Below are positions 1 through 64,000 of a stretch of 64,000 bases of DNA, piece after piece. The stretch comes from an uncultured delta proteobacterium (GTDB taxonomy: Bacteria; Myxococcota_A; Polyangia; Fen-1088). The notes under the pieces are model-generated. The model saw only the letters and a program-made list of their open reading frames with translations, was not told the origin of the DNA and ran no database searches. Numbering within the stretch: the first letter of the stretch is position 1; every line of letters begins with the position of its first letter. A program made the position numbers and the translations under genes. Where the stretch lies: the NCBI GenBank assembly GCA_963755125.1, contig CAVWIP010000018.1, positions 32,001 to 96,000 on the forward strand, read 5' to 3'.

Positions 1-1654
1 CCTTGCGGCCGCGCATGTCGAGGCCGCTCTCGGCCGCCGGTTCGATGCGTTCCACGCCGTGGCGCCGATAGAAAGCGGCCGCCTTCTGGTTGAGCACGTT
101 GCCCAGAAACGATAGTTCCTGCTCCGAAAAATACGCGTGGTTGGGCGCGTGCGCGACCGTGCGCACTGGTCGCAGGCGGGCGCGCTGCCGGCGCAGATCT
201 TCGACCAGACCACGGCGCAAGCCGTTGAGCGCGGCCAACGGCAGATGCGGCATGTGAAGCAGGTCGATGTCCACACCCGACGCACGGAACTCGCTTGCGC
301 CCAGCTTGCCGAGCTGTCGTTCGAGCACCGCGCGCGCCTGCACGGGCTTGTCCGCCCACACCTGCGCGCAGTCGATTTCGTGGCTGGCCGACACTCCGTC
401 CTCGTCGGTGGCCTCCAGGCGAAATCCCGCTGCGCTTCCTGCCAGCCGCAGATGCACGGCGATCCGGCGCTGGTTCTTGCTGCGCAAGACCTGATTGACG
501 AAGGCGTGGTCGTGATTGCGAAACACACGCAGGCCACGCTCGATGCCGCCCAATTTTTCGGGAAAGACGGCCGCCCCGTCGATCTGGTTGACTACGGTGC
601 CGTGCAATTCCCGGTCGCGGCCAAAGAAACTGATGCCATCGCCACTGTGTAAAGGCGCCACCGCTTCGAGGGCGAACGAATCGCGGCGCACGCTGACCAC
701 GCGCCCCAGCGGCTCGCCCACGTGCTTGGGCGAATCCGGCGACGCCACGGGAGCGCCGCGGCCGTGCAAGAAGTACGTTGTGTAGCCGCGATTGAAGGTC
801 TTGTCCGGATCGGACACGAACCCCAGTGTGGTCTTGCCCGACGACGCGCGCTGGCCCCCAACCTCCGCCAGCAGGGCGTCCAGCTTCTGCCGGTAGTGTC
901 CCACCGCATTCATCACGTAGGCCTTGTTCTTCAGGCGTCCCTCTATCTTGAAGGAGGTGACACCGGCCTCGATCAGCGCGCGCAGATGGTCGGTCAGGTT
1001 CAGATCGCACAGCGAGAGCAGGTGTTTGTCATGCACCAGCGTCGCGCCGGCCGCATCTTGCAAGGAATACAGGCGGCGACAGGGCTGGGCGCACTGGCCG
1101 CGATTTCCGCTGCGGCCACCGAGCGCGTAGCTCAGGCTGCACTGCCCGCTCATGCTCACGCACAAGGCGCCGTGGATGAAGACCTCCAGCTCGATCCCGG
1201 TGGCGGCTCGGATGGTGCGAATCTGATTGATATCCAACTCGCGGGCCAGGATGGCGCGCGAGAAGCCGACCGTCTCCAGAAAGGCCACCCGCTCGGCAGT
1301 GTGGTTGTGCATCTGCGTGCTCGCGATGAGCGGCAGGGGCGGCAGATCGCATTCCAGCAGGCCGACGTCCTGAATGATGAGCGCGTCCACGCCGGCCTGA
1401 TGAAGCTGCCGACACAGGCGCTCGGCCTCGGCCAGCTCGTCGTCGCGCAGAAGGGTATTGACCGTCGCATACACGCGCGCCCACACCCGGTGCGCGTACG
1501 CGGCCAGTTTCTCGATGTCCGCCATGCCGTTGCCCGCTGCCTCGCGCGCGCCAAAACGCGGCCCACCCACGTACACCGCATCGGCGCCGCAATCGATGGC
1601 CGCCTGACCGCATTCCAGATCCTTGGCAGGCGCGAGAAGTTCGAGAGCAGGCAT
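1..1654 (-). CDS. U32-family protein (RlhA/YdcP-like RNA hydroxylation protein), runs off the left edge
   Basis: Absent from the ORF track because there is no stop in the window. Manual minus-strand translation from ATG 1654 gives MPALELLAPAKDLECGQAAIDCGADAVYVGGPRFGAR, the typical U32 N-terminus; later EVFIHGALCVSMSGQC and RSGNRGQCAQPCR. Confidence 0.85.
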   Translation of the reverse strand, partial: MPALELLAPAKDLECGQAAIDCGADAVYVGGPRFGAREAAGNGMADIEKLAAYAHRVWARVYATVNTLLRDDELAEAERLCRQLHQAGVDALIIQDVGLLECDLPPLPLIASTQMHNHTAERVAFLETVGFSRAILARELDINQIRTIRAATGIELEVFIHGALCVSMSGQCSLSYALGGRSGNRGQCAQPCRRLYSLQDAAGATLVHDKHLLSLCDLNLTDHLRALIEAGVTSFKIEGRLKNKAYVMNAVGHYRQKLDALLAEVGGQRASSGKTTLGFVSDPDKTFNRGYTTYFLHGRGAPVASPDSPKHVGEPLGRVVSVRRDSFALEAVAPLHSGDGISFFGRDRELHGTVVNQIDGAAVFPEKLGGIERGLRVFRNHDHAFVNQVLRSKNQRRIAVHLRLAGSAAGFRLEATDEDGVSASHEIDCAQVWADKPVQARAVLERQLGKLGASEFRASGVDIDLLHMPHLPLAALNGLRRGLVEDLRRQRARLRPVRTVAHAPNHAYFSEQELSFLGNVLNQKAAAFYRRHGVERIEPAAESGLDMRGRK

Positions 1655-1743
1655 GGGCGGCAGGTCGGCGTTCCCCGGGCGAGAAACCGTGATTTCAATT
1701 CGTCCATTCTGCGCAGGACGGACCGCCGTCGCCAGTGCTCTTG

Positions 1744-3114
1744 TCAGCGGGTGCCGACCGATTGTCGGCTCGCGAGCTGCTTGGGCGGCTGGCGGCGCAC
1801 GGTGACGTCGAATACGTTGCCCTTCTGCGGGCACCAAGCCAGGCTGGAAAGACCGCTGTGCCGAGGCTTGGCCAAAGCGGGCGTGTCCCGCGCCGTCTTC
1901 TTCATCTCGTGCAGAGCCTCGAAGGGGATCTCATTGTGCATGGTCGGGTTCCACAGCAAGAAGCCGTCGGCGCCGGCGCGTTCGGTCGCGCGCAACTCGC
2001 TGCTCACGAAGTCGGGCCCCCAGAAGTCCTCGATGCTGTTGGCGTAGGCCTGCAGGTACGGTCGCAGCACGATCCCGGGCGCCTTGGCACGCGCGCGCCG
2101 CAGGCCACACTCGATGACGTAGACCACTTCCGGAGTGACCCGCTGATTGCGAAAATACGTGCCCATTCCGTTGGCGTACATCATGGGCGAGACAGCCTCG
2201 ACGTATTTCGCGATGGTCTCGATGGTCTGGCCGAGGGTGCGCGGATCGCCGTCAACCAGCGTGGTCAAGCCATACAGGTCCGCCGAGATGGGGATACCGA
2301 GCGCGCGATCAGCCCTTTCCAGGAAGCCAGCGATGACGCTGGAGCGGTCCACGTTACGCTGGCCCTGGTGCAGCCATGTGGCCAGCGTGCCCGCGTGTCC
2401 CTTGGGAAAGCGCACGTAATCGAACTGGACCTCGTCGAAACCGAAGCCCTGCAATTCGAGCGCGATGTCGATGAGATAGTCCTGCACTTCCGGGGAATAG
2501 GCGTCTAGCCATTTGGCGCCGGCCGAGAACAACCGCTGCGCCCGGCGCCCCGAGCGCACCGCCAGGTCGGGTCGGGCCAAGGGCAGACGACTGTCCTTGA
2601 ACGAGACCACGCGGCCGATGACATAGATCCCTTGCTGGTGAAAGGCGCGCACCATGGCCGCGGGATCCTGGATGAGGACATAGCGTTGCTTTTCGCCCAG
2701 CGGGATGCGGGTCGGGTAGGTCAGGTTGCCGTTGTCATCCTTCATGTCGATGACGACTGCGTTGAGGTGCGCCTTGGCGACCGAGGCCGCCGTACGCTCG
2801 GCACCCTTGCTGAAGAGGTACATGGGCGTGATGTACAGACCGCGCGCTTTCCGGCCTGCCTCGCTCATGGGGTCGTCGAGGCCGTGGTCGGGATAGGTTT
2901 TCGCGGTGTACGGCTGCAGCTTGGTATTGAAGGTCTTGTTCACACAGCCGGGCAAGGCGCTCCGCTCGCTGCAGCCAGTGTCGGCGTAGTGGATGCGACT
3001 CGCCGCCTGCGCGGACCGGCTAGCAAGCCCAGCGCTGGCGATCACCGTGGCCACGACGATGACGAGCAACGAGCATCCAGATTTTTTCGGGAACGTGAGG
3101 CAGAACGCGCTCAT
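1744..3114 (-). CDS. Secreted putative glycoside hydrolase (DUF4015-like)
   Basis: Hydrophobic N-terminal signal; motifs NAVVIDMKDDNG, GIYVIGRVVSFKD, GFDEVQFDYVRFP, SPMMY. Confidence 0.75.
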   Translation of the reverse strand: MSAFCLTFPKKSGCSLLVIVVATVIASAGLASRSAQAASRIHYADTGCSERSALPGCVNKTFNTKLQPYTAKTYPDHGLDDPMSEAGRKARGLYITPMYLFSKGAERTAASVAKAHLNAVVIDMKDDNGNLTYPTRIPLGEKQRYVLIQDPAAMVRAFHQQGIYVIGRVVSFKDSRLPLARPDLAVRSGRRAQRLFSAGAKWLDAYSPEVQDYLIDIALELQGFGFDEVQFDYVRFPKGHAGTLATWLHQGQRNVDRSSVIAGFLERADRALGIPISADLYGLTTLVDGDPRTLGQTIETIAKYVEAVSPMMYANGMGTYFRNQRVTPEVVYVIECGLRRARAKAPGIVLRPYLQAYANSIEDFWGPDFVSSELRATERAGADGFLLWNPTMHNEIPFEALHEMKKTARDTPALAKPRHSGLSSLAWCPQKGNVFDVTVRRQPPKQLASRQSVGTR

Positions 3115-3180
3115 GAAGACCTCGTGGCGGGCTCCGCGTTTGTGGATTTAAAAGTTGTAAGCTATCTATCTTGACAATTA

Positions 3181-3195
3181 TGGCACGAAACCCGC
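3181..3195 (+). promoter_or_regulatory. Possible sigma54 -24/-12 promoter upstream of kinase paralogue 1
   Basis: TGGCACGAAACCCGC: perfect TGGCACG and correct GG-N10-GC spacing, but the -12 element is CCGC rather than TTGC. Confidence 0.3.
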
Positions 3196-3351
3196 CGTGA
3201 CGGAAGGCCAAAGATGCCGAAATGCGCCATCTACCGTCGGGAAAGCGCGCGACGCGGTGGTCCATGGTTGCCGCTGCTAGCGGTGGCTGTCGAAACCGCG
3301 CCTTGACAATGCACTTCGGCATACAATGCCAGGATCGCAACCGCCTGCCGC

Positions 3352-3432
3352 CTGGCCATCTCGCCCGACGGCAGCGCCCTGTACTCCGGCGCCGAGGACG
3401 GCTCGATCTTCATGTGGTCGTTGCCACGGTAG
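3352..3432 (+). pseudogene. Orphan C-terminal WD40-repeat fragment
   Basis: Translates LAISPDGSALYSGAEDGSIFMWSLPR*, one WD40-like blade, with no long upstream ORF. Confidence 0.55.
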
Positions 3433-3496
3433 GCGACCTGCGGTCGTCACGGACACCTTCGAGCGGGCTGGCTCAGATCGCTGTAGACTCCGGGGC

Positions 3497-6400
3497 GTGT
3501 GTGCGGAGGGCCATCCCCAGACCTATGGCGATCGCTTTCGCGTCGAGGGCGAAGCGATCGAGGGCGGCATGGGCCTGGTCTATCGGGCCAAGGATCTGAA
3601 GACTGGCGAGCATGTCGCGCTGAAGGTGGTGGCTGAGCCGCAGGGTACGCAATCCCTGCGTTTCCAACAGGAGGCGATGGTGCTGGCCGACATCGCCCAT
3701 CCGGCTATCGTGCGCTACCTGGCCCACGGTTCCACTGCCCGGGGCGAGCAGTACATGGCGATGGAGTGGCTCGACGGCGAGACACTCGAGGACCGACTGG
3801 CACGCGGGCCGTTGCGCATCTCCGAGACCCTGCAACTCGGTCGCCGCGTGGCCGAGGCCCTGGCCGTGGCGCACAAGCACGGCGTCGTCCACCGCGACAT
3901 CAAGCCGGCCAACGTCTTTCTGCCTGCCGGCGATCCAGCTCAGGCCAAGGTGCTGGATTTCGGCATCGCGCGCCGGCTTTTCGATCCGCACCAGAACCTG
4001 CGCATCACCAGCGCCAACGCCGCCCTGGGCACGCCGCTCTACATGGCGCCCGAGCAGGCGCGCGGGGCCAGCACCGTCGACGGACGCGCTGACATCTTCG
4101 CCCTGGGCTGCGTGCTCTTCGAATGCCTCACCGGCCAGCCGCCCTTTGCCGGGACTTCGCCCACCGCGGTCATGGCCAAAATCTGCCTCGACGATTCGGT
4201 GGATCTGGCCCGCCAGCGGCCGGAAACCCCGGCTGATCTGGTCGCGCTGATCGCGCAAATGCTGGCCAAGGATCCAGCAGAACGTCGTGCAAAGGCCGCC
4301 GAGATCGCGCGCTCTCTCGGTGCCATCGCGGGGCAGTTCATCGGCCGCGACACTGCCAGCGATCTGGCAGCAGTCTACCAGGCCCGCACGCCGACCCCGT
4401 CTCTGGTCGCCACCGGCGAGCAACGAATCCTGGCGGCGATCCTGGTTTCGCGATCAAACCCCGGCGCAGCCGCGCCTGCCGCGCACGATCCCGGCCGGAC
4501 GGCTGACCTGGCCGGAATCCTGGCTGAGCGGCTTGCCGATCCCGAACTCGGCGAAGCCTCCCTCGCCGATTTGCGGAGCGCGATCGCGCCCCATGGCGCG
4601 CGCGTCGAGCGGCTGGGCGGCGGCTCGCTGGTCGTCGCGCTGACCGGCGAGCAGGGCACGCCGCTCGACCAGGCCACCCAGGCTGCGCGCTGTGCCCTGC
4701 GCCTCAAGGCTGCACTGCCTGACGCCAGCCTGGGCATCAGCACCAGCCGCGCCGACATGGCCGGCAAGCTTTCCTTGGGCGACGTCATCGACCAGGCCGG
4801 CCACCTGCTCGCCTTCACCCCGGCCGGCACCATCCACATCGACCCGCTCACCTCCCATCTGCTCGAAACCCGCTTCGAGATCCAGACTCTCCCTGACGGC
4901 GCCTCGCGCCTGCTGTTCGAAAAGGGAATTCGCGAAGCCCCGCGCACCCTGATGGGCAAGCCCGTTCCGTGCTTCGGCCGGGATCGCGAGGTCGGCCTGC
5001 TGGAAGCCCTGTGGGATGAAGCGTGCGACGAGCCCGCGGCGCGCGCGATGCTGATGACCTCGACCGCTGGCGGGGGCAAGTCTCGCGTGCGCCACGAGTT
5101 CTGCGACCGCATCCAGCGCCACGGCCAGCCCTTTACGCTTCTGGTTGGCCGAGGCGATCCCATGCGCGACGCCGCACCTTTCGCTTTACTGGGCCCTGCT
5201 CTGCTTGCAGCAGCGGGCATCACCGGCGGCGAGCCCGAGCCCGTGCAGCGCAAGCGCTTGACCGCGCACGCCTCGCGCTTCTTGCCGGCCAAGGACGCCC
5301 TGCGAATCGCGGCGTTCCTCGGTGAGATGGCCAACCTGCCCTTCCCCGACGAGGATCTGCTGCCCTTGCGTGCGGCCCGGCAGGACCCGCGCTTGATGGC
5401 CGACCAAATGCTCATGTCCTGGCTCGATTGGCTGGAGGCCGAGTGCAATCACCATCCGGTCTTGTTGGTGCTGGAAGACCTGCACTGGGGCGACACGCCC
5501 ACCGTGAACTTCGTGGACGCGGCCCTGCGCGTGCACAACGAGAAACCGTTCATGGTGCTGGCCCTGGCGCGCCCCGAGGTGGACCGGCGTTTTCCAGGAG
5601 TGTGGAAAGAGCGCACCCCGCAAAGGATCAACCTGGCGCCGCTGTCGCCGCGAACAAGTCAACGCATGATCGAGCATGTGGTGGGCAAGATTCCCGAGGA
5701 GAGCAGCCGCTGGATCGTGGATCGCGCGCAGGGCAATCCGTTCTACCTGGAAGAATTGCTGCGCGTGGTGGCCGAAGGAGGCAAGGTCGGCGACGACAGC
5801 AACCTGCCCGACACAGTGCTGGGCATGGTGCAGGCGCGTTTCGACATCTTTGGCCCCGACGCCAAGCTGGTCCTGCGCGCGGGCAGCATCTTTGGCCAAA
5901 CCTTTCGGCCCGCCGGGGTCAAGGCCCTGGTCAACGAAGACCGGCGCAAGGACGTGGACCGCTGGCTGGAGATCCTGACCAAGCGCGAGATTCTTTTTTC
6001 GCGGCCAGCGGCTGACCTGCGCGAGTACGCGTTTCGGCACGCGCTGTTGCGCCAGGCAGCCTACGAGATGCTGCCGCCAGCCGAAAAGAAACTGGGCCAC
6101 CTGCTGGCTGGCGAGTACCTGGAGCAGGCCGGCGAGCGGCAGGGCATCGTGCTGGCCGACCACTTCGAGCGCGCAGGCGAAAAGCCACGCGCCATTCGCT
6201 GGCTGGGCGTGGCCGCCCAGCAAGCGTTGGACGCAGACGACTTGGTGGAAACCCTCGCGCGCATCGAACGCGCCGTGAACCTGGGCGCCACTGGCGAAGC
6301 ATTGTGCGCGATGCGGGTCATCGAATCGCAGGCCAGGTACTGGCATGGCGAATATGTGGAAGCGGAGAGAGCGGCGCGGGAGGCGCTCGTCTCCAGTGAC

Positions 6401-7453
6401 GCGCGAACCAGATTGGGCGCTCTGAGCGCACTCTTCGACGGGCTCGGTCCACAGACCAAGTATGCCGAGATTGCCACGCTATTCCGGGACCTCAAACGAC
6501 CGGCAGCGCCTGAACTGTTGAATCCCTGGCTTGACTGCATGGTCAACGCGACCGCCTACCTCGCTGTCGGTGGCGACAGGGACGTGCGAGGGCGCACGCT
6601 TGCGCTCTTGGAAGAATCGAGAGAGCGGTTGGAGCCGATTCTCGTCGGACGGACCAAGACGATAAAGGCGCAATTGGCGCGCAACAAAGGCAAGCTGGCG
6701 GAAAGTGTCGCGGACTTCAGGCGTGCCGCAGATTACTACGAAAGCATCGGCCACCGGCGGGCCGCTTGTGAGGCTCTTGGAAACCTCGGCAATGCCCTAC
6801 TTGAGCTTGGCCACCTCGAAGAAGCTGAAGCGCGTATGCGACAGGTTCTGGCCACCGCAAACAAGATGGACCTTAAGTATATGGTTGGGGGTAGCCTTCA
6901 GCTCCTGACCAATATCCTCGCGTACCAAGGATCTCTTGCTGAGGCACGAACGATCGGCGCGCAAGCGATTGCCCTGACCAGGGGGCAGAACGATCGGCGG
7001 TTCCAGGGGTACGCGGAGGCATATCTCTCAGTGACCGAGTACTTGGCCGGAGACTACGCGCGTGCTGAGCACTACGCGAGCGCCGCAGTGACGACATGGG
7101 AGACCGCGCCTTCAGTCAGACCCTTCGCAATCGCCCTGCTTGCGCGAGCACTTCTCGCGCAAGGTCGCGAAGCCGAGGCTCTGGTCAGTGCCCGCGATGC
7201 CAACGCGCAACTTGAGAGCCTCGGCGTCGTCGATGACGGCGAGGCGACGATACGTTTGGCGCTTGCTGAGTGCCTGATCGCGACCAGAGACACGGCGCCA
7301 GCCCGGGAGGTTCTGGCGAAGGCCGCCAACCGCATTCTCGCCTCGGCAGAGGCTATTGAGGATCCCGCAAGTCGAGAGTCGTTCCTCACACGTATCCCCG
7401 AGCACCGCCGCATCCTGGAACTCGCCCGCGATCTCGCTGCGTCCAAGAGCTGA
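3497..7453 (+). CDS. Ser/Thr kinase - degenerate cyclase-like - STAND/AAA ATPase - TPR protein, paralogue 1
   Basis: Kinase motifs VALK, HRDIKPAN, DFG, GTPLYMAPE; Walker A AGGGKS; Walker B LLVLEDLHWGD; GNPFYLEEL; helical TPR-like C-terminus. Start moved to GTG 3497 by alignment with paralogue 3 (HPQTYGDRFR). Confidence 0.9.
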   Translation: MCAEGHPQTYGDRFRVEGEAIEGGMGLVYRAKDLKTGEHVALKVVAEPQGTQSLRFQQEAMVLADIAHPAIVRYLAHGSTARGEQYMAMEWLDGETLEDRLARGPLRISETLQLGRRVAEALAVAHKHGVVHRDIKPANVFLPAGDPAQAKVLDFGIARRLFDPHQNLRITSANAALGTPLYMAPEQARGASTVDGRADIFALGCVLFECLTGQPPFAGTSPTAVMAKICLDDSVDLARQRPETPADLVALIAQMLAKDPAERRAKAAEIARSLGAIAGQFIGRDTASDLAAVYQARTPTPSLVATGEQRILAAILVSRSNPGAAAPAAHDPGRTADLAGILAERLADPELGEASLADLRSAIAPHGARVERLGGGSLVVALTGEQGTPLDQATQAARCALRLKAALPDASLGISTSRADMAGKLSLGDVIDQAGHLLAFTPAGTIHIDPLTSHLLETRFEIQTLPDGASRLLFEKGIREAPRTLMGKPVPCFGRDREVGLLEALWDEACDEPAARAMLMTSTAGGGKSRVRHEFCDRIQRHGQPFTLLVGRGDPMRDAAPFALLGPALLAAAGITGGEPEPVQRKRLTAHASRFLPAKDALRIAAFLGEMANLPFPDEDLLPLRAARQDPRLMADQMLMSWLDWLEAECNHHPVLLVLEDLHWGDTPTVNFVDAALRVHNEKPFMVLALARPEVDRRFPGVWKERTPQRINLAPLSPRTSQRMIEHVVGKIPEESSRWIVDRAQGNPFYLEELLRVVAEGGKVGDDSNLPDTVLGMVQARFDIFGPDAKLVLRAGSIFGQTFRPAGVKALVNEDRRKDVDRWLEILTKREILFSRPAADLREYAFRHALLRQAAYEMLPPAEKKLGHLLAGEYLEQAGERQGIVLADHFERAGEKPRAIRWLGVAAQQALDADDLVETLARIERAVNLGATGEALCAMRVIESQARYWHGEYVEAERAAREALVSSDARTRLGALSALFDGLGPQTKYAEIATLFRDLKRPAAPELLNPWLDCMVNATAYLAVGGDRDVRGRTLALLEESRERLEPILVGRTKTIKAQLARNKGKLAESVADFRRAADYYESIGHRRAACEALGNLGNALLELGHLEEAEARMRQVLATANKMDLKYMVGGSLQLLTNILAYQGSLAEARTIGAQAIALTRGQNDRRFQGYAEAYLSVTEYLAGDYARAEHYASAAVTTWETAPSVRPFAIALLARALLAQGREAEALVSARDANAQLESLGVVDDGEATIRLALAECLIATRDTAPAREVLAKAANRILASAEAIEDPASRESFLTRIPEHRRILELARDLAASKS

Positions 7454-7493
7454 GGGGTGGCCGGGACCACGTGCCCGGTGGTCGCGCGCGCCG

Positions 7494-8864
7494 CTACCTT
7501 CGGTACTTGTCCATGTCGAAGCCGCCCTGCTGCACCCAACGCCACACCACTGCCCACTGGCGATCCAGCTCGCGCGCGACCTCCGCGATGTTCCCCTTGT
7601 GACGGTCGAGCAGAGCCTCGATCTCGGCCTTTTCCGGCCGGGCACGCGGCGGCCGGCGGCGCAGAACCCGATTCCGCTCGCCGCTCGCCACGCGCTCGCG
7701 CACAACGTGGGGCAGGTCTTCCAGCCGGATGGCGCGGCTTCCTTCGCTGCACAGCACCGCCTCGCGCACCACGCTTTCCAACCCGCGCACGTTCTCTGGC
7801 CAGTCGTGAAGACACAAGGCGAAGAACGCCGCGGTTTCCAGCGATCGCCGCTGACCAAGGAAATGCGCAGCCAGCGTGCCCACATCCTCGCGCCGCTCGC
7901 GCAGCGGCGGCAGCACCACCGGCTCGGCCCCGAAGCGCGCCACCAGATCGCGCCGCAGGCCAGGTGCCTGCGGGCTGGGCGTGAGGCTGGACGTGGCGCC
8001 GATCACGCGCACATCCAGCCGCCGCGCCTCCCGGCCACCCAGCGGCACGTACTCGTGCTCTTGCAGGAAGCGCAGCAGCTTGGCCTGCGCCGGCCCGGGC
8101 ATGTCGCCGATCTCGTCCAGAAACAGGGTTCCGCGCTCCGCCTCTTCGATGAGACCCGGTTTGCTGGCCGCGGCCTGCGAGTGCGCCCCGCGCGCGAAGC
8201 CGAAAAGCTCGCTCTCGACCAGCTCGGTGGGAAGCGCGGCGCAGTTCAATGCCACGAAACGGCCCGGCCGGCCGCTCGCCCGATGCACCGCCCGCGCATA
8301 CACTTCCTTGCCCACCCCCGTCTCGCCAGAAAGCAGGATCGCGTCCCCAGCACGAGCCAGCCGCCGTAGCCGCCTGATCTGCGCGGCCATCCCTCCCGAC
8401 AGGGTCGCCACGAGGCCGAATGGGTGGCCGAGATCCTCCTGAATGGCGGCCAGTGACTCCTCGGACAGCACGCGGACCAGGAGCGCGTGCCCACCCACGA
8501 ACAACAGCGTCCCGTCGTCAATCTTGGTCGGTCCGGAAATCATCCGTCCCTCGACCAGCGTGCCATTCTTGCTGCCCAGGTCCGCCACCTCGAACCCATC
8601 CGGCCGCGTGCGCGACACACGCGCGTGACGCCCCGAAATCCGAGGGTCACGCAGACAGCACGCTGCCACGCCCGCCTGGGCCCGCGGCAGACGTCCGATC
8701 TCGACCGCATGCTCGAAGGGAATCAGGCGGTCGCCACCCGCAATCCCGCCGCCCTCGGCTGCGTCCCCCACGACCACAAGGACCGCCCGGCTGTCGTCCA
8801 ATCGCGGCCGCACGGCAAGCTCCTCGGTGGTACTAGGTGGCTCGATTGGCTGGCGGCCGGACAT
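7494..8864 (-). CDS. FHA-domain sigma54 enhancer-binding protein (FHA-AAA+-HTH)
   Basis: FHA motifs IGR, ISGRHARV, DLGSKNGT; GETGVGKE, LFLDEIGDM, WPENVRGL, C-terminal HTH; GAFTGA loop reads GAHSQA. ATG 8864 preferred over the track start. Confidence 0.9.
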   Translation of the reverse strand: MSGRQPIEPPSTTEELAVRPRLDDSRAVLVVVGDAAEGGGIAGGDRLIPFEHAVEIGRLPRAQAGVAACCLRDPRISGRHARVSRTRPDGFEVADLGSKNGTLVEGRMISGPTKIDDGTLLFVGGHALLVRVLSEESLAAIQEDLGHPFGLVATLSGGMAAQIRRLRRLARAGDAILLSGETGVGKEVYARAVHRASGRPGRFVALNCAALPTELVESELFGFARGAHSQAAASKPGLIEEAERGTLFLDEIGDMPGPAQAKLLRFLQEHEYVPLGGREARRLDVRVIGATSSLTPSPQAPGLRRDLVARFGAEPVVLPPLRERREDVGTLAAHFLGQRRSLETAAFFALCLHDWPENVRGLESVVREAVLCSEGSRAIRLEDLPHVVRERVASGERNRVLRRRPPRARPEKAEIEALLDRHKGNIAEVARELDRQWAVVWRWVQQGGFDMDKYRR

Positions 8865-8957
8865 GCCGCAAGGATAGTAGCCCAGCCACAAGAAGATAGA
8901 AGTCGAGCCTTCTCGACTGGGCCTCAAGCCGCTCGCTATGACTCGCGGGAGGGTCGA

Positions 8958-8977
8958 GGCGAGTCATATGACTCGCC
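8958..8977. promoter_or_regulatory. Perfect 20-bp palindrome GGCGAGTCATATGACTCGCC
   Basis: Read directly; an extra half-site TATGACTCGC lies at 8937-8946 and an identical 18-bp core recurs at 9352-9369. Confidence 0.7.
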
Positions 8978-9147
8978 GCCGGAATCCAGAACCGTACGCA
9001 CAACCGCGACTTGCTCAACTGGCCGCGATTTGCACGCCGGTCGCGCTCGACACGCCTCCGCTCGCGGACCGTCCACGTTGGGTTCGTAATTTGCCCCTGG
9101 TCCCTCCTTGCCTGCCGACCCCAAGCCACCAAAGGAGACCAACCACC

Positions 9148-9327
9148 ATGGGCACATTTGCCATCATCCCGGACGGCACCCAACTGCCGGCAGCCCTCTT
9201 CATTGACCTCGAACATGCGATGGACTGGGGCCTACGTACCTTCGGCACCGATTCATTCAGCATCCGCTGGATCGAGGTGGCCCTGCTCGCGCCAAACGAA
9301 GTGCATAGCCGGGTCGGCATCGCGTGA
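9148..9327 (+). CDS. Small hypothetical protein (59 aa)
   Basis: Strong RBS AAAGGAG upstream of ATG 9148; MGTFAIIPDGTQLPAALFIDLEHAMDWGLRTFGTDSFSIRWIEV... Confidence 0.7.
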   Translation: MGTFAIIPDGTQLPAALFIDLEHAMDWGLRTFGTDSFSIRWIEVALLAPNEVHSRVGIA

Positions 9328-9351
9328 GCCGTGCGAAGACACGGCAATCGC

Positions 9352-9369
9352 GCGAGTCATATGACTCGC
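9352..9369. promoter_or_regulatory. Perfect 18-bp palindrome GCGAGTCATATGACTCGC (second copy)
   Basis: Identical to the core at 8959-8976. Confidence 0.7.
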
Positions 9370-9561
9370 CAGTGGCCGATGATGTGATTCGCGAACCCCG
9401 CCAGCGTACGATTTCGTGTCCCGGCCTATAGGGTCGCGAAAAGACAGTGCAGCCTCCGGCTTCCCGGATGGCCCGAACCTTGCTCGAGCTTGGCCGCGTC
9501 TCGGTCGCCGCCTCGGGCGGCTCCTCACAGAAGAAAGACCTTATCCGAGCGCGTCTAACCA

Positions 9562-10053
9562 ATGGCCAGCCCAAGCGAGATCCTCACAGCCGCCACCGCC
9601 CGCTTCTCCGCGGACGCAGGTCTGAGTGCCCGCGAAAGCCAGATCCTCGAACTGGCCGCGCAGGGCTTCGTCGACAAGCAGATCTCGGACGAGTTAGGAC
9701 TAGCCTACACGACGGTCAAGTCCTATTGGTCCCGTATCTACTCCAAGGCGTCTGTCTCGAATCGGCAACTCGTCATCGCCAGGTTGATTACTTCTCTGGC
9801 GACGACGTCTGATCGCCAATCACTCGCAGAGATAGGTAGCAACACGAAAGGACCGCTCGTCCAGTCCGCCCGCAAGTGTCGTCGGCCGAATGTCATAAGA
9901 ATCGGGGGGACTCAAGCCAAAGCGCTAGCGGCAGAAGTGGCCCCTTCGTCGGCTATCCAGGTAGTCATTCAGCTGGGAGTCTTGACTTTGGTTTCCAACG
10001 CATACGCCGCGACGCTATGCGCACAAACAGGAGGTGTCCAATGGATGCAGTAG
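9562..10053 (+). CDS. LuxR/GerE-type HTH transcriptional regulator
   Basis: LSARESQILELAAQGFVDKQISDELGLAYTTVKSYWSRIYSK matches the LuxR HTH pattern; no sensor domain recognised. Confidence 0.75.
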   Translation: MASPSEILTAATARFSADAGLSARESQILELAAQGFVDKQISDELGLAYTTVKSYWSRIYSKASVSNRQLVIARLITSLATTSDRQSLAEIGSNTKGPLVQSARKCRRPNVIRIGGTQAKALAAEVAPSSAIQVVIQLGVLTLVSNAYAATLCAQTGGVQWMQ

Positions 10054-12197
10054 GATTCAAAATCGAGCGATCGGTTCTGGCGTCGTTCCGCTTTTCCAAG
10101 TTGCCGCGCAAGAGAGTCTGCGTAGGCACGGGTAGCCGAAACATCTTTTTGGGCATCGCTCTTATGGCGATGTCTCAGTCGGTCGCGTCTTGCGTCGGAC
10201 CGAATGGCAAAGCTGCCACCGGGGTTGGCTCCCGAGTGGAAAGCCATCGCTTAGCCTTGTCCACGGACAGCTCGTCGTTGCAGCAGAAAGCCACAAGCGC
10301 TGCCGCAGCGCAACTTGGGGTGGCTCCAACAGCTGTGGTTCTCGGGCCTCCGGTTACGCTAGACCTGCCGCTTACCGGACGCCACTTCACGCAGTTCAAG
10401 GCGGTGGGAGGGAGCGTGACGACCGTCGGGGTTTCATTCGATGAACTTGGCCAGCCGGCCAATGTCGAGCCGGCATTGGCGGCGGAGAGCGCCGCCTACA
10501 AAAAGCTCTACGGCAAGAAGACGCCTGGCCTGTACGGTCAGATGGTGGCAGCCCAGCCAGCGACGCAGAGGGTTAGTTTCTTGCTGAACTTCAACGACAC
10601 CACTGCAAGAGGTGAGAGCGTAAGCATTTCAAGTACGATGTCCCCCGCGGCAGTACAGGCACTCCCGGACAACACCAACTCCCTTCGGCTTTCGTACGCA
10701 GCCGCCACGGCCTCCGTGCGGGCGCGATTCTTGGCGAAGGTGCAACAGTTCGATTCTGGAGCTCTTGACGGCGGGCCTGACCCAGTCGTCTACGCCACCC
10801 TCTCGCCCTCGGAGATTGCCGAGATGGAAAGTGACCCAGACGTGCAGTCTATCGAGCGTGGCGATTTGGTCCCGAAGCAGGAACTTAATGTTTGCTCCCT
10901 TGAGCTAGGCTACTGGGATCCGGGCCAAATTTACCCGGGATCCGACCTGCTGTACGTCAATGGAGTTGGCATCGATGGGACTGGGGTCAAGATTGGCGAG
11001 CTTGATCCCTTTGCCCTCGTGACCACACAAAACCCTGCTCTCTCCAATGTACTGCAGTATCTTCCCTGGGCCTGTTATAACAGTTCTGGTGACGTCGACC
11101 ACGCAACCGCAGTTGCGGGCGTGCTGAAATCGAGCGATTCCTGGTTCCATGGGCTCGCTCCAAACGCTGCTTTGTTCGTTGGTGGCGGATGCGGAGCTTT
11201 GGGAGATCTGGAACAGTCTCTGAGTGGCGCCATTAACTGGGGGGCCACGACCGTAAACGCGAGCTGGGGCGGGGGTGGACTGACCGATGACTATGAATAC
11301 GATAGCGCTGTCTTCAGTAGCAACGTGTTACCTGCTGTCTCGGCGGGCAATTCGGGTGGGACCGGCTGTCCTGACGGCTCGGGCGGGTACGTCACTACCC
11401 CCGGGAATGCCTACAACGTCTTGACCGCAGGCGCGTATAGCACGTATGGCACGCCCAATTACCCTAACGATGATTCCATGTATGTTTGCTCGGCGTGGCA
11501 GACACCCAGCCTACACGGCGATCGGATCAAGCCGGAAATCATTGCGCCCGGCGTAGGTGTTATGACTTTGGGCCTTGACACTGGTAACTATCCGAGGATT
11601 GAACCAGAAACTGGGACTAGCATAGCTGCTCCGATGATCACCGGGACGATCGCCTTGATACAACAGGCCAATCCCGGGCTTAAAGCATGGCCTAATCTGG
11701 TAAAGGCGATCATACTGGCATCGGCGCAATACGACCTTCCTAATATACCCCAGGGAACCAAGGGGACAGGCTATGGCCGCCTTCACACGGACACGGCGGT
11801 TAGAATGGCTTCAAATACTGTTAGCGCTGGGCAGTATTGGTGGACGGGCCAGGGTGGACTCTATTGTTCCTTGTTCCCACTTTACTACTCCTATATTTAC
11901 TTGGTCGCGGGCAAGCCGGCGAGGGTGGCTCTAGTCTGGGACAATGATCCTGTTTACACCGCTTCGTCAATGTCAGAACCTTCATCTGATTTGGACCTTT
12001 TTGTGTACGGTCCGGCACCGTATGGGGCACAGACACCGTACGGGAGTCGAGTTGGGTATAGTGGTTCGTGGGACAACACGCAGGAAGTCGCGAATTTTAC
12101 CCCTCCCACTTCGGGATACTACCAAGCGGTTGCGAACGTCTATCGATGCAGCATGCCGGTAAACCGTATAGCCATTGCCGCATACCAGGCTCCATGA
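10041..12197 (+). CDS. Secreted S8 subtilisin-like serine protease, probable lipoprotein
   Basis: RBS AGGAGG before ATG 10041; triad regions GVKIGELD, DHATAVAG, GTSIAAPMITG; SAGN oxyanion motif, KPEIIAPG; lipobox-like VASC; C-terminal SDLDLFVY domain. Confidence 0.85.
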   Translation: MDAVGFKIERSVLASFRFSKLPRKRVCVGTGSRNIFLGIALMAMSQSVASCVGPNGKAATGVGSRVESHRLALSTDSSSLQQKATSAAAAQLGVAPTAVVLGPPVTLDLPLTGRHFTQFKAVGGSVTTVGVSFDELGQPANVEPALAAESAAYKKLYGKKTPGLYGQMVAAQPATQRVSFLLNFNDTTARGESVSISSTMSPAAVQALPDNTNSLRLSYAAATASVRARFLAKVQQFDSGALDGGPDPVVYATLSPSEIAEMESDPDVQSIERGDLVPKQELNVCSLELGYWDPGQIYPGSDLLYVNGVGIDGTGVKIGELDPFALVTTQNPALSNVLQYLPWACYNSSGDVDHATAVAGVLKSSDSWFHGLAPNAALFVGGGCGALGDLEQSLSGAINWGATTVNASWGGGGLTDDYEYDSAVFSSNVLPAVSAGNSGGTGCPDGSGGYVTTPGNAYNVLTAGAYSTYGTPNYPNDDSMYVCSAWQTPSLHGDRIKPEIIAPGVGVMTLGLDTGNYPRIEPETGTSIAAPMITGTIALIQQANPGLKAWPNLVKAIILASAQYDLPNIPQGTKGTGYGRLHTDTAVRMASNTVSAGQYWWTGQGGLYCSLFPLYYSYIYLVAGKPARVALVWDNDPVYTASSMSEPSSDLDLFVYGPAPYGAQTPYGSRVGYSGSWDNTQEVANFTPPTSGYYQAVANVYRCSMPVNRIAIAAYQAP

Positions 12198-12636
12198 CCA
12201 CCGCGGGAACTGCGCGTAAGGAAGGGGGCACGGCCGGGCACGGGCCGCAACGGGAGTGAGTACTGAGAGCGTGAGCAAGAATCGGGGAGCGGGAGGATGC
12301 GCGGAAATTGTTGTCGGGGATCTTTCCGTTGGTGACCACGAAATTTTTATTTTGAAGGGGCGACTCGATCTTGTTGATGCTTTTTGACCTAACCCCCGTG
12401 CGGCCGGCAGCGGTGAAACCGACTTTTGCGGATTCAAAGTGCGGAGCATTCTTGCGAGGGAACCGCGCGCAGATTGGAGGCGCTGTTGGCGGATTACCAT
12501 TCGGCGGATGGTGTCTGTGCGTTCATCGAGTGACGGGATCTTTTTGGCGCTCCGCATTGCGATCGAGTCGCGGGACGAAGTGGCCGGTACGCCCGCCATC
12601 GTGCCATCGGCCCATTTTGGTGGTACTCTGACCCCC

Positions 12637-14199
12637 ATGTCCCGCGTGTGCCGATGGTTGGCAATCGGTGTAGCGTTGTCGTTCACTGGGCTTGCTTGCT
12701 TGCGGACACCGCTGGAGGAACAGCCAGCAGGCACGATGAAGGCCATCAGCACGGGTGGAGGATCCACGACTGTCCCCAGCGGAGCCACTGGAACCGTCGG
12801 CGGCACGGCTGGAGGAGGCAAGACCGACACCAGGGGAGGGAGCGGTGGCACCACGGGAAGCGGCGGGGCGATCGGGGGCGGTAGCGTGAGCCTTGGAGGC
12901 GCCTCTGGAGGAGGCAGCAACGGCGGCGTTAGTGGCAGTTCTCCAACGGGCCTTGGCGGTGGCGGCGTTGGCGGCACGGACGGCGCCGGCACGAGCAGCT
13001 CCGTTGGGGGCACAATGAACACCGGAGGCACGGGGGGAGGGGGCAGGACCATGACTACCGGAGGGAGAACTGGACCCGCCGGAGCTACGACCAGCACCAC
13101 CGGAGGGAGGACTGCAGGCACGGGTGGCGGAGGCACGATCAGGCCGTCCGGAGGCGCGACTAGTCCCACCGGAGGGAGTATCATCACCTCCGGAGGCACG
13201 ACTGTTGAAGGAGGATTCACAACGACGGGCAGCATGACCGCAGTGAGGTGGCAACACACGGCGACGTTGTTGCCGAGCGGAATGGTTCTCATCGCGGGTG
13301 GAATCGACAATGGGGGAAACTACCTCGCAAGTGCGGAGCTTTACAACCCAGCGGCGGGGACATTCACGGCGACCGGCAGCATGCCCGGGGCGAGGGCGGG
13401 GCACACGGCCACGTTGCTGGGCAACGGAAGGGTGCTCATCGTTGGCGGCGAGAACCCTGGGGCTCTCGCCAGTGCGGAGCTATACGACCCAAGCACCGGA
13501 ACGTTCGCCGCCACCACTGACACGACTGTGGATTGGCAAGGCCACACAGCGACATTATTGGGCAACGGAAAGGTCCTCATCGCCGGCGGATGCGAGCAGA
13601 CTAGCTGTCTCGTGAGCGCAGAGTTATACGACCCAAGTGCTGCGACATTCACGGTCACTGGCAGGATGACCGTAGCCAGGGAGTGGCATACAGCGACGTT
13701 GTTGCCGAGCGAGATGGTCCTCATCGCCGGGGGTTTCGTTGGTGACGCTATCGTGAACGCAGAGCTATACGACCCAAGTACCGGAACATTCACGGCCACC
13801 GGCAGCACGACCGTGGCCAGGTACAAGCACACGGCGACGTCGTTGTCGAGCGGGAAGGTCCTCATCGCCGGAGGGCTAGGCCAGAGCGCGTCTTCCGCGA
13901 GCGCCGAGCTATACGACCCGGTGGCCAAAACATTTGCCACAACCAGCAGCATGACCGTGACCAGGTACAACCACACGGCGACGTTGTTGCCCGACGGGAG
14001 AGTGCTCATTACCGGCGGATTCGGCAGCAACGCCGCTCCTCTGGCGAGCGCGGAACTCTACGAGCCAAGCGCCGGAACTTTTGCAGCAACCAGTAGCATG
14101 GCCGTGGGAAGGGTGGAGCACACGGCTACCCTATTACCCAACGGGGAGGTACTCATCGCTGGTGGAAGCGGCGACACAAGCGCCGAGCTATACGAATAG
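12637..14199 (+). CDS. Kelch/galactose-oxidase-type beta-propeller lipoprotein with Gly/Thr-rich linker
   Basis: Signal MSRVCRWLAIGVALSFTGLAC; long GGxxG/T tract; about 7 repeats of R..HTATLL..G.VLIAGG...SAELYDP. Confidence 0.85.
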   Translation: MSRVCRWLAIGVALSFTGLACLRTPLEEQPAGTMKAISTGGGSTTVPSGATGTVGGTAGGGKTDTRGGSGGTTGSGGAIGGGSVSLGGASGGGSNGGVSGSSPTGLGGGGVGGTDGAGTSSSVGGTMNTGGTGGGGRTMTTGGRTGPAGATTSTTGGRTAGTGGGGTIRPSGGATSPTGGSIITSGGTTVEGGFTTTGSMTAVRWQHTATLLPSGMVLIAGGIDNGGNYLASAELYNPAAGTFTATGSMPGARAGHTATLLGNGRVLIVGGENPGALASAELYDPSTGTFAATTDTTVDWQGHTATLLGNGKVLIAGGCEQTSCLVSAELYDPSAATFTVTGRMTVAREWHTATLLPSEMVLIAGGFVGDAIVNAELYDPSTGTFTATGSTTVARYKHTATSLSSGKVLIAGGLGQSASSASAELYDPVAKTFATTSSMTVTRYNHTATLLPDGRVLITGGFGSNAAPLASAELYEPSAGTFAATSSMAVGRVEHTATLLPNGEVLIAGGSGDTSAELYE

Positions 14200-14795
14200 C
14201 CCTGGCCTTCGTCACCGTGAGTCCAGAAAGCTACCTTCTTCGTACAAAGTCGGGAAGGCAGATCCAACAACGAGCATGACCGGCGGCGACGCGGGAAGGC
14301 AGACCCCGTGCTGTCCGAAAACTCGTCGCCAAGTCTCATGCAGCCTCACGTTGGTAATAGTTCAGAAGGTCTCCGAGGCGTGAGCGGCAGGCAATCGAGC
14401 CGTTCGACCCATTGTCGTTCGCGGAGCCAGGCTGGCTCTTGATCAGTTGGCCGCCGCCCATCCCTCCCACGCTTCCGCCAACTCCCGACCCGCCGCCTGC
14501 CTGCCTTCCGTGAAGACCGTCGTCTTCGGGGCGATGCCCTCTTGCACGAAGGTGGTGAGCGCGAGCGATCCGCGGTTCCCGTTGGCTCGCGAGCCCGTGG
14601 TTGGCGGCGGGCCCCTGTATCGGGGCTATGCGTAGGCGTGGCCGCTTGCCACCTTTCACGCCAGAGCCTCACCAGCGGGGCGGCACCGGTGACGTGATGA
14701 CGCAAACTCCCGGGTCGGAGGAAATGGCGATGTAATGGGGATTCGGCTACTCGTCGCGGCAATTATGCGCCTGCCTGCGGGCCGTGTGTTCCGCG

Positions 14796-15060
14796 TCAAG
14801 TGAGCTTGGTCAGCTTCTCGGCCACGGGCGCGGTCGCGGTAGTGGCGTCCGCGGTGACGGCGGGTTCGCTCACAGCGCCGGCGCCGGGGCTGGCGCTCGT
14901 CTCGCTCGCGGGGGCGGGCGCGCTTACAGTGCCCGGGCGGGGGCTGGCGGCACTCTCGCCCGCGGTGCTACTGCCCGCGGCCTGCAGTGCTTCAGTGATC
15001 TTGCGAACCAGAAACGTCTTGTTGGGGCTGCGGGTCTTCTTTCCAATGTCCTCGGTAAGC
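14796..15060 (-). pseudogene. Gene remnant of a low-complexity hypothetical protein
   Basis: Minus frame reads LTEDIGKKTRSPNKTFLVRKITEALQ...AEKLTKLT* with no obvious start. It resembles, from memory only, mobile-element-associated myxobacterial hypotheticals. Confidence 0.3.
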
Positions 15061-15341
15061 TTGGGTTGGCCAGCGCGTGCTGGCTGGTTTCGACAACCAC
15101 CTACAGGCGTGACGTCGCGAGTACATCAAGGCGAATGCGACCTGCAATCGGTCGAATTCCGACGCCGCCACCGCACATAGGGCCGTCGCCGCGACGAGGC
15201 GGCCTACAATGGAGGCGTGTCCGCTACGCATGGAATGCGAGGTTTTCTCCGCCAGATGCCCATGAGCGTGACCACGGGTGCTGGCTGGCCGATGGCGTTC
15301 CCGACGGCGCCGTTTCGTGGTAGACGGTTCATCCGGACGCC

Positions 15342-18300
15342 GTGAGGGACCAGGACCGGTTCGAGACCCAAGAGGAAACGCCCTTCGTGGTGTGTGAGCA
15401 GGGGCGTTTCGGTGAGCGCTTCCAGGTTGAATCGTTGGTGGGCAGCGGGGGCATGGGGATGGTTTTCCGTGGGCGCGACCTGTTGGATGGGCAGGCGGTG
15501 GCGCTCAAGGTTCTGCGCCGACAGGGACACAACGCCACTGAACGGTTGCTTCGCGAGGCAGAAGTGCTGGCTGCGCTCTCCCATCCGGCCGTCGTCCGCT
15601 ACGTGGGCCACGGTATGACCTTGCAGGGCGAGCCCTACCTGGCGATGGAGTGGCTCGACGGGGAGACGCTGGCCGATCGGCTTGCCCGTGGGGCCATCGG
15701 ATCAGTGGCAGCGGCGCGCCTGGGCAGCCGTGTGCTACTTGCGCTGGCCGTGGCACATTCGCACGGCATCGTCCACCGAGACATCAAGCCATCGAATCTG
15801 TTCTTGCCCGAGGCGGACCTGGGCCAGGCCAAGCTGCTCGACTTCGGCATTGCGCGCCGGACGCAAGACGATTGGCCGGTCACCAGGCCTGGGACGGCGC
15901 TGGGCACGGCCATGTACATGGCGCCTGAGCAGGCGCGCGACGGGGACGCGGTCGACGGGCGAGCGGACATCTTCTCGCTGGGCTGCGTGCTCTACGAGTG
16001 CGCGACTGGCGAGCCGCCTTGCCGCCAGGTGAGCCACGCTGGCAGAACTCCCGCCTGGTACGAAGCGGATCCCACGGGGCAATGCTGGGCCGTGGCACAG
16101 CCGTTGCGGGAGGTGCTAGCCCGCATGCTCGCCCTCGAGCCGGCAAAGAGGCCGGGCGACGTTGAGGAGCTGTCAGCCGAGCTGGCGTCGGTGGCAGACA
16201 CGTTGGTGGCGAATGGCCAGAGTGCAGAGCGCCGCCGCGAAACCCTGTCGGTGGACGAGCAGCGCGTCGTGGCCGTAGTGCTGGTCGCGGGCATGCGGCG
16301 AGAGAATCGCAATGACGCGGAGGAGGCGGCCCTACAAGAGTTGCTGGCGCCGCACCGAACGCAGGCCGAACGCATGGCCGATGGCACGATAAGGATCTCC
16401 TTCACAGGTCAAGCCACGCCGCTAGACCAGGCCACGCAAGCCGCGCGCTGTGCTTTGCGCCTGAAGGCCGCGCTGCTTGACGCTAGCCTGGGCATCAGCA
16501 CCAGCCGCACTGATCTGGCCGGCAAGCTTTCCCTGGGCGATGTCATCGACCAGGCCGGCCTTCTGCTCACCACCACCCCGGCCGGCACCATCCACATCGA
16601 CGGCCTCACCGCCCGCCTGCTGGAGACCCGCTTCGAGATCCAGGCGCTTGCCGACGGCACCTCACGCCTGCTGTTCGAAAAGGGAATTCGCGAAGCCCCG
16701 CGCACCCTGATGGGCAAGCCCGTCCCGTGCTTCGGCCGGGATCGCGAGGTCGACCTGCTGGAAGCCCTGTGGGATGAAGCGTGCGACGAGCCCGCCGCGC
16801 GCGCGATGTTGATGACCTAGGCCGCGGGCGGGGGCAAGTCGCGCGTGCGCCACGAGTTCTGCGACCGCATCCAGCGACGCAGTCGCGCCTTTGCGCTGCT
16901 GGTTGGTCGCGGCGATCCCATGCGCGACGCCGCGCCGTTTGCTTTGCTGGGCCAGGCCCTGCTCGCGGCCACAGGGATCACCGGCGCTGAGCCCGAGGCT
17001 GCACAGCGCAAGCGCCTGACCGCGCACGCCGCGCGCTTCCTGCCGGCCAAGGACGCCCTGCGGGTCGCGGCGTTCCTGGGCGAGATGGCCAACCTGCCTT
17101 TTCCCGACGAGGATCTGCCACCCTTGCGCGCGGCCCGGCAGGACCCGCGCTTGATGGCCGACCAGACGCTCATGGCCTGGCTCGACTGGCTGGAGGCGGA
17201 GTGCAATCACCATCCGGTGCTACTGGTGCTGGAGGATCTGAACTGGGGCGACGCGCCCAGCGTGAACTTTGTAGACGCGGCCCTGCGCGTACACAACGAG
17301 AAGCCGTTCATGGTGCTGGCCCTGGCGCGACCCGAGGTGGACCGGCGTTTTCCTAGCCTGTGGAAGGAACGCAACCCGCAGCGGATCAATCTGGCGCCGC
17401 TGTCGCCCAAGTCCACTCAGCGGATGATCGAGCATGTGGTGGGCAAGATCTCCGAAGAGAGCAGCCGCTGGATCGCGGAGCGGGCGCAGGGAAATCCTTT
17501 CTACCTTGAGGAACTGCTGCGCGTGGTGGCCGAAGGAGGCAAGGTCGGCGACGACAGCAACCTGCCCGACACGGTGCTGGGCATGGTGCAGGCCCGCTTC
17601 GACATCTTTGGCCCGGACGCCAAACTGGTCCTGCGCGCGGGCAGCATCTTTGGCCAGACCTTTCGGCCTGCCGGGGTCAAGGCCCTGGTCGACGAGGATC
17701 GGCGCAAGGACGTGGACCGCTGGCTGGAGATCCTGACCAAGCGAGAGATTCTGTTTTCGCGACCGACCGCGGACCTGCGCGAGTACGCGTTCCGGCACGC
17801 GCTGTTGCGCCAGGCGGCCTACGAGATGCTGCCGCCAACTGAAAGACGGCTGGGCCACCTGCTGGCTGGCGAGTACCTGGAGCAGGCTGGTGAGCGCCAG
17901 GGCATCGTGCTGGCCGACCACTTCGAGCGCGCAGGCGAAAAGCCACGCGCCATTCGCTGGCTGGGCGTGGCAGCCCAGCAGGCGCTGGACGCGGATGACT
18001 TGGCGGAAACCATCGCGCGCGTCGAGCGAGGCGTGAACCTGGGCGCCGCGGGCGAAGAATTGTATGCGATGCGAGTGATCGAGTCGGACGCGAAGTTCTG
18101 GCGAGGGCAATACCTGGAGGCGGAGCGAGCGGCTCGGGAGGCGCTCGCCTCCAGTGAGGCGCGGACCAGGCTGGACGCACTGAGCGCGCTCTTCGATGCA
18201 CTTGGCCCACAGATCAAGTACGACGAGATCGCCACGCTATTCCGCGGTCTCGAGCGGCCAGCAGCGCCTGAACTCTTGAATGCCTGGCTTGACTGTTTCG

Positions 18301-19211
18301 CGAACGCGGCTGGCTACCTCACCTACGCTGGCGACAACGAGATCCGTCACCAAACCTTGACGCTGCTGGAGGAGTCACGAGACCAGCTGGAGCCGATCAT
18401 GCTGGGACGGGCAGAGGGCCTGAGGTCGCACATCGCGAGAAGCCAGGGCAATCCAGCCGAATCTCTCGCGGCAGCCAAACGCGCCGCTGACTACTTCGAG
18501 AGCATCGGCCACCGCCGCGCCGCTTGCGAGGCTCTTGCGAACGTCGGCGTGAGCCTGCTCGAGCTCGGCCGACTGGAAGAAGCCGAGGCCTGCATCCAGC
18601 AGATCATGGCCACGGCGCGAAAGATGGACCTCAAGTACATGCTTGGGGGCAGCCTGCAAGCCCTGACCAACATCCTTGCCTACAAGGGATCTTTTGCCGA
18701 GGCACGCGCTGTCGGCCAGGAGGGCATCGCCGTCAACCGCACGCAGAATGATCGACGCTTCCAGGGATGCGCGGAGGCGTATCTCTCGGTGACGGAATAC
18801 CTGGCGGGCGATTACGCACGCGCCGAGCAGTACGCGCGCGCAGCCCTGACCACATGGGAGACCGTGCACGCAGTTTTGCCCTTCGCGCGCGCCTTGCTGG
18901 CTCGCGCCCTGCTGGCGCAGGGCCACAAGGCCGAGGCGCTGTCGACCGCGCGCGATGCGTATGCCGAGTTCGAGAGGATAGGCATCGTGGACGACGGCGA
19001 GGCGACGATACGATTGGCGCTTGCCGAGTGCCTGATCGCGGGCAGAGACATCGCGGCGGCCCAGGAGGTTCTAGACACGGCGGCTAGCCGAATTCTCGCG
19101 GCGGCAAAGGCCATTGACGATCCCGAAGTTCGCGAGTCGTTCCTGAACCGTATCCCCGAGCATCGCCGCATCCTTGAACTCGCGCACGAGTTGGCCACCG
19201 GGAAAGTTTGA
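15342..19211 (+). pseudogene. Kinase-STAND-TPR paralogue 2, interrupted by one in-frame TAG at 16818-16820
   Basis: ORFs 15342..16820 and 16845..19211 share a frame. LMT*AAGGGKS aligns with LMTSTAGGGKS and LMASAAGGGKS of paralogues 1 and 3 (TCG>TAG). Confidence 0.85.
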
Positions 19212-19223
19212 CCCCAGAACGCG

Positions 19224-19247
19224 AAACGCCGCCCGTAGGCAGCGTTT
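19224..19247 (-). terminator. Hairpin between convergent paralogue 2 and the peptide gene
   Basis: On the minus strand, AAACGCTGCC-TACG-GGCGGCGTTT forms a 10-bp stem with one G.U pair and a C(UACG)G tetraloop. The same pair is a C.A mismatch on the plus strand. Confidence 0.65.
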
Positions 19248-19268
19248 TCTGCGGTCGATATGTCGCGA

Positions 19269-19337
19269 CTACTTCGGCCAGTTGCCTCCGCCGCTGCGTA
19301 CTCGGGACTTCACTTTGATGCCAGATGTCTTCTTCAT
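19269..19337 (-). CDS. 22-aa peptide MKKTSGIKVKSRVRSGGGNWPK (candidate RiPP precursor or signalling peptide)
   Basis: Manual translation ATG 19337 to TAG 19269; RBS AAGGAG 8 nt upstream; downstream hairpin favours this strand; too short for the ORF track. Confidence 0.75.
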   Translation of the reverse strand: MKKTSGIKVKSRVRSGGGNWPK

Positions 19338-19412
19338 GGGGGGATCTCCTTGCGTGGGTTGAAATACTTCGAGGGACGGCAGCATGGTCGATCAAGGAGA
19401 CGCACCTTGCAA

Positions 19413-19568
19413 GTCAAATCTTTGACGATGTCGTCAGTTCATTGACAATGTTGCACTGCTGTCACGCAAATTCTTATCAATTTCAATCTGTTCACTGACA
19501 ACTACGGTCAGCCTATCAACATGTTTTCAACTGTAGTCAACTTCATGACTATCGGTCACATGAATGAC
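19413..19568. promoter_or_regulatory. AT-rich array of GTCA-N6-TGAC palindromic operator/UAS-like sites
   Basis: Perfect sites at 19413-19426, 19433-19446, 19536-19549 and 19555-19568; degenerate sites at 19486-19499 and 19507-19520. Confidence 0.75.
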
Positions 19569-19766
19569 TGTCTGCCATAATTATCCGTTTAATTACAGTT
19601 GGTTGCGATTACAGATATCCGAGCAAACTGCTGTTCGCGTTATCCAATTGCGCTACCGCCGCGCCCGAACTAGCAACCGAGCGTCGGCCCCTGTTCCCTC
19701 GCGAACCCTTGAGCGGCGCCGGCCAGATCCCTGTAACATTCCGCCCGTAGCACTCAGGCAGTATCC

Positions 19767-22700
19767 GTGGAGTCCCATCCCCAGACCTACGGCGATCGTT
19801 TTCGTATCGACGGCGATCCGATCGAGGGCGGCATGGGCCTGGTCTATCGCGCAGAGGATTTGAAGACCGGCGAGTATGTCGCGCTGAAGGTAGTGGCCGA
19901 GCCTCGGGGCACACAGTCCCTGCGCTTCCAGCAGGAAGCCGTCGTGCTGGCCGGCATCGCTCACCCGGCGATCGTGCGCTACCTGGCCCACGGCTCCACC
20001 GCCGACGGCGAGCAGTACATGGCGATGGAGTGGCTGGAGGGCGAAACCCTGGAGGACCGCGTGGCGCGCGGGCCGCTGCGCATCTCCGAGACCTTGCAGC
20101 TCGGTCGCCGCGTGGCCGAGGCCCTGGCCGTGGCGCACAGGCACGGCGTCGTCCACCGCGACATCAAGCCGGCCAACATTTTTCTGCCTGCCGGCGATCC
20201 ATGCCAGGCCAAGGTGCTGGACTTCGGCATCGCGCGCCGCCTGTTCGATCCGGAGCAACGCATGCGCATCACCAGCGTCGGCGCCGCGCTGGGCACTCCG
20301 CTGTACATGGCGCCCGAGCAGGCACGCGGGGCCAGCAACGTCGACGGACGCGCCGACATCTTCGCCCTGGGCTGCGTGCTCTTCGAATGCCTCACCGGCC
20401 AGCCACCCTTTGCCGGCACTTCGCCCACCGCGATCATGGCCAAGATCTGCCTGGACGATCCGGTGGATCTGGCCCGCCGACGGCCGGAAACTCCGGCCGA
20501 TCTGGTCGCGCTGATCGCGTGCATGCTGGCCAAGAATCCCGACCAGCGTCCGGCGAAGGCCGACGAGGTCGCGCGCGCGCTGGCTGCCACTGCGGCCGAG
20601 TTCGTCGACCGCGACAGCGACCTTGCCGCAATCTACCGGACCCGCACGCCGACTCCGGCGCTGGTCGCCACTGGCGAGCAGCGTATCCTGGCCGCCATCC
20701 TGGTTTCGCGACCGCGCTCCGGCGCAGTCACGCGTGTCGTACACGATCCGGGCCGGACCGCTGACCTGGCCGGTATCCTGTCTGAACGACTCGCCAACCC
20801 CGAACTGGGCGAAGCGGGCCTGGGAGATCTGCAGAGTGCCATCGCGCCCCTCGGTGCGCGCGTCGAGCGACTGGGTGGCGGTTCGCTGGTCATTGCCCTG
20901 ACCGGCGAGCAGCAGGGCACGCCGCTCGACCAAGCCACGCAGGCCGCGCGCTGTGCCCTGCGCCTGAAGGCCGCGCTGCCTGACGCCAGCCTGGGCATCA
21001 GCACCAGCCGCACTGACATGGCCGGCAAGCTTTCCCTGGGCGACGTCATCGATCAGGCCGGGCACCTGCTCGCCACCACCCCGGCCGGCACCATCCACAT
21101 CGACAATGTCACCGCCCATCTGCTGGAAAACCGCTTCGAGATCCAGGCGCTGGCCGACGGCACCTCGCGCCTGCTGTTCGAGAAGGGAATTCGCGAAGCC
21201 CCGCGCACCCTGATGGGCAAGGCCGTTCCGTGCTTCGGCCGGGATCGCGAAGTCGACCTTCTGGAAGCTCTGTGGGATGAAGCGTGCGACGAGCCCGCCG
21301 CGCGCGTGATGCTGATGGCCTCGGCAGCGGGCGGGGGCAAGTCGCGCGTGCGCCACGAATTCTGCGACCGCATCCAGCGTCGCAGTCGCGCGTATGCGAT
21401 GCTGGTTGGTCGCGGCGATCCCATGCGCGACGCCGCGCCTTTTGCCTTGCTGGGCTCCGCGTTGCTCGCGGCCGCTGGCATCACCGGCGCTGAGCCCGAG
21501 GCTGTGCAGCGCAAGCGCCTGACTGCGCACGCCTCGCGCTTCTTGCCCGCCAAGGATGCCTTGCGAATCGCGGCGTTTCTGGGCGAGATGGCCAACCTGC
21601 CTTTCCCCGACGAGGATCTGCCACCCCTGCGCGCGGCCCGGCAGGATCCGCGCTTGATGGCCGACCAGACGCTCATGGCCTGGCTCGACTGGCTGGAAGC
21701 CGAGTGCAGTCATCATCCGGTACTGCTGGTGCTGGAGGATCTGCACTGGGGCGACTCGCCCAGCGTGAACTTCGTGGACGCGGCCCTGCGCGTACACAAC
21801 GAGAAGCCGTTCATGGTGCTGGCCCTGGCGCGGCCCGAGGTGGACCGGCGCTTTCCGGGCCTGTGGAAAGAACGCAACCCGCAGCGGATCAACCTGACGC
21901 CGCTGTCGCCCAAGTCAACCCAACGCATGATCGAGCATGTGGTGGGCAAGATTTCCGAAGAAAGCGCGCGCTGGATCGCGGAGCGGGCACAGGGCAATCC
22001 GTTTTACCTTGAGGAATTGCTGCGCGTGGTGGCCGACGGGGGCAAGGTCGGCGACGACAGCAACCTGCCCGACACGGTGCTGGGCATGGTGCAGGCGCGC
22101 TTCGACATCTTTGGCCCGGACGCCAAGCTGGTCCTGCGCGCGGGCAGCATCTTTGGCCAGACCTTTCGGCCCGTAGGGGTCAAGGCCCTGGTCGACGAGG
22201 ATCGGCGCAAGGACGTGGACCGCTGGCTGGAGATCCTGACCAAGCGAGAGATTCTGTTTTCGCGACCGACCGCGGATCTGCGCGAGTACGCGTTCCGCCA
22301 CGCGCTGTTGCGCCAGGCAGCCTACGAGATGCTGCCACCGACGGAGAAACGGCTGGGCCACCTGCTGGCTGGCGAGTACCTGGAGCAGGCTGGTGAGCGC
22401 CAGGGCATCGTGCTGGCCGACCACTTCGAGCGCGCCGGTGAGAAGCCACGCGCGATTCGCTGGCTGGGCGTGGCAGCCCAGCAGGCGCTCGACGCGGATG
22501 ACTTGGCGGAAGCCGTCGGCCGCGTCGAACGTGCCGTGAATCTGGGCGCTGCGGGTGAGGAATTGTGTTCGATGCGGGTGATCGAGTCGCAGGCGAGGTT
22601 CTGGCGAGGGCAATACCTGGAGGCGGAGCAAGCGGCTCGGGAGGCGCTCGCCTCCAGTGAGGACCGGACCAAACTGGACGCCCTGAGCGCGCTCTTCGAT

Positions 22701-23714
22701 GCGCTTGGCCCACAGGTCAAGTACGACGAGATCGCCGCGCTATTCCGCGACCTCGAGCGACCAGAAGCACCTGAATTGCTGAATGCCTGGCTCGACTGCT
22801 TCGTGAGCGCGGCTGGTTACCTCACCTACGCTGGCGACAACGAGATCCGTCACCAAACCTTGACGCTGCTGGAGGAGTCACGAGACCAGCTGGAGCCGAT
22901 CATGCTGGGACGGGCAGAGGGCCTGAGGTCGCACATCGCGAGAAGCCAGGGCAATCCAGCCGAATCTCTCGCGGCAGCCAAACGCGCCGCTGACTACTTC
23001 GAGAGCATCGGCCACCGGCGCGCCGCTTGCGAGGCTCTTGCGAACGTCGGCGTGAGCCTGCTCGAGCTCGGCCGACTGGAAGAAGCCGAGGCCTGCATCC
23101 AGCAGATCATGGCCACGGCGCGAAAGATGGACCTCAAGTACATGCTTGGGGGCAGCCTGCAAGCCCTGACCAACATCCTTGCCTACAAGGGATCTTTTGC
23201 CGAGGCACGCGCTGTCGGCCAGGAGGGCATCGCCGTCAACCGCACGCAGAATGATCGACGCTTCCAGGGATGCGCGGAGGCGTATCTCTCGGTGACGGAA
23301 TACCTGGCGGGCGATTACGCACGCGCCGAGCAGTACGCGCGCGCAGCCCTGACCACATGGGAGACCGTGCACGCAGTTTTGCCCTTCGCGCGCGCCTTAC
23401 TGGCTCGCGCCCTGCTGGCGCAGGGCCACAAGGCCGAGGCGCTGTCGACCGCGCGCGATGCGTATGCCGAGTTCGAGAGGATAGGCATCGTGGACGACGG
23501 CGAGGCAACCATCCGTCTGGCGTTGGCCGAGTGTTTGCTCGTTTCCGGCGATCGCCTGGCCGCGAAGGAGGTTTTGGCCGCGGCGACAAGACAGGTCCAC
23601 GCCTGGGCAGCCACCATCGAAGATTTCGCCGGTCGCCAGGCGTACCTGACCCGCATCCCGGAGCACCGCCGCATCCTGGAACTTGCACAAGAACTGGCCG
23701 GGGACAAGAGCTGA
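19767..23714 (+). CDS. Kinase-STAND-TPR paralogue 3
   Basis: Same motif set as paralogue 1 (HRDIKPAN, DFG, MAPE, AGGGKS, LEDLHWGD, GNPFYLEEL); intact 1315-aa ORF. Confidence 0.9.
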   Translation: MESHPQTYGDRFRIDGDPIEGGMGLVYRAEDLKTGEYVALKVVAEPRGTQSLRFQQEAVVLAGIAHPAIVRYLAHGSTADGEQYMAMEWLEGETLEDRVARGPLRISETLQLGRRVAEALAVAHRHGVVHRDIKPANIFLPAGDPCQAKVLDFGIARRLFDPEQRMRITSVGAALGTPLYMAPEQARGASNVDGRADIFALGCVLFECLTGQPPFAGTSPTAIMAKICLDDPVDLARRRPETPADLVALIACMLAKNPDQRPAKADEVARALAATAAEFVDRDSDLAAIYRTRTPTPALVATGEQRILAAILVSRPRSGAVTRVVHDPGRTADLAGILSERLANPELGEAGLGDLQSAIAPLGARVERLGGGSLVIALTGEQQGTPLDQATQAARCALRLKAALPDASLGISTSRTDMAGKLSLGDVIDQAGHLLATTPAGTIHIDNVTAHLLENRFEIQALADGTSRLLFEKGIREAPRTLMGKAVPCFGRDREVDLLEALWDEACDEPAARVMLMASAAGGGKSRVRHEFCDRIQRRSRAYAMLVGRGDPMRDAAPFALLGSALLAAAGITGAEPEAVQRKRLTAHASRFLPAKDALRIAAFLGEMANLPFPDEDLPPLRAARQDPRLMADQTLMAWLDWLEAECSHHPVLLVLEDLHWGDSPSVNFVDAALRVHNEKPFMVLALARPEVDRRFPGLWKERNPQRINLTPLSPKSTQRMIEHVVGKISEESARWIAERAQGNPFYLEELLRVVADGGKVGDDSNLPDTVLGMVQARFDIFGPDAKLVLRAGSIFGQTFRPVGVKALVDEDRRKDVDRWLEILTKREILFSRPTADLREYAFRHALLRQAAYEMLPPTEKRLGHLLAGEYLEQAGERQGIVLADHFERAGEKPRAIRWLGVAAQQALDADDLAEAVGRVERAVNLGAAGEELCSMRVIESQARFWRGQYLEAEQAAREALASSEDRTKLDALSALFDALGPQVKYDEIAALFRDLERPEAPELLNAWLDCFVSAAGYLTYAGDNEIRHQTLTLLEESRDQLEPIMLGRAEGLRSHIARSQGNPAESLAAAKRAADYFESIGHRRAACEALANVGVSLLELGRLEEAEACIQQIMATARKMDLKYMLGGSLQALTNILAYKGSFAEARAVGQEGIAVNRTQNDRRFQGCAEAYLSVTEYLAGDYARAEQYARAALTTWETVHAVLPFARALLARALLAQGHKAEALSTARDAYAEFERIGIVDDGEATIRLALAECLLVSGDRLAAKEVLAAATRQVHAWAATIEDFAGRQAYLTRIPEHRRILELAQELAGDKS

Positions 23715-23900
23715 CCCCGGAACGCAGAACGCAGCCGGCCGGCCCCCGCTTGTCTCGGTTGCTGGCGGTGCTATTGTGCGTCCAGACATTCCAGTGTCGC
23801 CGCGGATCTCAACCACAGCGAAGACGGGACGCGCGATTCCGCCTTGCAAAAACGCGTCAGTGGCAGGTTGCCCTGATGCCTCCGCTGCCGTGGGCGGGAC

Positions 23901-25922
23901 ATGGGCCAGAGGATAGGCGCGACCAATCCGCGCGGGCGTTTCTGCGGAAGCGCTTCCTTGGCCTCAGACGCAGTGGATCTCCTCCTGCTCAACGCCTCGA
24001 ATCTGCCTGACAAGACCGTATACCCCTACGCGTTCGTGCAAGTCTCGGCGCTGGCACGCCACTTCGGTCTCAAAGTCGCACGCTTCGACTTTGTCCGACT
24101 CAATCGACAACAGATCCGCTACCACCTGACTGATCTCATCCGACGGCGTCGGCCACGCATGATCGGTTTGCACCTGCGGCAGGCGGACTCGGTCGTGGAA
24201 TCGGACTATCCGCCGCCACCTTTCGGCGATCCGTCAAAGTACTACCTGCCTGTCGATGACACCCGCGCGCTGGTGGGCGAAATCCGCCGGCTGACCCAAG
24301 CCCCCATCGTGGCCGGCGGCTTTGGCTTCTCTTCCCACCCGCTGCAAACCGCCGCACGCCTTCAGGTGGATTTCGGGATCCAGGGCGAACCTGACGGATT
24401 CTTCGCGCGTTTCGCTGACGTGCTGGCCCGCCGCCATCTGGACCAAGTGCCCAACTTGGTCTACCGCCGGGGTCGCACCTTCCACGCCAACCCGCGCGTC
24501 TTCTATCCCCCGTTCGATGGACCGGAATATACGGATGAGATGGTGGACGAGCTGATTCGTTTCTACGGGGAGCGTGCACTGCTTGAGGGCACCATGGATA
24601 CCGTTGCGGTGGAGATCGCGCGCGGCTGTCCCTTTCGCTGCTACTTCTGTAACGAGCCGGCGGTGAAGGGCCGCCACGTTCAGTACCGGAACTGGTCCGC
24701 GGTGGAGGCAGATCTGGCGACGCTGGCATCCCGCGGGATCCACAACGTGTGGTTCGTCTGCTCTGAGATCAACATCCACCCCCGACGGGCGCGGACGATT
24801 GCCCGTCGGATGCGCGCCCTGAACGCTGGCCGCGACGGGAACACGCGCGTTCGCTGGCGCTCATACAGCATCCCGCGCATGGATCCGGCCCACCTGCGCG
24901 CCATGCTGTCGGCCGGCTTCCAGCCGGGCTGGAACGACTTCCCGTCCTTCGACGACACCAACTTGGCTCGTTGTCAGGTGCCTTTCCGAACGCGCTCCGC
25001 CCTCGACTACTACCGGCGCTACCTCGACTGGGCCGACCGACAGCCCGACCCGCCCGCTGACCGTCAAACCTTCTCTCTCTTTCTTGGCAACGCCTTTGCC
25101 ACGGCACGCACCATCAGCACCACCTTGCGCCGGGTCGACGCCCTCAGCCTGCAGGCCAGACACGAACAGGCAGCGGTCAGCACCGCCACGCGCGTCTTTC
25201 GCGTCGACGGCAGGTACACCTGCGGCGACGAGCGCTCGCTGTCTACGCTCGGACGTGGCGGCAGGATCCCACTCGACGTTGTCGGCCCCACCTTTCATTT
25301 CGCACCAGCTTTGGTCCGCCAGCTAGGCAGTGAGCAGGCAGTGCGCGATTTTCTCGCCTACGTGGGCTCGACCTTCCTGTCGAGCGAGCATCTGCACAAA
25401 CGCAACTGGCCCGAGTTTCTCTCCGCGAACGTCTCTTCTCCCGGTCTGCTAGCCCTCGTGCGCACCGCCCGGCAGGCACGAACGGTGGGACCGGTGCAGG
25501 TGGACGCCGACGATGAGCAACTGGCCTATGAGATCCGACGCTCGCTCGCGACGCTGTGGAAGAAACTCGATGAGACGGCAGTGCGACGCCTCTTCTCGCC
25601 CGGAGCGGAGAAGAGACTCTACGGTCATGTGGTCAATGGGGTGCTGATCCAACTCATGCGGCCCAACGCCCGCGCCTTTGCTCGCATCCTTCGCACCCTG
25701 CGCATTCCACACGATCGGGATGGCTTCTACGACTTGTCCGAATACCGCGTGGCCCGCATCTTGTACCACCATTCTGACAGCAACGAGGATCTCGTGGCCG
25801 AGATGTGTCGCTTGCACGATTTGCGGGTGGACTCGCTCGACCTCCTGCAACTACAGCACTTTCTGTTCGAGAACAACGTGCAGATCCGGCCCGAGTACCG
25901 CCCGCTGCTGTTCGCCAAGTAG
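23901..25922 (+). CDS. Radical SAM protein with cobalamin-binding-like N-terminal region and long C-terminal extension
   Basis: CxxxCxxC in ARGCPFRCYFC; N-terminal IVAGGFGFS and GIQGEPD segments resemble B12-binding radical SAMs. Start may be GTG near 23973. Confidence 0.8.
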   Translation: MGQRIGATNPRGRFCGSASLASDAVDLLLLNASNLPDKTVYPYAFVQVSALARHFGLKVARFDFVRLNRQQIRYHLTDLIRRRRPRMIGLHLRQADSVVESDYPPPPFGDPSKYYLPVDDTRALVGEIRRLTQAPIVAGGFGFSSHPLQTAARLQVDFGIQGEPDGFFARFADVLARRHLDQVPNLVYRRGRTFHANPRVFYPPFDGPEYTDEMVDELIRFYGERALLEGTMDTVAVEIARGCPFRCYFCNEPAVKGRHVQYRNWSAVEADLATLASRGIHNVWFVCSEINIHPRRARTIARRMRALNAGRDGNTRVRWRSYSIPRMDPAHLRAMLSAGFQPGWNDFPSFDDTNLARCQVPFRTRSALDYYRRYLDWADRQPDPPADRQTFSLFLGNAFATARTISTTLRRVDALSLQARHEQAAVSTATRVFRVDGRYTCGDERSLSTLGRGGRIPLDVVGPTFHFAPALVRQLGSEQAVRDFLAYVGSTFLSSEHLHKRNWPEFLSANVSSPGLLALVRTARQARTVGPVQVDADDEQLAYEIRRSLATLWKKLDETAVRRLFSPGAEKRLYGHVVNGVLIQLMRPNARAFARILRTLRIPHDRDGFYDLSEYRVARILYHHSDSNEDLVAEMCRLHDLRVDSLDLLQLQHFLFENNVQIRPEYRPLLFAK

Positions 25923-26023
25923 GCATTTCCTCATCAGGCTTGGCGGCAGAATGGCATCGCGCCGCGCGCATATGTGCCTGCAATATTTGTTCGCCTCCCC
26001 CATCGCAGCCGGATTGTGACAAA

Positions 26024-26041
26024 GTCTGACTACAATCAGAC
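26024..26041. promoter_or_regulatory. Inverted repeat GTCTGA-N6-TCAGAC, possible TA autoregulatory operator
   Basis: Read directly, about 50 bp upstream of the antitoxin start. Confidence 0.35.
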
Positions 26042-26092
26042 AGAGGCACCGCCCGGCTCGCAACCTGACCAGAAACATGGTTTAATTGGTTG

Positions 26093-26356
26093 ATGAAGCC
26101 GGTCAACATCCAGCAGGCAAAGACCCACCTTTCGCGCTACCTAAAACGCGTCAAGAATGGGGAATCACTCGTGATTTGTGACCGGAATGTCCCTGTGGCG
26201 GAGCTCCGACCGCTGACTGAACCCGCCAAGCCAGGGCGACCCTTGGGGGCTCTGCGTGGTGCTGTCTTGCACATGGCGGACACCTTCAACGAGCCGCTGC
26301 CAGCAGAGGACTTGGCCGCATTCACGGCTGGCGATGTGGGGGACGAGAAGGCGTGA
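26093..26356 (+). CDS. Phd/YefM-family antitoxin
   Basis: VNIQQAKTHLSRYLKRVKNGESLVICDRNVPVAEL. Confidence 0.9.
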   Translation: MKPVNIQQAKTHLSRYLKRVKNGESLVICDRNVPVAELRPLTEPAKPGRPLGALRGAVLHMADTFNEPLPAEDLAAFTAGDVGDEKA

Positions 26357-26742
26357 GGCTCCTGCTCGACACTTGCACTTTTCTGTGGGCAGCGGATGCG
26401 CCCGAGAAGCTGAGCGAGCCGGCGCGTGAAGCCCTTGCTGCGCCGGAGAACGCCGTTTTGTTATCACCGATTTCTGCTTGGGAGATTCAGCTCAAGTCTC
26501 GCAAGCTGGGACAACTCCGGCTCGATCGTCCGCCCGGCGCCTTCGTGCGCGAGGCCATGGCGCGGCTCGGGCTGGAAGAAGCGCCTCTCGGCTGCCAGGC
26601 GCTCGCGTTCCTCGAGCGGCTGCCGGACTTTCATGCCGATCCCTTTGACCGTGCGCTCATCTGCCAGGCCATCCACGAAGACTGCGTGTTGGTGACACCT
26701 GACTCGCACATTCAGCGTTACCCGGTGCGGGTTCTCTGGTAG
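26353..26742 (+). CDS. vapC: PIN-domain VapC toxin
   Basis: LLLDTCTFLW, SAWEI, HADPFDRALICQA; 4-bp overlap with the antitoxin. Confidence 0.9.
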   Translation: MRLLLDTCTFLWAADAPEKLSEPAREALAAPENAVLLSPISAWEIQLKSRKLGQLRLDRPPGAFVREAMARLGLEEAPLGCQALAFLERLPDFHADPFDRALICQAIHEDCVLVTPDSHIQRYPVRVLW

Positions 26743-26855
26743 CGCGCTACCTGCCGTACTTGTCAACGTCCAAGCCGCGTAGACAGCGCGCCCCCTCCGA
26801 CCAGGTTCAAGGCATCGCCACACAACTTTCTCGGCCGGCGTCCGACAACCATGGC

Positions 26856-27410
26856 ATGACAAAGCGTCGCCGGTTCCGTTCCAGTTTCATTCCATTCCGC
26901 AGGCGCAGGTCGTCGGCCACAGCCATCGAGACGGCCCCCTGGCCAATGGCCCCACGGCGCATCGTTGCCGTGACCCTGGCCGACGAGCTGGCCGGGGCGG
27001 TTTCGGCCGACGCGACCCAACGCCAGGACCTGGTCGACGCCGCGCTCAGTATCGGGCAATGGCTTGCCGATCGAGGCTATCCCGGCCGCTGGGACAAGGC
27101 TGAACCTGCCGCGATTCTGCGCTGCCTGGATTTTCTGCCCAACGACGAGCGCGAGCGCTTCCTGTTCTCGTTCGTCGGCCTGCTCGGGCACGGAGCGCTG
27201 ACCGGCCAGATCCCCGCCTTGCCGGCCAAGCAGTCGATCGACGAGATCTCAAACCTGACCAGCACGGATACGGTACGAGCCTTTGCCCGCACCACCGCCG
27301 CGCAGTTGCAGCCCCTGCCTTCGCGAATCAGACCCCAGGAACATTGGTCAGCATCTCTAGCATCTGCGCCGCGCGCCGGTCGCCGGGATCGAGCGCGACA
27401 CAATGCTTGA
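26856..27410 (+). CDS. Hypothetical protein
   Basis: Plausible globular composition; 3' end overlaps the convergent TPR gene by about 80 nt. Confidence 0.5.
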   Translation: MTKRRRFRSSFIPFRRRRSSATAIETAPWPMAPRRIVAVTLADELAGAVSADATQRQDLVDAALSIGQWLADRGYPGRWDKAEPAAILRCLDFLPNDERERFLFSFVGLLGHGALTGQIPALPAKQSIDEISNLTSTDTVRAFARTTAAQLQPLPSRIRPQEHWSASLASAPRAGRRDRARHNA

Positions 27411-28086
27411 AGACCTCGGTGGCCTCCGGAATCTTGTTCGATTCATAGTAGGCCATGCCCAGGTGATAGAACGCCGCCTCGTCCTCCGGGCAGTTCTCCA
27501 CCACTAGCTTGAAATTGGCGATGGCCTTGTCGTACTGACCTAGCGACGCAAAATTCACGCCCAGGTGATAGTTGGCAACCTTGGCCGCCGGGTTGAGCTC
27601 AACCACGCGCAAGAAGGACTCGATGGCCTTCTGCTGCCGCCCCAGGTGATAGTTGGCGATGCCGAGCCAGTAGTGAGCCGCTGCATAGTCGGGGCTCAAC
27701 TTCAGGCATCGCTCCATCGTCGCGATGGTCTTGTGGATCTGGCCGCCGCGATAATAGGTGAGCGCCAGGTCGTAAAGCGCTTCGGGGAAGTTCGGCTTGA
27801 GCGCGATGGCTTCCTCAAGGTACTTGGTCGCCGACCCGATGTCGCCGAGGCGATAGTAGAGAATGCCCAGACCGCACAGAACGTGGGCATCGCGCAGCCC
27901 CAAATCGTAGGCCTTCAACAGGGTCGCGATGGCAGGCCCCACCGGGCCGCCCTCCATGCGCCCTTCCATGGCCTTTCTCGCGAGCAGGTACTGGTCAGGG
28001 ATGTCCTTGGTTGCCGGAATACCGCAACGCGGACAGAAGCGAAAGTCAGGCGCAAGCGCGTACTTGCACTGGATACACGGTGTCAT
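27328..28086 (-). CDS. Zinc-ribbon plus TPR protein
   Basis: RBS GGAGG; CIQC...CPRCG followed by several canonical TPRs (AHYWLGIANY, AFYHLGMAYY). Confidence 0.85.
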   Translation of the reverse strand: MTPCIQCKYALAPDFRFCPRCGIPATKDIPDQYLLARKAMEGRMEGGPVGPAIATLLKAYDLGLRDAHVLCGLGILYYRLGDIGSATKYLEEAIALKPNFPEALYDLALTYYRGGQIHKTIATMERCLKLSPDYAAAHYWLGIANYHLGRQQKAIESFLRVVELNPAAKVANYHLGVNFASLGQYDKAIANFKLVVENCPEDEAAFYHLGMAYYESNKIPEATEVFKHCVALDPGDRRAAQMLEMLTNVPGV

Positions 28087-28208
28087 GGGGCCTCCCTGTT
28101 CGTTTGGATGCGTCGGGGCTTGCAGCTTATCAGTTAGATGTTCGTGGACAGGCACAGTCTCACGCATTTCCGCAATTTCTGCATCCTCGCACCGCCGGGT
28201 CGTACCAG

Positions 28209-28982
28209 CTAGCCCGCATCCGTGGTGGCCGCCCGCGGCCGGGCCAAAAAGACGGCGCCGATGAGGTCGCGGTTGAGTCGGCCGATGAAGTCGGGCGACA
28301 CGTTCTTGGGACAGACGGCCGCGCACTCGAGGAAGTTGGTGCAACCGCCAAAGCCCTCGGCGTCCATGGCCGCCACCATGGCGTGCACGCGCGACCAGCG
28401 CTCGGGCTGACCCTGGGGCAGAAGTCCCAGGTGCGATACCTTGGCACCCACGAACAGCATGGCCGAGGCATTGGGGCAGGCGGCGACGCACGCGCCGCAC
28501 CCGATGCAGGCGGCCGCGTCCATGGCCGCGTCTGCCGCGCCCTTGGAAACCAGGATGGCATTGCCGTCAGGCGCGCTGCCAGTGGGCGAAGTGATGAAGC
28601 CACCGGCCGCGATCGCGCGATCGAAGGCGCTGCGGTCGACCATGAGATCGCGAATCACGGGAAAGGCGCGCGCGCGGAAAGGCTCGATGACAATGACCTG
28701 GCCGTCGCGGAAATGGCGCATGTGAAGCTGGCAGGTCGTGGTCCCTGGTTGCGGGCCATGGGGAACGCCGTTGATGACCACGCCACAAGAGCCGCAGATT
28801 CCTTCGCGGCAGTCGTGGTCGAAGGTGATGGGCGACTGGCCGGCGACGGTCAGGCGTTCGTTGACCACGTCGAGCATCTCCAGGAAGGACATGTCGGGGC
28901 TGATGTCCTTGGCCTCGATCCTCTGCATGTGGCCGCGCGCGCGCGCGTTCTCTTGCCGCCAGACCATCAGCACGAGATTCAT
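28209..28982 (-). CDS. sdhB: Succinate dehydrogenase/fumarate reductase iron-sulfur subunit
   Basis: [38 protein letters not shown]. Confidence 0.95.
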
Positions 28983-28984
28983 GG

Positions 28985-30898
28985 TCACTTGTAGCTCCGC
29001 TGCGCGAGATGGACGTTCTCGAAACTGAGCGGCTCGGTGTGGCGGAGCGGCTCTTGGTCCTCGCCCTTGTGCTCCCACACCGCCACATGGGCGAAGCGCG
29101 CGTCGTCGCGCCGGGCCTCGCCATCCGGGGTTTGATGCTCTTGCCGGAAGTGCCCGCCGCAGGATTCCTCGCGCAGAAGCGCGTCCCGGCACAGCAGCTC
29201 GGCGAATTCGAGAAAATCCCCCACGCGGCCCGCGGTTTCCAGCGACTGGTTTAGTTCCTCGGGACCGCCCGGCACCATCACCTCGCGCCAGAACTGTTCG
29301 CGCAGCTCGGGGATGCGTGCCAAGGCTTCCTTCAGCCCGGCCGCCGTCCGCGCCATGCCACAGTTTTCCCAGAGCAACTTGCCCAGTTCGCGATGAAATG
29401 AAGTTGCGGTTCGCTTGCCTTTGCGAGCGACTAGTCGATTGGTCCGCTCGTTGACCTGCGCCTTGGCGGCAGCGAATTCCGGCTTGTCGGTCGACACCGC
29501 CCCGGCCTTGCTTGCGGCCAGGTAGCTGCCAACGGTATACGGGAGGACGAAGTAGCCGTCGGCCAGGCCTTGCATCAGCGCCGAGGCGCCCAGACGGTTG
29601 GCCCCGTGGTCGGAGAAGTTCGCCTCGCCCGCCACGAACAGGCCCGGGATGGTGCTCATCAGGTTGTAGTCGACCCACAGCCCGCCCATGGTGTAGTGCA
29701 CGGCCGGATAGATGCGCATGGGAACTTTGTAGGGGTTCTCCGCGGTGATCCGCTCGTACATGTCGAACAGGTTGCCGTAGCGTTCGCGCACCACGGCCTC
29801 GCCCTGGCGTGAAATGGCGTCGGAAAAATCCAGAAACACGCCGCGGCCGCCTGGCCCGACGCCACGGTTCTCGTCGCACACCGCCTTGGCCGCGCGGCTG
29901 GCCACGTCGCGCGGAACCAGATTGCCGAAGCTGGGATAGCGGCGTTCCAGATAGTAGTCGCGCTCGGCCTCCGGGATCTTGCCGGGCGGCCGCTGGTCGC
30001 CGGCGCGCAACGGAACCCACACACGGCCGTCGTTGCGCAACGACTCGCTCATCAACGTCAGCTTCGATTGGTGATCGCCGGTGACGGGAATGCACGTCGG
30101 ATGAATCTGGGTGAAGCACGGGTTGGCGAATCCGGCCCCGCGCTTGTGCGCGCGCCAGGTGGCGGTGACGTTGCAACCCTTGGCGTTGGTCGAAAGGTAG
30201 AACACGTTGCCATAGCCGCCGGTGGCCAGGATGACGGCGTCGGCGGCGTGCGTCTCGATCGCGCCGGACACCAAGTCGCGGGTCACGATGCCGCAGGCGC
30301 GTCCGTCGACCACCACCAAGTCTAGCATCTCGGTGCGCGGGAACATCTTGACCTGTCCCGTGGCAATCTGGCGCGACAGCGCCTGGTACGCGCCGAGAAG
30401 AAGCTGCTGCCCGGTCTGCCCGCGGGCATAGAAGGTGCGCGACACCTGGGCGCCGCCAAAGGAACGGTTGGCAAGCTGGCCGCCGTACTCGCGCGCAAAG
30501 GGAACGCCTTGGGCCGCACACTGATCGATGATGTGGTTCGATATCTGGGCCAGGCGATAGACGTTGTGCTCGCGCGCGCGGAAGTCGCCGCCCTTGATGG
30601 TGTCGTAGAACAGGCGTTGCACGCTGTCGCCGTCGTTCTGGTAGTTCTTGGCGGCGTTGATTCCCCCCTGCGCCGCGATGCTGTGCGCGCGGCGCGGACT
30701 GTCCTGGTAGCAGAAGCAGCGCACGTTGTAGCCCAGCTCGCCCAGCGACGCGGCCGCGGAGGCGCCGGCCAGGCCCGAACCCACCACGATGATCTGGTAG
30801 CGGCGCTTGTTGGCCGGATTGACCAGCTTGAGATCGAAACGATGGCGCTCCCAGGCGGTGTGAAGCGGCCCAGGGGGAAGGTTGGCTTTGAGTTCCAT
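28985..30898 (-). CDS. sdhA: Succinate dehydrogenase/fumarate reductase flavoprotein subunit
   Basis: [37 protein letters not shown]. Confidence 0.95.
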
Positions 30899-30904
30899 GG
30901 GTCC

Positions 30905-31570
30905 TTAGCCCCCGATCACGCGAAAGAACACCGCCGCGGGAGCCAGAGCCAGACCCACCGCAATCACCAGCGCAGCCACGCGGGCGAAGCCAAACAGCAG
31001 CGATTCCACCCGTCGGTGGCGCAGCCCGAGCGATTCGAACATGCTGTGCGCGCCGTGTAGAAGGTGCAGCCCGAGCAGGCTGACCGCGCCCACGTAGATC
31101 AGCGCCACCCAGCCCGTGCGGAAACCGTTGAGCATGTTGGCGTAGATGTCGCCCTGGATGAATCGGCCCGGCACCACGTTGTAGCCCCAGGTCAGATGCG
31201 CCAGGTGAAAGATCACAAAGGCGAGCAAGAACGGCCCCGAGTACTTCATGGTGCGGGCCGCGTAGCTCGCCCGAAGGTAGCGCCGGCTGCGATAGCCCAC
31301 CGGGCGCGCCGCCAGTTCCTGGAAATAGAGCAGGGTCGCGAAGGTGACGTGGACGATGGCAGAGAGCATGAGGCCGACACGAAAGGACCAGACCAGTGCC
31401 GCCGAGTAGTGCAGCAGGCGGCCGTACCCGTTGATAGTTTCCGGGCCTTTGAAGAAGAGCAGAGCCCCCGTAACATGCTCGACGCAAAACGCAAACAGAA
31501 ACACCCCCGACACCGCCATCAGAACCTTCTTTCCGATCGTCGATCGGAAAAATGGGATAAGACCGAACAT
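30905..31570 (-). CDS. sdhC: Succinate dehydrogenase cytochrome b subunit
   Basis: [21 protein letters not shown]; His-bearing TM helices; first gene of sdhCAB. Confidence 0.9.
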
Positions 31571-31694
31571 CCAATAGCTCCTATCACATCTCCGCTTGCA
31601 ACGGTATGGTATAAACAAGACTAATGGAGTCCTTGTTTGCTCGTTCCCAGCCACATCCCGTGCTAGTTCTTGACCGCGACTTCCAGGAGAGCGC

Positions 31695-33179
31695 ATGAAT
31701 CAGACTAGCCCAGAGCGCCAGGGGAAAGGGACGGTGTTCGTCCGCCCGGAAATCTGCAAGGGCTGCTCGTTCTGCATCGATTTCTGTCCCACCCATTGCT
31801 TGGAGTTCACCAAGGACTTCAACGCCAAGGGGTACCACTTTCCCATCCTGACCCGGCCCGAGGACTGCAGCGGATGCGACCTGTGCGGCCTGTACTGCCC
31901 TGACTTCGCCATCTACGGCGAGCGATGGAAGGACATCGACGCGCGCCAGGCCAAGGGCGCCGTGCCAGCCCCGCCCGCCGCGCCAAAATCGCTGGCCGCG
32001 CCCAGGGCGCAAGACCCCGAGCCCGCTGACCCCAAGGGCGTGCTGACCGGCATTCATTTCATGGACGGCGATCACGCCGCCTGTGAAGGCGCGCTGGCTG
32101 CCGGGTGTCGTTTCGTCGCCGGCTACCCGATCACGCCGTCGACCGAAGTGGTCGAGCGCTTCGCCGCGCGCATCCCGATGGTGGGCGGCATCTTCATCCA
32201 GATGGAGGACGAACTGGCCTCCAGCATTGCCGTGCAAGGCGCGGTTTGGGGCGGACAGAAGTCATTGAGCGTGACCTCGGGCCCGGGCTTTTCGCTGATG
32301 ATGGAACACATCGGCCTGGCCGCCATCACCGAGACCCCAGGCGTGTGGGTCGACGTTCAGCGCGGCGGCCCTTCCACGGGATTGCCCACTCTGCCCGGTC
32401 AGGCCGACATGATGCAAGCCAAGTGGGGCAGCCACGGCGATTACGAGATCATCGCCATCGTGCCCAACTCGCCCCAGGAATGCTTCGACCTGATGATCAA
32501 AGCCTTCAACCTGTCCGAGATCTACCGCTGCCCGGTCATGTTCATGATGGACGAAGTGGTCGGGCACATGGTCGAGCGGGTGGCCATTCCGCCCGCCTCC
32601 GAGATCAAGGTGGTGCCGCGCAAGTGGACGCGCAAGCCCAAGGACGAGTATCGCGCGTTTGCCACCACCGAAGACGATCCCGTGCCCGAGATGACCAAGG
32701 CGGGCGCCGGCTACCGCATTCACGTGACCGGGCTGACCCACGACGAGCGCGGCTACCCGGCCATGAACGCCGGCGCGCAGGCCAAGCTGGTGCGGCGGCT
32801 GGTGGGCAAGATCCGCGACAACGCTGACCGACTGATGGACGTGCGCGAGGACGGCGTCGAGGGAGCCGATGTGGTGGTGGTTTCCTACGGCATCACATCC
32901 CGCATCGCCATGTCCGCCGTGGAAGAAGCGCGCAAGCGAGGCGTGAAAGTGGGGCACCTGCGCCTGGTGGTGGCCTGGCCGTTCCCCGCCAACCGCATGC
33001 GCGAGCTGGCCAAGACGGTCAAGGTCTTCATCATGCCCGAGCTGAACATGGGGCAGATGGTTCTGGAGATCGAACGCGCGGTGGCCGGCGCGGCCCGCGT
33101 GGTCAGCCTCCCGCACGCGGGCGGTTCGGTGCACGAGCCAGAGACCATCCTGGCCGCGATCCTGGAGGCGGGCCGATGA
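31695..33179 (+). CDS. korA: 2-oxoacid:ferredoxin oxidoreductase alpha subunit with fused N-terminal 2x[4Fe-4S] (delta) domain
   Basis: CKGCSFCIDFCP and CSGCDLCGLYCP, then AGYPITPSTE, TSGPGFSLM, QRGGPSTGLPT. Confidence 0.9.
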   Translation: MNQTSPERQGKGTVFVRPEICKGCSFCIDFCPTHCLEFTKDFNAKGYHFPILTRPEDCSGCDLCGLYCPDFAIYGERWKDIDARQAKGAVPAPPAAPKSLAAPRAQDPEPADPKGVLTGIHFMDGDHAACEGALAAGCRFVAGYPITPSTEVVERFAARIPMVGGIFIQMEDELASSIAVQGAVWGGQKSLSVTSGPGFSLMMEHIGLAAITETPGVWVDVQRGGPSTGLPTLPGQADMMQAKWGSHGDYEIIAIVPNSPQECFDLMIKAFNLSEIYRCPVMFMMDEVVGHMVERVAIPPASEIKVVPRKWTRKPKDEYRAFATTEDDPVPEMTKAGAGYRIHVTGLTHDERGYPAMNAGAQAKLVRRLVGKIRDNADRLMDVREDGVEGADVVVVSYGITSRIAMSAVEEARKRGVKVGHLRLVVAWPFPANRMRELAKTVKVFIMPELNMGQMVLEIERAVAGAARVVSLPHAGGSVHEPETILAAILEAGR

Positions 33180-34066
33180 GCGAAAACACGACAGCCACGC
33201 TCTTGCGCGACATTGACAGCATCAACCCGGTGATGCCCTACCTGCGCCAGGAGCGCATCCCGCACATCTGGTGCCCGAGCTGCGGGATTGGCACCACCGT
33301 CAACTGCTTCACCCGCGCGCTCACCGAATCGGGCATGAACCTGGACGAGATCGCGATCGTGTCGGGCATCGGCTGCACCGGCCGGGTCGCCGGCTACATG
33401 AACCTGGATTCGTTCCACACCACGCACGGCCGCGCCATTCCCTTCGCCACCGGGCTGAAGCTGGCCAACCCCAAGCTCAAAGTGGTGGTCTACTCGGGTG
33501 ACGGCGATCTGACGGCCATCGGCGGCAACCACCTGATGCACGCCGCCCGCCGCAACATGGACCTCATGGTGATCTGTGTGAACAACTTCACCTACGGCAT
33601 GACCGGCGGTCAGGTGGCGCCCACCACGCCGTTGGGCGCCAAGCAGACCACCATGCCGTTCGGCAACTACGAAGCCCCGTTCAGCTTGCCGTTCCTGGCT
33701 GACGCCTGCGGCGCCACCTACGTCGCGCGCTGGACCGTGTTTCATGTGCGCCAGCTCGCCAAGGCGATGCTGGAGGGATTGAGAAAGCGCGGCTTCGTGT
33801 TCATCGAGGCTCTCTCGCCCTGCCCGACCCTGTATCAACGGCGCAACAAGCGCGGTGACGGCGTGGACGAGCTGAAGTTCTACAAGGAGAACAGCGTGGT
33901 CAAGCACGGCGCCGACACCAAGGAGGTGGGGCTGACCTTCAACGGCCCCATCGTGGTGGGAAAGTTCGTGGATCGCGAACGCCCCACCTGGCTGGACGCC
34001 ATGAACGAACACTTTGCCAAGGTCCTGGGCTCCGAGTACACGCCCTACGGAGGCCAAGGTGGCTAG
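33176..34066 (+). CDS. korB: 2-oxoacid:ferredoxin oxidoreductase beta subunit (TPP-binding)
   Basis: WCPSCG, SGIGC, HGRA, GDGD...IGGNH, YGMTGGQ. Confidence 0.92.
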   Translation: MSENTTATLLRDIDSINPVMPYLRQERIPHIWCPSCGIGTTVNCFTRALTESGMNLDEIAIVSGIGCTGRVAGYMNLDSFHTTHGRAIPFATGLKLANPKLKVVVYSGDGDLTAIGGNHLMHAARRNMDLMVICVNNFTYGMTGGQVAPTTPLGAKQTTMPFGNYEAPFSLPFLADACGATYVARWTVFHVRQLAKAMLEGLRKRGFVFIEALSPCPTLYQRRNKRGDGVDELKFYKENSVVKHGADTKEVGLTFNGPIVVGKFVDRERPTWLDAMNEHFAKVLGSEYTPYGGQGG

Positions 34067-34751
34067 TCGTGTGGGGAGCCCGCCGGCTGTGCCGGCGGCG
34101 GACCATCGCGGGAGGGCTGGCGAGGCCGAGCGAAGCGAGCGGGGCGGGGGTGGCGGGTGGGGGGCCGAAGGGCGGAGCGAACCCTTTCAGGGTTCCCCTA
34201 CCAGAACCGAAATCCGCGTCGGCGGGCTGGGCGGCCAGGGTATCATTCTGTGCGGCTCGATCATTGGAAAGGCCGCCGCCATCTACAGCGGCCGGCACGC
34301 GGCCCTGATCCAGGCTTTCGGGCCCGAAGCGCGTGGCAGCGCGTGCAGCGCCCAGGTCATCGTGGCTGACGAGGCCATCGGCTATCCCTACGTGCGGCAC
34401 CCGGACATTCTGGTGCTGCTGTCGCAGGACGCGTTCGTCCAGTTCGCCCCGCAGCTCAAGCCCGACGGTCTGGTGCTGTACGAGAACGAGCTGGTGCAGG
34501 TGGAAGGCAAGTTGCCCAAGACAGCGCGCGCGCTGGGCATCCCGGCCACCCGCTTCGCCGAGGAGCTGGGCCGGCGCCTGGTGCTCAACATCGTGATGAC
34601 AGGCTTCTTCGCCGGGGCGACGAATCTTCTGTCCATCGATGCGGTGGAAAAGGCGGTTGTGGATTCGGTGCCCAAGGGCACCGAGAGCCTGAACCTGAAG
34701 GCGCTCATGAAGGGCTACGAGTACGGTCGAGGTCTGGTCGCACCGGCCTGA
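34059..34751 (+). CDS. korC: 2-oxoacid:ferredoxin oxidoreductase gamma subunit with repeat-encoded N-terminal extension
   Basis: GGLGGQG, FGPEARG; GTG 34059 has a GGAGG RBS; about the first 47 codons come from the repeat at 34065-34202. Confidence 0.88.
   Translation: MASRVGSPPAVPAADHRGRAGEAERSERGGGGGWGAEGRSEPFQGSPTRTEIRVGGLGGQGIILCGSIIGKAAAIYSGRHAALIQAFGPEARGSACSAQVIVADEAIGYPYVRHPDILVLLSQDAFVQFAPQLKPDGLVLYENELVQVEGKLPKTARALGIPATRFAEELGRRLVLNIVMTGFFAGATNLLSIDAVEKAVVDSVPKGTESLNLKALMKGYEYGRGLVAPA
34065..34202 (-). repeat. Two-hairpin palindromic element, copy 1 (long variant)
   Basis: Reverse complement: GGGAACCCTGAAAGGGTTC...CCCTCCCGCGATGGT...hairpin...GCTCCCCACACGACT, shared with 39419-39497 and 57886-57967. 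Confidence 0.85.
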
Positions 34752-34761
34752 GGAGGACATC

Positions 34762-35361
34762 GTGGAGAGAGACGGGTTCCCGCGCGTTGCCGAGCTGAAG
34801 GATGGATCGAGCGTCGAGATCTCGCTGGCCAGCGCGGCCGACGGTCCGGCCCTGCTGGACTTCTACCGCTCGCTTTCCGACGAAGACCGGCTGGTGCTCA
34901 AGGACGACGTGACAACGCCCGGATGGCTGGCGCGGTTTCTCGCCAAGCTGGCCTCGGGCGCGGCCACCAGCCTGGTGGCGCGCGCCGACGGCGGCATCTG
35001 CGGCGAGGCCACCTTGCACCGGAACCTGTACGGCTGGAGCCGCCACGTGGGCGAGATCCGGCTGAGCGTGGCCTCCGACCGCCGGGGCAAGGGCCTGGGC
35101 TACGCGCTGGCCGCTGGGGTGGTCAAGCTAGCCATCGACCTGGGGCTGGAGAAGATGGTGGCGCAGTTGGTGGAGAGCCAGACCGCCGCCCGCAAGACCT
35201 TCGAGCGGCTGGGCTTCCGCCAGGAGGCCGAACTCGCCCGCCAGGTCACCGACATTCGCGGCGCCAAGCGCGACCTGCTCATCTACGCCAACGACGTCTC
35301 GCACATCTGGGCCGCCATGGAAGCCTTGGTCGAAGACTTCCGACCGCACGAGGGACAGTAG
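34762..35361 (+). CDS. GNAT-family acetyltransferase
   Basis: VASDRRGKGLGYAL acetyl-CoA motif; FERLGF; RBS GAGGAGG. Confidence 0.85.
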   Translation: MERDGFPRVAELKDGSSVEISLASAADGPALLDFYRSLSDEDRLVLKDDVTTPGWLARFLAKLASGAATSLVARADGGICGEATLHRNLYGWSRHVGEIRLSVASDRRGKGLGYALAAGVVKLAIDLGLEKMVAQLVESQTAARKTFERLGFRQEAELARQVTDIRGAKRDLLIYANDVSHIWAAMEALVEDFRPHEGQ

Positions 35362-35363
35362 GA

Positions 35364-36233
35364 TCAGGAAACCAGCTTCGCCACAGTCGTGCCCAGATCC
35401 GCGGGCGTGGGGGCGATGGCGATGCCGGCTTCGCGCAGGGCCGCGATCTTGTCGGCGGCCAGTCCTTTACCCCCGCTGATGATGGCACCCGCGTGGCCCA
35501 TGCGGCGTCCGGGCGGCGCGGTCACGCCAGCGACGAACGCGGCGACTGGCTTCTTCATGTTGGCCTTGATGAAGGCCGCGGCTTCTTCCTCGGAAGTGCC
35601 GCCGATCTCGCCGATGAGCAGGACTGCCTTGGTCTGCGGATCCTCTTCAAAAAGCGTGAGGCAGTCGATGAAGTCCATGCCCTTGACCGGATCGCCACCG
35701 ATCCCGACGGCGGTGCTTTGTCCCAGGCCCAGCTCGGTGATCTGGAAGGCCGCTTCGTAGGTCAGCGTGCCCGAACGCGAGACGATGCCGATGGCGCCCG
35801 GCTTGTGAATGTAGCCGGGCATGATGCCCAGCTTGGCCACGCCCGGCGTGATTACGCCTGGGCAGTTGGGGCCGACCAGGTTGCAGAGTTCAAGATCGAG
35901 CGCTCGTTTTGCGCGAACCATGTCGAGAACCGGGATGCCCTCGGTGATGCACACGATGAGTTCGATACCCGCTTGGGCCGCCTCCAGGATCGCGTCGGCG
36001 CCGCCGGGCGGGGGCACGAAGATCACGCTGGTGTTGGCGCCCGTCTTGGCCACCGCCTGCGCGACGGTGTCGAACACCGGAAAGCCCTCGTGCACGGTGC
36101 CGCCCTTGCCCGGGGTCACGCCGCCCACGATCGGGGTGCCGTATTCGCGCATCTGCTTGGCGTGGAAAGTCCCGGCCGCGCCGGTCAGACCCTGGACCAG
36201 GGCACGAGTCTTGTGGTCAGCGAGGATCGCCAT
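35364..36233 (-). CDS. sucD: Succinyl-CoA synthetase alpha subunit
   Basis: [32 protein letters not shown]. Confidence 0.95.
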
Positions 36234-36235
36234 GG

Positions 36236-37420
<1,185 letters not shown>

Positions 37421-37445
37421 GCTCCAACCAGAGGCGGAAAGGGGT

Positions 37446-37886
37446 TCAGTACGCGGCTGCGGCCGTGCGAGGCCGGCGCAACTTCGCAGCCTGGCGAGCC
37501 AGCGACGCGAAGCTGACCTTGCGCAATTCGCGCTCGGTCGCGCGATGAATCTTCACCCACACGGGATGAACCGGGCAGGTTTCCCGAAACGGGCAGGCGC
37601 GAGGATCGAGGACACAGGGACGCGGCGCCACCCTCGCCTGGGTGACGTCGATGACGTCAAGGAGCGAGAGATGGGTTGGATCTCGCGCCAGCACGAAGCC
37701 GCCGTGCACACCGCGGGTGGACGATACCAATCCCGCGCGCACCAGTTGCTGCAAAATCTTCGCGACAAAGAGATCAGGCGCAGAGGTCGCCTTCGCGATC
37801 TCGCCCTTGGTTGCCAGACGGTCCCGCGTGCGGGTCAAGTAGACGAGGCAGCGAATGGCGTAGTCGACTTGTCGAAAGAGGTACAC
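37446..37886 (-). CDS. Rrf2-family transcriptional regulator with three-Cys motif
   Basis: [39 protein letters not shown] 37886 is the inferred start. Confidence 0.85.
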
Positions 37887-38278
37887 GGAGGTCCGATTAT
37901 GCAGCAAGGACGGCGCGCTGACGAGCAACTTCTGGATGCCCCCTTCGATCTTGTCTTCGATTGGTCGCAGGTCGCTTCGCCGACCACCACGACGCGCCAA
38001 ATGCCACCATCTGGTCGTCAAGATGCAGCTGTGAACCCCGAAACGGTCAGAAATCGGACCGCATTTGGCTAGTTTCTCTGTTTCACGATGCTATATTTCC
38101 AACCGTTAGGTTGTATGCATTTCTTTGCTCTCCTCCTGCCCTACCTGACTGTGCGCGGAGATCTCGCGTCACGCGGGGATGTCCGCGCAGCGTGGTGCCG
38201 AAAGTCGTCGCACGAAGGCACCGCGGCGGCCAAGCTCTGTCCCTTTCGCTTTGAACCGCTTTTGAAAGTGTTGCCGGC

Positions 38279-39511
38279 ATGAAATCAACCGCACCCTTCA
38301 TGGATGTCGTGGACATGATCGTCGAATACGGCGGTCAGGCGCTCGACGAGTGCTACCAGTGCGGCACCTGCTCGTCGGTGTGCCCGTGGGGCGATTTTCG
38401 CGATTTCCGTCTGCGCAACCTGATCCGGCTAGCCCAGTTCGGCATCGAGGGCTACGAAGGCGAAGACCTCTGGTTCTGCACCACCTGCGGGATGTGCCTG
38501 GATCGCTGTCCGCGCGGCGTGAAGACCGTGGACATCGTACGTAGCATCCGCAACATCATGGGCGAGGCCGGAACCCTGCCGCCGCTTCTGCAATCGGCCC
38601 TGTCAGGCCTGGAGGGCAATGGCAACCCGTGGGCCGGCGATCCGGACAAGCGATCGGCCTGGGCCTCGGAAGTCGGGCTGCGGCCGCACACGGAGGAGAG
38701 CGAGATCCTGCTCTACACCTGCTGCACGCACGCCTACGATCCACGCAACCTCAAGGCGCAGCGAACCCTGGCGCGCCTGCTGGAAAAGGCGGGCGTGAAG
38801 TGGGGCAGCCTGGGCAATGACGAAAAGTGTTGCGGCGATCCCGCGCACAAGGGCGGCCGCAAGGACGTGTTCGAGTCGCTGCGCGACGGGAACACCGAAC
38901 AGATTCGCGCGACCAGACCGAAGAAGATCGTGGTGACCTCGCCCCACTGCCTGGAGAATTTCAAGAAGAACTACGAAGGACTGAAAGGCGTGACGGTCAT
39001 CCACGTGGCGGAACTGCTGCGCGACCTGATTCGCGACGGGCGGCTCAAGCCGGAAAAGCCGGTCAAGGCGCGCGTGGCCTATCACGATCCTTGCTATCTG
39101 GGCCGGCACAACGGGATCTATGATGCGCCTCGCGAGGTGCTCAAGGCCATCCCCGAGCTGGAACTGGTTGAACTTTCGCGCCACCACGAAGACAGCCTGT
39201 GCTGTGGCGGCGGCGGCGGCCGCATGTGGTCCGACACGCCGGTCGCCGAACGCTTCAGCGTGCAGAGGATCAACGATGCCTGCGCGCAGGGGGCGCAATC
39301 GCTGGCCACGGCTTGCCCGTACTGCGTGCTCATGCTGACCGACAGCCTGGGCACGGTGGGCAAGCAAGATTCGCTCGAGGTGGTCGATCTAGGCGAGCTG
39401 CTGGCCCGCTCGATTGACATGGGGACCCTGGAAGGGTCCCCAACCCCTCCCGCGATGGTACGCGGCGAGCAAAGCTCGCCGGCTCCCCACGCGACTGGGA
39501 GTGGACGATGA
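38279..39511 (+). CDS. HdrD-like Fe-S oxidoreductase (2x[4Fe-4S] plus two CCG domains)
   Basis: CYQCGTCSSVCP, CTTCGMCLDRCP, KCCG, YHDPCYLGR, LCCGGGGG, TACPYC. Confidence 0.88.
   Translation: MKSTAPFMDVVDMIVEYGGQALDECYQCGTCSSVCPWGDFRDFRLRNLIRLAQFGIEGYEGEDLWFCTTCGMCLDRCPRGVKTVDIVRSIRNIMGEAGTLPPLLQSALSGLEGNGNPWAGDPDKRSAWASEVGLRPHTEESEILLYTCCTHAYDPRNLKAQRTLARLLEKAGVKWGSLGNDEKCCGDPAHKGGRKDVFESLRDGNTEQIRATRPKKIVVTSPHCLENFKKNYEGLKGVTVIHVAELLRDLIRDGRLKPEKPVKARVAYHDPCYLGRHNGIYDAPREVLKAIPELELVELSRHHEDSLCCGGGGGRMWSDTPVAERFSVQRINDACAQGAQSLATACPYCVLMLTDSLGTVGKQDSLEVVDLGELLARSIDMGTLEGSPTPPAMVRGEQSSPAPHATGSGR
39419..39497 (+). repeat. Two-hairpin palindromic element, copy 2 (in frame at the HdrD-like C-terminus)
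   Basis: GGGGACCCT-GGA-AGGGTCCCC and CGGCGAGC-AAA-GCTCGCCG hairpins; encodes MGTLEGSPTPPAMVRGEQSSPAPHAT. Confidence 0.9.
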
Positions 39512-41508
39512 GCAAAGCCATCAGCAAAGACGGTCAGGCCGCGGTCGGGGTCTACGTCTGTCACTGCGGCACCAACATCGCCGGCACGGTGGACGTCGAG
39601 AAGCTGGCCAAGGAAATGGCGGGCGAGGCCGGCGTGGTGATCTCGCGCGAATACAAGTTCATGTGCTCCGACCCCGGGCAGGAGCAGATCAAGAAGGACA
39701 TCGCCGAGTTCGGGCTGAACCGCGTGGTGGTGGCCGCGTGCTCGCCGCGCATGCACGAGCCCACCTTCCGGCGGGCCTGCGCCCAGGCCGGTCTCAATCC
39801 CTTCCTCATGCTAATGGCCAACATCCGCGAGCAGTGCTCGTGGGTGACCAAGGATCGCACGGAAGCCACCAACAAGGCTCTGGCCATCGTGCGCGCCACG
39901 GTCAGGCGCGCGCGCTGGATGCGGCCGCTGCAGCCTGGCCGGGCCAAGGTCAAGCCCAGCACGCTCATCATTGGCGGAGGTATCGCCGGCATCCAGGCGG
40001 CCCTCGACATCGCCGAGGCCGGCTACAAGGTTCACCTGGTCGAGCGCAACCAGTCGATCGGCGGTCACATGGCCGAGCTGGACAAGACCTTCCCCACCCT
40101 GGACTGCTCGGCCTGTATCTTGACGCCCAAGATGGTCCAGGTGGCCCAGCACCCCAACATCGAGCTGCTCACCTATCACGAGGTCGAAGAGGTGCGCGGC
40201 AGCGTGGGCCAGTTCAAGGTCAAGGTCCGACGCAAGGCCACCTGCGTGGACAACGCCAAGTGCACCGGCTGCGGCGTCTGCATCACCAAGTGCCCGGTGA
40301 AGAAGGTTCCCTCGGAATTCGACGAGAAGATGGCCTTCCGGCCCGCCATCTACACCATGTTTCCGCAAGCCGTGCCCAACAAGCCGGTCATCGACCGCAA
40401 GCACTGCAACTACTTCGTGCGCGGCAAGTGCGGGGTGTGCGAAAAGTTCTGCGAGCCGGGCGCCATCGTGATGAACGATCGGGACAGCGTGCGCGAGCTA
40501 GAGGTGGGCACCATCATCGTGGCCACCGGCTACGATCTGGTCGACCCCGGCCAGTTCAAACAATGGGGCTACGGCCGCTTCCCCGACGTGTACACCGGCC
40601 TGGAATTCGAGCGGCTGTGCAACGCCATGGGCCCCACCAGCGGCAAGATCGTCAAAAAGGACGGCCAGGCGCCGGCTGCGGTCGGCATCCTTCACTGCAT
40701 CGGCTCGCGCGACGAGAACTACTGCAAGCACTGCTCGCGCGTGTGCTGCATGTACTCGCTCAAGTTCGCGCACCTGCTGCGCGAGAAGACCACGGCGCGA
40801 GTGTACGAGTTCTACATCGACATGCGCGCCTTTGGCAAAGGCTACGAGGAGTTCTATCACCGGGTCATGCACGAGGGCACGCGCTTCGTGCGCGGCAAGG
40901 CCGGGCAGGTGCTGGCGCCCACCGAGGCCGACGCCGATGCGCCCGCGGACTCGATGATCGTCGTGGCGGAAGAGACCACGCTGGGCAAGTTGCTGCGCGT
41001 CCCAGTCGACATGATCGTCCTGGCCACGGCCATGGGCCCGGCCCAGGGGGCCAAGCAGGTGTCCGAGATGCTGCGCATCCCACGCAGCCCGGACGGCTTC
41101 TTCGCCGAAAAGCACCCCAAGCTGGCGCCCGTGGAAACGCCCACCGACGGTGTGTTCCTGGCCGGCACCTGTCAGGGCCCCAAGGACATTCCGGACACCG
41201 TGGCGCAGGCGTCGGGCTCGGCTGCGGCAGCCATGCGCTTCATGGCCCGCGGCGAGGTCGAGATCGATCCTTCAGTCGCGCTGGTGCGGCCCGAGATGTG
41301 CACAGCCTGCGGGATGTGCGTCGATGTTTGTGCCTACCAAGCCATCGAGATCGATCCCAAACGCAACAAGGCCGTGGTCAACGCCACCACGTGCAAAGGC
41401 TGTGGCACCTGCGTGGCCACCTGCCGGGCCACGGCCATCGAACTGCAACACTTCACCGACCGGCAGATCTATCACGAGCTGGCCGGTCTGCTCGGGGAGG
41501 CATGGTGA
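39508..41508 (+). CDS. hdrA: Heterodisulfide reductase subunit A-like flavoprotein
   Basis: VYVCHCGTNI, GGGIAG, LDKTFPTLDCSACIL, HCIGSRD...CSRVCC, GPKDIP. Confidence 0.95.
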   Translation: MSKAISKDGQAAVGVYVCHCGTNIAGTVDVEKLAKEMAGEAGVVISREYKFMCSDPGQEQIKKDIAEFGLNRVVVAACSPRMHEPTFRRACAQAGLNPFLMLMANIREQCSWVTKDRTEATNKALAIVRATVRRARWMRPLQPGRAKVKPSTLIIGGGIAGIQAALDIAEAGYKVHLVERNQSIGGHMAELDKTFPTLDCSACILTPKMVQVAQHPNIELLTYHEVEEVRGSVGQFKVKVRRKATCVDNAKCTGCGVCITKCPVKKVPSEFDEKMAFRPAIYTMFPQAVPNKPVIDRKHCNYFVRGKCGVCEKFCEPGAIVMNDRDSVRELEVGTIIVATGYDLVDPGQFKQWGYGRFPDVYTGLEFERLCNAMGPTSGKIVKKDGQAPAAVGILHCIGSRDENYCKHCSRVCCMYSLKFAHLLREKTTARVYEFYIDMRAFGKGYEEFYHRVMHEGTRFVRGKAGQVLAPTEADADAPADSMIVVAEETTLGKLLRVPVDMIVLATAMGPAQGAKQVSEMLRIPRSPDGFFAEKHPKLAPVETPTDGVFLAGTCQGPKDIPDTVAQASGSAAAAMRFMARGEVEIDPSVALVRPEMCTACGMCVDVCAYQAIEIDPKRNKAVVNATTCKGCGTCVATCRATAIELQHFTDRQIYHELAGLLGEAW

Positions 41509-41939
41509 TGAGCGAGAATTTCCAGCCGCGCATCGTCGGCTTTCTGTGCAACTGGTGTAGCTACGCCGGCGCCGATCTGGCGGGCACCTCGCGCCTGAAA
41601 GTGCCGGCCAATCTGCGCGTGGTGCGCGTGCCCTGCTCGGGCCGCATCAATCCGCTGTTCATCTTCAAGGCGCTGGAAGAGGGCGCGGACGGTGTGATGG
41701 TGTCGGGCTGCCATCCGGGAGACTGCCACTACATCAGCGGCAACCGCTACGCCAAACGCAAGCTGGCGGTGATCCGCCGCCTGCTCGACTGGGTTGGCGT
41801 CGAGCCCGAGCGCATCCATTTCACCTGGCTTTCGGCCTCGGAGGGCGCGCGCTACGCGGTCGAGGTGGGCGAGTTCGTCGACAAGGTGCGGGCTCTGGGA
41901 CGGCGCAATCCCATGGCGCGCCAGGGGGTGGCGTCGTGA
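41508..41939 (+). CDS. mvhD: MvhD/FlxD-like [2Fe-2S] subunit
   Basis: FLCNWCSYAGAD, VPCSGR, GCHPGDCHY. Confidence 0.92.
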   Translation: MSENFQPRIVGFLCNWCSYAGADLAGTSRLKVPANLRVVRVPCSGRINPLFIFKALEEGADGVMVSGCHPGDCHYISGNRYAKRKLAVIRRLLDWVGVEPERIHFTWLSASEGARYAVEVGEFVDKVRALGRRNPMARQGVAS

Positions 41940-42793
41940 ACCAGTCGCTGCGCGAGAATGTGAAGCGCCTGTTTGCCGAGGGCAAAGTCAAATCCGTGCT
42001 CGGCTATCGCGAGCACCCGTTGTCCAAGGCCGTGGTGGCCACGCTCATCACGCGGCCCGAGGACGCGGACACCCTGATTTTCGATTATCGCTGCGTGCAG
42101 AACCTGGCCCGCGGCTTGACCCGCGATCTGCCGCTGCCAGTCGGGATCGTGGTCAAGGGCTGCGACGGCCGTGCGGTTAGCATGCGCATCACCGAGGGCG
42201 ATTTCGCGCGCGAGCAGATCGTGGCCATCGCAGTGGCCTGCCCTGGCGTGAAGGCCGACGGCAAGACCTTCGATGAACGCTGCCAGCGCTGCGAGATGCA
42301 CGTCTCGCCGCTGGCTGATGTCACGGTCGGGGACGTGTCGGCGCTGCCCAAGCCGGAGAAGACGCGCGCCGAGACCATCGCCAAGATCAAGGCCATGACC
42401 CCGGCCGAGCGCTTCGAGTTCTGGCAGAAGGCGTTCGAGCCCTGCACCCACTGCTACGCCTGCCGCGAGGTCTGTCCGTTGTGCAACTGCGCGGTGTGCG
42501 TGACCGACCAGAACGCCCCGCGCTGGATCGAGCAGACCGCCAAGCCGTCGTCCAATCTCATGTGGCACATGATCCGCGCCTTCCACCACGCTGGTCGCTG
42601 CGTCGACTGTGGCGAGTGCCAGCGCGCCTGCCCCGAGGGCGTGCCCATGCACCTGCTCGACCTGTGCCTGGCGGAAGACGTCGAGGAGCTGTTCGATTTC
42701 AAGACCGGTATCAAGCAGGGCGACAAGTGGCCCTTCTTGCTTTTCAACCCGGAAGATCCTGATAGCTGGCTGGGAGGACCCCACCGTGGCTGA
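41936..42793 (+). CDS. 4Fe-4S dicluster protein (FlxC/D-like)
   Basis: KGCD, CTHCYACREVCPLCNC, GRCVDCGECQRACP. Confidence 0.85.
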   Translation: MNQSLRENVKRLFAEGKVKSVLGYREHPLSKAVVATLITRPEDADTLIFDYRCVQNLARGLTRDLPLPVGIVVKGCDGRAVSMRITEGDFAREQIVAIAVACPGVKADGKTFDERCQRCEMHVSPLADVTVGDVSALPKPEKTRAETIAKIKAMTPAERFEFWQKAFEPCTHCYACREVCPLCNCAVCVTDQNAPRWIEQTAKPSSNLMWHMIRAFHHAGRCVDCGECQRACPEGVPMHLLDLCLAEDVEELFDFKTGIKQGDKWPFLLFNPEDPDSWLGGPHRG

Positions 42794-43784
42794 TGGCATG
42801 AAAATTTCGCGCGAGGCGCTCCAAACGGCGCTTTCCAAGCGGGGGGCGATCTTTGCGCCCAACGACGTTGGCCGCTGGACTGCGGTCGAGTCGTTGCCCG
42901 AACTGGGCCCCATCCGGCCGCGGCGACCGGTCAAGGACCTGTTCACCCCGCCCCGGCGCGAGATCGCGCGCTGGAAAGCCGGCGCGGGCCCCGCCGAAAT
43001 CGAGCCGGCCAAGCCCGACGAGACTCCGGGCAGCGTGTTCGGCGTGCGACCGTGCGACGCGCGCGCCCTGCTGTTGCTCGACCGCGCCTTCGTGCAAGCG
43101 CCCTATTTGGATCCCCACTACAAGGCCAGGCGGGACAATCTTCTGCTGATCGGCGTCGCGTGCCAGCCAGGCCCCAACTGCTATTGTGGCGTGTTCGGCT
43201 TCGGTCCCGACGACAAGGACGCGGTGGACCTCATGCTGACACCAAAGACTGACGGTTTCGTGGCCCAGGCCGGCAGTCCGCGCGGCCAGGCGTTCCTGGC
43301 CACCGTAGTGACGGTGGCCGTGCCCGTGCCAGCGCCGCGGCCCGGCCCGCGACCCGAGTGGTGGACCGGCCTGCCCGACCCGAAAACACTGTACGCGAAC
43401 TTCGACCACCCCATGTGGCGCGAGCTGGGCACCTCCTGCATGAACTGCGGCGTGTGTACGCAGTACTGTCCGACCTGCCAGTGTTTCACCATCGACGACG
43501 AGTCGTTCAAGGGCGAGATCCAGCGGCTGCGCATCGTGGACAACTGCCAGCGCTCGGATTTCACCCGCATGGCAGGCGGCCACAATCCGCGCCAGGTCGC
43601 GGCCAGTCGCCTGCGCCAGCGCGTGCTGCACAAGTTCTCATACATTCCCACGCAGAATCCCGGTCTGGTCGGCTGCACCGGGTGCGGCCGTTGCGTGGAG
43701 CTGTGCCCGCTCGACCGGCACCTGTTCGCCGACGTGTTCGAGATCATGAAGCGCATCAACCAGGAGGCCGAACGTGTTGCGTGA
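42786..43784 (+). CDS. 4Fe-4S protein (FlxB/AsrA-like)
   Basis: GVRPCD, CMNCGVCTQYCPTCQCF, RLRQRVLHKF, CTGCGRCVELCP; GTG 42786 has a GGAGG RBS. Confidence 0.85.
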   Translation: MADGMKISREALQTALSKRGAIFAPNDVGRWTAVESLPELGPIRPRRPVKDLFTPPRREIARWKAGAGPAEIEPAKPDETPGSVFGVRPCDARALLLLDRAFVQAPYLDPHYKARRDNLLLIGVACQPGPNCYCGVFGFGPDDKDAVDLMLTPKTDGFVAQAGSPRGQAFLATVVTVAVPVPAPRPGPRPEWWTGLPDPKTLYANFDHPMWRELGTSCMNCGVCTQYCPTCQCFTIDDESFKGEIQRLRIVDNCQRSDFTRMAGGHNPRQVAASRLRQRVLHKFSYIPTQNPGLVGCTGCGRCVELCPLDRHLFADVFEIMKRINQEAERVA

Positions 43785-44604
43785 TCCCTTGCTGCCGCTG
43801 CCCGCGCGCATCAGCGAGCGCATCGACGAGACCGCGGACACGGTCACCTTCCATTTCGAGCTGCTCGACGAGACCGAGCGCAATGCCTTCCGCTATCTGC
43901 CCGGCCAGTTCGGCGAGATCTCGGCCTTTGGCGAGGGCGAATCCACCTTCGTCATCGCCGGCGATCCGGCCCGACCCGAGCGGCTGACCGTCACCACCAA
44001 GCGGGTGGGCGCCCACACCGAGGCCCTGCACCACCTGTACGCAGGCGCCATCATCGGGTTCCGCGGCCCCTACGGCAAAGCCTTCCCAGTCGCTGAGTGG
44101 AAGGGCAAGGACATCGTCATCGCGGGCGGCGGCATCGGCCTGGCGCCGCTCAAGCCCATCATCTGCCATGTGCTCAATCAGCGCGCTGACTACGGGAGGC
44201 TGACCATCGTATACGGCGCGCGCAGCCCGGGCGATCTGATGTACGCGGCGGATCGCGAGATCTGGGCCAAAGCGTTCAACACGGAATTGGTGGTGACCGT
44301 CGACAAGGGCGACGCCAACTGGAAAGGGCGCGAGGGCTTCGTGCCCGCCGTGCTGCGCGCGACTGCGCCCAAAGCCGACAACGCCGTGGCCATCACCTGC
44401 GGCCCGCCCATCATGATCAAGTTGACCCTGCCGGTGTTCAAAGAACTGGGATTCCCCGCCGAGCGCATCTTCACCACCCTGGAAATGAAGATGAAGTGCG
44501 GCCTGGGCCAGTGCGGCCGCTGCAACATCGGCCCCTTCTACGTGTGCAAGGACGGGCCGGTCTTCTCCGTCGCGCAGCTACAGCAACTGCCTCAAGAGTT
44601 CTAA
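43774..44604 (+). CDS. FAD/NAD(P)-binding [2Fe-2S] subunit (FlxA/AsrB/PyrK-like)
   Basis: RGPYG, GGGIGLAP, CGPPIM, MKCGLGQCGRCNIG...CKDGPVF. Confidence 0.9.
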   Translation: MLRDPLLPLPARISERIDETADTVTFHFELLDETERNAFRYLPGQFGEISAFGEGESTFVIAGDPARPERLTVTTKRVGAHTEALHHLYAGAIIGFRGPYGKAFPVAEWKGKDIVIAGGGIGLAPLKPIICHVLNQRADYGRLTIVYGARSPGDLMYAADREIWAKAFNTELVVTVDKGDANWKGREGFVPAVLRATAPKADNAVAITCGPPIMIKLTLPVFKELGFPAERIFTTLEMKMKCGLGQCGRCNIGPFYVCKDGPVFSVAQLQQLPQEF

Positions 44605-44847
44605 GGCACCAAACTGAGGGTGAACTGGTTCGCGTCGTCGGTCATGAACTGATCGAGATTTCGGGACCATGAGCACAAGTCGTGAGCCACAACCAAGCGT
44701 GGCGCGTCGTTGCTCTGATGTGGCAGCGCCCACCTGCAAGGAAGCCGTCGGAATTTTCGCGGCCGCGTGTATCATGCGTGGCACGGGCCCAAAATCGCAC
44801 TCTCGCCTTTGTCCAGACTTCGGGCAGCCACCACAAAAGGAACTCAC

Positions 44848-46179
44848 ATGGCCGGACCAACACTTGCCTCAGCGTCGCCCCAGGTTGCTGCCACCAATGG
44901 CAAGCCGCGCAGCTATCTCGGCGCCCTCGCGGTGCTCTCCACGCTGTTCTTCATGTGGGGTTTCATCACCTGCCTGAACGACATCATCATTCCCCACCTG
45001 AAGGCGGTGTTCGACCTGAACTACGCGCAGGCGATGATGATCCAGTTCGCCTTCTTCACCGCCTACTTCGTCGTGTCCCTGCCCTCGGGCCAGATCGTCC
45101 ACCGGGTCGGCTACAAGCGGGGCATCATCATCGGCCTGGTGGTCGTGGGGCTCGGTTGCCTGGCCTTTTACCCGGCGGCCGAGATCCGCTCGTACGCGAT
45201 CTTCCTGCTGGCCCTGTTCATCCTGGCTTCCGGCATCACCCTGCTGCAAGTGGCAGCCAACCCGTTCGTTGCCATTCTGGGCAAGCCCGAAACCGCTTCC
45301 GCGCGCTTGACCCTGACCCAGGCCCTCAACTCGCTGGGCACCACCCTGGCGCCGTTCTTTGGTTCCGCCTTCATCCTCGCGATGCCCTCCAAGTCGGCCG
45401 ACGAACTGAAGGCCATGGTCCCCGCTGCCCGCGAGGCCTACCGAGTGGCCGAGGCCGCTTCGGTGCAGAAACCCTACGTGGGACTGGCTCTCACGCTCTT
45501 CGTTCTGGCGGTTGCCATCGCCTTCTCGAAACTTCCCAAGATTGGCGACCGCGAGGAAACCGCGTCCCAGGCTGGCGGCTCCGACGGCCCCAAGAGCGCC
45601 TTTGCATATCGGCACCTCATGTTCGGTGCGGTGGCCATCTTCGTCTACGTCGGCGGCGAGGTGGCCATCGGAAGTTTCCTGGTCAACTACTTGAAGGAAC
45701 CCGCCATCGCCGGGCTGCCCGAAAAAGTGGGTGCGACCTACCTGCCCTACTACTGGGGAGGCGCCATGGTGGGCCGGTTCCTTGGCACGCCGCTTTTGCG
45801 ATACTTCAAGCCGGGCCGCATCCTCGCCCTGTTCGCCTGTGTCGCAGCCCTGCTGGTGGTCACAACCATGGCCACCTCGGGATCGGCAGCCATGTGGTCC
45901 GTGCTGGCGATCGGGCTCTTCAATTCAATCATGTTCCCGACCATTTTCACCCTGGCCATTGCCGGCCTGGGCAAGCACACCAGTCAGGGCTCCGGCATCC
46001 TGTGCATGGCCATCGTGGGCGGCGCGCTTGTCCCTGTGATCCAAGGTGCCATTGCCGACCGGATCGGCATCCACCACTGCTTCATCATCCCCGCGCTCTG
46101 CTACCTGTACATCGTCTGGTACGGCTGGAAGGGACACGTTCCTCGTCGGGGCCAGGGCACGGCAGCAGCGTCGGCGTAA
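44848..46179 (+). CDS. FucP/GluP-family MFS sugar:H+ symporter
   Basis: [44 protein letters not shown]. Confidence 0.9.
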
Positions 46180-46237
46180 GCGGGGGCATTGAAAAGAGCG
46201 GATGCTTGGCACGGGCGGGCTTATGCCGGAATCTCCC

Positions 46238-46514
46238 CCCGGCCGCCCGCCTACGCGCCGAACTCGCTTTTGTTCAGAAACTTAACGAAAACGACATGAT
46301 CGCCAGGTGGCCGACAAGATGGGAGCCATTCGGTGGTTTGTCACTGAGGGCCTATCCATGGGATTCAAGGAGTGGCGTGAAGGTCTACTACCGCGGTCTC
46401 GCAGAGAGATTCTCCAAGACAGCTGGGAAGATCTCTTGCGCTTCTTGCTGACCTGATGCCTATGCAAGCGCCTCAGAACAGAAGCAAGCTCGACGCGTAG
46501 GCGGGCGGCCGGGA
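46238..46514. repeat. About 41-bp imperfect inverted repeats enclosing a lower-GC gene fragment
   Basis: 46238-46278 (CCCGGCCGCCCGCCTACGCGCCGAACTCGCTTTTGTTCAGA) matches the reverse complement of 46473-46513 (CCCGGCCGCCCGCCTACGCGTCGAGCTTGCTTCTGTTCTGA) with 5 mismatches. Confidence 0.7.
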
Positions 46515-46864
46515 GCGACTCCGAGGCGGCGTTAGCGAGCGCACCGAGCGTCTGCGCTCGGTTGCAAGCGAGCGTCAAGGGCCCATGGCGGCCAGCGCAG
46601 CTGGGCGCCGAGGGACCCGTCTGCCGAGCGCGCCATGGACGCGCGCTTCGCGCGGCCGTTGGCGTGCGGCCGCCGAGGAGCACTCCCGGCATCAGCCCGC
46701 CAGCGCCGAGCGCCCGCCAGCGCCAATGGCATCCGAGGTTCTCGTCCAGCTTGAAATACGGGAAAGCAGATCCTCGCGTGTCATGATCCTCAGTGCAAGG
46801 CTAGCACCGACGTCATCCCCTGTCACACGCGATGCTCGCGGACTTCGCCAGCACGGGGCGGTTA

Positions 46865-47476
46865 TCAGAAGCTGGAGAGATACGGCAGCTTCTTGGCCAA
46901 CGCCAGGATGGCGTCGCGATTGGCCAGCAACTCGCCGGTGGTGTCCCAGCGGCCGTCGAGGAATTGCTGGCGCACGCCCTCGGGAATGCGCACTGGAACG
47001 CGCAGCGCACCGACGCTGACGACTTTGTCCTTCAAGTCGACGGTGACGGCCACCGTCGGATCCGCTGTGACCGCCTTCTGCAATACCTCGACGGAAACCG
47101 CCTCCACCATCACGCAGGGCATGCCCAGCGAGACGCAGTTGCCGAAGAAGATCTCGGCAAAACTCTCGCCCACGACGGCGCGGATGCCCTTGTGCCAGCG
47201 GTTCAGCGCCTGCGGTGCGTGCTCGCGCGACGAGCCGCAGCCAAAGTTCTTGTTGACCAGCAACACGGTAGCGTCGCGAAATTTCGCATCGTCGAACGGG
47301 TGCACGCGGCCCTGTTGCTTGAGCTGGGCCCGGTCGTCCTCGAAGGCGTGGTCGCCCAACCCCTCGAAGGTGACCGTGCGCAGGTAGCGCGCGGGAATGA
47401 TGCGATCGGTGTCGATGTCGTTGCCGTGCAGAACGATGCCCTGTCCCTTGATCACGATGCGCTTCGAGTCGTCCAT
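46865..47476 (-). CDS. leuD: 3-isopropylmalate dehydratase small subunit
   Basis: DIDTDRIIPARYL, NFGCGSSREHAPQAL, SFAEIFFGN. Confidence 0.93.
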   Translation of the reverse strand: MDDSKRIVIKGQGIVLHGNDIDTDRIIPARYLRTVTFEGLGDHAFEDDRAQLKQQGRVHPFDDAKFRDATVLLVNKNFGCGSSREHAPQALNRWHKGIRAVVGESFAEIFFGNCVSLGMPCVMVEAVSVEVLQKAVTADPTVAVTVDLKDKVVSVGALRVPVRIPEGVRQQFLDGRWDTTGELLANRDAILALAKKLPYLSSF

Positions 47477-47493
47477 GACAGATCTCCTCGCAC

Positions 47494-48912
47494 TTAGCTG
47501 TGGATACCGAACACCTGGCGCGCGTCCGCCACTTCACCAGCGATGGCCGCCGCGGCCACCATGATGGGGCTCATGAGCAGGGTGCGCCCGCTGGGGCTGC
47601 CCTGCCGGCCCTTGAAATTGCGATTCGATGACGAGGCGCTGAGCTCGTTTCCCTTCAGCTTGTCGGGGTTCATGGCCAGGCACATCGAACAACCGGCCTC
47701 GCGAAATTGGAAGCCCGCGGCGGTGAAGATCTTGTCCCAGCCGCGCGCCACCAGCTCGCGCTTGACCTGCATCGACCCAGGAACCACCAGGGCCTGCACG
47801 TGCGGCGCCACCTTGTAGCGCCCCGCCTTCAGCACCTCGACCACCGCCTCGAAGTCGGATCGGCGCCCGTTGGTGCACGAGCCGATGAAGGCCACGTCGA
47901 TCTTCTGGCCCTTGATGGGCTGGCCCGGTTTCATGGCCATGTACTTGTAGGCTTCCTCGGCGCTCTCGCGCTCGTCGGCGGGGAATGCCTCGGGCGCAGG
48001 GATGGTCCCGTTCACCGCGACCGACTGGCCCGGCGTGATGCCCCAGGTGACCATGGGCTCGATGTCCTCCGCCCGATATTTCACCACGTCGTCGTAGCGG
48101 GCATCGGCGTCGCTCCTCACGCTGTCCCAGTAGGCGCGCGCACGGTCCCAGGTTTCGACCTTGGGCGCGTAGGTGCGGCCCTTGAGATAATCGTAGGTGA
48201 CCGCGTCGGGGTTTATGTAGCCGCAACGGGCGCCGCCCTCGATGCTCATGTTACAGACGGTCATGCGCTCGTCCATGGTCATGCCGGTGATGGTGTCGCC
48301 GGCGTATTCATAGGCGAAGCCCACCCCGCCGTTCACTCCCAGCTTGTTGATGATGAAGAGGATGACGTCCTTGGCCGTCACGCCCGGGCCCAACTTGCCG
48401 CTCACCTCGATGCGTCTGACCTTGAGCTTGTCCATGGACAGGGTCTGCGTGGCCAGCACGTCGCGTACTTGGGACGTGCCGATGCCGAAAGCGATGGCGC
48501 CGAACGCGCCGTGAGTGGCGGTGTGGGAATCGCCACAGCAGATGGTCATGCCGGGTTGGGTGAGCCCATTCTCCGGTCCCACCACGTGCACGATGCCCTG
48601 CTCGCCGTTCTCGGGCGCGAAGTAGCGGATGCCGTGCTTCTTCACGCTGGCTTCCAGGGCACGCAGCATGTCCTCGGCCAGCGAATCCTGGTAGGGACGC
48701 AACTGGCTGTTGGTGGGGATGATGTGATCCACCGTGGCAAAGGTGCGCTCGGGGAACAGCACCTTCAGTCTTCGCTCCTCGAGCATGCTGAAGGCCTGCG
48801 GCGAGGTCACCTCGTGGATCAAGTGCAGCCCCATGAAGAGCTGAACCTGCCCCGACGGCAAGCGGCCCACCGTGTGGCTGTCGAAGACTTTTTCGTACAG
48901 TGTCTTTCCCAT
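47494..48912 (-). CDS. leuC: 3-isopropylmalate dehydratase large subunit
   Basis: [39 protein letters not shown]. Confidence 0.95.
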
Positions 48913-48917
48913 TTTCT

Positions 48918-49379
48918 TTACGTCCCTTCTTTGATCGATTCCGCGTAGTGCGTAAGACGCTGGGCCAGGCGGGTTCCGAAGTGGGTGAAGGCGTCCAGCC
49001 TGACGCTGTCGAGCCCGCTCCACACCGCGCGGATGGCGGCTTCCCGCTCCCGGCGCAAGCCCTCGATGCAGCGCCTTCCCTTGGCGGTCAGCTCGTAGCG
49101 GCGCTGCCGGCCGTCGCGTGCAGTAAGGCGTACCGAGACCAGATCCTTGTGCAAGAGCTGGCGCAGGATCTTGGAAACCGCGGCGGCGGAGCTTTCGCGC
49201 TGGCGGGCGAACAGGCTGGGCATGAAGTGCTCGCTGGAGATCTCCTCCAGCACGGCCCACTGCTGGTCGCTGAGATCCACCGAGCGGGCGAGCTGCTGGC
49301 GCCGCTCGGCAAACAGATCGGTGAGGCGCTGCAAGCAGGCGATGGCCGCATGAACGCGTGACGCCTGCTTGGTTGACAT
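48918..49379 (-). CDS. MarR-family transcriptional regulator
   Basis: [32 protein letters not shown]. Confidence 0.85.
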
Positions 49380-49386
49380 TGGTATA

Positions 49387-49406
49387 TAGTAAACCATGGT
49401 TAACTA
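49387..49406. promoter_or_regulatory. Probable MarR operator TAGTAAACCATGGTTAACTA
   Basis: 20-bp near-perfect AT-rich palindrome (one mismatched pair) just upstream of marR, in the divergent intergenic region. Confidence 0.7.
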
Positions 49407-49476
49407 AAGCGCAAGGGCTTTTTTCTTGCTCCACTATCTCCTGTGCCTCTGGTCGAGGCTGTGGTGGAATCCGGGC

Positions 49477-50475
49477 ATGAGCAAGAAGGTTCTGTTCATC
49501 GGTGGCTCGGGCAACATCTCGACCGCGTGCTCGCGCCTGGCCGCGGAGCTCGACATCGATCTGGTGCATTTCAACCGGGGCCAGCGTCGGATCGATCTGC
49601 CGTCGCGCGTGCGCACCATCCACGGCGACATCAACGACCGCCGCGCCATGGCCCAGGCCCTGGCTTCCGAGACCTTCGACGTGGTGGTCAACTGGATGGT
49701 ATTCGACCCGGCGCAGGCGGCTGCCGACGTGGAGATGTTCGCCGGCAAGGTCAAGCAGTACGTGTTCATCAGCACAGCCACCGTGTACCAAAAACCGCCG
49801 CGGTACTACCTGGTCACCGAGGAAACGCCGCTGGGAAACCCATTCTGGGAATACTCGCAGAAGAAGATCGCCACCGAACAGTTCCTCATGGACCAGCACC
49901 AGCGCCACGGATTTCCGGTGACCATCGTGCGGCCTTCGTTCACATACGGTGACACCTGGATTCCCACGGCTTTCGGTGTCGACTTCACTTCAGTGTACCG
50001 CATGCGCAAGGGGCTGCCCCTTCCGCTTCACGGCGATGGCACGTCGCTATGGGTGATGACCCATGCCAGCGACTTTGCCAAAGGGTTGCTCGGTCTGCTG
50101 GGCCGGCGCGACGCCGTGGGCGAGGCCTTTCACATCACCTCCGACGAGGTCACGTCCTGGAATCAGGTCTATGAATGCATCGCCGCCGCGGCCGGCGCCC
50201 AGGCGAAACTGGTCCACATCCCATCGGACTTCATCGCCAAGGTGGATCCTGCCATCGGCGCCGGGCTGCTGGGCGACAAGGCGCACTCGCTGGTTTTCGA
50301 CAATTCCAAGATCAAGCGCTTCGTGCCCGAATTCCGCTGCACCGTCTCGCTGGCCGATGGTATGGGCCACACCGTGGCTTGGCTCGACGCCCATCCCGAA
50401 GAGCAGCGACTGGACAGCAACGCCGTGGTCGAGAAGATCCTCGCGGCCTGGGGTTCATCTCATGCGACTCCGTGA
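49477..50475 (+). CDS. NAD-dependent epimerase/dehydratase (extended SDR)
   Basis: [22 protein letters not shown]. Confidence 0.85.
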
Positions 50476-50529
50476 ACTCGTCCCCTGGCCGCAAGACAGC
50501 TCGCGACGTTCGCGAACGCCGACGCCGGC

Positions 50530-51297
50530 CTAACCGCGGTGCGGATCCGGACGTCCCTTTGCCCGGCTGCCCAGCCGACCGCCGATCCCGAAACGCGCGA
50601 TGCTGAACAGCGCCCGCACGCCGTCCTTCCAGGTGATCTTCTTGCCCTCGGCATAGGTCCTGCCGAAGTAGCTGACCGGCACTTCGTAGACACGCCAACC
50701 GCCCAGCGCCACCTTGGCCGTCACCTCGGGTTCAAAACCGAACCCGGCGGACTCCAGGTCGAAGCTCTGGATGACCTCGCGCCGGAAGGCCTTGTAGCCG
50801 GTTTCTATGTCGGTCAGGTTCAGACCGGTGGTCATGTTGGAGAGCAAGGTGATCAGCCGGTTGCCGACGTAGTGGTAGAAGAACAGGACGCGGTGCGGGC
50901 CGCCGAGAAAGCGCGAGCCGAAGACCGCGTCGGCGTGCCCTTGCAGGATGGGATCGATGAGACTCGGATAGTCGGCCGGGTCGTATTCCAGATCCGCGTC
51001 CTGCACCAGCACGATGTCTCCCCGCGCGAGCTTGAAACCCGTGGCAAGCGCAGCACACTTGCCGCGGTTCTGCTCGTGAAAGGCCAGGCGGAGGTCAGGG
51101 GCTTCGGCCAGGGCACGCAACAGTTCGCGCGTCCCATCCGAGCTGCCGTCGTCGACCACCACCATCTCCTTGGCGATGGGCAACGGCTGCTTGCGGACCT
51201 TGTCGATGATCGCCTCGATGGTCGCCCGCTCGTTGAAGCAGGGGATCACCACCGAGAGCAGTGCGGGAGAAAGTCGGATCGGGTCTTGCGCCGTCAT
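50530..51297 (-). CDS. GT2 glycosyltransferase, polyprenol-phosphate glycosyltransferase (DPM1-like)
   Basis: VVIPCFNE, VDDGSSDGT, QDADLEYDP, GSRF. Confidence 0.9.
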   Translation of the reverse strand: MTAQDPIRLSPALLSVVIPCFNERATIEAIIDKVRKQPLPIAKEMVVVDDGSSDGTRELLRALAEAPDLRLAFHEQNRGKCAALATGFKLARGDIVLVQDADLEYDPADYPSLIDPILQGHADAVFGSRFLGGPHRVLFFYHYVGNRLITLLSNMTTGLNLTDIETGYKAFRREVIQSFDLESAGFGFEPEVTAKVALGGWRVYEVPVSYFGRTYAEGKKITWKDGVRALFSIARFGIGGRLGSRAKGRPDPHRG

Positions 51298-51380
51298 GCT
51301 GCCACCTGGTTCCAGGTTAGGCTGAAACCAGGGACCATCGCAAGAGAACGACCGACGGAGACAGGCGGACTCTCCCGGTT

Positions 51381-52889
51381 TCAGGTGGGGCCGCGGTCAC
51401 GAGCTGCGATCCGACACAGCTTGACGGCGCGCCAGCCGATCAGCAAGCAGGCGGCAAGCGCAGCCAGTTGCACAACCGCTGCGGGCCAGCATCGGCAGAC
51501 CGACGGCGCCAGGTCGAGCGGGAACTCCCGATGGAGCAGGCTTCGCGCGTGGGCCAGCACGGGGGAATACGCCGGATGCCACAGCAGACGGTCGAAGCTT
51601 TCGGCCGTGGCCTCCATCTTCCCTTCGTAGGGAACGTAAGGAACCAGAACGCTGACCACCTGAACAAGAAGACTGACCAGCGCCAGCAGAGCAAGGCCCA
51701 GACCCTCCGCGCGGGTCACGCCCTGGTGCAGTCGCAGGGCGAGGCCCACCAGGAGAAAAGGAAGCACGACCACGAGAAAGCGCGGTCCCCAGGTTCCGCC
51801 GCCCCACCACATGTACCAGCGAGCATGAAACACCAGTTGGGCGAGCGCCATGGCAGCCAGGAGCACGAAGACAGCGAGCTGCGTCCGTCGCAGGACCCGC
51901 CAGCCCTTGATGCACGCCAACAGGATCGGTGCATAGAGAAAAATGCTCTTGCCTGGGCTGAGCAGGAGGCCGAAGAGACCCACGTGCAGCGGCGTGGAAA
52001 AGCCCCCGTACAGCTCGCCGCCGTAGCCCGTCTCGCCGGAAGCGGCGAAGCGCACGTAGTCGTAGAGAAACATGCCGGCGAGTGCCGCCGCCACCGGCAG
52101 TCCCCAGGAGGCGGCCCTGACCAGCAGGGGCTTCCAGCGCGGCTCGGCCCGCCACCAGGCCCAGATCAACCAGACACCCAAAGGCAGCACAGCCACCACA
52201 TTGGCAGCGCGGATCAGCACCGCCGCGCCCGCTGCCGCGCCCGAGATCACCAGCCAGCGACGCAGGCCCGTCTGACCCGCGATCACTTGCGCGCCAGCGG
52301 AAAAACCCAGGGATCGTAGCGAGGCATAGACCGCCAGCAACAGCGCCAGCATGCTCGCCGGCTCGCTCATGAAGCTGCGGGCGTAGTGCCAGGCAAACGT
52401 CCCTGCCCCGAGTGCCAGGGCCGCCGCCAGTGACGGCATCTCAGCACAGCCGAGCAGACGACAGGTCAAGAAGAGCAAAGCCACCGTCGCTGCGGTGCAA
52501 AGAACTCCCAGCAGCGAGACGACGTAGATCGGAATGCTGGCGCGGACCAGCCCCTCGTCGCCCCGGACCACGGGCTTGATCGGCGAAAGCCGTTCCAGGG
52601 TACGGCCGACCAAGTAGAGGGGAATCGCCAGGGCCGACTGCCCGACGCCGTACTTGCTGTACCAGCGACCGTCGGCCCCCGGCGCGGCGCCCGGGCAGAT
52701 GTCCGGCACCGAGGTATTGCCGTGCTCGACCATGGACTGGGTGACCAGGAACATGGACACATCGTCGCCATGTTCGAGCAGGCCCTTGGCCGACGCCAGG
52801 TAGAAGCAAGAAAAGAACGCGAACAGCAGCCAGGCCAGCCGCCGGTCGAAGCCGCCGTATTTTCGTTCTGACCTGTCCGCGGCTGCCAT
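51381..52889 (-). CDS. Polytopic membrane protein, probable GT-C fold glycosyltransferase
   Basis: Many TM segments; early DD motif, YSKYGVGQS, SPGKSIFLYAP, WGPRFL; adjacent to the DPM1-like gene. Confidence 0.65.
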   Translation of the reverse strand: MAAADRSERKYGGFDRRLAWLLFAFFSCFYLASAKGLLEHGDDVSMFLVTQSMVEHGNTSVPDICPGAAPGADGRWYSKYGVGQSALAIPLYLVGRTLERLSPIKPVVRGDEGLVRASIPIYVVSLLGVLCTAATVALLFLTCRLLGCAEMPSLAAALALGAGTFAWHYARSFMSEPASMLALLLAVYASLRSLGFSAGAQVIAGQTGLRRWLVISGAAAGAAVLIRAANVVAVLPLGVWLIWAWWRAEPRWKPLLVRAASWGLPVAAALAGMFLYDYVRFAASGETGYGGELYGGFSTPLHVGLFGLLLSPGKSIFLYAPILLACIKGWRVLRRTQLAVFVLLAAMALAQLVFHARWYMWWGGGTWGPRFLVVVLPFLLVGLALRLHQGVTRAEGLGLALLALVSLLVQVVSVLVPYVPYEGKMEATAESFDRLLWHPAYSPVLAHARSLLHREFPLDLAPSVCRCWPAAVVQLAALAACLLIGWRAVKLCRIAARDRGPT

Positions 52890-53097
52890 CGACGTTCACC
52901 TGGGTAGCAGGAGCTGGGCCGGCGAGTCAGCGGCCGCGGGCAGCGGCGCCGATAGCGCGAAGATGATGTGCATGGGCCCGAGAAGCTCTCGGCGGCCGGA
53001 GCGGCGCCATCGCATCGGGACATGATGCGCCGACGGACGGCGCCCTGTCCAGGCTGCCGGCTTCGCAATTGCGCGGCGTCGGAATCCCGGGCTATGA

Positions 53098-54624
53098 ATG
53101 TGCGTGATGCGCCGACTCGACGCGCGGCTGTTGCCTTTCGTCCTGGTGGGCGTTTCTCTGGCCGCGGCCATCGCTCTGCCCAGTCACGATGTGAACGGCG
53201 ATGCGTTCGACAAGTTGCTCAGCCTGGAGAAGGAGCGTTGCCCGAGCAGCCCAAAGCACCCGGCGGCGGAACCCGCCGGCTGGCTTCTCATGCGGGCGCT
53301 TCGCCACGCCGGCTATGCAGGCCGCGCCTTGCGGCCAATCCAGTTGTGCAACGGCGTGTGGATGTCGCTGGCCCTGGCGGCGATCTTCCTGTTCGCGCGG
53401 CAAACAACCCGGAGCCGTGCCGCAACCGCTGGCGTGGTCCTGCTGGCAGCGGGATGCTACGCCTGGCTCCACTTGGTGCTGGATCCCTATCTCTTCTACT
53501 GGCCTCCGTCCCTGGCCGGCCTGCTGTGGGCTGCCTGGCTGGTGCAAGGCACGACGACGGCAAAGCGTGGGTGGGTGTCCTGGGCGGCGGCACTGTTGTG
53601 TCTGGTCGGCGCGGTTCTGTTCAACCCGATGATCGTGATGGCGGTGCCGGCGGTGGCAGCGACCTGTTTCGCGACGGATGCTCGCTTGTGCCCTGCGCGC
53701 GCGCGCGTGCGGGGCCTCTGCCTGGTGCTAGCGCCCGCGCTGGCGCTGGGCGTAGCCATGCGTCGCTCCGGGTCGACGGGCGCGGGCGAGATCTACGGCC
53801 GCTGGCGTCTCGACACATGGCAATCGGCTATGTTCGGGGCCAAGCACGCCTTGCTGGCCCACAGCTACCACCTCGACGGTAGCCGCTGGAAAACGCTGGG
53901 CGTATCGCTGCTGGGCATCGCCAAGGTTGGTCTGGTGCCGGCCGGACTCGCCCTGCTCTGGCTGATGGTTCGTTCCGGACGGCCTGGCCTGCGATTGGGC
54001 GTGTGGTGGGGACTGGGTGCCGCGGTCGGCGCCATCTTCGTTGCCTGGTGGGATCCGGCGCAGGGACAATTCTGGTTGCTGCCGGTCTTGCTCCTGCTCA
54101 TGGGGGTGGCGGCAGCACAAGCACAAGGCCAGCCCGCGCCGACACGGCCGCGGCTCGCGCATGTCGTGCTGGTGGCCGAGGGGGCCATGCTCCTGCTGGC
54201 CAATTCCATCGGATACGCCGTGCCTTCGGCCGTCCGGGCGGACACCCACGCCGCCGTCGCCATTCGCATTGCAGCGCGCTTCGCTCGTACCGATATCCTG
54301 ATCTACCCCGGGTTCAGCGATCCTTATCTGGCCTACTACGCCGGCCTTCCGGGCGATTGTATGATCGGTTTCTACTTCCAGAAGCGCGCCCGACCGGAGC
54401 TGGCGTCGTCACTCGACGCGCTGGCCGAGTTCATCGCCCACAGCAAGGCCGAGGGCCGGCGCGTGTTCTTACAAACCCGCGCCGGCGGGTTGCCCGAGAT
54501 TCCACCCTGGGTGATGGCAACCGGAGTGGACTACCGCGTGGAGGATTTCCTTCGCATCGAGTGGGGGCAGACCGTGTCGGTGGAAGGCCAGACGTTCCGG
54601 CAGGCTCTCGCCGTCCGTCGCTAG
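53098..54624 (+). CDS. Polytopic membrane protein, possibly GT-C
   Basis: Many hydrophobic helices with a soluble C-terminal region; family not securely recognised. Confidence 0.55.
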   Translation: MCVMRRLDARLLPFVLVGVSLAAAIALPSHDVNGDAFDKLLSLEKERCPSSPKHPAAEPAGWLLMRALRHAGYAGRALRPIQLCNGVWMSLALAAIFLFARQTTRSRAATAGVVLLAAGCYAWLHLVLDPYLFYWPPSLAGLLWAAWLVQGTTTAKRGWVSWAAALLCLVGAVLFNPMIVMAVPAVAATCFATDARLCPARARVRGLCLVLAPALALGVAMRRSGSTGAGEIYGRWRLDTWQSAMFGAKHALLAHSYHLDGSRWKTLGVSLLGIAKVGLVPAGLALLWLMVRSGRPGLRLGVWWGLGAAVGAIFVAWWDPAQGQFWLLPVLLLLMGVAAAQAQGQPAPTRPRLAHVVLVAEGAMLLLANSIGYAVPSAVRADTHAAVAIRIAARFARTDILIYPGFSDPYLAYYAGLPGDCMIGFYFQKRARPELASSLDALAEFIAHSKAEGRRVFLQTRAGGLPEIPPWVMATGVDYRVEDFLRIEWGQTVSVEGQTFRQALAVRR

Positions 54625-54646
54625 TCTTCCCGGGCCGATTTCCAGT

Positions 54647-56185
54647 CTACTTCAGCTCGAAGAAGCTGCGAATCCGCTGCAGGAACTGGCTCTTGCGCTC
54701 GGCAGTCTGCGCCGCGGCCAGCGCACTCATTTCGCCGCCTTTCTTTTCGATGTACGACTGGCGCGTGGCCAGCAGCGACGACATGTGATCGGCCACCGCC
54801 GGACGCGTGGTGAGCAGGCGCTGGAAGGTGGCGTGGTCCAGCTCGAAGCTCATCACGTCGGTGGCGGCCAGGCAGGTCGCGGCGCGCGGCTCCCCGGTCA
54901 TCAGCGACATCTCGCCCACGAAATCGCCCGGGCCGAGGGTGGCGATGACTCTGTTCATGCCCGCCTGGGTGAGCGATACGTGAACCTCGCCGCCCGCGAT
55001 GATGAACATGGAATCGCCGGGGGTGCCCTGACGAATGATGGACTCGCCCGCAGCAAAGGGGCGGCGACACAGGCCGCGGGCCAGCAGCTCGCGTTCGGCC
55101 GGTTCCAGGGTGGCGAACAGATCCACCTGATCGAGCGCGGTCATGCGCGCCGCGAGCTCGCGCGGCGCCGGTTGGTCGGCATCGGCGGCCTGTGCCCCTT
55201 GCATGACCACGGTGCGGATGGGAAACGGCATCTCCAGTCCCGCGCGCGCGGCCGCGTACCAGACGCGCGTGCGCACCTCGCCCTCGATCTCGGGCGCCTG
55301 GTCGAACCGATCGATCCAGTAGCGCAAGGCATAGATGATGGCGCTGTCGCCGAACTCGACCGGGAGACAGTCAGGCTCGGGGACGGTGAGCACGCCTGGC
55401 GTCTCACGCGCGGCCTCGGCCAGCAGCTTGCGTACCTGATTGGGCGGATGGCGGTAGTGGAGACCAATGTTCAGCCACACGCGGTGGTTGGGCGACGGCC
55501 GCGAGTAGTTGTAGACCTCCTGCGCGGTGATCTGACCGTTGGGGATGATGATGGTGTCGCCGTCAATGGTGCGCAGAACCGTCGAGCGCCAGTGAATCTC
55601 GGCAATGCGCCCCTTGCGGTTGCCGAACTGGACCCAGTCGCCCACGCCCAGCGAGCGGTCCATGTTCAGCAGGATGCCGGCCAGCAAATTGGTCAGCGTG
55701 CTCTGCAGCGCCAGACCCAAAATCGCGGTGAGCACCGCCGAGGTCGTCACCATCGAGGTGACGTCGACGCCGCTCTGGCCGAGCACACCGAAGAGCACCA
55801 CCACGAAGGCCAAAACCAGGATGAGATCGCGCAGCAGGAGAGGAAAGTGCACGTTGGCGCGCGCCGGAAGGATCTCGAACATGGCCATGACCAAGGTGCC
55901 CACCGCGCCCATGGCAACGAAGAAGGTGGACAGCACGGCCATCACCCGACCGAAGGCCAGGTGCCCACCGCCCACCGCCAGCAAGCCCAGGCGCAGCAGG
56001 GCCAGCGACGCACCGATGACCAGGAAAATCTGCAGCACGCTGCCGTGATCGCGGTTCTCGCGCGGAAGCCGTCGGCGCAGGAAGATGAGCACGACCAGCG
56101 TGCCCAGCGCCGTGAGCAGACTCATGCCCGGTCCGGTGAAGGGTCCGGCCTTGGTCAGATCGAGCAGGCGCTGCCAGCGGTTCAT
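54647..56185 (-). CDS. MscS-family mechanosensitive channel with C-terminal cNMP-binding domain
   Basis: GLALQSTLTNLLAG, GDWV, IPNGQI; then IIRQGTPGDSMFII, GEMSLMTGEPRAAT. Confidence 0.92.
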   Translation of the reverse strand: MNRWQRLLDLTKAGPFTGPGMSLLTALGTLVVLIFLRRRLPRENRDHGSVLQIFLVIGASLALLRLGLLAVGGGHLAFGRVMAVLSTFFVAMGAVGTLVMAMFEILPARANVHFPLLLRDLILVLAFVVVLFGVLGQSGVDVTSMVTTSAVLTAILGLALQSTLTNLLAGILLNMDRSLGVGDWVQFGNRKGRIAEIHWRSTVLRTIDGDTIIIPNGQITAQEVYNYSRPSPNHRVWLNIGLHYRHPPNQVRKLLAEAARETPGVLTVPEPDCLPVEFGDSAIIYALRYWIDRFDQAPEIEGEVRTRVWYAAARAGLEMPFPIRTVVMQGAQAADADQPAPRELAARMTALDQVDLFATLEPAERELLARGLCRRPFAAGESIIRQGTPGDSMFIIAGGEVHVSLTQAGMNRVIATLGPGDFVGEMSLMTGEPRAATCLAATDVMSFELDHATFQRLLTTRPAVADHMSSLLATRQSYIEKKGGEMSALAAAQTAERKSQFLQRIRSFFELK

Positions 56186-56212
56186 GTTGACCTAATCCCG
56201 TAATAGTCGCAG

Positions 56213-56288
56213 GTGGTCGTGGTCAACGGTAGTCACTCCGGCCACGACCACGACCACATCTACGTCTACGGCCACGTCTACGACCTCC
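56213..56288. repeat. Intergenic hexamer-based (CCACGA/CTACGT-type) REP-like element, copy A
   Basis: GTGGTCGTGGTC...GACCACGACCAC hairpin followed by ATCTACGTCTACGGCCACGTCTACGACCTCC; related copy at 63434-63509. Confidence 0.7.
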
Positions 56289-56303
56289 GCCGGCAAAGCC
56301 GGG

Positions 56304-57824
56304 TTACCCATGGGCCGGCGGCTCGCCATCGAGGGGATGCGGAACGACCTCGTCGCGCGTGGGCAGCAGGTGCTCGAGACCGTGCTTACGCATGCGATAG
56401 TAGAGCGTCGAGCGGTTGATGCCCAGCGCGCGCGCGGCGTGGGCGATGTTGCCCTGGGCGCGTTCCACCGCCGCGATGATCTCGCCGCGCTCCTGCTCGG
56501 ACAGACGCCGGTAGAGCGAACGTCCGCCTTCGCCCGCGGGAGCGGCGCCACTCTCGGCCGGAGCCCCGATGGGAATCCCACCCGACGGGGTCATGCCCAG
56601 GCGCCGGCCGAAATCGAGGTCAGCCACGGTCAAGCTCGGCCCGGAAACCAGGATCATGGCCCGCTCGATGACGTTCTCCAGCTCCCGCACATTGCCCGGC
56701 CAGGGATAGGCAGCCAGGGCGGCCAGGGCGCGCGGGTCCGCGGCGCTGACCATCTTGCCGCTCGACTGGGCGTACTTCTGCATGAAGTGCTCGACCAGCA
56801 AGGGGATGTCGCCGGGCCGTTCGCGCAGAGGCGGCATGGTGATGGGAAAGACGTTGAGCCGGTAATAGAGATCCTCGCGGAACTTGCCCTCGACGATCAG
56901 CCGTTCCAGATCGCGGTGGGTGGCCGAGATCAGGCGCACGTCGACCTTGACCGTCTCCACACCACCCACCCGTTCGAACTCGCGCTCCTGCAGAACCCGC
57001 AGCAGCCTGACCTGCACATCGAGAGGAAGGTCGCCCACCTCGTCGAGAAAAAGCGTGCCACCGTCGGCCAGCTCGAAACGGCCAGCCCGGCGCGCCACCG
57101 CGCCAGTGAAAGCGCCCTTCTCGTGACCGAACAGCTCGGATTCCAGGACCCCCGGGGCCAGGGCCGCACAGTTCACCCGCACGAAGGGGCGGCTCTCGCG
57201 CGGGCTGTTGATGTGGATGGCCCGCGCCACCATCTCCTTGCCGGTGCCGGTTTCCCCGCGCAAGAGCACCGTGGCCGCGGTCTGCGCCACCTGCTCCACC
57301 TTGGTCAGCACCTGGCGCAGCGGCGGCGAGTCGCCCACGATGGCGCCGAAGTTGTAGGCGCTGTCAGCCTCGCGCGACAGTACGCGCGCGTACTGCGAAA
57401 GCTGGTCCAGCAAGCGACGATTCTCGCGCACCAGATGAAAGCGCTCCACCGCGTGCACCAGGATCCCGCGCAGTTCCTTGCTGTCCCAGGGCTTGGTGAT
57501 GTAGCGGTAGATGCGGCCCAGGCTGATGGATTCGATGAGCACGTCCACGTCGGTGAACGCGGTGACGATGATGCCCACGGCGTCGGGGCGGATGTCACGC
57601 ACGGCGCGCAGCAGTTCCAGCCCGGTCATGCGCGGCATGCGCTGGTCGGTCACCACCACCGCCATGTCGTGGGCGCGCACCAAGTTCAGCGCTTCCTCGG
57701 CACCCGAGGCCAGGTGCAAGGTGAAGGTCTTGCCAAAGGTGAAACGGAACGCGTCCAGGTTGTCGCTCTCGTCGTCGACCACCAGGATGGGGAACTTCGT
57801 CCATTCGATTTCGCCCACAGCCAT
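56304..57824 (-). CDS. NtrC-type sigma54-dependent response regulator
   Basis: Receiver ILVVDD...TDQRMP...KPWD; GETGTGKE, GAFTGA, WPGNVRELEN, Fis-type HTH. Confidence 0.93.
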   Translation of the reverse strand: MAVGEIEWTKFPILVVDDESDNLDAFRFTFGKTFTLHLASGAEEALNLVRAHDMAVVVTDQRMPRMTGLELLRAVRDIRPDAVGIIVTAFTDVDVLIESISLGRIYRYITKPWDSKELRGILVHAVERFHLVRENRRLLDQLSQYARVLSREADSAYNFGAIVGDSPPLRQVLTKVEQVAQTAATVLLRGETGTGKEMVARAIHINSPRESRPFVRVNCAALAPGVLESELFGHEKGAFTGAVARRAGRFELADGGTLFLDEVGDLPLDVQVRLLRVLQEREFERVGGVETVKVDVRLISATHRDLERLIVEGKFREDLYYRLNVFPITMPPLRERPGDIPLLVEHFMQKYAQSSGKMVSAADPRALAALAAYPWPGNVRELENVIERAMILVSGPSLTVADLDFGRRLGMTPSGGIPIGAPAESGAAPAGEGGRSLYRRLSEQERGEIIAAVERAQGNIAHAARALGINRSTLYYRMRKHGLEHLLPTRDEVVPHPLDGEPPAHG

Positions 57825-57885
57825 GCCCTTGACGGTAACATAAAGTCGAGGAACCGGGACCGTGGATGCACGCCCCCAAACAGCT

Positions 57886-57993
57886 GGTATGGGAACCCTC
57901 AAAGGGTTCCCATACCCTCCCGCGATGGTGCGCGGCGAGCAAAGCTCGCCGGCTCCCCACGCGACTGATATGGGAACCCTTGGGCACGCGACT
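57886..57993 (+). repeat. Two-hairpin palindromic element, copy 3, plus an internally deleted mini-copy
   Basis: GGTATGGGAACCCT-CAA-AGGGTTCCCATACC (14-bp stem), CGGCGAGC-AAA-GCTCGCCG, end CCCCACGCGACT; then ATATGGGAACCCTTGGGCACGCGACT. Confidence 0.9.
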
Positions 57994-58004
57994 ACCGTGA
58001 ACCC

Positions 58005-58940
58005 ATGAGCCGGGATGCCCTGCCTCGCGACGACCACCGGCTGGCGGCTGTGATCGTCCACTTTGCCACCCCCGGGCAGACCGCGGCCTGCGTGGCCGCG
58101 CTGGCGCGGTCGCGGCGGATAGTCGACCACGTGGTGGTGGTCGACAACGGCTCGGGCGACCAAAGCCTGCGCGACAGTTTGGAAAACGTGGACTGGATCG
58201 AGTCGCCGCACAACTTGGGATTCGCCGGCGGCGCCAACCTGGGCGTCCGGCGTGCCCTGGACGCGGGCGCCAGCTACGTGTTTCTGCTCAACAGCGACGC
58301 ACTGGTCGCGCCGGACTGCCTCGGCATTCTGGAAGACGCCGTCGAGCAACCAGGCGCGGGGCTGGCTGGTCCCGCCATCGTGTCGGCCCGTGACCCGGCC
58401 AGGCTGGAATCGACCGGGATTGCCTACGCGCCGCTGACAGGCCGCATGCGGCTTTCCGGCTGGGGCCAATCTCTGCCTGCGGCCGGCACTCCGACGTACC
58501 CGGTGGACGCGGTGAGCGGCTGTGCCCTCATGATCCGTCGGGAGGTGTTCGATCGCGTGGGTCTTCTGCCCGAGGAGTATTTCTTCGGCTTCGAGGATGT
58601 GGACTTCTGCCTGCGAGGGCGGAACGCAGGTTTCATCGTCCTGTGCGCCCCTGCCGCCCGGGTGCTTCACCAAGGAGGCGCCAGCCTGGCGCCTGGCTCG
58701 CCTGACCGCATCTACTTCGCGACCCGCAACCATCTCTTGCTCGCGCGGCGTGCGCGCCCACTGCCCGCGCCGCTCTCCGCCCTGCGCGCGGCCCACATCC
58801 TGGCGCTGAACCTGGCGCATCTGGTTCTACGGACGAAGGTGCCACGCCTGGCAGGCGTGCGCGCCCTGGCCACCGGTTTCGCCGACTATTGCGCTGGCCG
58901 TTTCGGCGCACGCGCCGGGACCGCATCACGTCCTACGTAG
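58005..58940 (+). CDS. GT2 glycosyltransferase (rhamnosyltransferase-like)
   Basis: VVDNGSGD, NLGFAGGANLG, LLNSD, EDVDFC. Confidence 0.9.
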   Translation: MSRDALPRDDHRLAAVIVHFATPGQTAACVAALARSRRIVDHVVVVDNGSGDQSLRDSLENVDWIESPHNLGFAGGANLGVRRALDAGASYVFLLNSDALVAPDCLGILEDAVEQPGAGLAGPAIVSARDPARLESTGIAYAPLTGRMRLSGWGQSLPAAGTPTYPVDAVSGCALMIRREVFDRVGLLPEEYFFGFEDVDFCLRGRNAGFIVLCAPAARVLHQGGASLAPGSPDRIYFATRNHLLLARRARPLPAPLSALRAAHILALNLAHLVLRTKVPRLAGVRALATGFADYCAGRFGARAGTASRPT

Positions 58941-61458
58941 GGCAACCTGCGGTTCGAACCACGGCATCGAGCGCAGCGGCCAGTGCGGCATCGAAGCCGG
59001 ACTGCGAGCAGTCCTGCGCGACCCGGTCCAGCGCGGCCGAACGCAAACGCTGCCACAGTCCGGGATCGGAATAGAGGCGCGCGCAGGCCTCTGCGAAGGT
59101 AGCTGCGTCGTCGGCAGCTAGCAGTTCGCGGCCCGACTGCCAGCCAAGCTGGCCCGCCAGCAACGACGTCGCCACCACCGGCAGGCCGTGCGCGGCCGCG
59201 TGGTGTACCTTGAAGGGAATGCCCGCGGCAAAACGCGTCGGCGCGACGAACACGCGGGCCCGATCGTACAGCTCGTTCAAGTCATCCACCTGCCCGAGCA
59301 CGCGCACGCCCGGCGCAGCCAGTTCCAGCACCGCCGGCAGGGTGGTGGCGCCCGCGAACTCGACGCTCAGGTCGGCGCCCAGCCTGGCCCGCAGCAGGGG
59401 CAGCACCTTCCGCACGAACCAGCGAACCGAATCCACGTTGGGGCTGTCCTCCTCGTCCAGCGCCCCGACGAAGAGCAGGCCGTCGCGTTCGCCGAAGGAC
59501 CGCGACGTGGGCCTGCAATCCACGCGATGGCCGAGCGTGAAGGTGTGGGGCGCGCCCGCGCCGGAGAAAGTGGCGGCATCCTGGGCGGAGACAGCCAGCA
59601 CCGCCTGCGCCCGCTGCGCCAGCGCCAGTTCCGTGGCACGCTGCCGCTCACCTTCGTCCGTTCTGATCTTGTCGCCGCGTAGGCGATGACCCGCAAGCTC
59701 TCGGTCGGCGAAGATGGCCTCGGCGTCGTAGATGATGGGGAAGTCCAGCGGCGCGCGCAGGCGGGCACAGGCGGAATTCAGGCGGACCATGTTGTGCGGC
59801 CGGCTGGCCAGCACGCACGAATACAGGCCGCGCCTCTCCTCCAGCAGCCGGAACAACCCCTGCGCGCCCACGCCGGTGAGCACCTCCACCGTGGGCGGCA
59901 GCTCGGCGTGCGGGTCGTCGTCGTCGGGAAAGGACAGCGGAGCCAGCGTCGGCAGCCAACCCAGACGCACGAGAGCGGCCAGCAGCTCGACGGCCCGGGG
60001 CTGTCCGCTGCCCCGGGCAACGTGCGGCACGCCATCATCCAGCACCAGGATGCGCGGCCCGGGCCGGTGCGTGCGCGCGTGATGAGCACGCGAGAGATCC
60101 GGCGCCAGCTGCTGGGCGAGCCAGTCGCGGTGCTTGCGCAGGAACATCTGACGTCGCTCGGCCTGCTGGGCGATGGCACTCGCCCGCGAGGGCGAACTGG
60201 CGAACTCGAAGTGCAGGGCCGCCACGCGCGGCTGGAACAGAACGCGCCGGCCCGATTTCCACAGACGCACGCAGTAGTCAGCGTCCTCGTAGTACGCGGG
60301 CGCGAAGTCAGCGTCGAACCCGCCCATCTGCTTCCACAGCGCGCGTGGGGTGAACAGCAGGGCCGCCGAGCAGAAGTCGACCTCGCGCTGAAACATGTAC
60401 TGCGGATCGCGCGGCTGGCCGCCGCGACCGTAGCCCAGGCACGAGCCGTCGTTCCAGATGATGCTGCCGGCCTCCTGCAAAGAACCGTCGGGCGCGATCA
60501 GGCGACCACCCACCGCGCCGATCGAGGGCGAGGCGTCGAGGGTTTGCAGGGCCGCGGCCAGGCTGCCGGGCAAAAGTTCGGCGTCGTTGTTGAGCAGAAG
60601 CAGCACGCGCCCGCGCGCCACCGCGGCGGCCTGGTTGGTCGCGCGCAGGAAGCCCAGGTTCTTCTGGTTGTGCAGGATGGTGACCCCGTCGATGCGATCG
60701 AGCAGCCGGGCGGTCTCATCCGAGGACGCGTTGTCGACCAGCACGACCTCGACCGGTGGCGAGCGGATTTCGGCCAGGGCGCGCAAGCAGCGCAAGGTCA
60801 GCTCGGCCCGGTTGTAGAGCACGACCAAGGCGCTGACCTCGGGCGGCCCGCTCGGGATCAGATCCAGCCGGGCGCCGCTGGCCAGAAAATCGCGCAGCAG
60901 TTCACTGTGCTGAAACTCCAGTCCAGCGCGCGCGGGGAGCGCGACCGTGTTCTCCGCTGTCGTCCCCTGCATCTCGCGGCGGAGTGCGCGTAGCAAGCGC
61001 AACCACTGCCTGGGCGACAGCTCCAGCCGGCCCTCTCGCCAGGCGCGGAAGGCCTTGCAGATGGCACTCCACACAAAGGACGCAAACGAAATCCTCCTGT
61101 TCGCCTGCCGCACGATCACCGACTGAACAAAGCAGCGCGCGCGGTGCCTGCCGTCGAGCACGGCGAACACCTCGATGCGCACGGCCCCGGGGCGCACCCG
61201 GATGCGCCCCTCGAAACCACAGCAGCCGGCTTGTTTCTGCTCGGGGTAGTCAAACGCCACGTCGGGCCTTGCCAGTCCCGCGGCCAGCGCTGTCTCGCGG
61301 CCACCGGCACGGGCCAGCACCGCGCGCACTTCCGATCGCGCGGCGAACACCCAGCCGCGCACCAGCAGCGAGCCAGGGCAAACCACCTGGCCCGCAAACG
61401 GCTCGTCGAGCCAGCCTTCCAGGTCCCCGGCGCCGTCGATCGAGCGCTTCCCCATCAC
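58933..61458 (-). CDS. Fused GT2 + GT4-like glycosyltransferase
   Basis: VDNASSD, NLGF, LNND, YYEDADYC; C-terminal APTRFAAGIPFKV...GLPVVAT. Confidence 0.88.
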   Translation of the reverse strand: MMGKRSIDGAGDLEGWLDEPFAGQVVCPGSLLVRGWVFAARSEVRAVLARAGGRETALAAGLARPDVAFDYPEQKQAGCCGFEGRIRVRPGAVRIEVFAVLDGRHRARCFVQSVIVRQANRRISFASFVWSAICKAFRAWREGRLELSPRQWLRLLRALRREMQGTTAENTVALPARAGLEFQHSELLRDFLASGARLDLIPSGPPEVSALVVLYNRAELTLRCLRALAEIRSPPVEVVLVDNASSDETARLLDRIDGVTILHNQKNLGFLRATNQAAAVARGRVLLLLNNDAELLPGSLAAALQTLDASPSIGAVGGRLIAPDGSLQEAGSIIWNDGSCLGYGRGGQPRDPQYMFQREVDFCSAALLFTPRALWKQMGGFDADFAPAYYEDADYCVRLWKSGRRVLFQPRVAALHFEFASSPSRASAIAQQAERRQMFLRKHRDWLAQQLAPDLSRAHHARTHRPGPRILVLDDGVPHVARGSGQPRAVELLAALVRLGWLPTLAPLSFPDDDDPHAELPPTVEVLTGVGAQGLFRLLEERRGLYSCVLASRPHNMVRLNSACARLRAPLDFPIIYDAEAIFADRELAGHRLRGDKIRTDEGERQRATELALAQRAQAVLAVSAQDAATFSGAGAPHTFTLGHRVDCRPTSRSFGERDGLLFVGALDEEDSPNVDSVRWFVRKVLPLLRARLGADLSVEFAGATTLPAVLELAAPGVRVLGQVDDLNELYDRARVFVAPTRFAAGIPFKVHHAAAHGLPVVATSLLAGQLGWQSGRELLAADDAATFAEACARLYSDPGLWQRLRSAALDRVAQDCSQSGFDAALAAALDAVVRTAGCPT

Positions 61459-62672
61459 GGCGACACCACCTCGAAGTACACCTCGTCGAGACGCTCCGCC
61501 ACGCCGGCGCTGCCGAAACCGATCCGCACCGCCGGCTGCGCCTGGCAGGCCACGCCCCGCCAGCGCCCCTGCCCGTCCAGGATCTCGCCCAGCGCCCGGG
61601 CCAACGCCGGCGCGTCACCCACTGGCACCACTCGGCCCCCGGTCACCTTGGTGATGGTCTCGCCGCTGCCGCAATCATTGCCCACCACCACCGGTGTTCC
61701 ACAGAGAAGCGCCTCCAGCGGCACCAGGCCCAGGACCTCGTCCTCGGAAGCATAGGCCACCACGTCGGCATCAGCCAAGGCGGCCAGCCGTGCCTGTCCT
61801 GCCAGCGTGTCCAGAAAAGTCACCGTCTCGCTCAGGTGGAGCCGCCGTACAAGCTCGCGCAGCTCGGGACCGCTGCCCATGTCCGGCCCCACGATCACCA
61901 GCCGAGCCTCGGGCCGTGCCAGTGTCGCGAAGGCGTGGATGAGCACATCGACCCGTTTCCGCGGAATGAGCTGTCCCAGGTACACCACCAGCGGCTCGTC
62001 GCGCATGCCCAGCCGCGCGCGCAACTGGCCGCGCGGTATCAGGTCAAGCTCGTCCAGATCCAGCGCAGAGGGAACAGTGCGGATGCGCTCGGCGGGCGTT
62101 CCCAGCTCGATCAATTGGCGTTGCTCGGCATCGCTGATCGCGATCCAGCGCGCGGCATTCTCGAACACGCCCAGGCCCAGGCTGTGATCGAATACCCACT
62201 TGGCCAGGCGCCGACGCTCGATGAGCGGCGCCGTCCCGTGCGTCTGCAAGACGTACGGCACACCGGCCCGCAGGCAGGCATGCGCGGCCAGAGAAGTGGG
62301 CAGGTTGTGGACCGCGTGCAGGTGGGCCACATCGAATCGCCCCATCTCGTCGCGCAGAAAACTGTGCAGACCCACCGGCAGCAGGAACTGCAGGCGGTGG
62401 ACCAGACGGTTGGAGAGGTTTCCGAAGACGCGCACCTCGGGCCCCTGCAACTCGTGCGTCGCTCGCCGCGCGCCGCGCACCGGGTCCCCCGCCGCGACAG
62501 GCAGACGGCTCACCGCCGAGCACGCGTCGGTGGTCGCCACCGTGACCTGGTGGCCGCGGCGGCTCTGGGCGCGCGCCAGGGCCGCCACCGCACGCGGGAT
62601 GCCGCCATAGGCCCAGGCGTCGCCGTAAAACGGCGTGACGTGCAGAAGGCGGAGGGCGCGTCGCGTACCCAT
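61455..62672 (-). CDS. GT4 glycosyltransferase
   Basis: YGGIPR, RKRVD, EVLGLVPLEALLCGTPVV. Confidence 0.88.
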   Translation of the reverse strand: MGTRRALRLLHVTPFYGDAWAYGGIPRAVAALARAQSRRGHQVTVATTDACSAVSRLPVAAGDPVRGARRATHELQGPEVRVFGNLSNRLVHRLQFLLPVGLHSFLRDEMGRFDVAHLHAVHNLPTSLAAHACLRAGVPYVLQTHGTAPLIERRRLAKWVFDHSLGLGVFENAARWIAISDAEQRQLIELGTPAERIRTVPSALDLDELDLIPRGQLRARLGMRDEPLVVYLGQLIPRKRVDVLIHAFATLARPEARLVIVGPDMGSGPELRELVRRLHLSETVTFLDTLAGQARLAALADADVVAYASEDEVLGLVPLEALLCGTPVVVGNDCGSGETITKVTGGRVVPVGDAPALARALGEILDGQGRWRGVACQAQPAVRIGFGSAGVAERLDEVYFEVVSP

Positions 62673-62674
62673 TT

Positions 62675-63121
62675 TCAGCGTCTTGCCCCGTCGGGGCGGG
62701 TGGGGTGGACAGCCATTTCAAATGCCTGGCCGCTAGCCAAGCGGACCGCGGTGAAGTGGCGGAGGTCCCGCGTGGCCAATCTGGACACGCCCACTTCTTC
62801 CGCAAAGGCGACGATCGACGCATCCACCAAGCCCAGGCCGAGCTCGGCGTAGCGGCGGTCAATTTCCATGGCCCGGCAGATGTGCCAGGCCGACGGTGAC
62901 ACATAGGTGAAGGCGCCCCGGCGCATGTCGTCGACGAAGCCCGCCATGGCTTTTCTCTGGTGGCGGAGGAAGTAGTCCAGTTCGACCAGGACCAGGCCAG
63001 GCACGTAGCGCGTTCCGGAGTCGTCAATCGCCTGGCGAAAAGCCGCGTGGTCGGGCGCTGACCGGGACAGGTAGTCGAGTAGCGCGCCCGTATCACAAAT
63101 CAGCGCGGACGCGGGCATCAA
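62675..63121 (-). CDS. vapC: PIN-domain VapC toxin
   Basis: ICDTGAL, LVELDY, LGLVDASIVA, ATRDLRHF. Confidence 0.88.
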   Translation of the reverse strand: MMPASALICDTGALLDYLSRSAPDHAAFRQAIDDSGTRYVPGLVLVELDYFLRHQRKAMAGFVDDMRRGAFTYVSPSAWHICRAMEIDRRYAELGLGLVDASIVAFAEEVGVSRLATRDLRHFTAVRLASGQAFEMAVHPTRPDGARR

Positions 63122-63351
63122 CGCCGCTCACGAAAAAGCTCGGCTTCGTCTCCTCGCTCGGCCAACGGAGATTTGATGACGCCGGCAGAGCGCGGCTTCG
63201 GGTGGGGTCGATACTGTTCGAGGACGATGTCCAGTTGGCGTCGGATGAACTCGGAACGGGACACCCCGGTGCTCCGCGCAGCCCGCGTCAACAACCGATC
63301 GGCGGTGGGTTCCAATGCGATGGTCGTAGCCTTCTTTTGGGCGAGTGCCAT
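63118..63351 (-). CDS. CopG/ribbon-helix-helix antitoxin
   Basis: TTIALEP...AARSTGVSRSEFIRRQL; 4-bp overlap with the PIN gene. Confidence 0.8.
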   Translation of the reverse strand: MALAQKKATTIALEPTADRLLTRAARSTGVSRSEFIRRQLDIVLEQYRPHPKPRSAGVIKSPLAERGDEAELFRERR

Positions 63352-63433
63352 GAGAGTCATGTTACCACAGGGCAGCCCGCCGGGGCACCTGCCGCAATAC
63401 CGGCCGTAGCGTCGCAATGGCCGCTCGAAGCCA

Positions 63434-63509
63434 TGGTCGTGGCCGGAGCGATCGTTGTCGGCCACGGTTACGTCCCACGTCTACGGCCACGGCCACGTCT
63501 ACAACCTCC
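63434..63509. repeat. Hexamer-based REP-like element, copy B
   Basis: TGGTCGTGGCC...GGCCACG...CACGTCTACGGCCACGGCCACGTCTACAACCTCC, similar to 56213-56288. Confidence 0.65.
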
Positions 63510-63574
63510 TGCCGCAATCGCGGGACTGTGGTATTTGACGGGCTTCCGCCCAGCCCACACACTGGGCGTTGCCC

Positions 63575-64000
63575 ATGAGATCCCGCCGAAAACGTGGCGC
63601 GGGCCGCCCTGCCGCAAAATCCGTTGTCACGCCTGCGCCGCGCTTCCCCTGGCTGCTGTGCGGACTGGCAGTGTTGCTGGCTGCGCTGCCCTACCTGGGC
63701 TCGCTGGGCAATGCCTTCGCCTACGACGATCTGGCGACCATCGTGGGCAACACATCCATCCGTCACCCGGTGGCCTGGCGTTCCGTGTTCGCCTACGCCC
63801 TGTTCCGGCCGGCAGTCAATGCGTCGTATGCGATCGATTCGTTCTTCTGGGGCCTGGACCCGTTTGGTTTTCACCTGACCAACCTGCTGCTGCACGCCGC
63901 GAACACGGGCCTGCTGTTCCTGCTGGCCTGGTGTGCGGTTCGCGACGGAGCCAAGGCGCGCGCCAGCGACCCGCAGCCGCGCTGGGCTGCGCTGCCCGCG
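63575..64000 (+). CDS. TMTC-like GT-C protein O-mannosyltransferase, truncated by the right edge
   Basis: Manual translation: ...YLGSLGNAFAYDDLATIVGN...FRPAVNASYAID...FHLTNLLLHAAN. Confidence 0.75.
   Translation, partial: MRSRRKRGAGRPAAKSVVTPAPRFPWLLCGLAVLLAALPYLGSLGNAFAYDDLATIVGNTSIRHPVAWRSVFAYALFRPAVNASYAIDSFFWGLDPFGFHLTNLLLHAANTGLLFLLAWCAVRDGAKARASDPQPRWAALPA

Follow-up and report, generated by a model that had tools for sequence, protein, structure and literature searches.

Does a gene for a peptide of 22 residues, lying between two large kinase-STAND-TPR genes in an uncultured delta proteobacterium, encode a signal that the neighbouring kinases sense? The preliminary description of this DNA (a stretch of 64,000 nucleotides, here called the window) proposed as much, and our re-check of the sequence bore out its gene order: kinase gene K2 converges on the peptide gene, which is followed by an array of GTCA-N6-TGAC boxes, kinase gene K3 and a radical SAM gene (Table 1). 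The convergence of a third paralogue, K1, with an FHA-AAA+-HTH gene was also as described, and the S8 protease gene placed at 10-12 kb was seen at about 10-12.2 kb. The combination of peptide, operator array and kinase-STAND-TPR gene proved to be a real module, conserved across related loci. The S8 protease and a kelch protein were rejected as parts of it because, among 26 peptide loci examined, they had matches in the window only.

Table 1. Features of the module and its surroundings (positions in the window, unless a contig is named).
Feature	Position	Strand	Remark
K1, Ser/Thr kinase - degenerate cyclase-like segment - STAND ATPase - TPR, intact	3506..7453	plus	start 3497 or 3506 uncertain
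FHA - AAA+ - Fis-type HTH regulator, optional module partner	7494..8864	minus	GAHSQA in place of GAFTGA
Two copies of palindrome CGAGTCATATGACTCG	8960..9368		upstream of FHA gene; candidate site of FHA regulator itself
K2, kinase-STAND-TPR gene tail-to-tail with peptide gene, broken	15342..19211	plus	in-frame TAG 16818-16820
22-aa precursor peptide MKKTSGIKVKSRVRSGGGNWPK	19269..19337	minus	basic leader, double-glycine-type site; putative cleavage site
Ribosome-binding site AAGGAG of peptide gene	19346..19351	minus	from sequence
Predicted sigma70-type promoter of peptide gene	19384..19412	minus	-35 and weak -10
Proximal pair of GTCA-N6-TGAC boxes	19413..19446		starts 19413, 19433; about -85/-105 from ATG in all loci
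Distal pair of GTCA-N6-TGAC boxes	19536..19568		starts 19536, 19555; about -206/-225
K3, intact kinase-STAND-TPR, divergent from peptide promoter; candidate receptor	19767..23714	plus	sequence, domain matches
TsrM-like cobalamin-dependent radical-SAM-fold methyltransferase	23973..25922	plus	alternative ORF start at 23901; neighbour in this lineage only
C39-peptidase ABC exporter operon with HlyD adaptor	C17:285949-292003	-	C39 above cut-off; Cys, His motifs visible

The 22-codon ORF is a true gene. It was found in all 11 genomes of the genus and in 7 of 13 of the sister genus g8, at one copy per genome with the exception of G078, and it lies tail-to-tail with a kinase-STAND-TPR gene at 19 of 22 loci; of the other three, two are on contigs that stop within 261 bp and one is from a strain that has lost the kinase. 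Pairwise comparison of nine genes gave 102 synonymous and 8 non-synonymous differences in leader codons 2-16, against 50 and 99 in tail codons 17-22; judged from these codons, the leader is under purifying selection and the tail is hypervariable. Gly16 is invariant, and the residue after it is Gly in 17, Ala in 3 and Val in 1 of the 21 complete tails. Double-glycine precursors have Gly at -2 and Gly, Ala or Ser at -1 of the cleavage site, a pattern that the precursor follows, with GNWPK (or GGNWPK) as its predicted mature product. The 22-mer has no hydrophobic core, and a Pfam/NCBIfam profile search assigned it to no family. RNA contigs from two studies span the peptide region; as contigs show neither level nor strand, they were not used as evidence of expression.

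With its single unit, the 22-residue peptide belongs to a wider family of double-glycine precursors, often with several cassettes, that was detected in 62 of the 89 genomes of the bacterial family (E<=0.02). This repeat-precursor family is large, and gene callers miss it or leave it unnamed. At 46 loci of the wider family, a kinase gene abuts 29 of 43 peptide ORFs (tail-to-tail in 19 cases), and in 13 of 26 long kinase-TPR neighbours a membrane-like segment separates the kinase from the TPRs. The same precursor family is found beside receptors of two unrelated architectures and also beside a third sensor domain, and a locus in another class unites an FHA regulator, a repeat precursor, a kinase and an exporter. 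No modifying enzyme was conserved near the peptide in the neighbourhoods examined, those of the 46 wider-family loci among them.

The absence of a transporter noted in the preliminary description holds within the window and fails genome-wide, as an operon on contig C17 encodes the genome's single C39-peptidase ABC exporter, unlinked to the peptide gene. In NCBIfam it matches the NHLP bacteriocin exporter best, at a score (157 bits) that falls below the cut-off. The exporter pair lies within 11 of the 46 loci and occurs in 62 of the 89 genomes; peptide family and exporter are both present in 54 genomes, both absent in 19 and discordant in 8 + 8, counts in which kin are not independent. Within genera, g8 has both in seven genomes, neither in five and the exporter only in one, g16 has both in one and neither in four, and g9 has peptides in 5/5 genomes with an exporter match in none. 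In 10 genomes from outside the family that carry the exporter, a search for the peptide returned no convincing match, and no box pair was found near the C17 exporter.

The claimed array is present, as four exact boxes. The window holds five exact boxes against 0.82 expected (0/100 shuffles reached five), and a matrix scan of the 4.5-Mb genome returned the two pairs of the locus as the only strong ones (44.8 and 37.1; next 19.6). At least two boxes precede the peptide gene at 22/22 loci, with the positions of the pairs conserved, and at each of these a -35 element starting with TTG directly follows the proximal box, with a weak -10 element 17-18 bp onward. A generic consensus promoter scan did not call this predicted sigma70-type promoter, and by eye the 22 upstream regions contained no sigma54 -24/-12 element. 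Identical boxes and TTG precede NHN-type peptides in genus g3. Outside the family, the box-pair pattern had 9 matches in 400 other genomes of the phylum, of which most of the 8 inspected lie within coding sequence and none has a peptide called beside it; because reversed-pattern controls also matched, we treated these pairs as chance. A second exact box pair in the genome, 34 bp apart, is upstream of a FliA/WhiG sigma gene.

Candidate binders of the boxes are the products of two Crp-family genes above the cut-off in the genome and a conserved REC-AAA+-HTH protein (C1:42060-43550), FleQ-like in that its HTH helix presumably resembles that of FleQ. At the threshold applied, the latter was found in 86 of 89 genomes, box-less ones included, and is thus not discriminating. 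According to the part of the source available (PMC10723142), the FleQ box of Pseudomonas is GTCAAT-N2-ATTGAC, bound by a Fis-type HTH dimer, with sigma70 promoters possible; it has in common with the boxes here a 14-bp GTCA-N6-TGAC palindrome with an AT-rich centre, in several copies at a sigma70-like promoter. The MrpC site, given as TGTYN8RAC in the accessible portion of PMC4320627, has a 5' T that is rare in the boxes (12%).

The FHA regulator had been described as a sigma54 activator belonging to the circuit. It is a frequent neighbour (8 of 22 loci, 2 partial) and a dispensable one; its HTH was not found intact in 10/10 other peptide-bearing genomes tested. As the protein and its orthologues carry GAHSQA where GAFTGA is expected of a sigma54 enhancer-binding protein, the activator label is doubtful. 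A literature search returned no paper on FHA enhancer proteins that matched all its terms. The palindrome CGAGTCATATGACTCG has only two copies in the genome, is also found upstream of the FHA orthologues in loci L268 and L273, and differs from the GTCA-N6-TGAC boxes. The regulator was rejected as obligatory box binder, being a dispensable neighbour with a different palindrome of its own.

Three kinase-STAND-TPR paralogues had been reported, of which K1 and K3 are intact. All begin with a Pkinase domain, and K1 and K3 show the order typical of STAND ATPases, an effector followed by a P-loop NTPase and superstructure repeats, with an AAA_16 match above the cut-off, intact Walker A/B (GGGKS and LEDLHW motifs) and TPRs. 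The segment after the kinase had no match when searched alone against Pfam; we take it to be cyclase-like from its alignment with TIGR03903. K2 carries an in-frame TAG, overlooked at first reading, at the start of its Walker A/P-loop, where its STAND domain is broken. The stop base also appears in RNA contigs from run X2, possibly the source sample, and run X1 has only a K3-type contig at that region. K2 is chimeric, with a kinase domain of about 60% DNA identity to K1/K3 and a central TPR block that shares 100% identity with K3 across a stretch of about 600 nt. It is dead in this strain, which leaves K1 and K3 as the candidate receptors. K1 is at a syntenic site beside a DUF4015 gene, where relatives hold the peptide-adjacent kinase. 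The TPR region is the least conserved large domain of these proteins (54%, versus 67-70% for STAND/WHD). The kinase family, found in 73 of 89 genomes, is broader than the peptide link, and many copies have no neighbouring peptide.

A complex model of K3 residues 870-1315 with the 22-mer, a structure prediction of the kind that the preliminary description had called for with GNWPK, scored 0.56 against 0.03 for the best control; its runs shared at least 42% of contacts, and the partner pLDDT was 42-43. In the calibration, 51 of 78 solved pairs and 2 of 108 mismatched ones attained the mark applied; at <=0.60 just 5 of the 78 solved pairs did so, against all 4 of the mismatches that passed. The calibration excludes partners under 30 residues and hence the 22-mer. 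The model gives weak support to peptide binding by the K3 TPR region. A self/non-self circuit had also been suggested. When it was tested as a strict lock-and-key, no allele matching of peptide and TPR was found: across 10 pairs from genus g1, TPR and tail did not co-vary (Spearman 0.12, permutation p 0.30). Near-identical strains break such matching, as locus L109 has the same peptide with a K2 TPR only 73% identical, and L110 has an identical K3 TPR, a different tail and no tail-to-tail kinase.

We consider it by a small measure probable that an exported short peptide is sensed by Hanks-kinase TPR receptors, that is, that this is a secreted-peptide signalling module. The idea of peptide signalling gained ground from the constant leader, the variable tail and the co-occurring exporter encoded in trans, and weakly from the TPR-binding model. 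Expression of the peptide gene would start at a sigma70-type promoter that bears two box pairs and depends on an activator, both activation and binder being putative. Cleavage at the double-glycine site would remove the basic leader, and the tail of 5-6 residues would be exported by the single C39 ABC exporter and its HlyD adaptor, which is present, co-occurs with the peptide family and presumably handles the 22-residue peptide. The tail may then be sensed by the TPR region of neighbouring Hanks-type kinases, which would be membrane kinase-TPR receptors in other genera of the family and cytoplasmic kinase-STAND-TPR proteins here. As K1-K3 have no transmembrane segment, the tail would need re-import, across two membranes; an oligopeptide-permease search found one SBP_bac_5 gene in the genome. 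Ligand binding would switch the STAND ATPase and kinase, which, from what is known of these families, may phosphorylate FHA-bearing or other regulators. The radical SAM gene would be a later insertion. A constant export leader with a fast-changing five-letter tip beside TPR kinases suggests an undescribed cell-to-cell signalling system in one myxobacterial family; it was undescribed in the literature searched, from which most subscription journals and supplements were out of reach, and a description may exist.

An exported effector, bacteriocin-like or an otherwise bioactive short cationic peptide, with kinases that regulate its production by another ligand or confer immunity, is an unlikely reading. 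A double-glycine leader with a C39 exporter is the standard bacteriocin route, the exporter here is nearest to one for bacteriocins, multi-cassette genes raise dose, the variable tails are often cationic with Trp, and allele matching with TPRs is lacking. Against this, unmodified products of five to nine residues would be very short for killing, no conserved modifying or small immunity gene was found near the peptide in the neighbourhoods examined, and two unrelated receptor architectures and a further sensor domain adjoin one precursor family. Still less probable is that the peptide, uncut or cut, acts within the producer cell on the cytoplasmic kinase-STAND protein, either inhibiting it by feedback or serving as its substrate, with the Ser/Thr-rich basic leader as phospho-acceptor or pseudo-substrate. 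K1-K3 are without membrane segments, the leader, rich in S/T/K/R, is more conserved than the tail, and the exporter is unlinked in genera g1 and g8; yet the exporter tracks the peptide even within genera g8 and g16, and at 11 of 46 loci the two are physically linked.

The radical SAM enzyme raises a third alternative, which we rate as the least probable: that it methylates the peptide Trp (+14 Da), at least in its clade, as a private signal variant. Among solved structures it is closest to that of the Trp C2-methyltransferase TsrM (E 5.7e-35; Z 29.2, rmsd 3.2, 431 aligned, 20% structural identity), and its ESM Atlas neighbours bear the TsrM name. With TsrM (PDB 6WTE/6WTF, TIGR04428) it shares the fold, CX3CX2C and counterparts of Arg69 (R69) and Glu273 (E265) of 6WTE, both invariant in 57 homologues; it differs by an extra helical C-terminal region, and it scores 83 bits against TIGR04428, whose cut-off is 500. 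The Glu position is widespread in the superfamily according to the available part of PMC8992657 and is thus weak evidence alone. All 5 peptide-bearing genomes with a full radical SAM copy have Trp in the tail, and a distant subgroup is within precursor-containing clusters (L043, L117). The neighbourhood check of homologues nevertheless went against the claimed RiPP locus, as co-occurrence fails in nearly all of them: the peptide is at 0/62 loci outside a clade of at least 83% identity, the enzyme adjoins the peptide in 2 of 21 peptide-bearing genomes and has no full-length copy in 16 of 21, and the closest outside homologues (54-62%) are solitary among unrelated genes. TsrM itself acts on free Trp, according to the same partial source, and the interval from the DUF4015 gene to the sdh operon has collected varied insertions. 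The enzyme was rejected as core maturase because its co-occurrence with the precursor is confined to one small clade, and it is probably a bystander.

If the peptide is a sensed signal, as we favour, the module may represent a third class of bacterial peptide communication next to the histidine-kinase and RRNPP systems, although we put this forward tentatively and think it may well be wrong. In such a class, double-glycine pro-pheromones, often with several cassettes, would be read by eukaryote-like Ser/Thr receptor kinases, among them NLR-like kinase-STAND-TPR proteins with a self-made ligand, and fast shuffling of tails and TPR blocks would give strain recognition in myxobacteria. To our knowledge, myxobacteria have very many Ser/Thr kinases and STAND proteins, with ligands almost all unknown. 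The candidate ligands here are synthesizable, at five to nine residues, and each comes with a candidate receptor gene beside it and with an exporter, which makes it directly testable in vitro whether a ligand activates a bacterial NLR-like kinase. Such a system would be a bacterial parallel to plant peptide/receptor-kinase pairs and to multi-copy yeast pheromone precursors.

Among known systems, the TIGR03903 TOMM kinase/cyclase family, which is described as a neighbour of peptide precursor genes, is the one in NCBIfam that K1 and K3 match best, across their kinase, cyclase-like and STAND parts (317 and 307 bits, far below the cut-off of 705.75); no cyclodehydratase is among the window genes at 1-34 kb, and the precursor type differs. 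RRNPP sensors (Rap-Phr, PlcR-PapR, ComR-ComS) share with the module a cytoplasmic protein with C-terminal TPRs beside a small peptide gene, a product of about five residues and variable tails. They have a Sec-exported precursor and an N-terminal HTH or phosphatase effector, whereas here there is neither, the kinase stands behind a STAND ATPase in a protein of 1,300 aa, and the gene orientation is tail-to-tail. The Firmicutes double-glycine pheromone systems (ComC/ComAB/ComDE, BlpC, bacteriocin inducer peptides) have in common with it a short Gly-Gly-type precursor, a C39 ABC exporter with adaptor (unlinked here), a variable mature peptide and a boxed promoter. Where those systems use an acidic leader and a linked histidine kinase and response regulator, the precursors here have a basic leader and can be multi-cassette, the host is diderm, and the gene that adjoins the peptide (19/22 and 29/43) encodes a Hanks Ser/Thr kinase that carries TPRs and, in some cases, a STAND domain.

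The gene order set out for this locus in the preliminary description was confirmed, with K2, the gene for a 22-aa peptide, an array of GTCA-N6-TGAC palindromes (boxes), K3 and the radical SAM gene all located in the window (see table), which is C18:32001-96000 of a 4.5-Mb, 98% complete genome. The gene for the 22-aa peptide is genuine and conserved. A search profile built from five alleles identified it in the window's genome, in 10/10 others of the genus and in 7/13 genomes of genus g8 of the same family, at one copy per genome with the exception of G078.

Features of the window discussed in the text
Feature	Position	Strand	Remarks
K1	3506-7453	+	kinase-STAND-TPR
78-aa conserved protein	9091-9327		no known family
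LuxR-type HTH protein	about 9562-10053		small, stand-alone
K2	15342-19211	+	kinase-STAND-TPR
TAG in K2	16818-16820		in frame, start of Walker A
22-aa peptide gene	19337-19269	-	good ribosome site
K3	19767-23714	+	kinase-STAND-TPR
Radical SAM gene	ends 25922	+	
Phd/YefM antitoxin and PIN-domain toxin pair	26090-26742		

The leader is almost invariant between peptide alleles, and the variation sits in the last six residues, or tail (e.g., GGNWPK, AGRWPR, GARFPR, ACHWPK, VFRWPR, GGHWPH, GGVTPR). Among nine genes of the genus, pairwise codon differences were 102 synonymous versus 8 non-synonymous in the leader, and 50 synonymous versus 99 non-synonymous in the tail. We compared 22 distinct loci (the window, 3 metagenome contigs and 18 genome loci), and in 19 of them a kinase-STAND-TPR gene lies tail-to-tail behind the peptide; of the other three, two are on contigs that stop within 261 bp and one is in a strain (L110) that lost the kinase. 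A second kinase is on the promoter side in 7/22 loci, and the minimal locus (G001, L223) is a kinase and peptide alone, at the same site, with a DUF4015 gene on one side and the sdh operon on the other.

Four exact boxes lie at the peptide locus, and the window has five versus 0.82 expected (0/100 shuffles). When up to one mismatch was allowed, at least two boxes were present in 22/22 loci, at about -85/-105 from the ATG and frequently also at -206/-225. TTG directly follows the proximal box in 22/22 loci, with a weak -10 a further 17-18 bp on; this puts the box at the position used by class II activators. An exact box pair was identified in 19/89 family genomes versus 0 for a reversed control. 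Two exact boxes, 34 bp apart, also precede a gene for a FliA/WhiG sigma factor elsewhere in the window's genome (C18:260993-261040), possibly a second target of the same regulator. Eight g8 genomes (L313-L320) have a second conserved box pair, which overlaps a sensor kinase gene at its end and precedes a further gene for a Ser/Thr kinase.

The 14-bp box fits the FleQ consensus given in PMC10723142, and it also fits the MrpC site core given in PMC4320627; bioRxiv 737593 treats MrpC phosphorylation. Candidate binders of the box are a REC-AAA+-HTH protein that occurs throughout the family and two Crp proteins. As had been described, K1 converges on an FHA-AAA+-HTH gene; the FHA part of its designation as an FHA-sigma54 activator stood, and the sigma54-contact loop, a point previously overlooked, is missing, with GAHSQA in its place. 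This regulator is close to the peptide in 8/22 loci (2 of these partial), and its intact HTH was found in 0/10 other peptide-bearing genomes tested, several of which are incomplete and one of which (G079) is 99% complete with four perfect boxes. A different palindrome is upstream of the FHA gene in 3/10 FHA loci examined. In the window, the 78-aa protein is divergent from the FHA gene, between that gene's two palindromes, and the LuxR-type protein is encoded nearby. In genome G009, the interval that separates the boxes from the radical SAM gene (L021:17700-18000) retains remnants of a 3' TPR portion and of the 3' terminus of the FHA gene, which record a deleted kinase/FHA pair.

The radical SAM enzyme is cobalamin-dependent and scores under every NCBIfam cut-off; its nearest named records are Myxococcales MAGs, which makes a myxobacterium the most likely host. 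TsrM is its best solved relative by profile (E 5.7e-35) and by fold (Z 29.2, rmsd 3.2, 431 aligned; next entry family 24.4), the latter using a model with pLDDT 93.7. Counterparts of TsrM Arg69 and Glu273, residues described in PMC8992657, align and are invariant across 57 homologues, and this likeness suggests that the protein is probably an indole C-methyltransferase-like enzyme. Such an enzyme might have been recruited locally to the peptide's Trp, which we consider improbable. Its proposed membership of the peptide system did not survive comparison of homologue neighborhoods: the gene adjoins the peptide solely within a clade of at least 83% identity, and the peptide was present at 0/62 other radical SAM loci (some overlapping). 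Five of 21 box-type peptide genomes tested have a full copy and one a fragment, adjacent to the peptide in two. The radical SAM gene is best read as an insertion, peripheral to the module.

Directly 3' of it is the inserted Phd/YefM and PIN-domain pair, which is not at the corresponding site in G009. Proteins of this unnamed radical SAM family are about 650 aa long and have a patchy distribution across Myxococcota, Streptomyces, Pseudomonas, cyanobacteria and Asgard archaea. At L043:4429-17741 and L117:2640-9607 a member occurs with an 80-87-aa precursor bearing a double-glycine-type site, a carbamoyltransferase and an acetyltransferase-like gene, plus a C39 exporter in L043; these are likely RiPP clusters. 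In two Acidobacteriota records (L058, L059) a distant homologue is divergent from a kinase-STAND gene, and no peptide family member was found there.

Beyond the 22-mer, genus g3 has the same boxes ahead of peptides that end in an NHN motif and adjoin kinase-STAND genes. A broader profile (E<=0.02) identified relatives in 62/89 family genomes, of which three are marginal at E>0.01. Among these relatives, many have several cassettes in tandem, every cassette consisting of a basic leader with AGG at its end, then a short core and NHNR, and one precursor combines a WP-type with an NHN-type core. In 46 loci a kinase gene touches 29 of 43 peptide ORFs, 19 tail-to-tail, based on pattern calls that overlooked some peptides and double-counted two frames. 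Most of these kinases are kinase-TPR proteins of 850-930 aa; 13/26 have a membrane-like segment ahead of the TPRs, which K1-K3 lack.

A C39-peptidase ABC exporter pair lies within 11/46 loci, and an exporter orthologue is in 62/89 family genomes. Both peptide and exporter were present in 54 of the 89, neither in 19, peptide only in 8 (five of genus g9) and exporter only in 8 (Fisher p 1.7e-7, which is overstated since related genomes are non-independent). The window's genome has a single exporter operon (adaptor, C39-ABC and second ABC; C17:285949-292003), with no precursor found beside it. Outside the family the exporter is in 15/300 other phylum genomes, 1/14 exporter loci combines a repeat precursor, an FHA regulator and a kinase, and a genome-wide search of 10 exporter-bearing genomes gave no convincing peptide match. 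The single-unit profile found almost nothing beyond the family (13/301 class genomes, 12 inside it). In g9, the only genus without the exporter match, repeat precursors at two loci (L421, L422) are near YcaO and TfuA genes, possibly a thioamidated variant.

Based on the observed gene, its selection pattern, the boxes, the kinase-TPR linkage and the co-occurring exporter, we lean slightly towards the peptide/kinase-TPR/exporter module being a signalling system. The leader would be cleaved after the Gly pair to release GNWPK, and the peptide would be exported, re-imported and bound by the TPRs, which may switch the kinase and lead to downstream phosphorylation. Co-folding of the 22-mer with part of K3 (residues 870-1315) lends weak support to the binding earlier proposed (0.56 versus 0.03 for the best control; partner pLDDT 42-43, shared contacts at least 42%). 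Such scores were attained by 5/78 solved pairs and by each of the 4 mismatched pairs that passed; the 22-mer is shorter than any calibration partner. The data speak against the suggested self/non-self circuit, taken as a lock-and-key code: across 10 pairs, tail identity was uncorrelated with TPR identity (p 0.30), and alleles are freely mixed in two strains that are 99% identical, L109 having the same peptide with a different K2 TPR (73%) and L110 retaining K3 next to another version of the peptide-promoter cassette (74% DNA identity). K2 itself carries an in-frame TAG, overlooked earlier, whose base is also in contigs of an RNA run (X2), though this run may be the source sample. Gene conversion into this dead gene was recent: the central TPR block of K2 matches that of K3 at 100% identity. 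Such fast recombination is compatible with recognition or conflict and is proof of neither.

The module is real and conserved, and apparently undescribed; searches on the motifs and on their combination, with most subscription papers outside coverage, found no description. In its proposed workings the module resembles a cross between two known kinds of system, pheromone export of the double-glycine type and TPR sensing as in RRNPP proteins. It belongs to neither, and membership in TIGR03903 failed on score.

What the first reader, a model, noticed from the sequence alone, without database searches (positions are those of the whole stretch)
19224..19351. Hidden 22-aa peptide gene MKKTSGIKVKSRVRSGGGNWPK between two kinase-STAND-TPR genes
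Seen: a minus-strand ORF missed by the ORF track, with AAGGAG 8 nt before the ATG and a downstream hairpin that pairs fully and has a C(UACG)G loop only on this strand. The peptide has a basic Lys/Arg-rich N-terminus, a Gly-Gly-Gly junction and a short Trp-containing tail (GNWPK). Known: double-glycine leaders are cleaved in many RiPPs and peptide pheromones, and radical SAM enzymes form Trp-x-Lys crosslinks (darobactin core WNWSKSF). Inference: this is a precursor whose C-terminal residues are released and possibly modified.
Basis: partly seen in the sequence, partly recalled or inferred. Interest (0 to 1): 0.88.

Follow-up and report, generated by a model that had tools for sequence, protein, structure and literature searches.

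The report
Tiny conserved gene beside sensor kinase
A real but unannotated 22-amino-acid gene, with its own elaborate control region, always sits tail-to-tail with a large sensor kinase gene in one group of uncultured myxobacteria, and probably makes a small partner or ligand of that kinase, not an antibiotic-like peptide precursor.

Summary
The ORF is there as described (window 19337..19269, minus strand; AAGGAG 8 nt upstream; GC hairpin 19247..19224). It is a real gene. The same 21-24 codon ORF, with Shine-Dalgarno site and hairpin, occurs in all 10 same-genus genomes and in 7 of 13 genomes of a second genus. Its substitutions are mainly synonymous. It was not found in 329 sampled genomes of other families in the class. 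No gene caller has recorded it.

Its one constant neighbour is a Ser/Thr-kinase/AAA_16(STAND)/TPR gene whose 3' end it faces (51 of 55 loci with enough sequence). Peptide and kinase duplicate together. In the second genus the peptide is present exactly where a close kinase homologue is.

Upstream lie four GTCA-N6-TGAC palindromes. This double site occurs nowhere else in the 4.5 Mb genome and is conserved in 46 of 48 relatives.

A complex prediction gave weak support for binding to the STAND-TPR part. The best reading is a regulated cytoplasmic micro-protein partner of the kinase (confidence about 0.5).

The RiPP reading is poorly supported. The Gly-Gly, the Trp and the terminal Lys are not conserved, and no peptidase, exporter or maturase is consistently linked. 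Only the aromatic-Pro pair near the C-terminus is constant.

The parts
19269..19337 (-). 22-codon micro-protein gene (ATG 19337, TAG 19271-19269): MKKTSGIKVKSRVRSGGGNWPK
   Evidence: The ORF is conserved in relatives. Codon-position pattern of substitutions. pN/pS.
19346..19351 (-). Shine-Dalgarno AAGGAG, 8 nt before the ATG
   Evidence: An (A)GGAG-type motif precedes the ATG in all 16 GTDB-scan and all 47 metagenome-scan family ORFs.
19224..19247 (-). GC-rich hairpin (10-bp stem, UACG loop) followed by a weak T tail. It is a likely terminator shared with the converging kinase gene, whose stop is at 19211.
   Evidence: fold. In one search, all 45 distinct 3' flanks of relatives show a GC hairpin with differing, compensating stem sequences; it does not pass the simple terminator scan.
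19384..19389 (-). -10-like hexamer GACCAT. This is inferred only; it aligns with GAC[GC]AT in same-genus loci and T[CG]TAAT in the second genus.
   Evidence: Alignment of 25 and 23 distinct upstream regions. Inference, no transcript start mapped.
19413..19446 (.). Promoter-proximal pair of GTCA-N6-TGAC palindromes (19413-19426, 19433-19446). The proximal one overlaps a TTGACT hexamer (19417-19412, minus strand).
   Evidence: 5 sites in the window against 0.82 expected. (the double site occurs only twice in the 4.5 Mb genome, both here; reversed control 0). (conserved position in 46 of 48 relatives).
19536..19568 (.). Distal pair of GTCA-N6-TGAC palindromes (19536-19549, 19555-19568), about 120 bp from the proximal pair, inside the AT-rich stretch (GC 0.40-0.47).
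15342..19211 (+). K2: the converging Ser/Thr kinase / AAA_16 (STAND) / TPR gene. In this genome it is interrupted by an in-frame TAG at 16818-16820, just before the Walker A motif.
   Evidence: Pfam. Stop codon. An intact Ser codon stands at that place in contig L092. K2 is 90% identical to K3 over residues 352-1313 but only 48% in the kinase domain.
19767..23714 (+). K3: intact paralogue (Pkinase, AAA_16, MalT-like TPR; 1315 aa), transcribed divergently from the peptide gene across the operator region.
   Evidence: the best NCBIfam match is TIGR03903 'TOMM system kinase/cyclase fusion protein', 306.8 bits, below its cut-off of 705.75.
3506..7450 (+). K1: third paralogue (82% identical to K3). 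Its orthologue is the peptide's converging partner in most same-genus genomes.

Best explanation
The ORF is a real, translated micro-protein gene. It has its own regulated promoter, a strong ribosome-binding site and a terminator shared with the converging gene.

Its product is a very basic 22-residue cytoplasmic peptide with three parts:
- a conserved alternating hydrophobic/basic stretch, G-[IL]-K-V-[KR]-[ST]-[KR]-V-R-S-G;
- a flexible, Gly-rich link;
- a variable tail ending aromatic-Pro-x.

The proposed mechanism has two steps, both inferred. A still unknown dimeric DNA-binding regulator acts on four GTCA-N6-TGAC operators to control when the peptide is made. Once made, the peptide binds the STAND-TPR sensor part of the neighbouring Ser/Thr kinase and modulates its activity. 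It would thus act as a genetically encoded ligand or 'connector' that links a transcriptional input to a kinase output.

Shown: the gene is real, its linkage to the kinase is strict, and the operators are conserved. Inferred: binding to the kinase (weak computational support only), the direction of the effect, and the identity of the regulator.
For: Coding.
- In 18 profile-found sequences, the 11 core codons vary at codon positions 1/2/3 in 4/3/11 sites. Pairwise codon differences are 582 synonymous against 247 non-synonymous.
- Residue 11 is Ser(TCN), Thr(ACN) or Ser(AGC), so a hydroxyl residue is kept across codon families.
- pN/pS is 0.18 for codons 6-16, 0.63 for codons 17-19 and 0.88 for codon 22.
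- A Shine-Dalgarno site is present in all 63 family ORFs of the two scans.

Linkage.
- A kinase C-terminus lies on the opposite strand within 200 nt in 16 of 16 genome loci and 35 of 39 metagenome loci that have at least 300 nt of room.
- The partner is Pkinase/AAA_16/TPR in 5 of the 7 second-genus loci tested. The other two (L064, L065) lack a Pkinase or a TPR hit at the 1e-4 threshold.
- Upstream neighbours differ from locus to locus.
- Genome G065 has two peptide+kinase pairs.
- In genus g8 the peptide is found in exactly the 7 genomes that have a kinase homologue at least 50% identical. It was not found in the 5 genomes with only about 36% homologues or none. One further genome (G073) is cut at the critical place.

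Regulation. Operator sites.

Binding. The verdict was weak support: score 0.53 (runs 0.50, 0.54, 0.53), best of 3 controls 0.01. The mark was reached by 116 of 157 solved complexes and 2 of 215 mismatched pairs. At 0.60 or under it was reached by only 18 of those 157 and by both mismatches that passed. The runs agree in at least 45% of contacts, and the partner's pLDDT is at least 43. My own alignments were used and the partner has fewer than 30 residues, unlike the calibration.

Supporting detail.
- The TPR part has a mean net charge of -11.3 across 25 partners, against +7 for the peptide.
- Fold matches of the modelled STAND-TPR are peptide-binding TPR superhelices and a solved STAND-TPR protein.
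- Contigs from RNA libraries of 4 runs in 4 studies cover the ORF.
Against: - The binding evidence is one weak computational pass. No interface was given, and such passes are 'more often wrong than right unless the guess was likely beforehand'.
- The peptide core is far more conserved than the kinase: it is nearly identical between genera whose kinases are 50-57% identical. This fits a more conserved target at least as well.
- The same peptide (GNWPK tail) sits next to differing kinase versions (window K2 against contig L092).
- Genomes hold 1-7 kinase paralogues but usually only one peptide gene.
- In contigs L106 and L129 the peptide persists where the converging kinase has been replaced.
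- Adjacency within two related genera is partly inherited synteny, and the genome and metagenome loci overlap in origin.
- The RNA data are contigs only. They show neither strand, nor ends, nor level.
Confidence: 0.5

Rival explanations
1. RiPP or pheromone precursor. The conserved N-part would be a leader, and the C-terminal x-x-aromatic-Pro-x would be released and/or modified by enzymes encoded elsewhere, for example a radical SAM enzyme. The kinase would sense or regulate the product.
For: - Leader/core-like conservation.
- A B12-type radical SAM gene lies next to the locus in the window and in G009. Within the family its homologues occur only in peptide-bearing genomes (6 of 6 hits).
- Contig L106 carries an FKBP_C + Radical_SAM gene about 250 nt downstream on the same strand.
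- The kinase's best NCBIfam match is named 'TOMM system kinase/cyclase fusion protein'.
Against: - 12 of the 18 peptide-bearing family genomes lack the B12 radical SAM homologue.
- The FKBP/radical-SAM gene is absent from the window's own genome. In G008, G005 and G001 it lies elsewhere, with no peptide gene upstream.
- Gly-Gly, Trp and the terminal Lys are not conserved.
- No peptidase, exporter or RRE-type gene is a constant neighbour.
- The peptide matches no NCBIfam or Pfam precursor model.
- The TIGR03903 score is below its cut-off (306.8 against 705.75).
Confidence: 0.12
2. Substrate or pseudosubstrate of the kinase domain. The invariant hydroxyl residue at position 11 (or Ser15), set among basic residues, would be phosphorylated by the catalytic site or would occupy it.
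For: - Position 11 is Ser in 24 and Thr in 15 of 39 peptides, never anything else, and it crosses codon families. This position was not fixed by the scan pattern.
- Ser15 is found in 39 of 39, but it is partly fixed by the pattern.
- The extreme conservation of the core would fit a conserved catalytic cleft.
Against: - The single complex job used the STAND-TPR part, not the kinase domain.
- The window's K2 and K3 kinase domains are only 48% identical.
- Bacterial Hanks-kinase substrate motifs are poorly defined (recalled).
Confidence: 0.12
3. An independent small basic protein, for example a nucleic-acid- or ribosome-binding stress peptide, made under its own regulator. Its position next to the kinase gene would reflect inherited synteny and a shared terminator, not a functional partnership.
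For: - Its own promoter with four operators is conserved whatever lies upstream.
- The core is much more conserved than the kinase.
- The peptide persists without the converging kinase in L106 and L129.
- It is strongly cationic (+7, no acidic residue).
Against: - Peptide and kinase duplicate together (G065).
- Presence or absence matches the close kinase subfamily exactly in genus g8.
- Adjacency survives complete turnover of all other neighbours.
- The complex score of 0.53 stands against controls of 0.01 or less (weak).
Confidence: 0.18
4. A mainly cis-acting element. Transcription and translation of the short ORF towards the kinase gene's 3' end would control kinase expression, through convergent transcription or 3'-end antisense pairing at the shared hairpin. 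Alternatively, it would be a leader peptide for attenuation.
For: - Convergent arrangement with only 45-115 nt between the two stop codons and one shared hairpin.
- RNA-library contigs run across the hairpin from the ORF into the kinase 3' end (records 1, 4, 9 and 11).
Against: - Amino-acid-level selection on the peptide is not needed for an antisense role.
- No gene lies downstream on the same strand in 51 of 55 loci, so classical attenuation has nothing to control.
- The hairpin starts about 21 nt after the stop codon, outside a terminating ribosome's footprint (the footprint size is recalled).
Confidence: 0.05

Closest known systems
Rgg/SHP cassettes of streptococci, group III (RRNPP peptide-receptor systems)
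   Same: A short peptide gene sits immediately downstream of, and convergent to, the gene of its repeat-domain receptor. [quoted passage not shown] The size of about 22 residues, the MKK start and the specificity in the C-terminal residues are recalled.
   Different: - SHPs are hydrophobic, exported, processed and re-imported, and the receptor is a DNA-binding Rgg regulator of Firmicutes (PMC3679016, passages).
- Here the peptide is hydrophilic and cationic, with no hydrophobic stretch.
- The partner is a Pkinase/AAA_16/TPR protein of Myxococcales MAGs.
- No exporter or oligopeptide permease is linked.
Rap/Phr cassettes of Bacillus
   Same: A tiny gene lies at the 3' end of a TPR-protein gene, and its C-terminal five or so residues carry specificity (recalled). 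A Rap protein bound to its peptide (4gyo_B) is among the fold matches of the modelled STAND-TPR (rank 41, TM 0.60 normalised to the target).
   Different: - Phr has a signal peptide and lies on the same strand (recalled).
- Rap has no NTPase or kinase domain.
- The fold match is generic for TPR superhelices: higher-ranked matches are APC/C, LGN and TSK.
Small 'connector' or regulator proteins of sensor kinases (SafA, MgrB, PmrD, Sda; all recalled, none tested)
   Same: Short proteins, made under a separate transcriptional signal, bind a sensor kinase or its partner and reset its output. This is the mechanism proposed here.
   Different: - Those act on histidine kinases or response regulators, and most are membrane or folded proteins of 45-90 residues.
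- There is no sequence similarity: 0 Pfam or NCBIfam families match the peptide.
- Here the target would be a Hanks-type kinase fused to a STAND NTPase.
AfsR/AfsS of Streptomyces (recalled)
   Same: A small ORF lies next to the 3' end of the gene for a STAND-TPR signalling protein that belongs to a Ser/Thr-kinase pathway.
   Different: - AfsS is 63 residues with repeats, and it is a transcriptional target of the DNA-binding AfsR (recalled).
- The kinase protein here has no DNA-binding domain.
- The peptide promoter carries palindromes of another kind.
Double-glycine leader peptides and radical-SAM-crosslinked RiPPs such as darobactin
   Same: A short precursor-like ORF with a conserved N-part, a Gly-Gly in most members and an aromatic residue near the C-terminus.
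   Different: - Gly-Gly, Trp and Lys are not conserved.
- There is no linked C39 peptidase or exporter and no constant radical SAM partner.
TIGR03903 'TOMM system kinase/cyclase fusion protein' (for the kinase partner)
   Same: This is the best NCBIfam match of K3: 306.8 bits, E 3.2e-91, covering residues 33-917. It describes a large kinase fusion that NCBI's model name ties to a peptide natural-product system.
   Different: The score is far below the curated cut-off of 705.75, so K3 is not a member. No TOMM cyclodehydratase or precursor was seen among the neighbours examined.

Membership tests
Double-glycine leader peptides (cleaved by C39-peptidase ABC exporters) | Conserved Gly-Gly (or Gly-Ala/Ser) at the cleavage site | tested here: not met
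   Among 39 distinct 22-residue members, residue 17 is Gly in 31 and residue 18 in 24. Members with GA, GV or AC at this place occur.
Double-glycine leader peptides (cleaved by C39-peptidase ABC exporters) | Cognate peptidase-domain ABC transporter encoded nearby | tested here: not met
   Pfam scans of 19 window ORFs between 1747 and 35358 and of 16 neighbour ORFs in the second genus found no Peptidase_C39 or ABC transporter. One OEP outer-membrane gene lies in one locus only.
Double-glycine leader peptides (cleaved by C39-peptidase ABC exporters) | Match to a curated leader or precursor model | tested here: not met
   0 NCBIfam families at E up to 10 and 0 Pfam families at E up to 0.01 for the 22-aa peptide; 0 NCBIfam families for the 38-aa form as well.
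Radical-SAM-crosslinked RiPPs (darobactin type) | Radical SAM maturase co-located and co-inherited with the precursor | tested here: not met
   Homologues of the B12-type radical SAM gene are in 6 of the 18 peptide-bearing family genomes. The FKBP/radical-SAM gene is in 4, and not in the window's own genome. Such a gene is adjacent only in the window, G009 and contig L106.
Radical-SAM-crosslinked RiPPs (darobactin type) | Conserved crosslink residues (Trp ... Lys) | tested here: not met
   Position 20 is W 23, F 10, Y 3, L 2, T 1. The last residue is K 9, R 20, H 5 and others 5, of 39.
Radical-SAM-crosslinked RiPPs (darobactin type) | Modified, released product | not testable with these tools
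   This needs mass spectrometry.
RRNPP-type peptide/TPR-receptor cassettes | Small peptide gene adjacent to the receptor gene | tested here: met
   51 of 55 loci with at least 300 nt of room have the kinase-STAND-TPR C-terminus converging within 200 nt.
RRNPP-type peptide/TPR-receptor cassettes | Receptor of the Rap/Rgg/NprR/PlcR/PrgX family | tested here: not met
   The partner is Pkinase + AAA_16 + MalT-like TPR. No HTH or Rap-type domain was reported.
RRNPP-type peptide/TPR-receptor cassettes | Peptide exported and re-imported (signal or hydrophobic segment) | tested here: not met
   The sequence has 7 Lys/Arg, no acidic residue and no hydrophobic stretch. No exporter is linked. Export itself is not testable here.
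RRNPP-type peptide/TPR-receptor cassettes | Peptide binds the repeat domain of the receptor | tested here: inconclusive
   Complex prediction: weak support, score 0.53 against a best control of 0.01. At 0.60 or under the mark was reached by only 18 of 157 solved complexes, and by both of the 2 of 215 mismatches that passed. No interface was given.
Small-protein regulators ('connectors') of sensor kinases | Made under separate transcriptional control | tested here: inconclusive
   Its own promoter region with four conserved palindromes argues for it. The regulator and the inducing signal are unknown.
Small-protein regulators ('connectors') of sensor kinases | Direct binding that changes kinase output | not testable with these tools
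   Only the weak prediction is available. Biochemistry is needed.
Regulatory leader / arrest peptides (TnaC, SecM type) | A downstream gene on the same strand controlled in cis | tested here: not met
   The next gene is convergent in 51 of 55 loci, and a terminator hairpin follows the ORF in all 45 distinct 3' flanks folded.
TIGR03903 TOMM system kinase/cyclase fusion (the kinase partner) | Score at or above the curated cut-off | tested here: not met
   306.8 bits against a cut-off of 705.75.

The most novel reading that the evidence does not exclude
This may be a genetically encoded, cytoplasmic 22-residue ligand that switches an NLR-like STAND Ser/Thr kinase. That would be a peptide/TPR-receptor cassette outside the Firmicute RRNPP systems, without export, and with phosphorylation rather than DNA binding as its output. 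Production of the peptide would be gated by a four-operator, possibly DNA-looping, control region found nowhere else in the genome. The peptide's variable aromatic-Pro-x tail would set pair specificity.
Probability: 0.33. Interest if true: 0.75.

Novelty: new variant of a known kind. Interest (0 to 1): 0.62.

Why it matters
What activates bacterial STAND (NLR-like) signalling proteins is mostly unknown, and the large kinase-STAND-TPR proteins of myxobacteria have no known ligands. A co-inherited micro-protein would give a concrete candidate that can be synthesised and tested on the purified sensor.

The finding also shows that a strongly conserved, heavily regulated gene can be absent from public protein predictions. 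None of the 8 exact peptide forms looked up is among about 15 billion predicted proteins. At 22 codons it may be too short for common gene callers (recalled, not tested).

If the RiPP reading were right instead, the conserved aromatic-Pro C-terminus would mark a new very short core.

Tried and rejected
Not pursued with a padded query.
- Rfam on 19100-19850, both strands: no match at E up to 1.
- Sigma-54 promoter (GG-N10-GC with flanks) in the 300 nt upstream of 49 distinct loci: no conserved site. The idea that the neighbouring FHA/sigma-54 activator drives the gene was therefore dropped. FHA binding to a phospho-Thr of the peptide was also dropped, because Thr4 is not conserved and residue 11 is often Ser.
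- Peptide-like ORFs after more distant kinase homologues (45% identical or less): 8 flanks were scanned. In the 3 whose stop codon I could place (L146, L147, L151) no such ORF was seen. My stop-finding was unreliable in the other 5.
- Weak profile hits in G024 (three repeats inside a 191-aa frame) and G080 (89-aa frame) did not show the small-ORF pattern in the scan and were not counted.
- The scan pattern also hit 3 (GTDB) and 7 (metagenome) unrelated sites, mostly C-termini of larger proteins reading G[IL]KVK[DK]RVRGGD. These are chance matches.
- RNA contigs: depth figures and uncovered parts were not used as evidence. Contigs of two studies (X2, X4) stop at 19364, and X2 has an 11-letter loose end there that looks like sequencing adapter (recalled). 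No DNA run was laid, so this is at most a faint hint of an RNA end.
- Earlier notes of this scan: nothing by place or by sequence.
- Literature: two full-text searches found nothing on such a peptide or on the function of the kinase/cyclase fusion family. Their terms were: protein kinase, STAND, TPR, small ORF, Myxococc; TIGR03903, kinase cyclase fusion, TOMM system kinase. Only listings and abstract starts were seen.
- The simple promoter scan found only one plus-strand site (19422-19449) and none for the peptide strand.
Full report
**The observation.** On the minus strand, an ATG at 19337 opens a 22-codon frame that ends with TAG at 19271-19269. Its product is MKKTSGIKVKSRVRSGGGNWPK. AAGGAG lies at 19351-19346, 8 nt before the ATG. 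About 21 nt after the stop codon, a 10-bp GC-rich stem with a UACG loop spans 19247-19224.
- The hairpin folds at -24.2 kcal/mol on this strand (z -2.55) and -20.6 kcal/mol on the other (z -1.49).
- Its T tail is weak, and the simple terminator scan does not list it.
- The ORF lies between two plus-strand genes. One (16845-19211) ends 57 nt from the peptide's stop. The other (19767-23714) starts 430 nt upstream of the peptide's ATG, on the other side of a stretch whose GC falls to 0.40-0.47.

**It is a real gene.**
- A DNA search with 19200-19780 hit all 10 genomes of the same genus and one genome of another genus. The best-kept part was the ORF and its ribosome-binding site.
- In 12 loci the ORF is intact in 11 and cut by a contig end in one. 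All 12 have an (A)GGAG motif about 7-10 nt before the ATG, and all 11 whose 3' flank is present have a GC hairpin after the stop.
- Across 18 sequences found by DNA or profile search, the 11 core codons vary at 4, 3 and 11 sites in codon positions 1, 2 and 3. Pairwise codon differences are 582 synonymous and 247 non-synonymous.
- Residue 11 is Ser (TCN), Thr (ACN) or Ser (AGC), so the hydroxyl is kept across codon families.
- Over 41 distinct 22-codon sequences, pN/pS is 0.18 for codons 6-16, 0.63 for 17-19, 0.34 for 20-21 and 0.88 for codon 22. Several columns in 6-16 were fixed by the scan pattern used to collect part of this set, so that value is biased downwards.
- Relatives have in-frame stops a few codons upstream of the ATG, so the 22-residue form is the conserved product, not the 38-residue form from ATG 19385.
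- None of 8 exact peptide forms is among about 15 billion predicted proteins. The peptide matches no Pfam or NCBIfam model.

**Distribution.**
- A profile of the peptide found it in 10 of 10 genomes of the window's genus and in 7 of 13 of a second genus. It found no credible copy in the other 17 genera of the family (89 genomes).
- In a sample of 401 genomes of the class it was found only in these two genera, and in 0 of 329 genomes of other families.
- A degenerate DNA pattern run over genome contigs (one genome for each of 185,579 GTDB species) gave 19 matches. Of these, 16 are this ORF, on records titled as uncultured Myxococcales, 'delta proteobacterium' or Proteobacteria MAGs. The other 3 are chance matches.
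- The same pattern over metagenome contigs gave 54 matches, of which 47 are the ORF (45 complete, 2 cut), with 35 distinct peptides.
- The family reads M-[KA]-[KN]-x-x-G-[IL]-K-V-[KR]-[ST]-[KR]-V-R-S-G, then two or three variable residues, then an aromatic or Leu residue (W 23, F 10, Y 3, L 2, T 1 of 39), an invariant Pro and a variable last residue.
- Pattern scans cannot find divergent members, so the true range may be wider.

**The constant neighbour.**
- The converging gene encodes Pkinase, AAA_16 (STAND NTPase) and MalT-like TPR domains. Its best NCBIfam match is TIGR03903, below that model's cut-off.
- A C-terminus of this family lies on the opposite strand within 200 nt of the peptide's stop in 16 of 16 genome loci and 35 of 39 metagenome loci with at least 300 nt of room.
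- The four exceptions are: L106 and L129 (kinase replaced), L142 (389 nt away), and the distal of two tandem peptide genes in L137.
- The two stop codons are 45-115 nt apart with one hairpin between them.
- Everything else around the pair changes. The neighbour is a radical SAM gene in G009 and a gene with no Pfam match in G001 and G007. It is an FHA/sigma-54 activator in G005 and G002. In the second genus it is a DUF4143 ATPase, integrases next to a tRNA-Arg, an outer-membrane efflux gene or a VgrG gene.
- G065 has two peptide genes 15 kb apart, each with its own kinase paralogue.
- Kinase homologues at 35-49% identity occur in 75 of 89 family genomes, but the peptide goes with the close subfamily only. 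In the second genus it is present in the 7 genomes with a homologue at least 50% identical, and was not found in 5 genomes with only about 36% homologues or none. In G073 the contig ends about 55 nt beyond the kinase stop.
- The window's own genome has just three close paralogues, all in this window.
- These loci come from two related genera, and some metagenome contigs are surely the same organisms as the genomes. The counts are therefore not independent events.

**The control region.**
- Upstream of the ORF, four GTCA-N6-TGAC palindromes lie at 19413, 19433, 19536 and 19555. The window has 5 such sites against 0.82 expected.
- The double site occurs only twice in the 4.5 Mb genome, both here. 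The reversed control pattern occurs 0 times.
- In 46 of 48 distinct upstream regions, sites lie about 105/86 and 226/207 nt before the ATG in the window's genus. In the second genus they lie about 106/87, 219/200 and 276 nt before it. This holds whatever gene lies upstream, so they belong to the peptide gene.
- The proximal site overlaps a TTGACT hexamer. About 30 nt from its centre lies a -10-like hexamer: GAC[GC]AT, or T[CG]TAAT with a TG extension in the second genus. This geometry would fit a regulator bound over the -35 region (inference).
- Two operator pairs about 120 bp apart suggest looping by a dimer of dimers (inference).
- Most same-genus loci also have a small hairpin, CCGGCG-N7-GCCGG, just before the ribosome-binding site. 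It is degenerate in the window.
- No sigma-54 promoter is conserved, and no Rfam family matches.

**Transcription.**
- Ten RNA-library runs from nine studies hold part of 18900-20100.
- Contigs of four of them, from four studies, cover the ORF. Examples are 19103-19317 with no difference in two runs, and 18932-19364 in another.
- These are assembled contigs. They show presence in RNA libraries, but not strand, ends or level.

**Does it bind the kinase?**
- I paired the last 800 residues (STAND-TPR) of the natural converging kinase from contig L092 with the peptide. L092's peptide is identical to the window's, and its kinase gene is intact. Each chain was given as an alignment of 25 partners.
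- The verdict was weak support: score 0.53 (runs 0.50, 0.54, 0.53), best of 3 controls 0.01.
- The mark was reached by 116 of 157 solved complexes and 2 of 215 mismatched pairs. At 0.60 or under it was reached by only 18 of those 157 and by both mismatches that passed.
- The runs agree in at least 45% of contacts, the partner's pLDDT is at least 43, and no interface was given. My own alignments and a partner under 30 residues lie outside the calibration.
- The modelled STAND-TPR (pLDDT 78, pTM 0.60) resembles peptide-binding TPR superhelices: TSK with a histone tail, LGN complexes, a solved STAND-TPR protein, and a Rap protein with its peptide at rank 41. This is generic for TPR folds.
- The TPR part is acidic (mean net charge -11.3 over 25 partners) and the peptide carries +7. 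This is compatible but not specific.

**The RiPP reading.**
- Against it: Gly-Gly, Trp and the terminal Lys are not conserved. No C39 peptidase, ABC exporter or recognition-element protein is linked.
- The B12-type radical SAM gene next door (23901-25922; its best models score far below their cut-offs) has homologues in only 6 of the 18 peptide-bearing family genomes. It has none in the 71 genomes counted without the peptide.
- In favour: in contig L106 the converging kinase is replaced by an FKBP_C + Radical_SAM gene about 250 nt downstream of the peptide on the same strand. That is suggestive for a peptide with an invariant Pro.
- However, that gene is missing from the window's own genome. 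In G008, G005 and G001 it lies elsewhere, after a gene whose end looks like a prolyl oligopeptidase (my reading, untested), with no peptide gene.
- I keep this rival at about 0.12.

**Other rivals.**
- A kinase substrate or pseudosubstrate is plausible, because residue 11 is always Ser or Thr. It was not tested here.
- An independent cationic stress peptide would explain why the core is far more conserved than the kinase and why the gene survives in L106. It does not explain the co-duplication or the matching presence and absence.
- A purely cis-acting role does not need the observed amino-acid selection. A leader-peptide role has no gene to control.

**Comparison with known systems.**
- The layout most resembles RRNPP cassettes, especially group III Rgg/SHP, where the peptide gene lies downstream of and convergent to the receptor gene (PMC3679016, passage), and Rap/Phr.
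- It fails their defining features: the receptor family is different, and there is no sign of export.
- The proposed mechanism most resembles the small connector proteins of two-component systems (recalled).
- I therefore file it as a new variant of a known kind: a micro-protein tied to a STAND Ser/Thr kinase. It is not a member of any named family.

**Limits.**
- All function is inferred.
- The organisms are uncultured.
- The binding evidence is a single weak prediction.
- The regulator is unknown.

Noticed in passing
window 16818-16820: The converging kinase gene K2 carries an in-frame TAG where its paralogue K3 has Ser, two residues before the Walker A glycines (MLMT*AAGGGKS against MLMASAAGGGKS). 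A near-identical metagenome contig (L092) has an intact Ser codon there. In this genome K2 is either a recent pseudogene, a split gene or an assembly error.
   Followed up: partly
window 15342-19211 against 19767-23714: K2 is mosaic. Its kinase domain is 48% identical to K3's, but residues 352-1313 are 90% identical, and the last 60 or so residues differ again. This looks like gene conversion between tandem paralogues.
   Followed up: partly
window 7450-7497; loci L030 (G005), L033 (G002): In G005 and G002 the peptide gene lies between the K1 orthologue and an FHA + sigma-54 activator gene. In the window these two genes converge with only 47 nt between them and no peptide gene, so the peptide gene has been lost from or moved away from K1 here.
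   Followed up: partly
L062 9304-9380, L063 9340-9414, L069 1056-1130: In the second genus, a tRNA-Arg(CCG) gene lies about 500-700 nt upstream of the peptide gene, divergent from it. P4-type integrase genes sit next to the tRNA in two of these loci (L063, L069). The module therefore borders an integration hot spot.
   Followed up: partly
L106 2163-4520 (minus); L152, L153, L154: There is a 785-residue fusion of an FKBP-type prolyl isomerase domain with a radical SAM domain. In three reference genomes it follows a gene whose C-terminus looks like a prolyl oligopeptidase (untested). In contig L106 it sits directly after the peptide gene. It may be an enzyme acting on a proline-containing peptide.
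   Followed up: partly
window 23901-25922: This is a B12-binding-type radical SAM protein. Its best models are a lipid-biosynthesis B12/rSAM model (91 bits) and tryptophan 2-C-methyltransferase (83 bits), both far below their cut-offs. Within the family its homologues were found only in 6 genomes, all peptide-bearing.
   Followed up: partly
L137 4096-4127 and 4551-4582: Two peptide genes lie in tandem, 455 nt apart, before one converging kinase gene. The kinase-proximal copy lacks the upstream palindromes.
   Followed up: no
L095 and L098 (metagenome contigs): After the peptide gene, only a remnant of about 94 residues of the kinase C-terminus remains (46% identical to K3). The peptide gene and its terminator region outlived the kinase gene.
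   Followed up: no
L075, L081, L119, L141, L100: Larger proteins of Chloroflexota and other organisms end with G[IL]KVK[DK]RVRGGD..YK. This resembles the peptide core by chance, or because both form a similar strand-turn element.
   Followed up: no
window 9562-14199: Between the kinase paralogues lie a LuxR-type (GerE) regulator, an S8 subtilase and a Kelch-repeat protein. They are not conserved next to the peptide in relatives.
   Followed up: no
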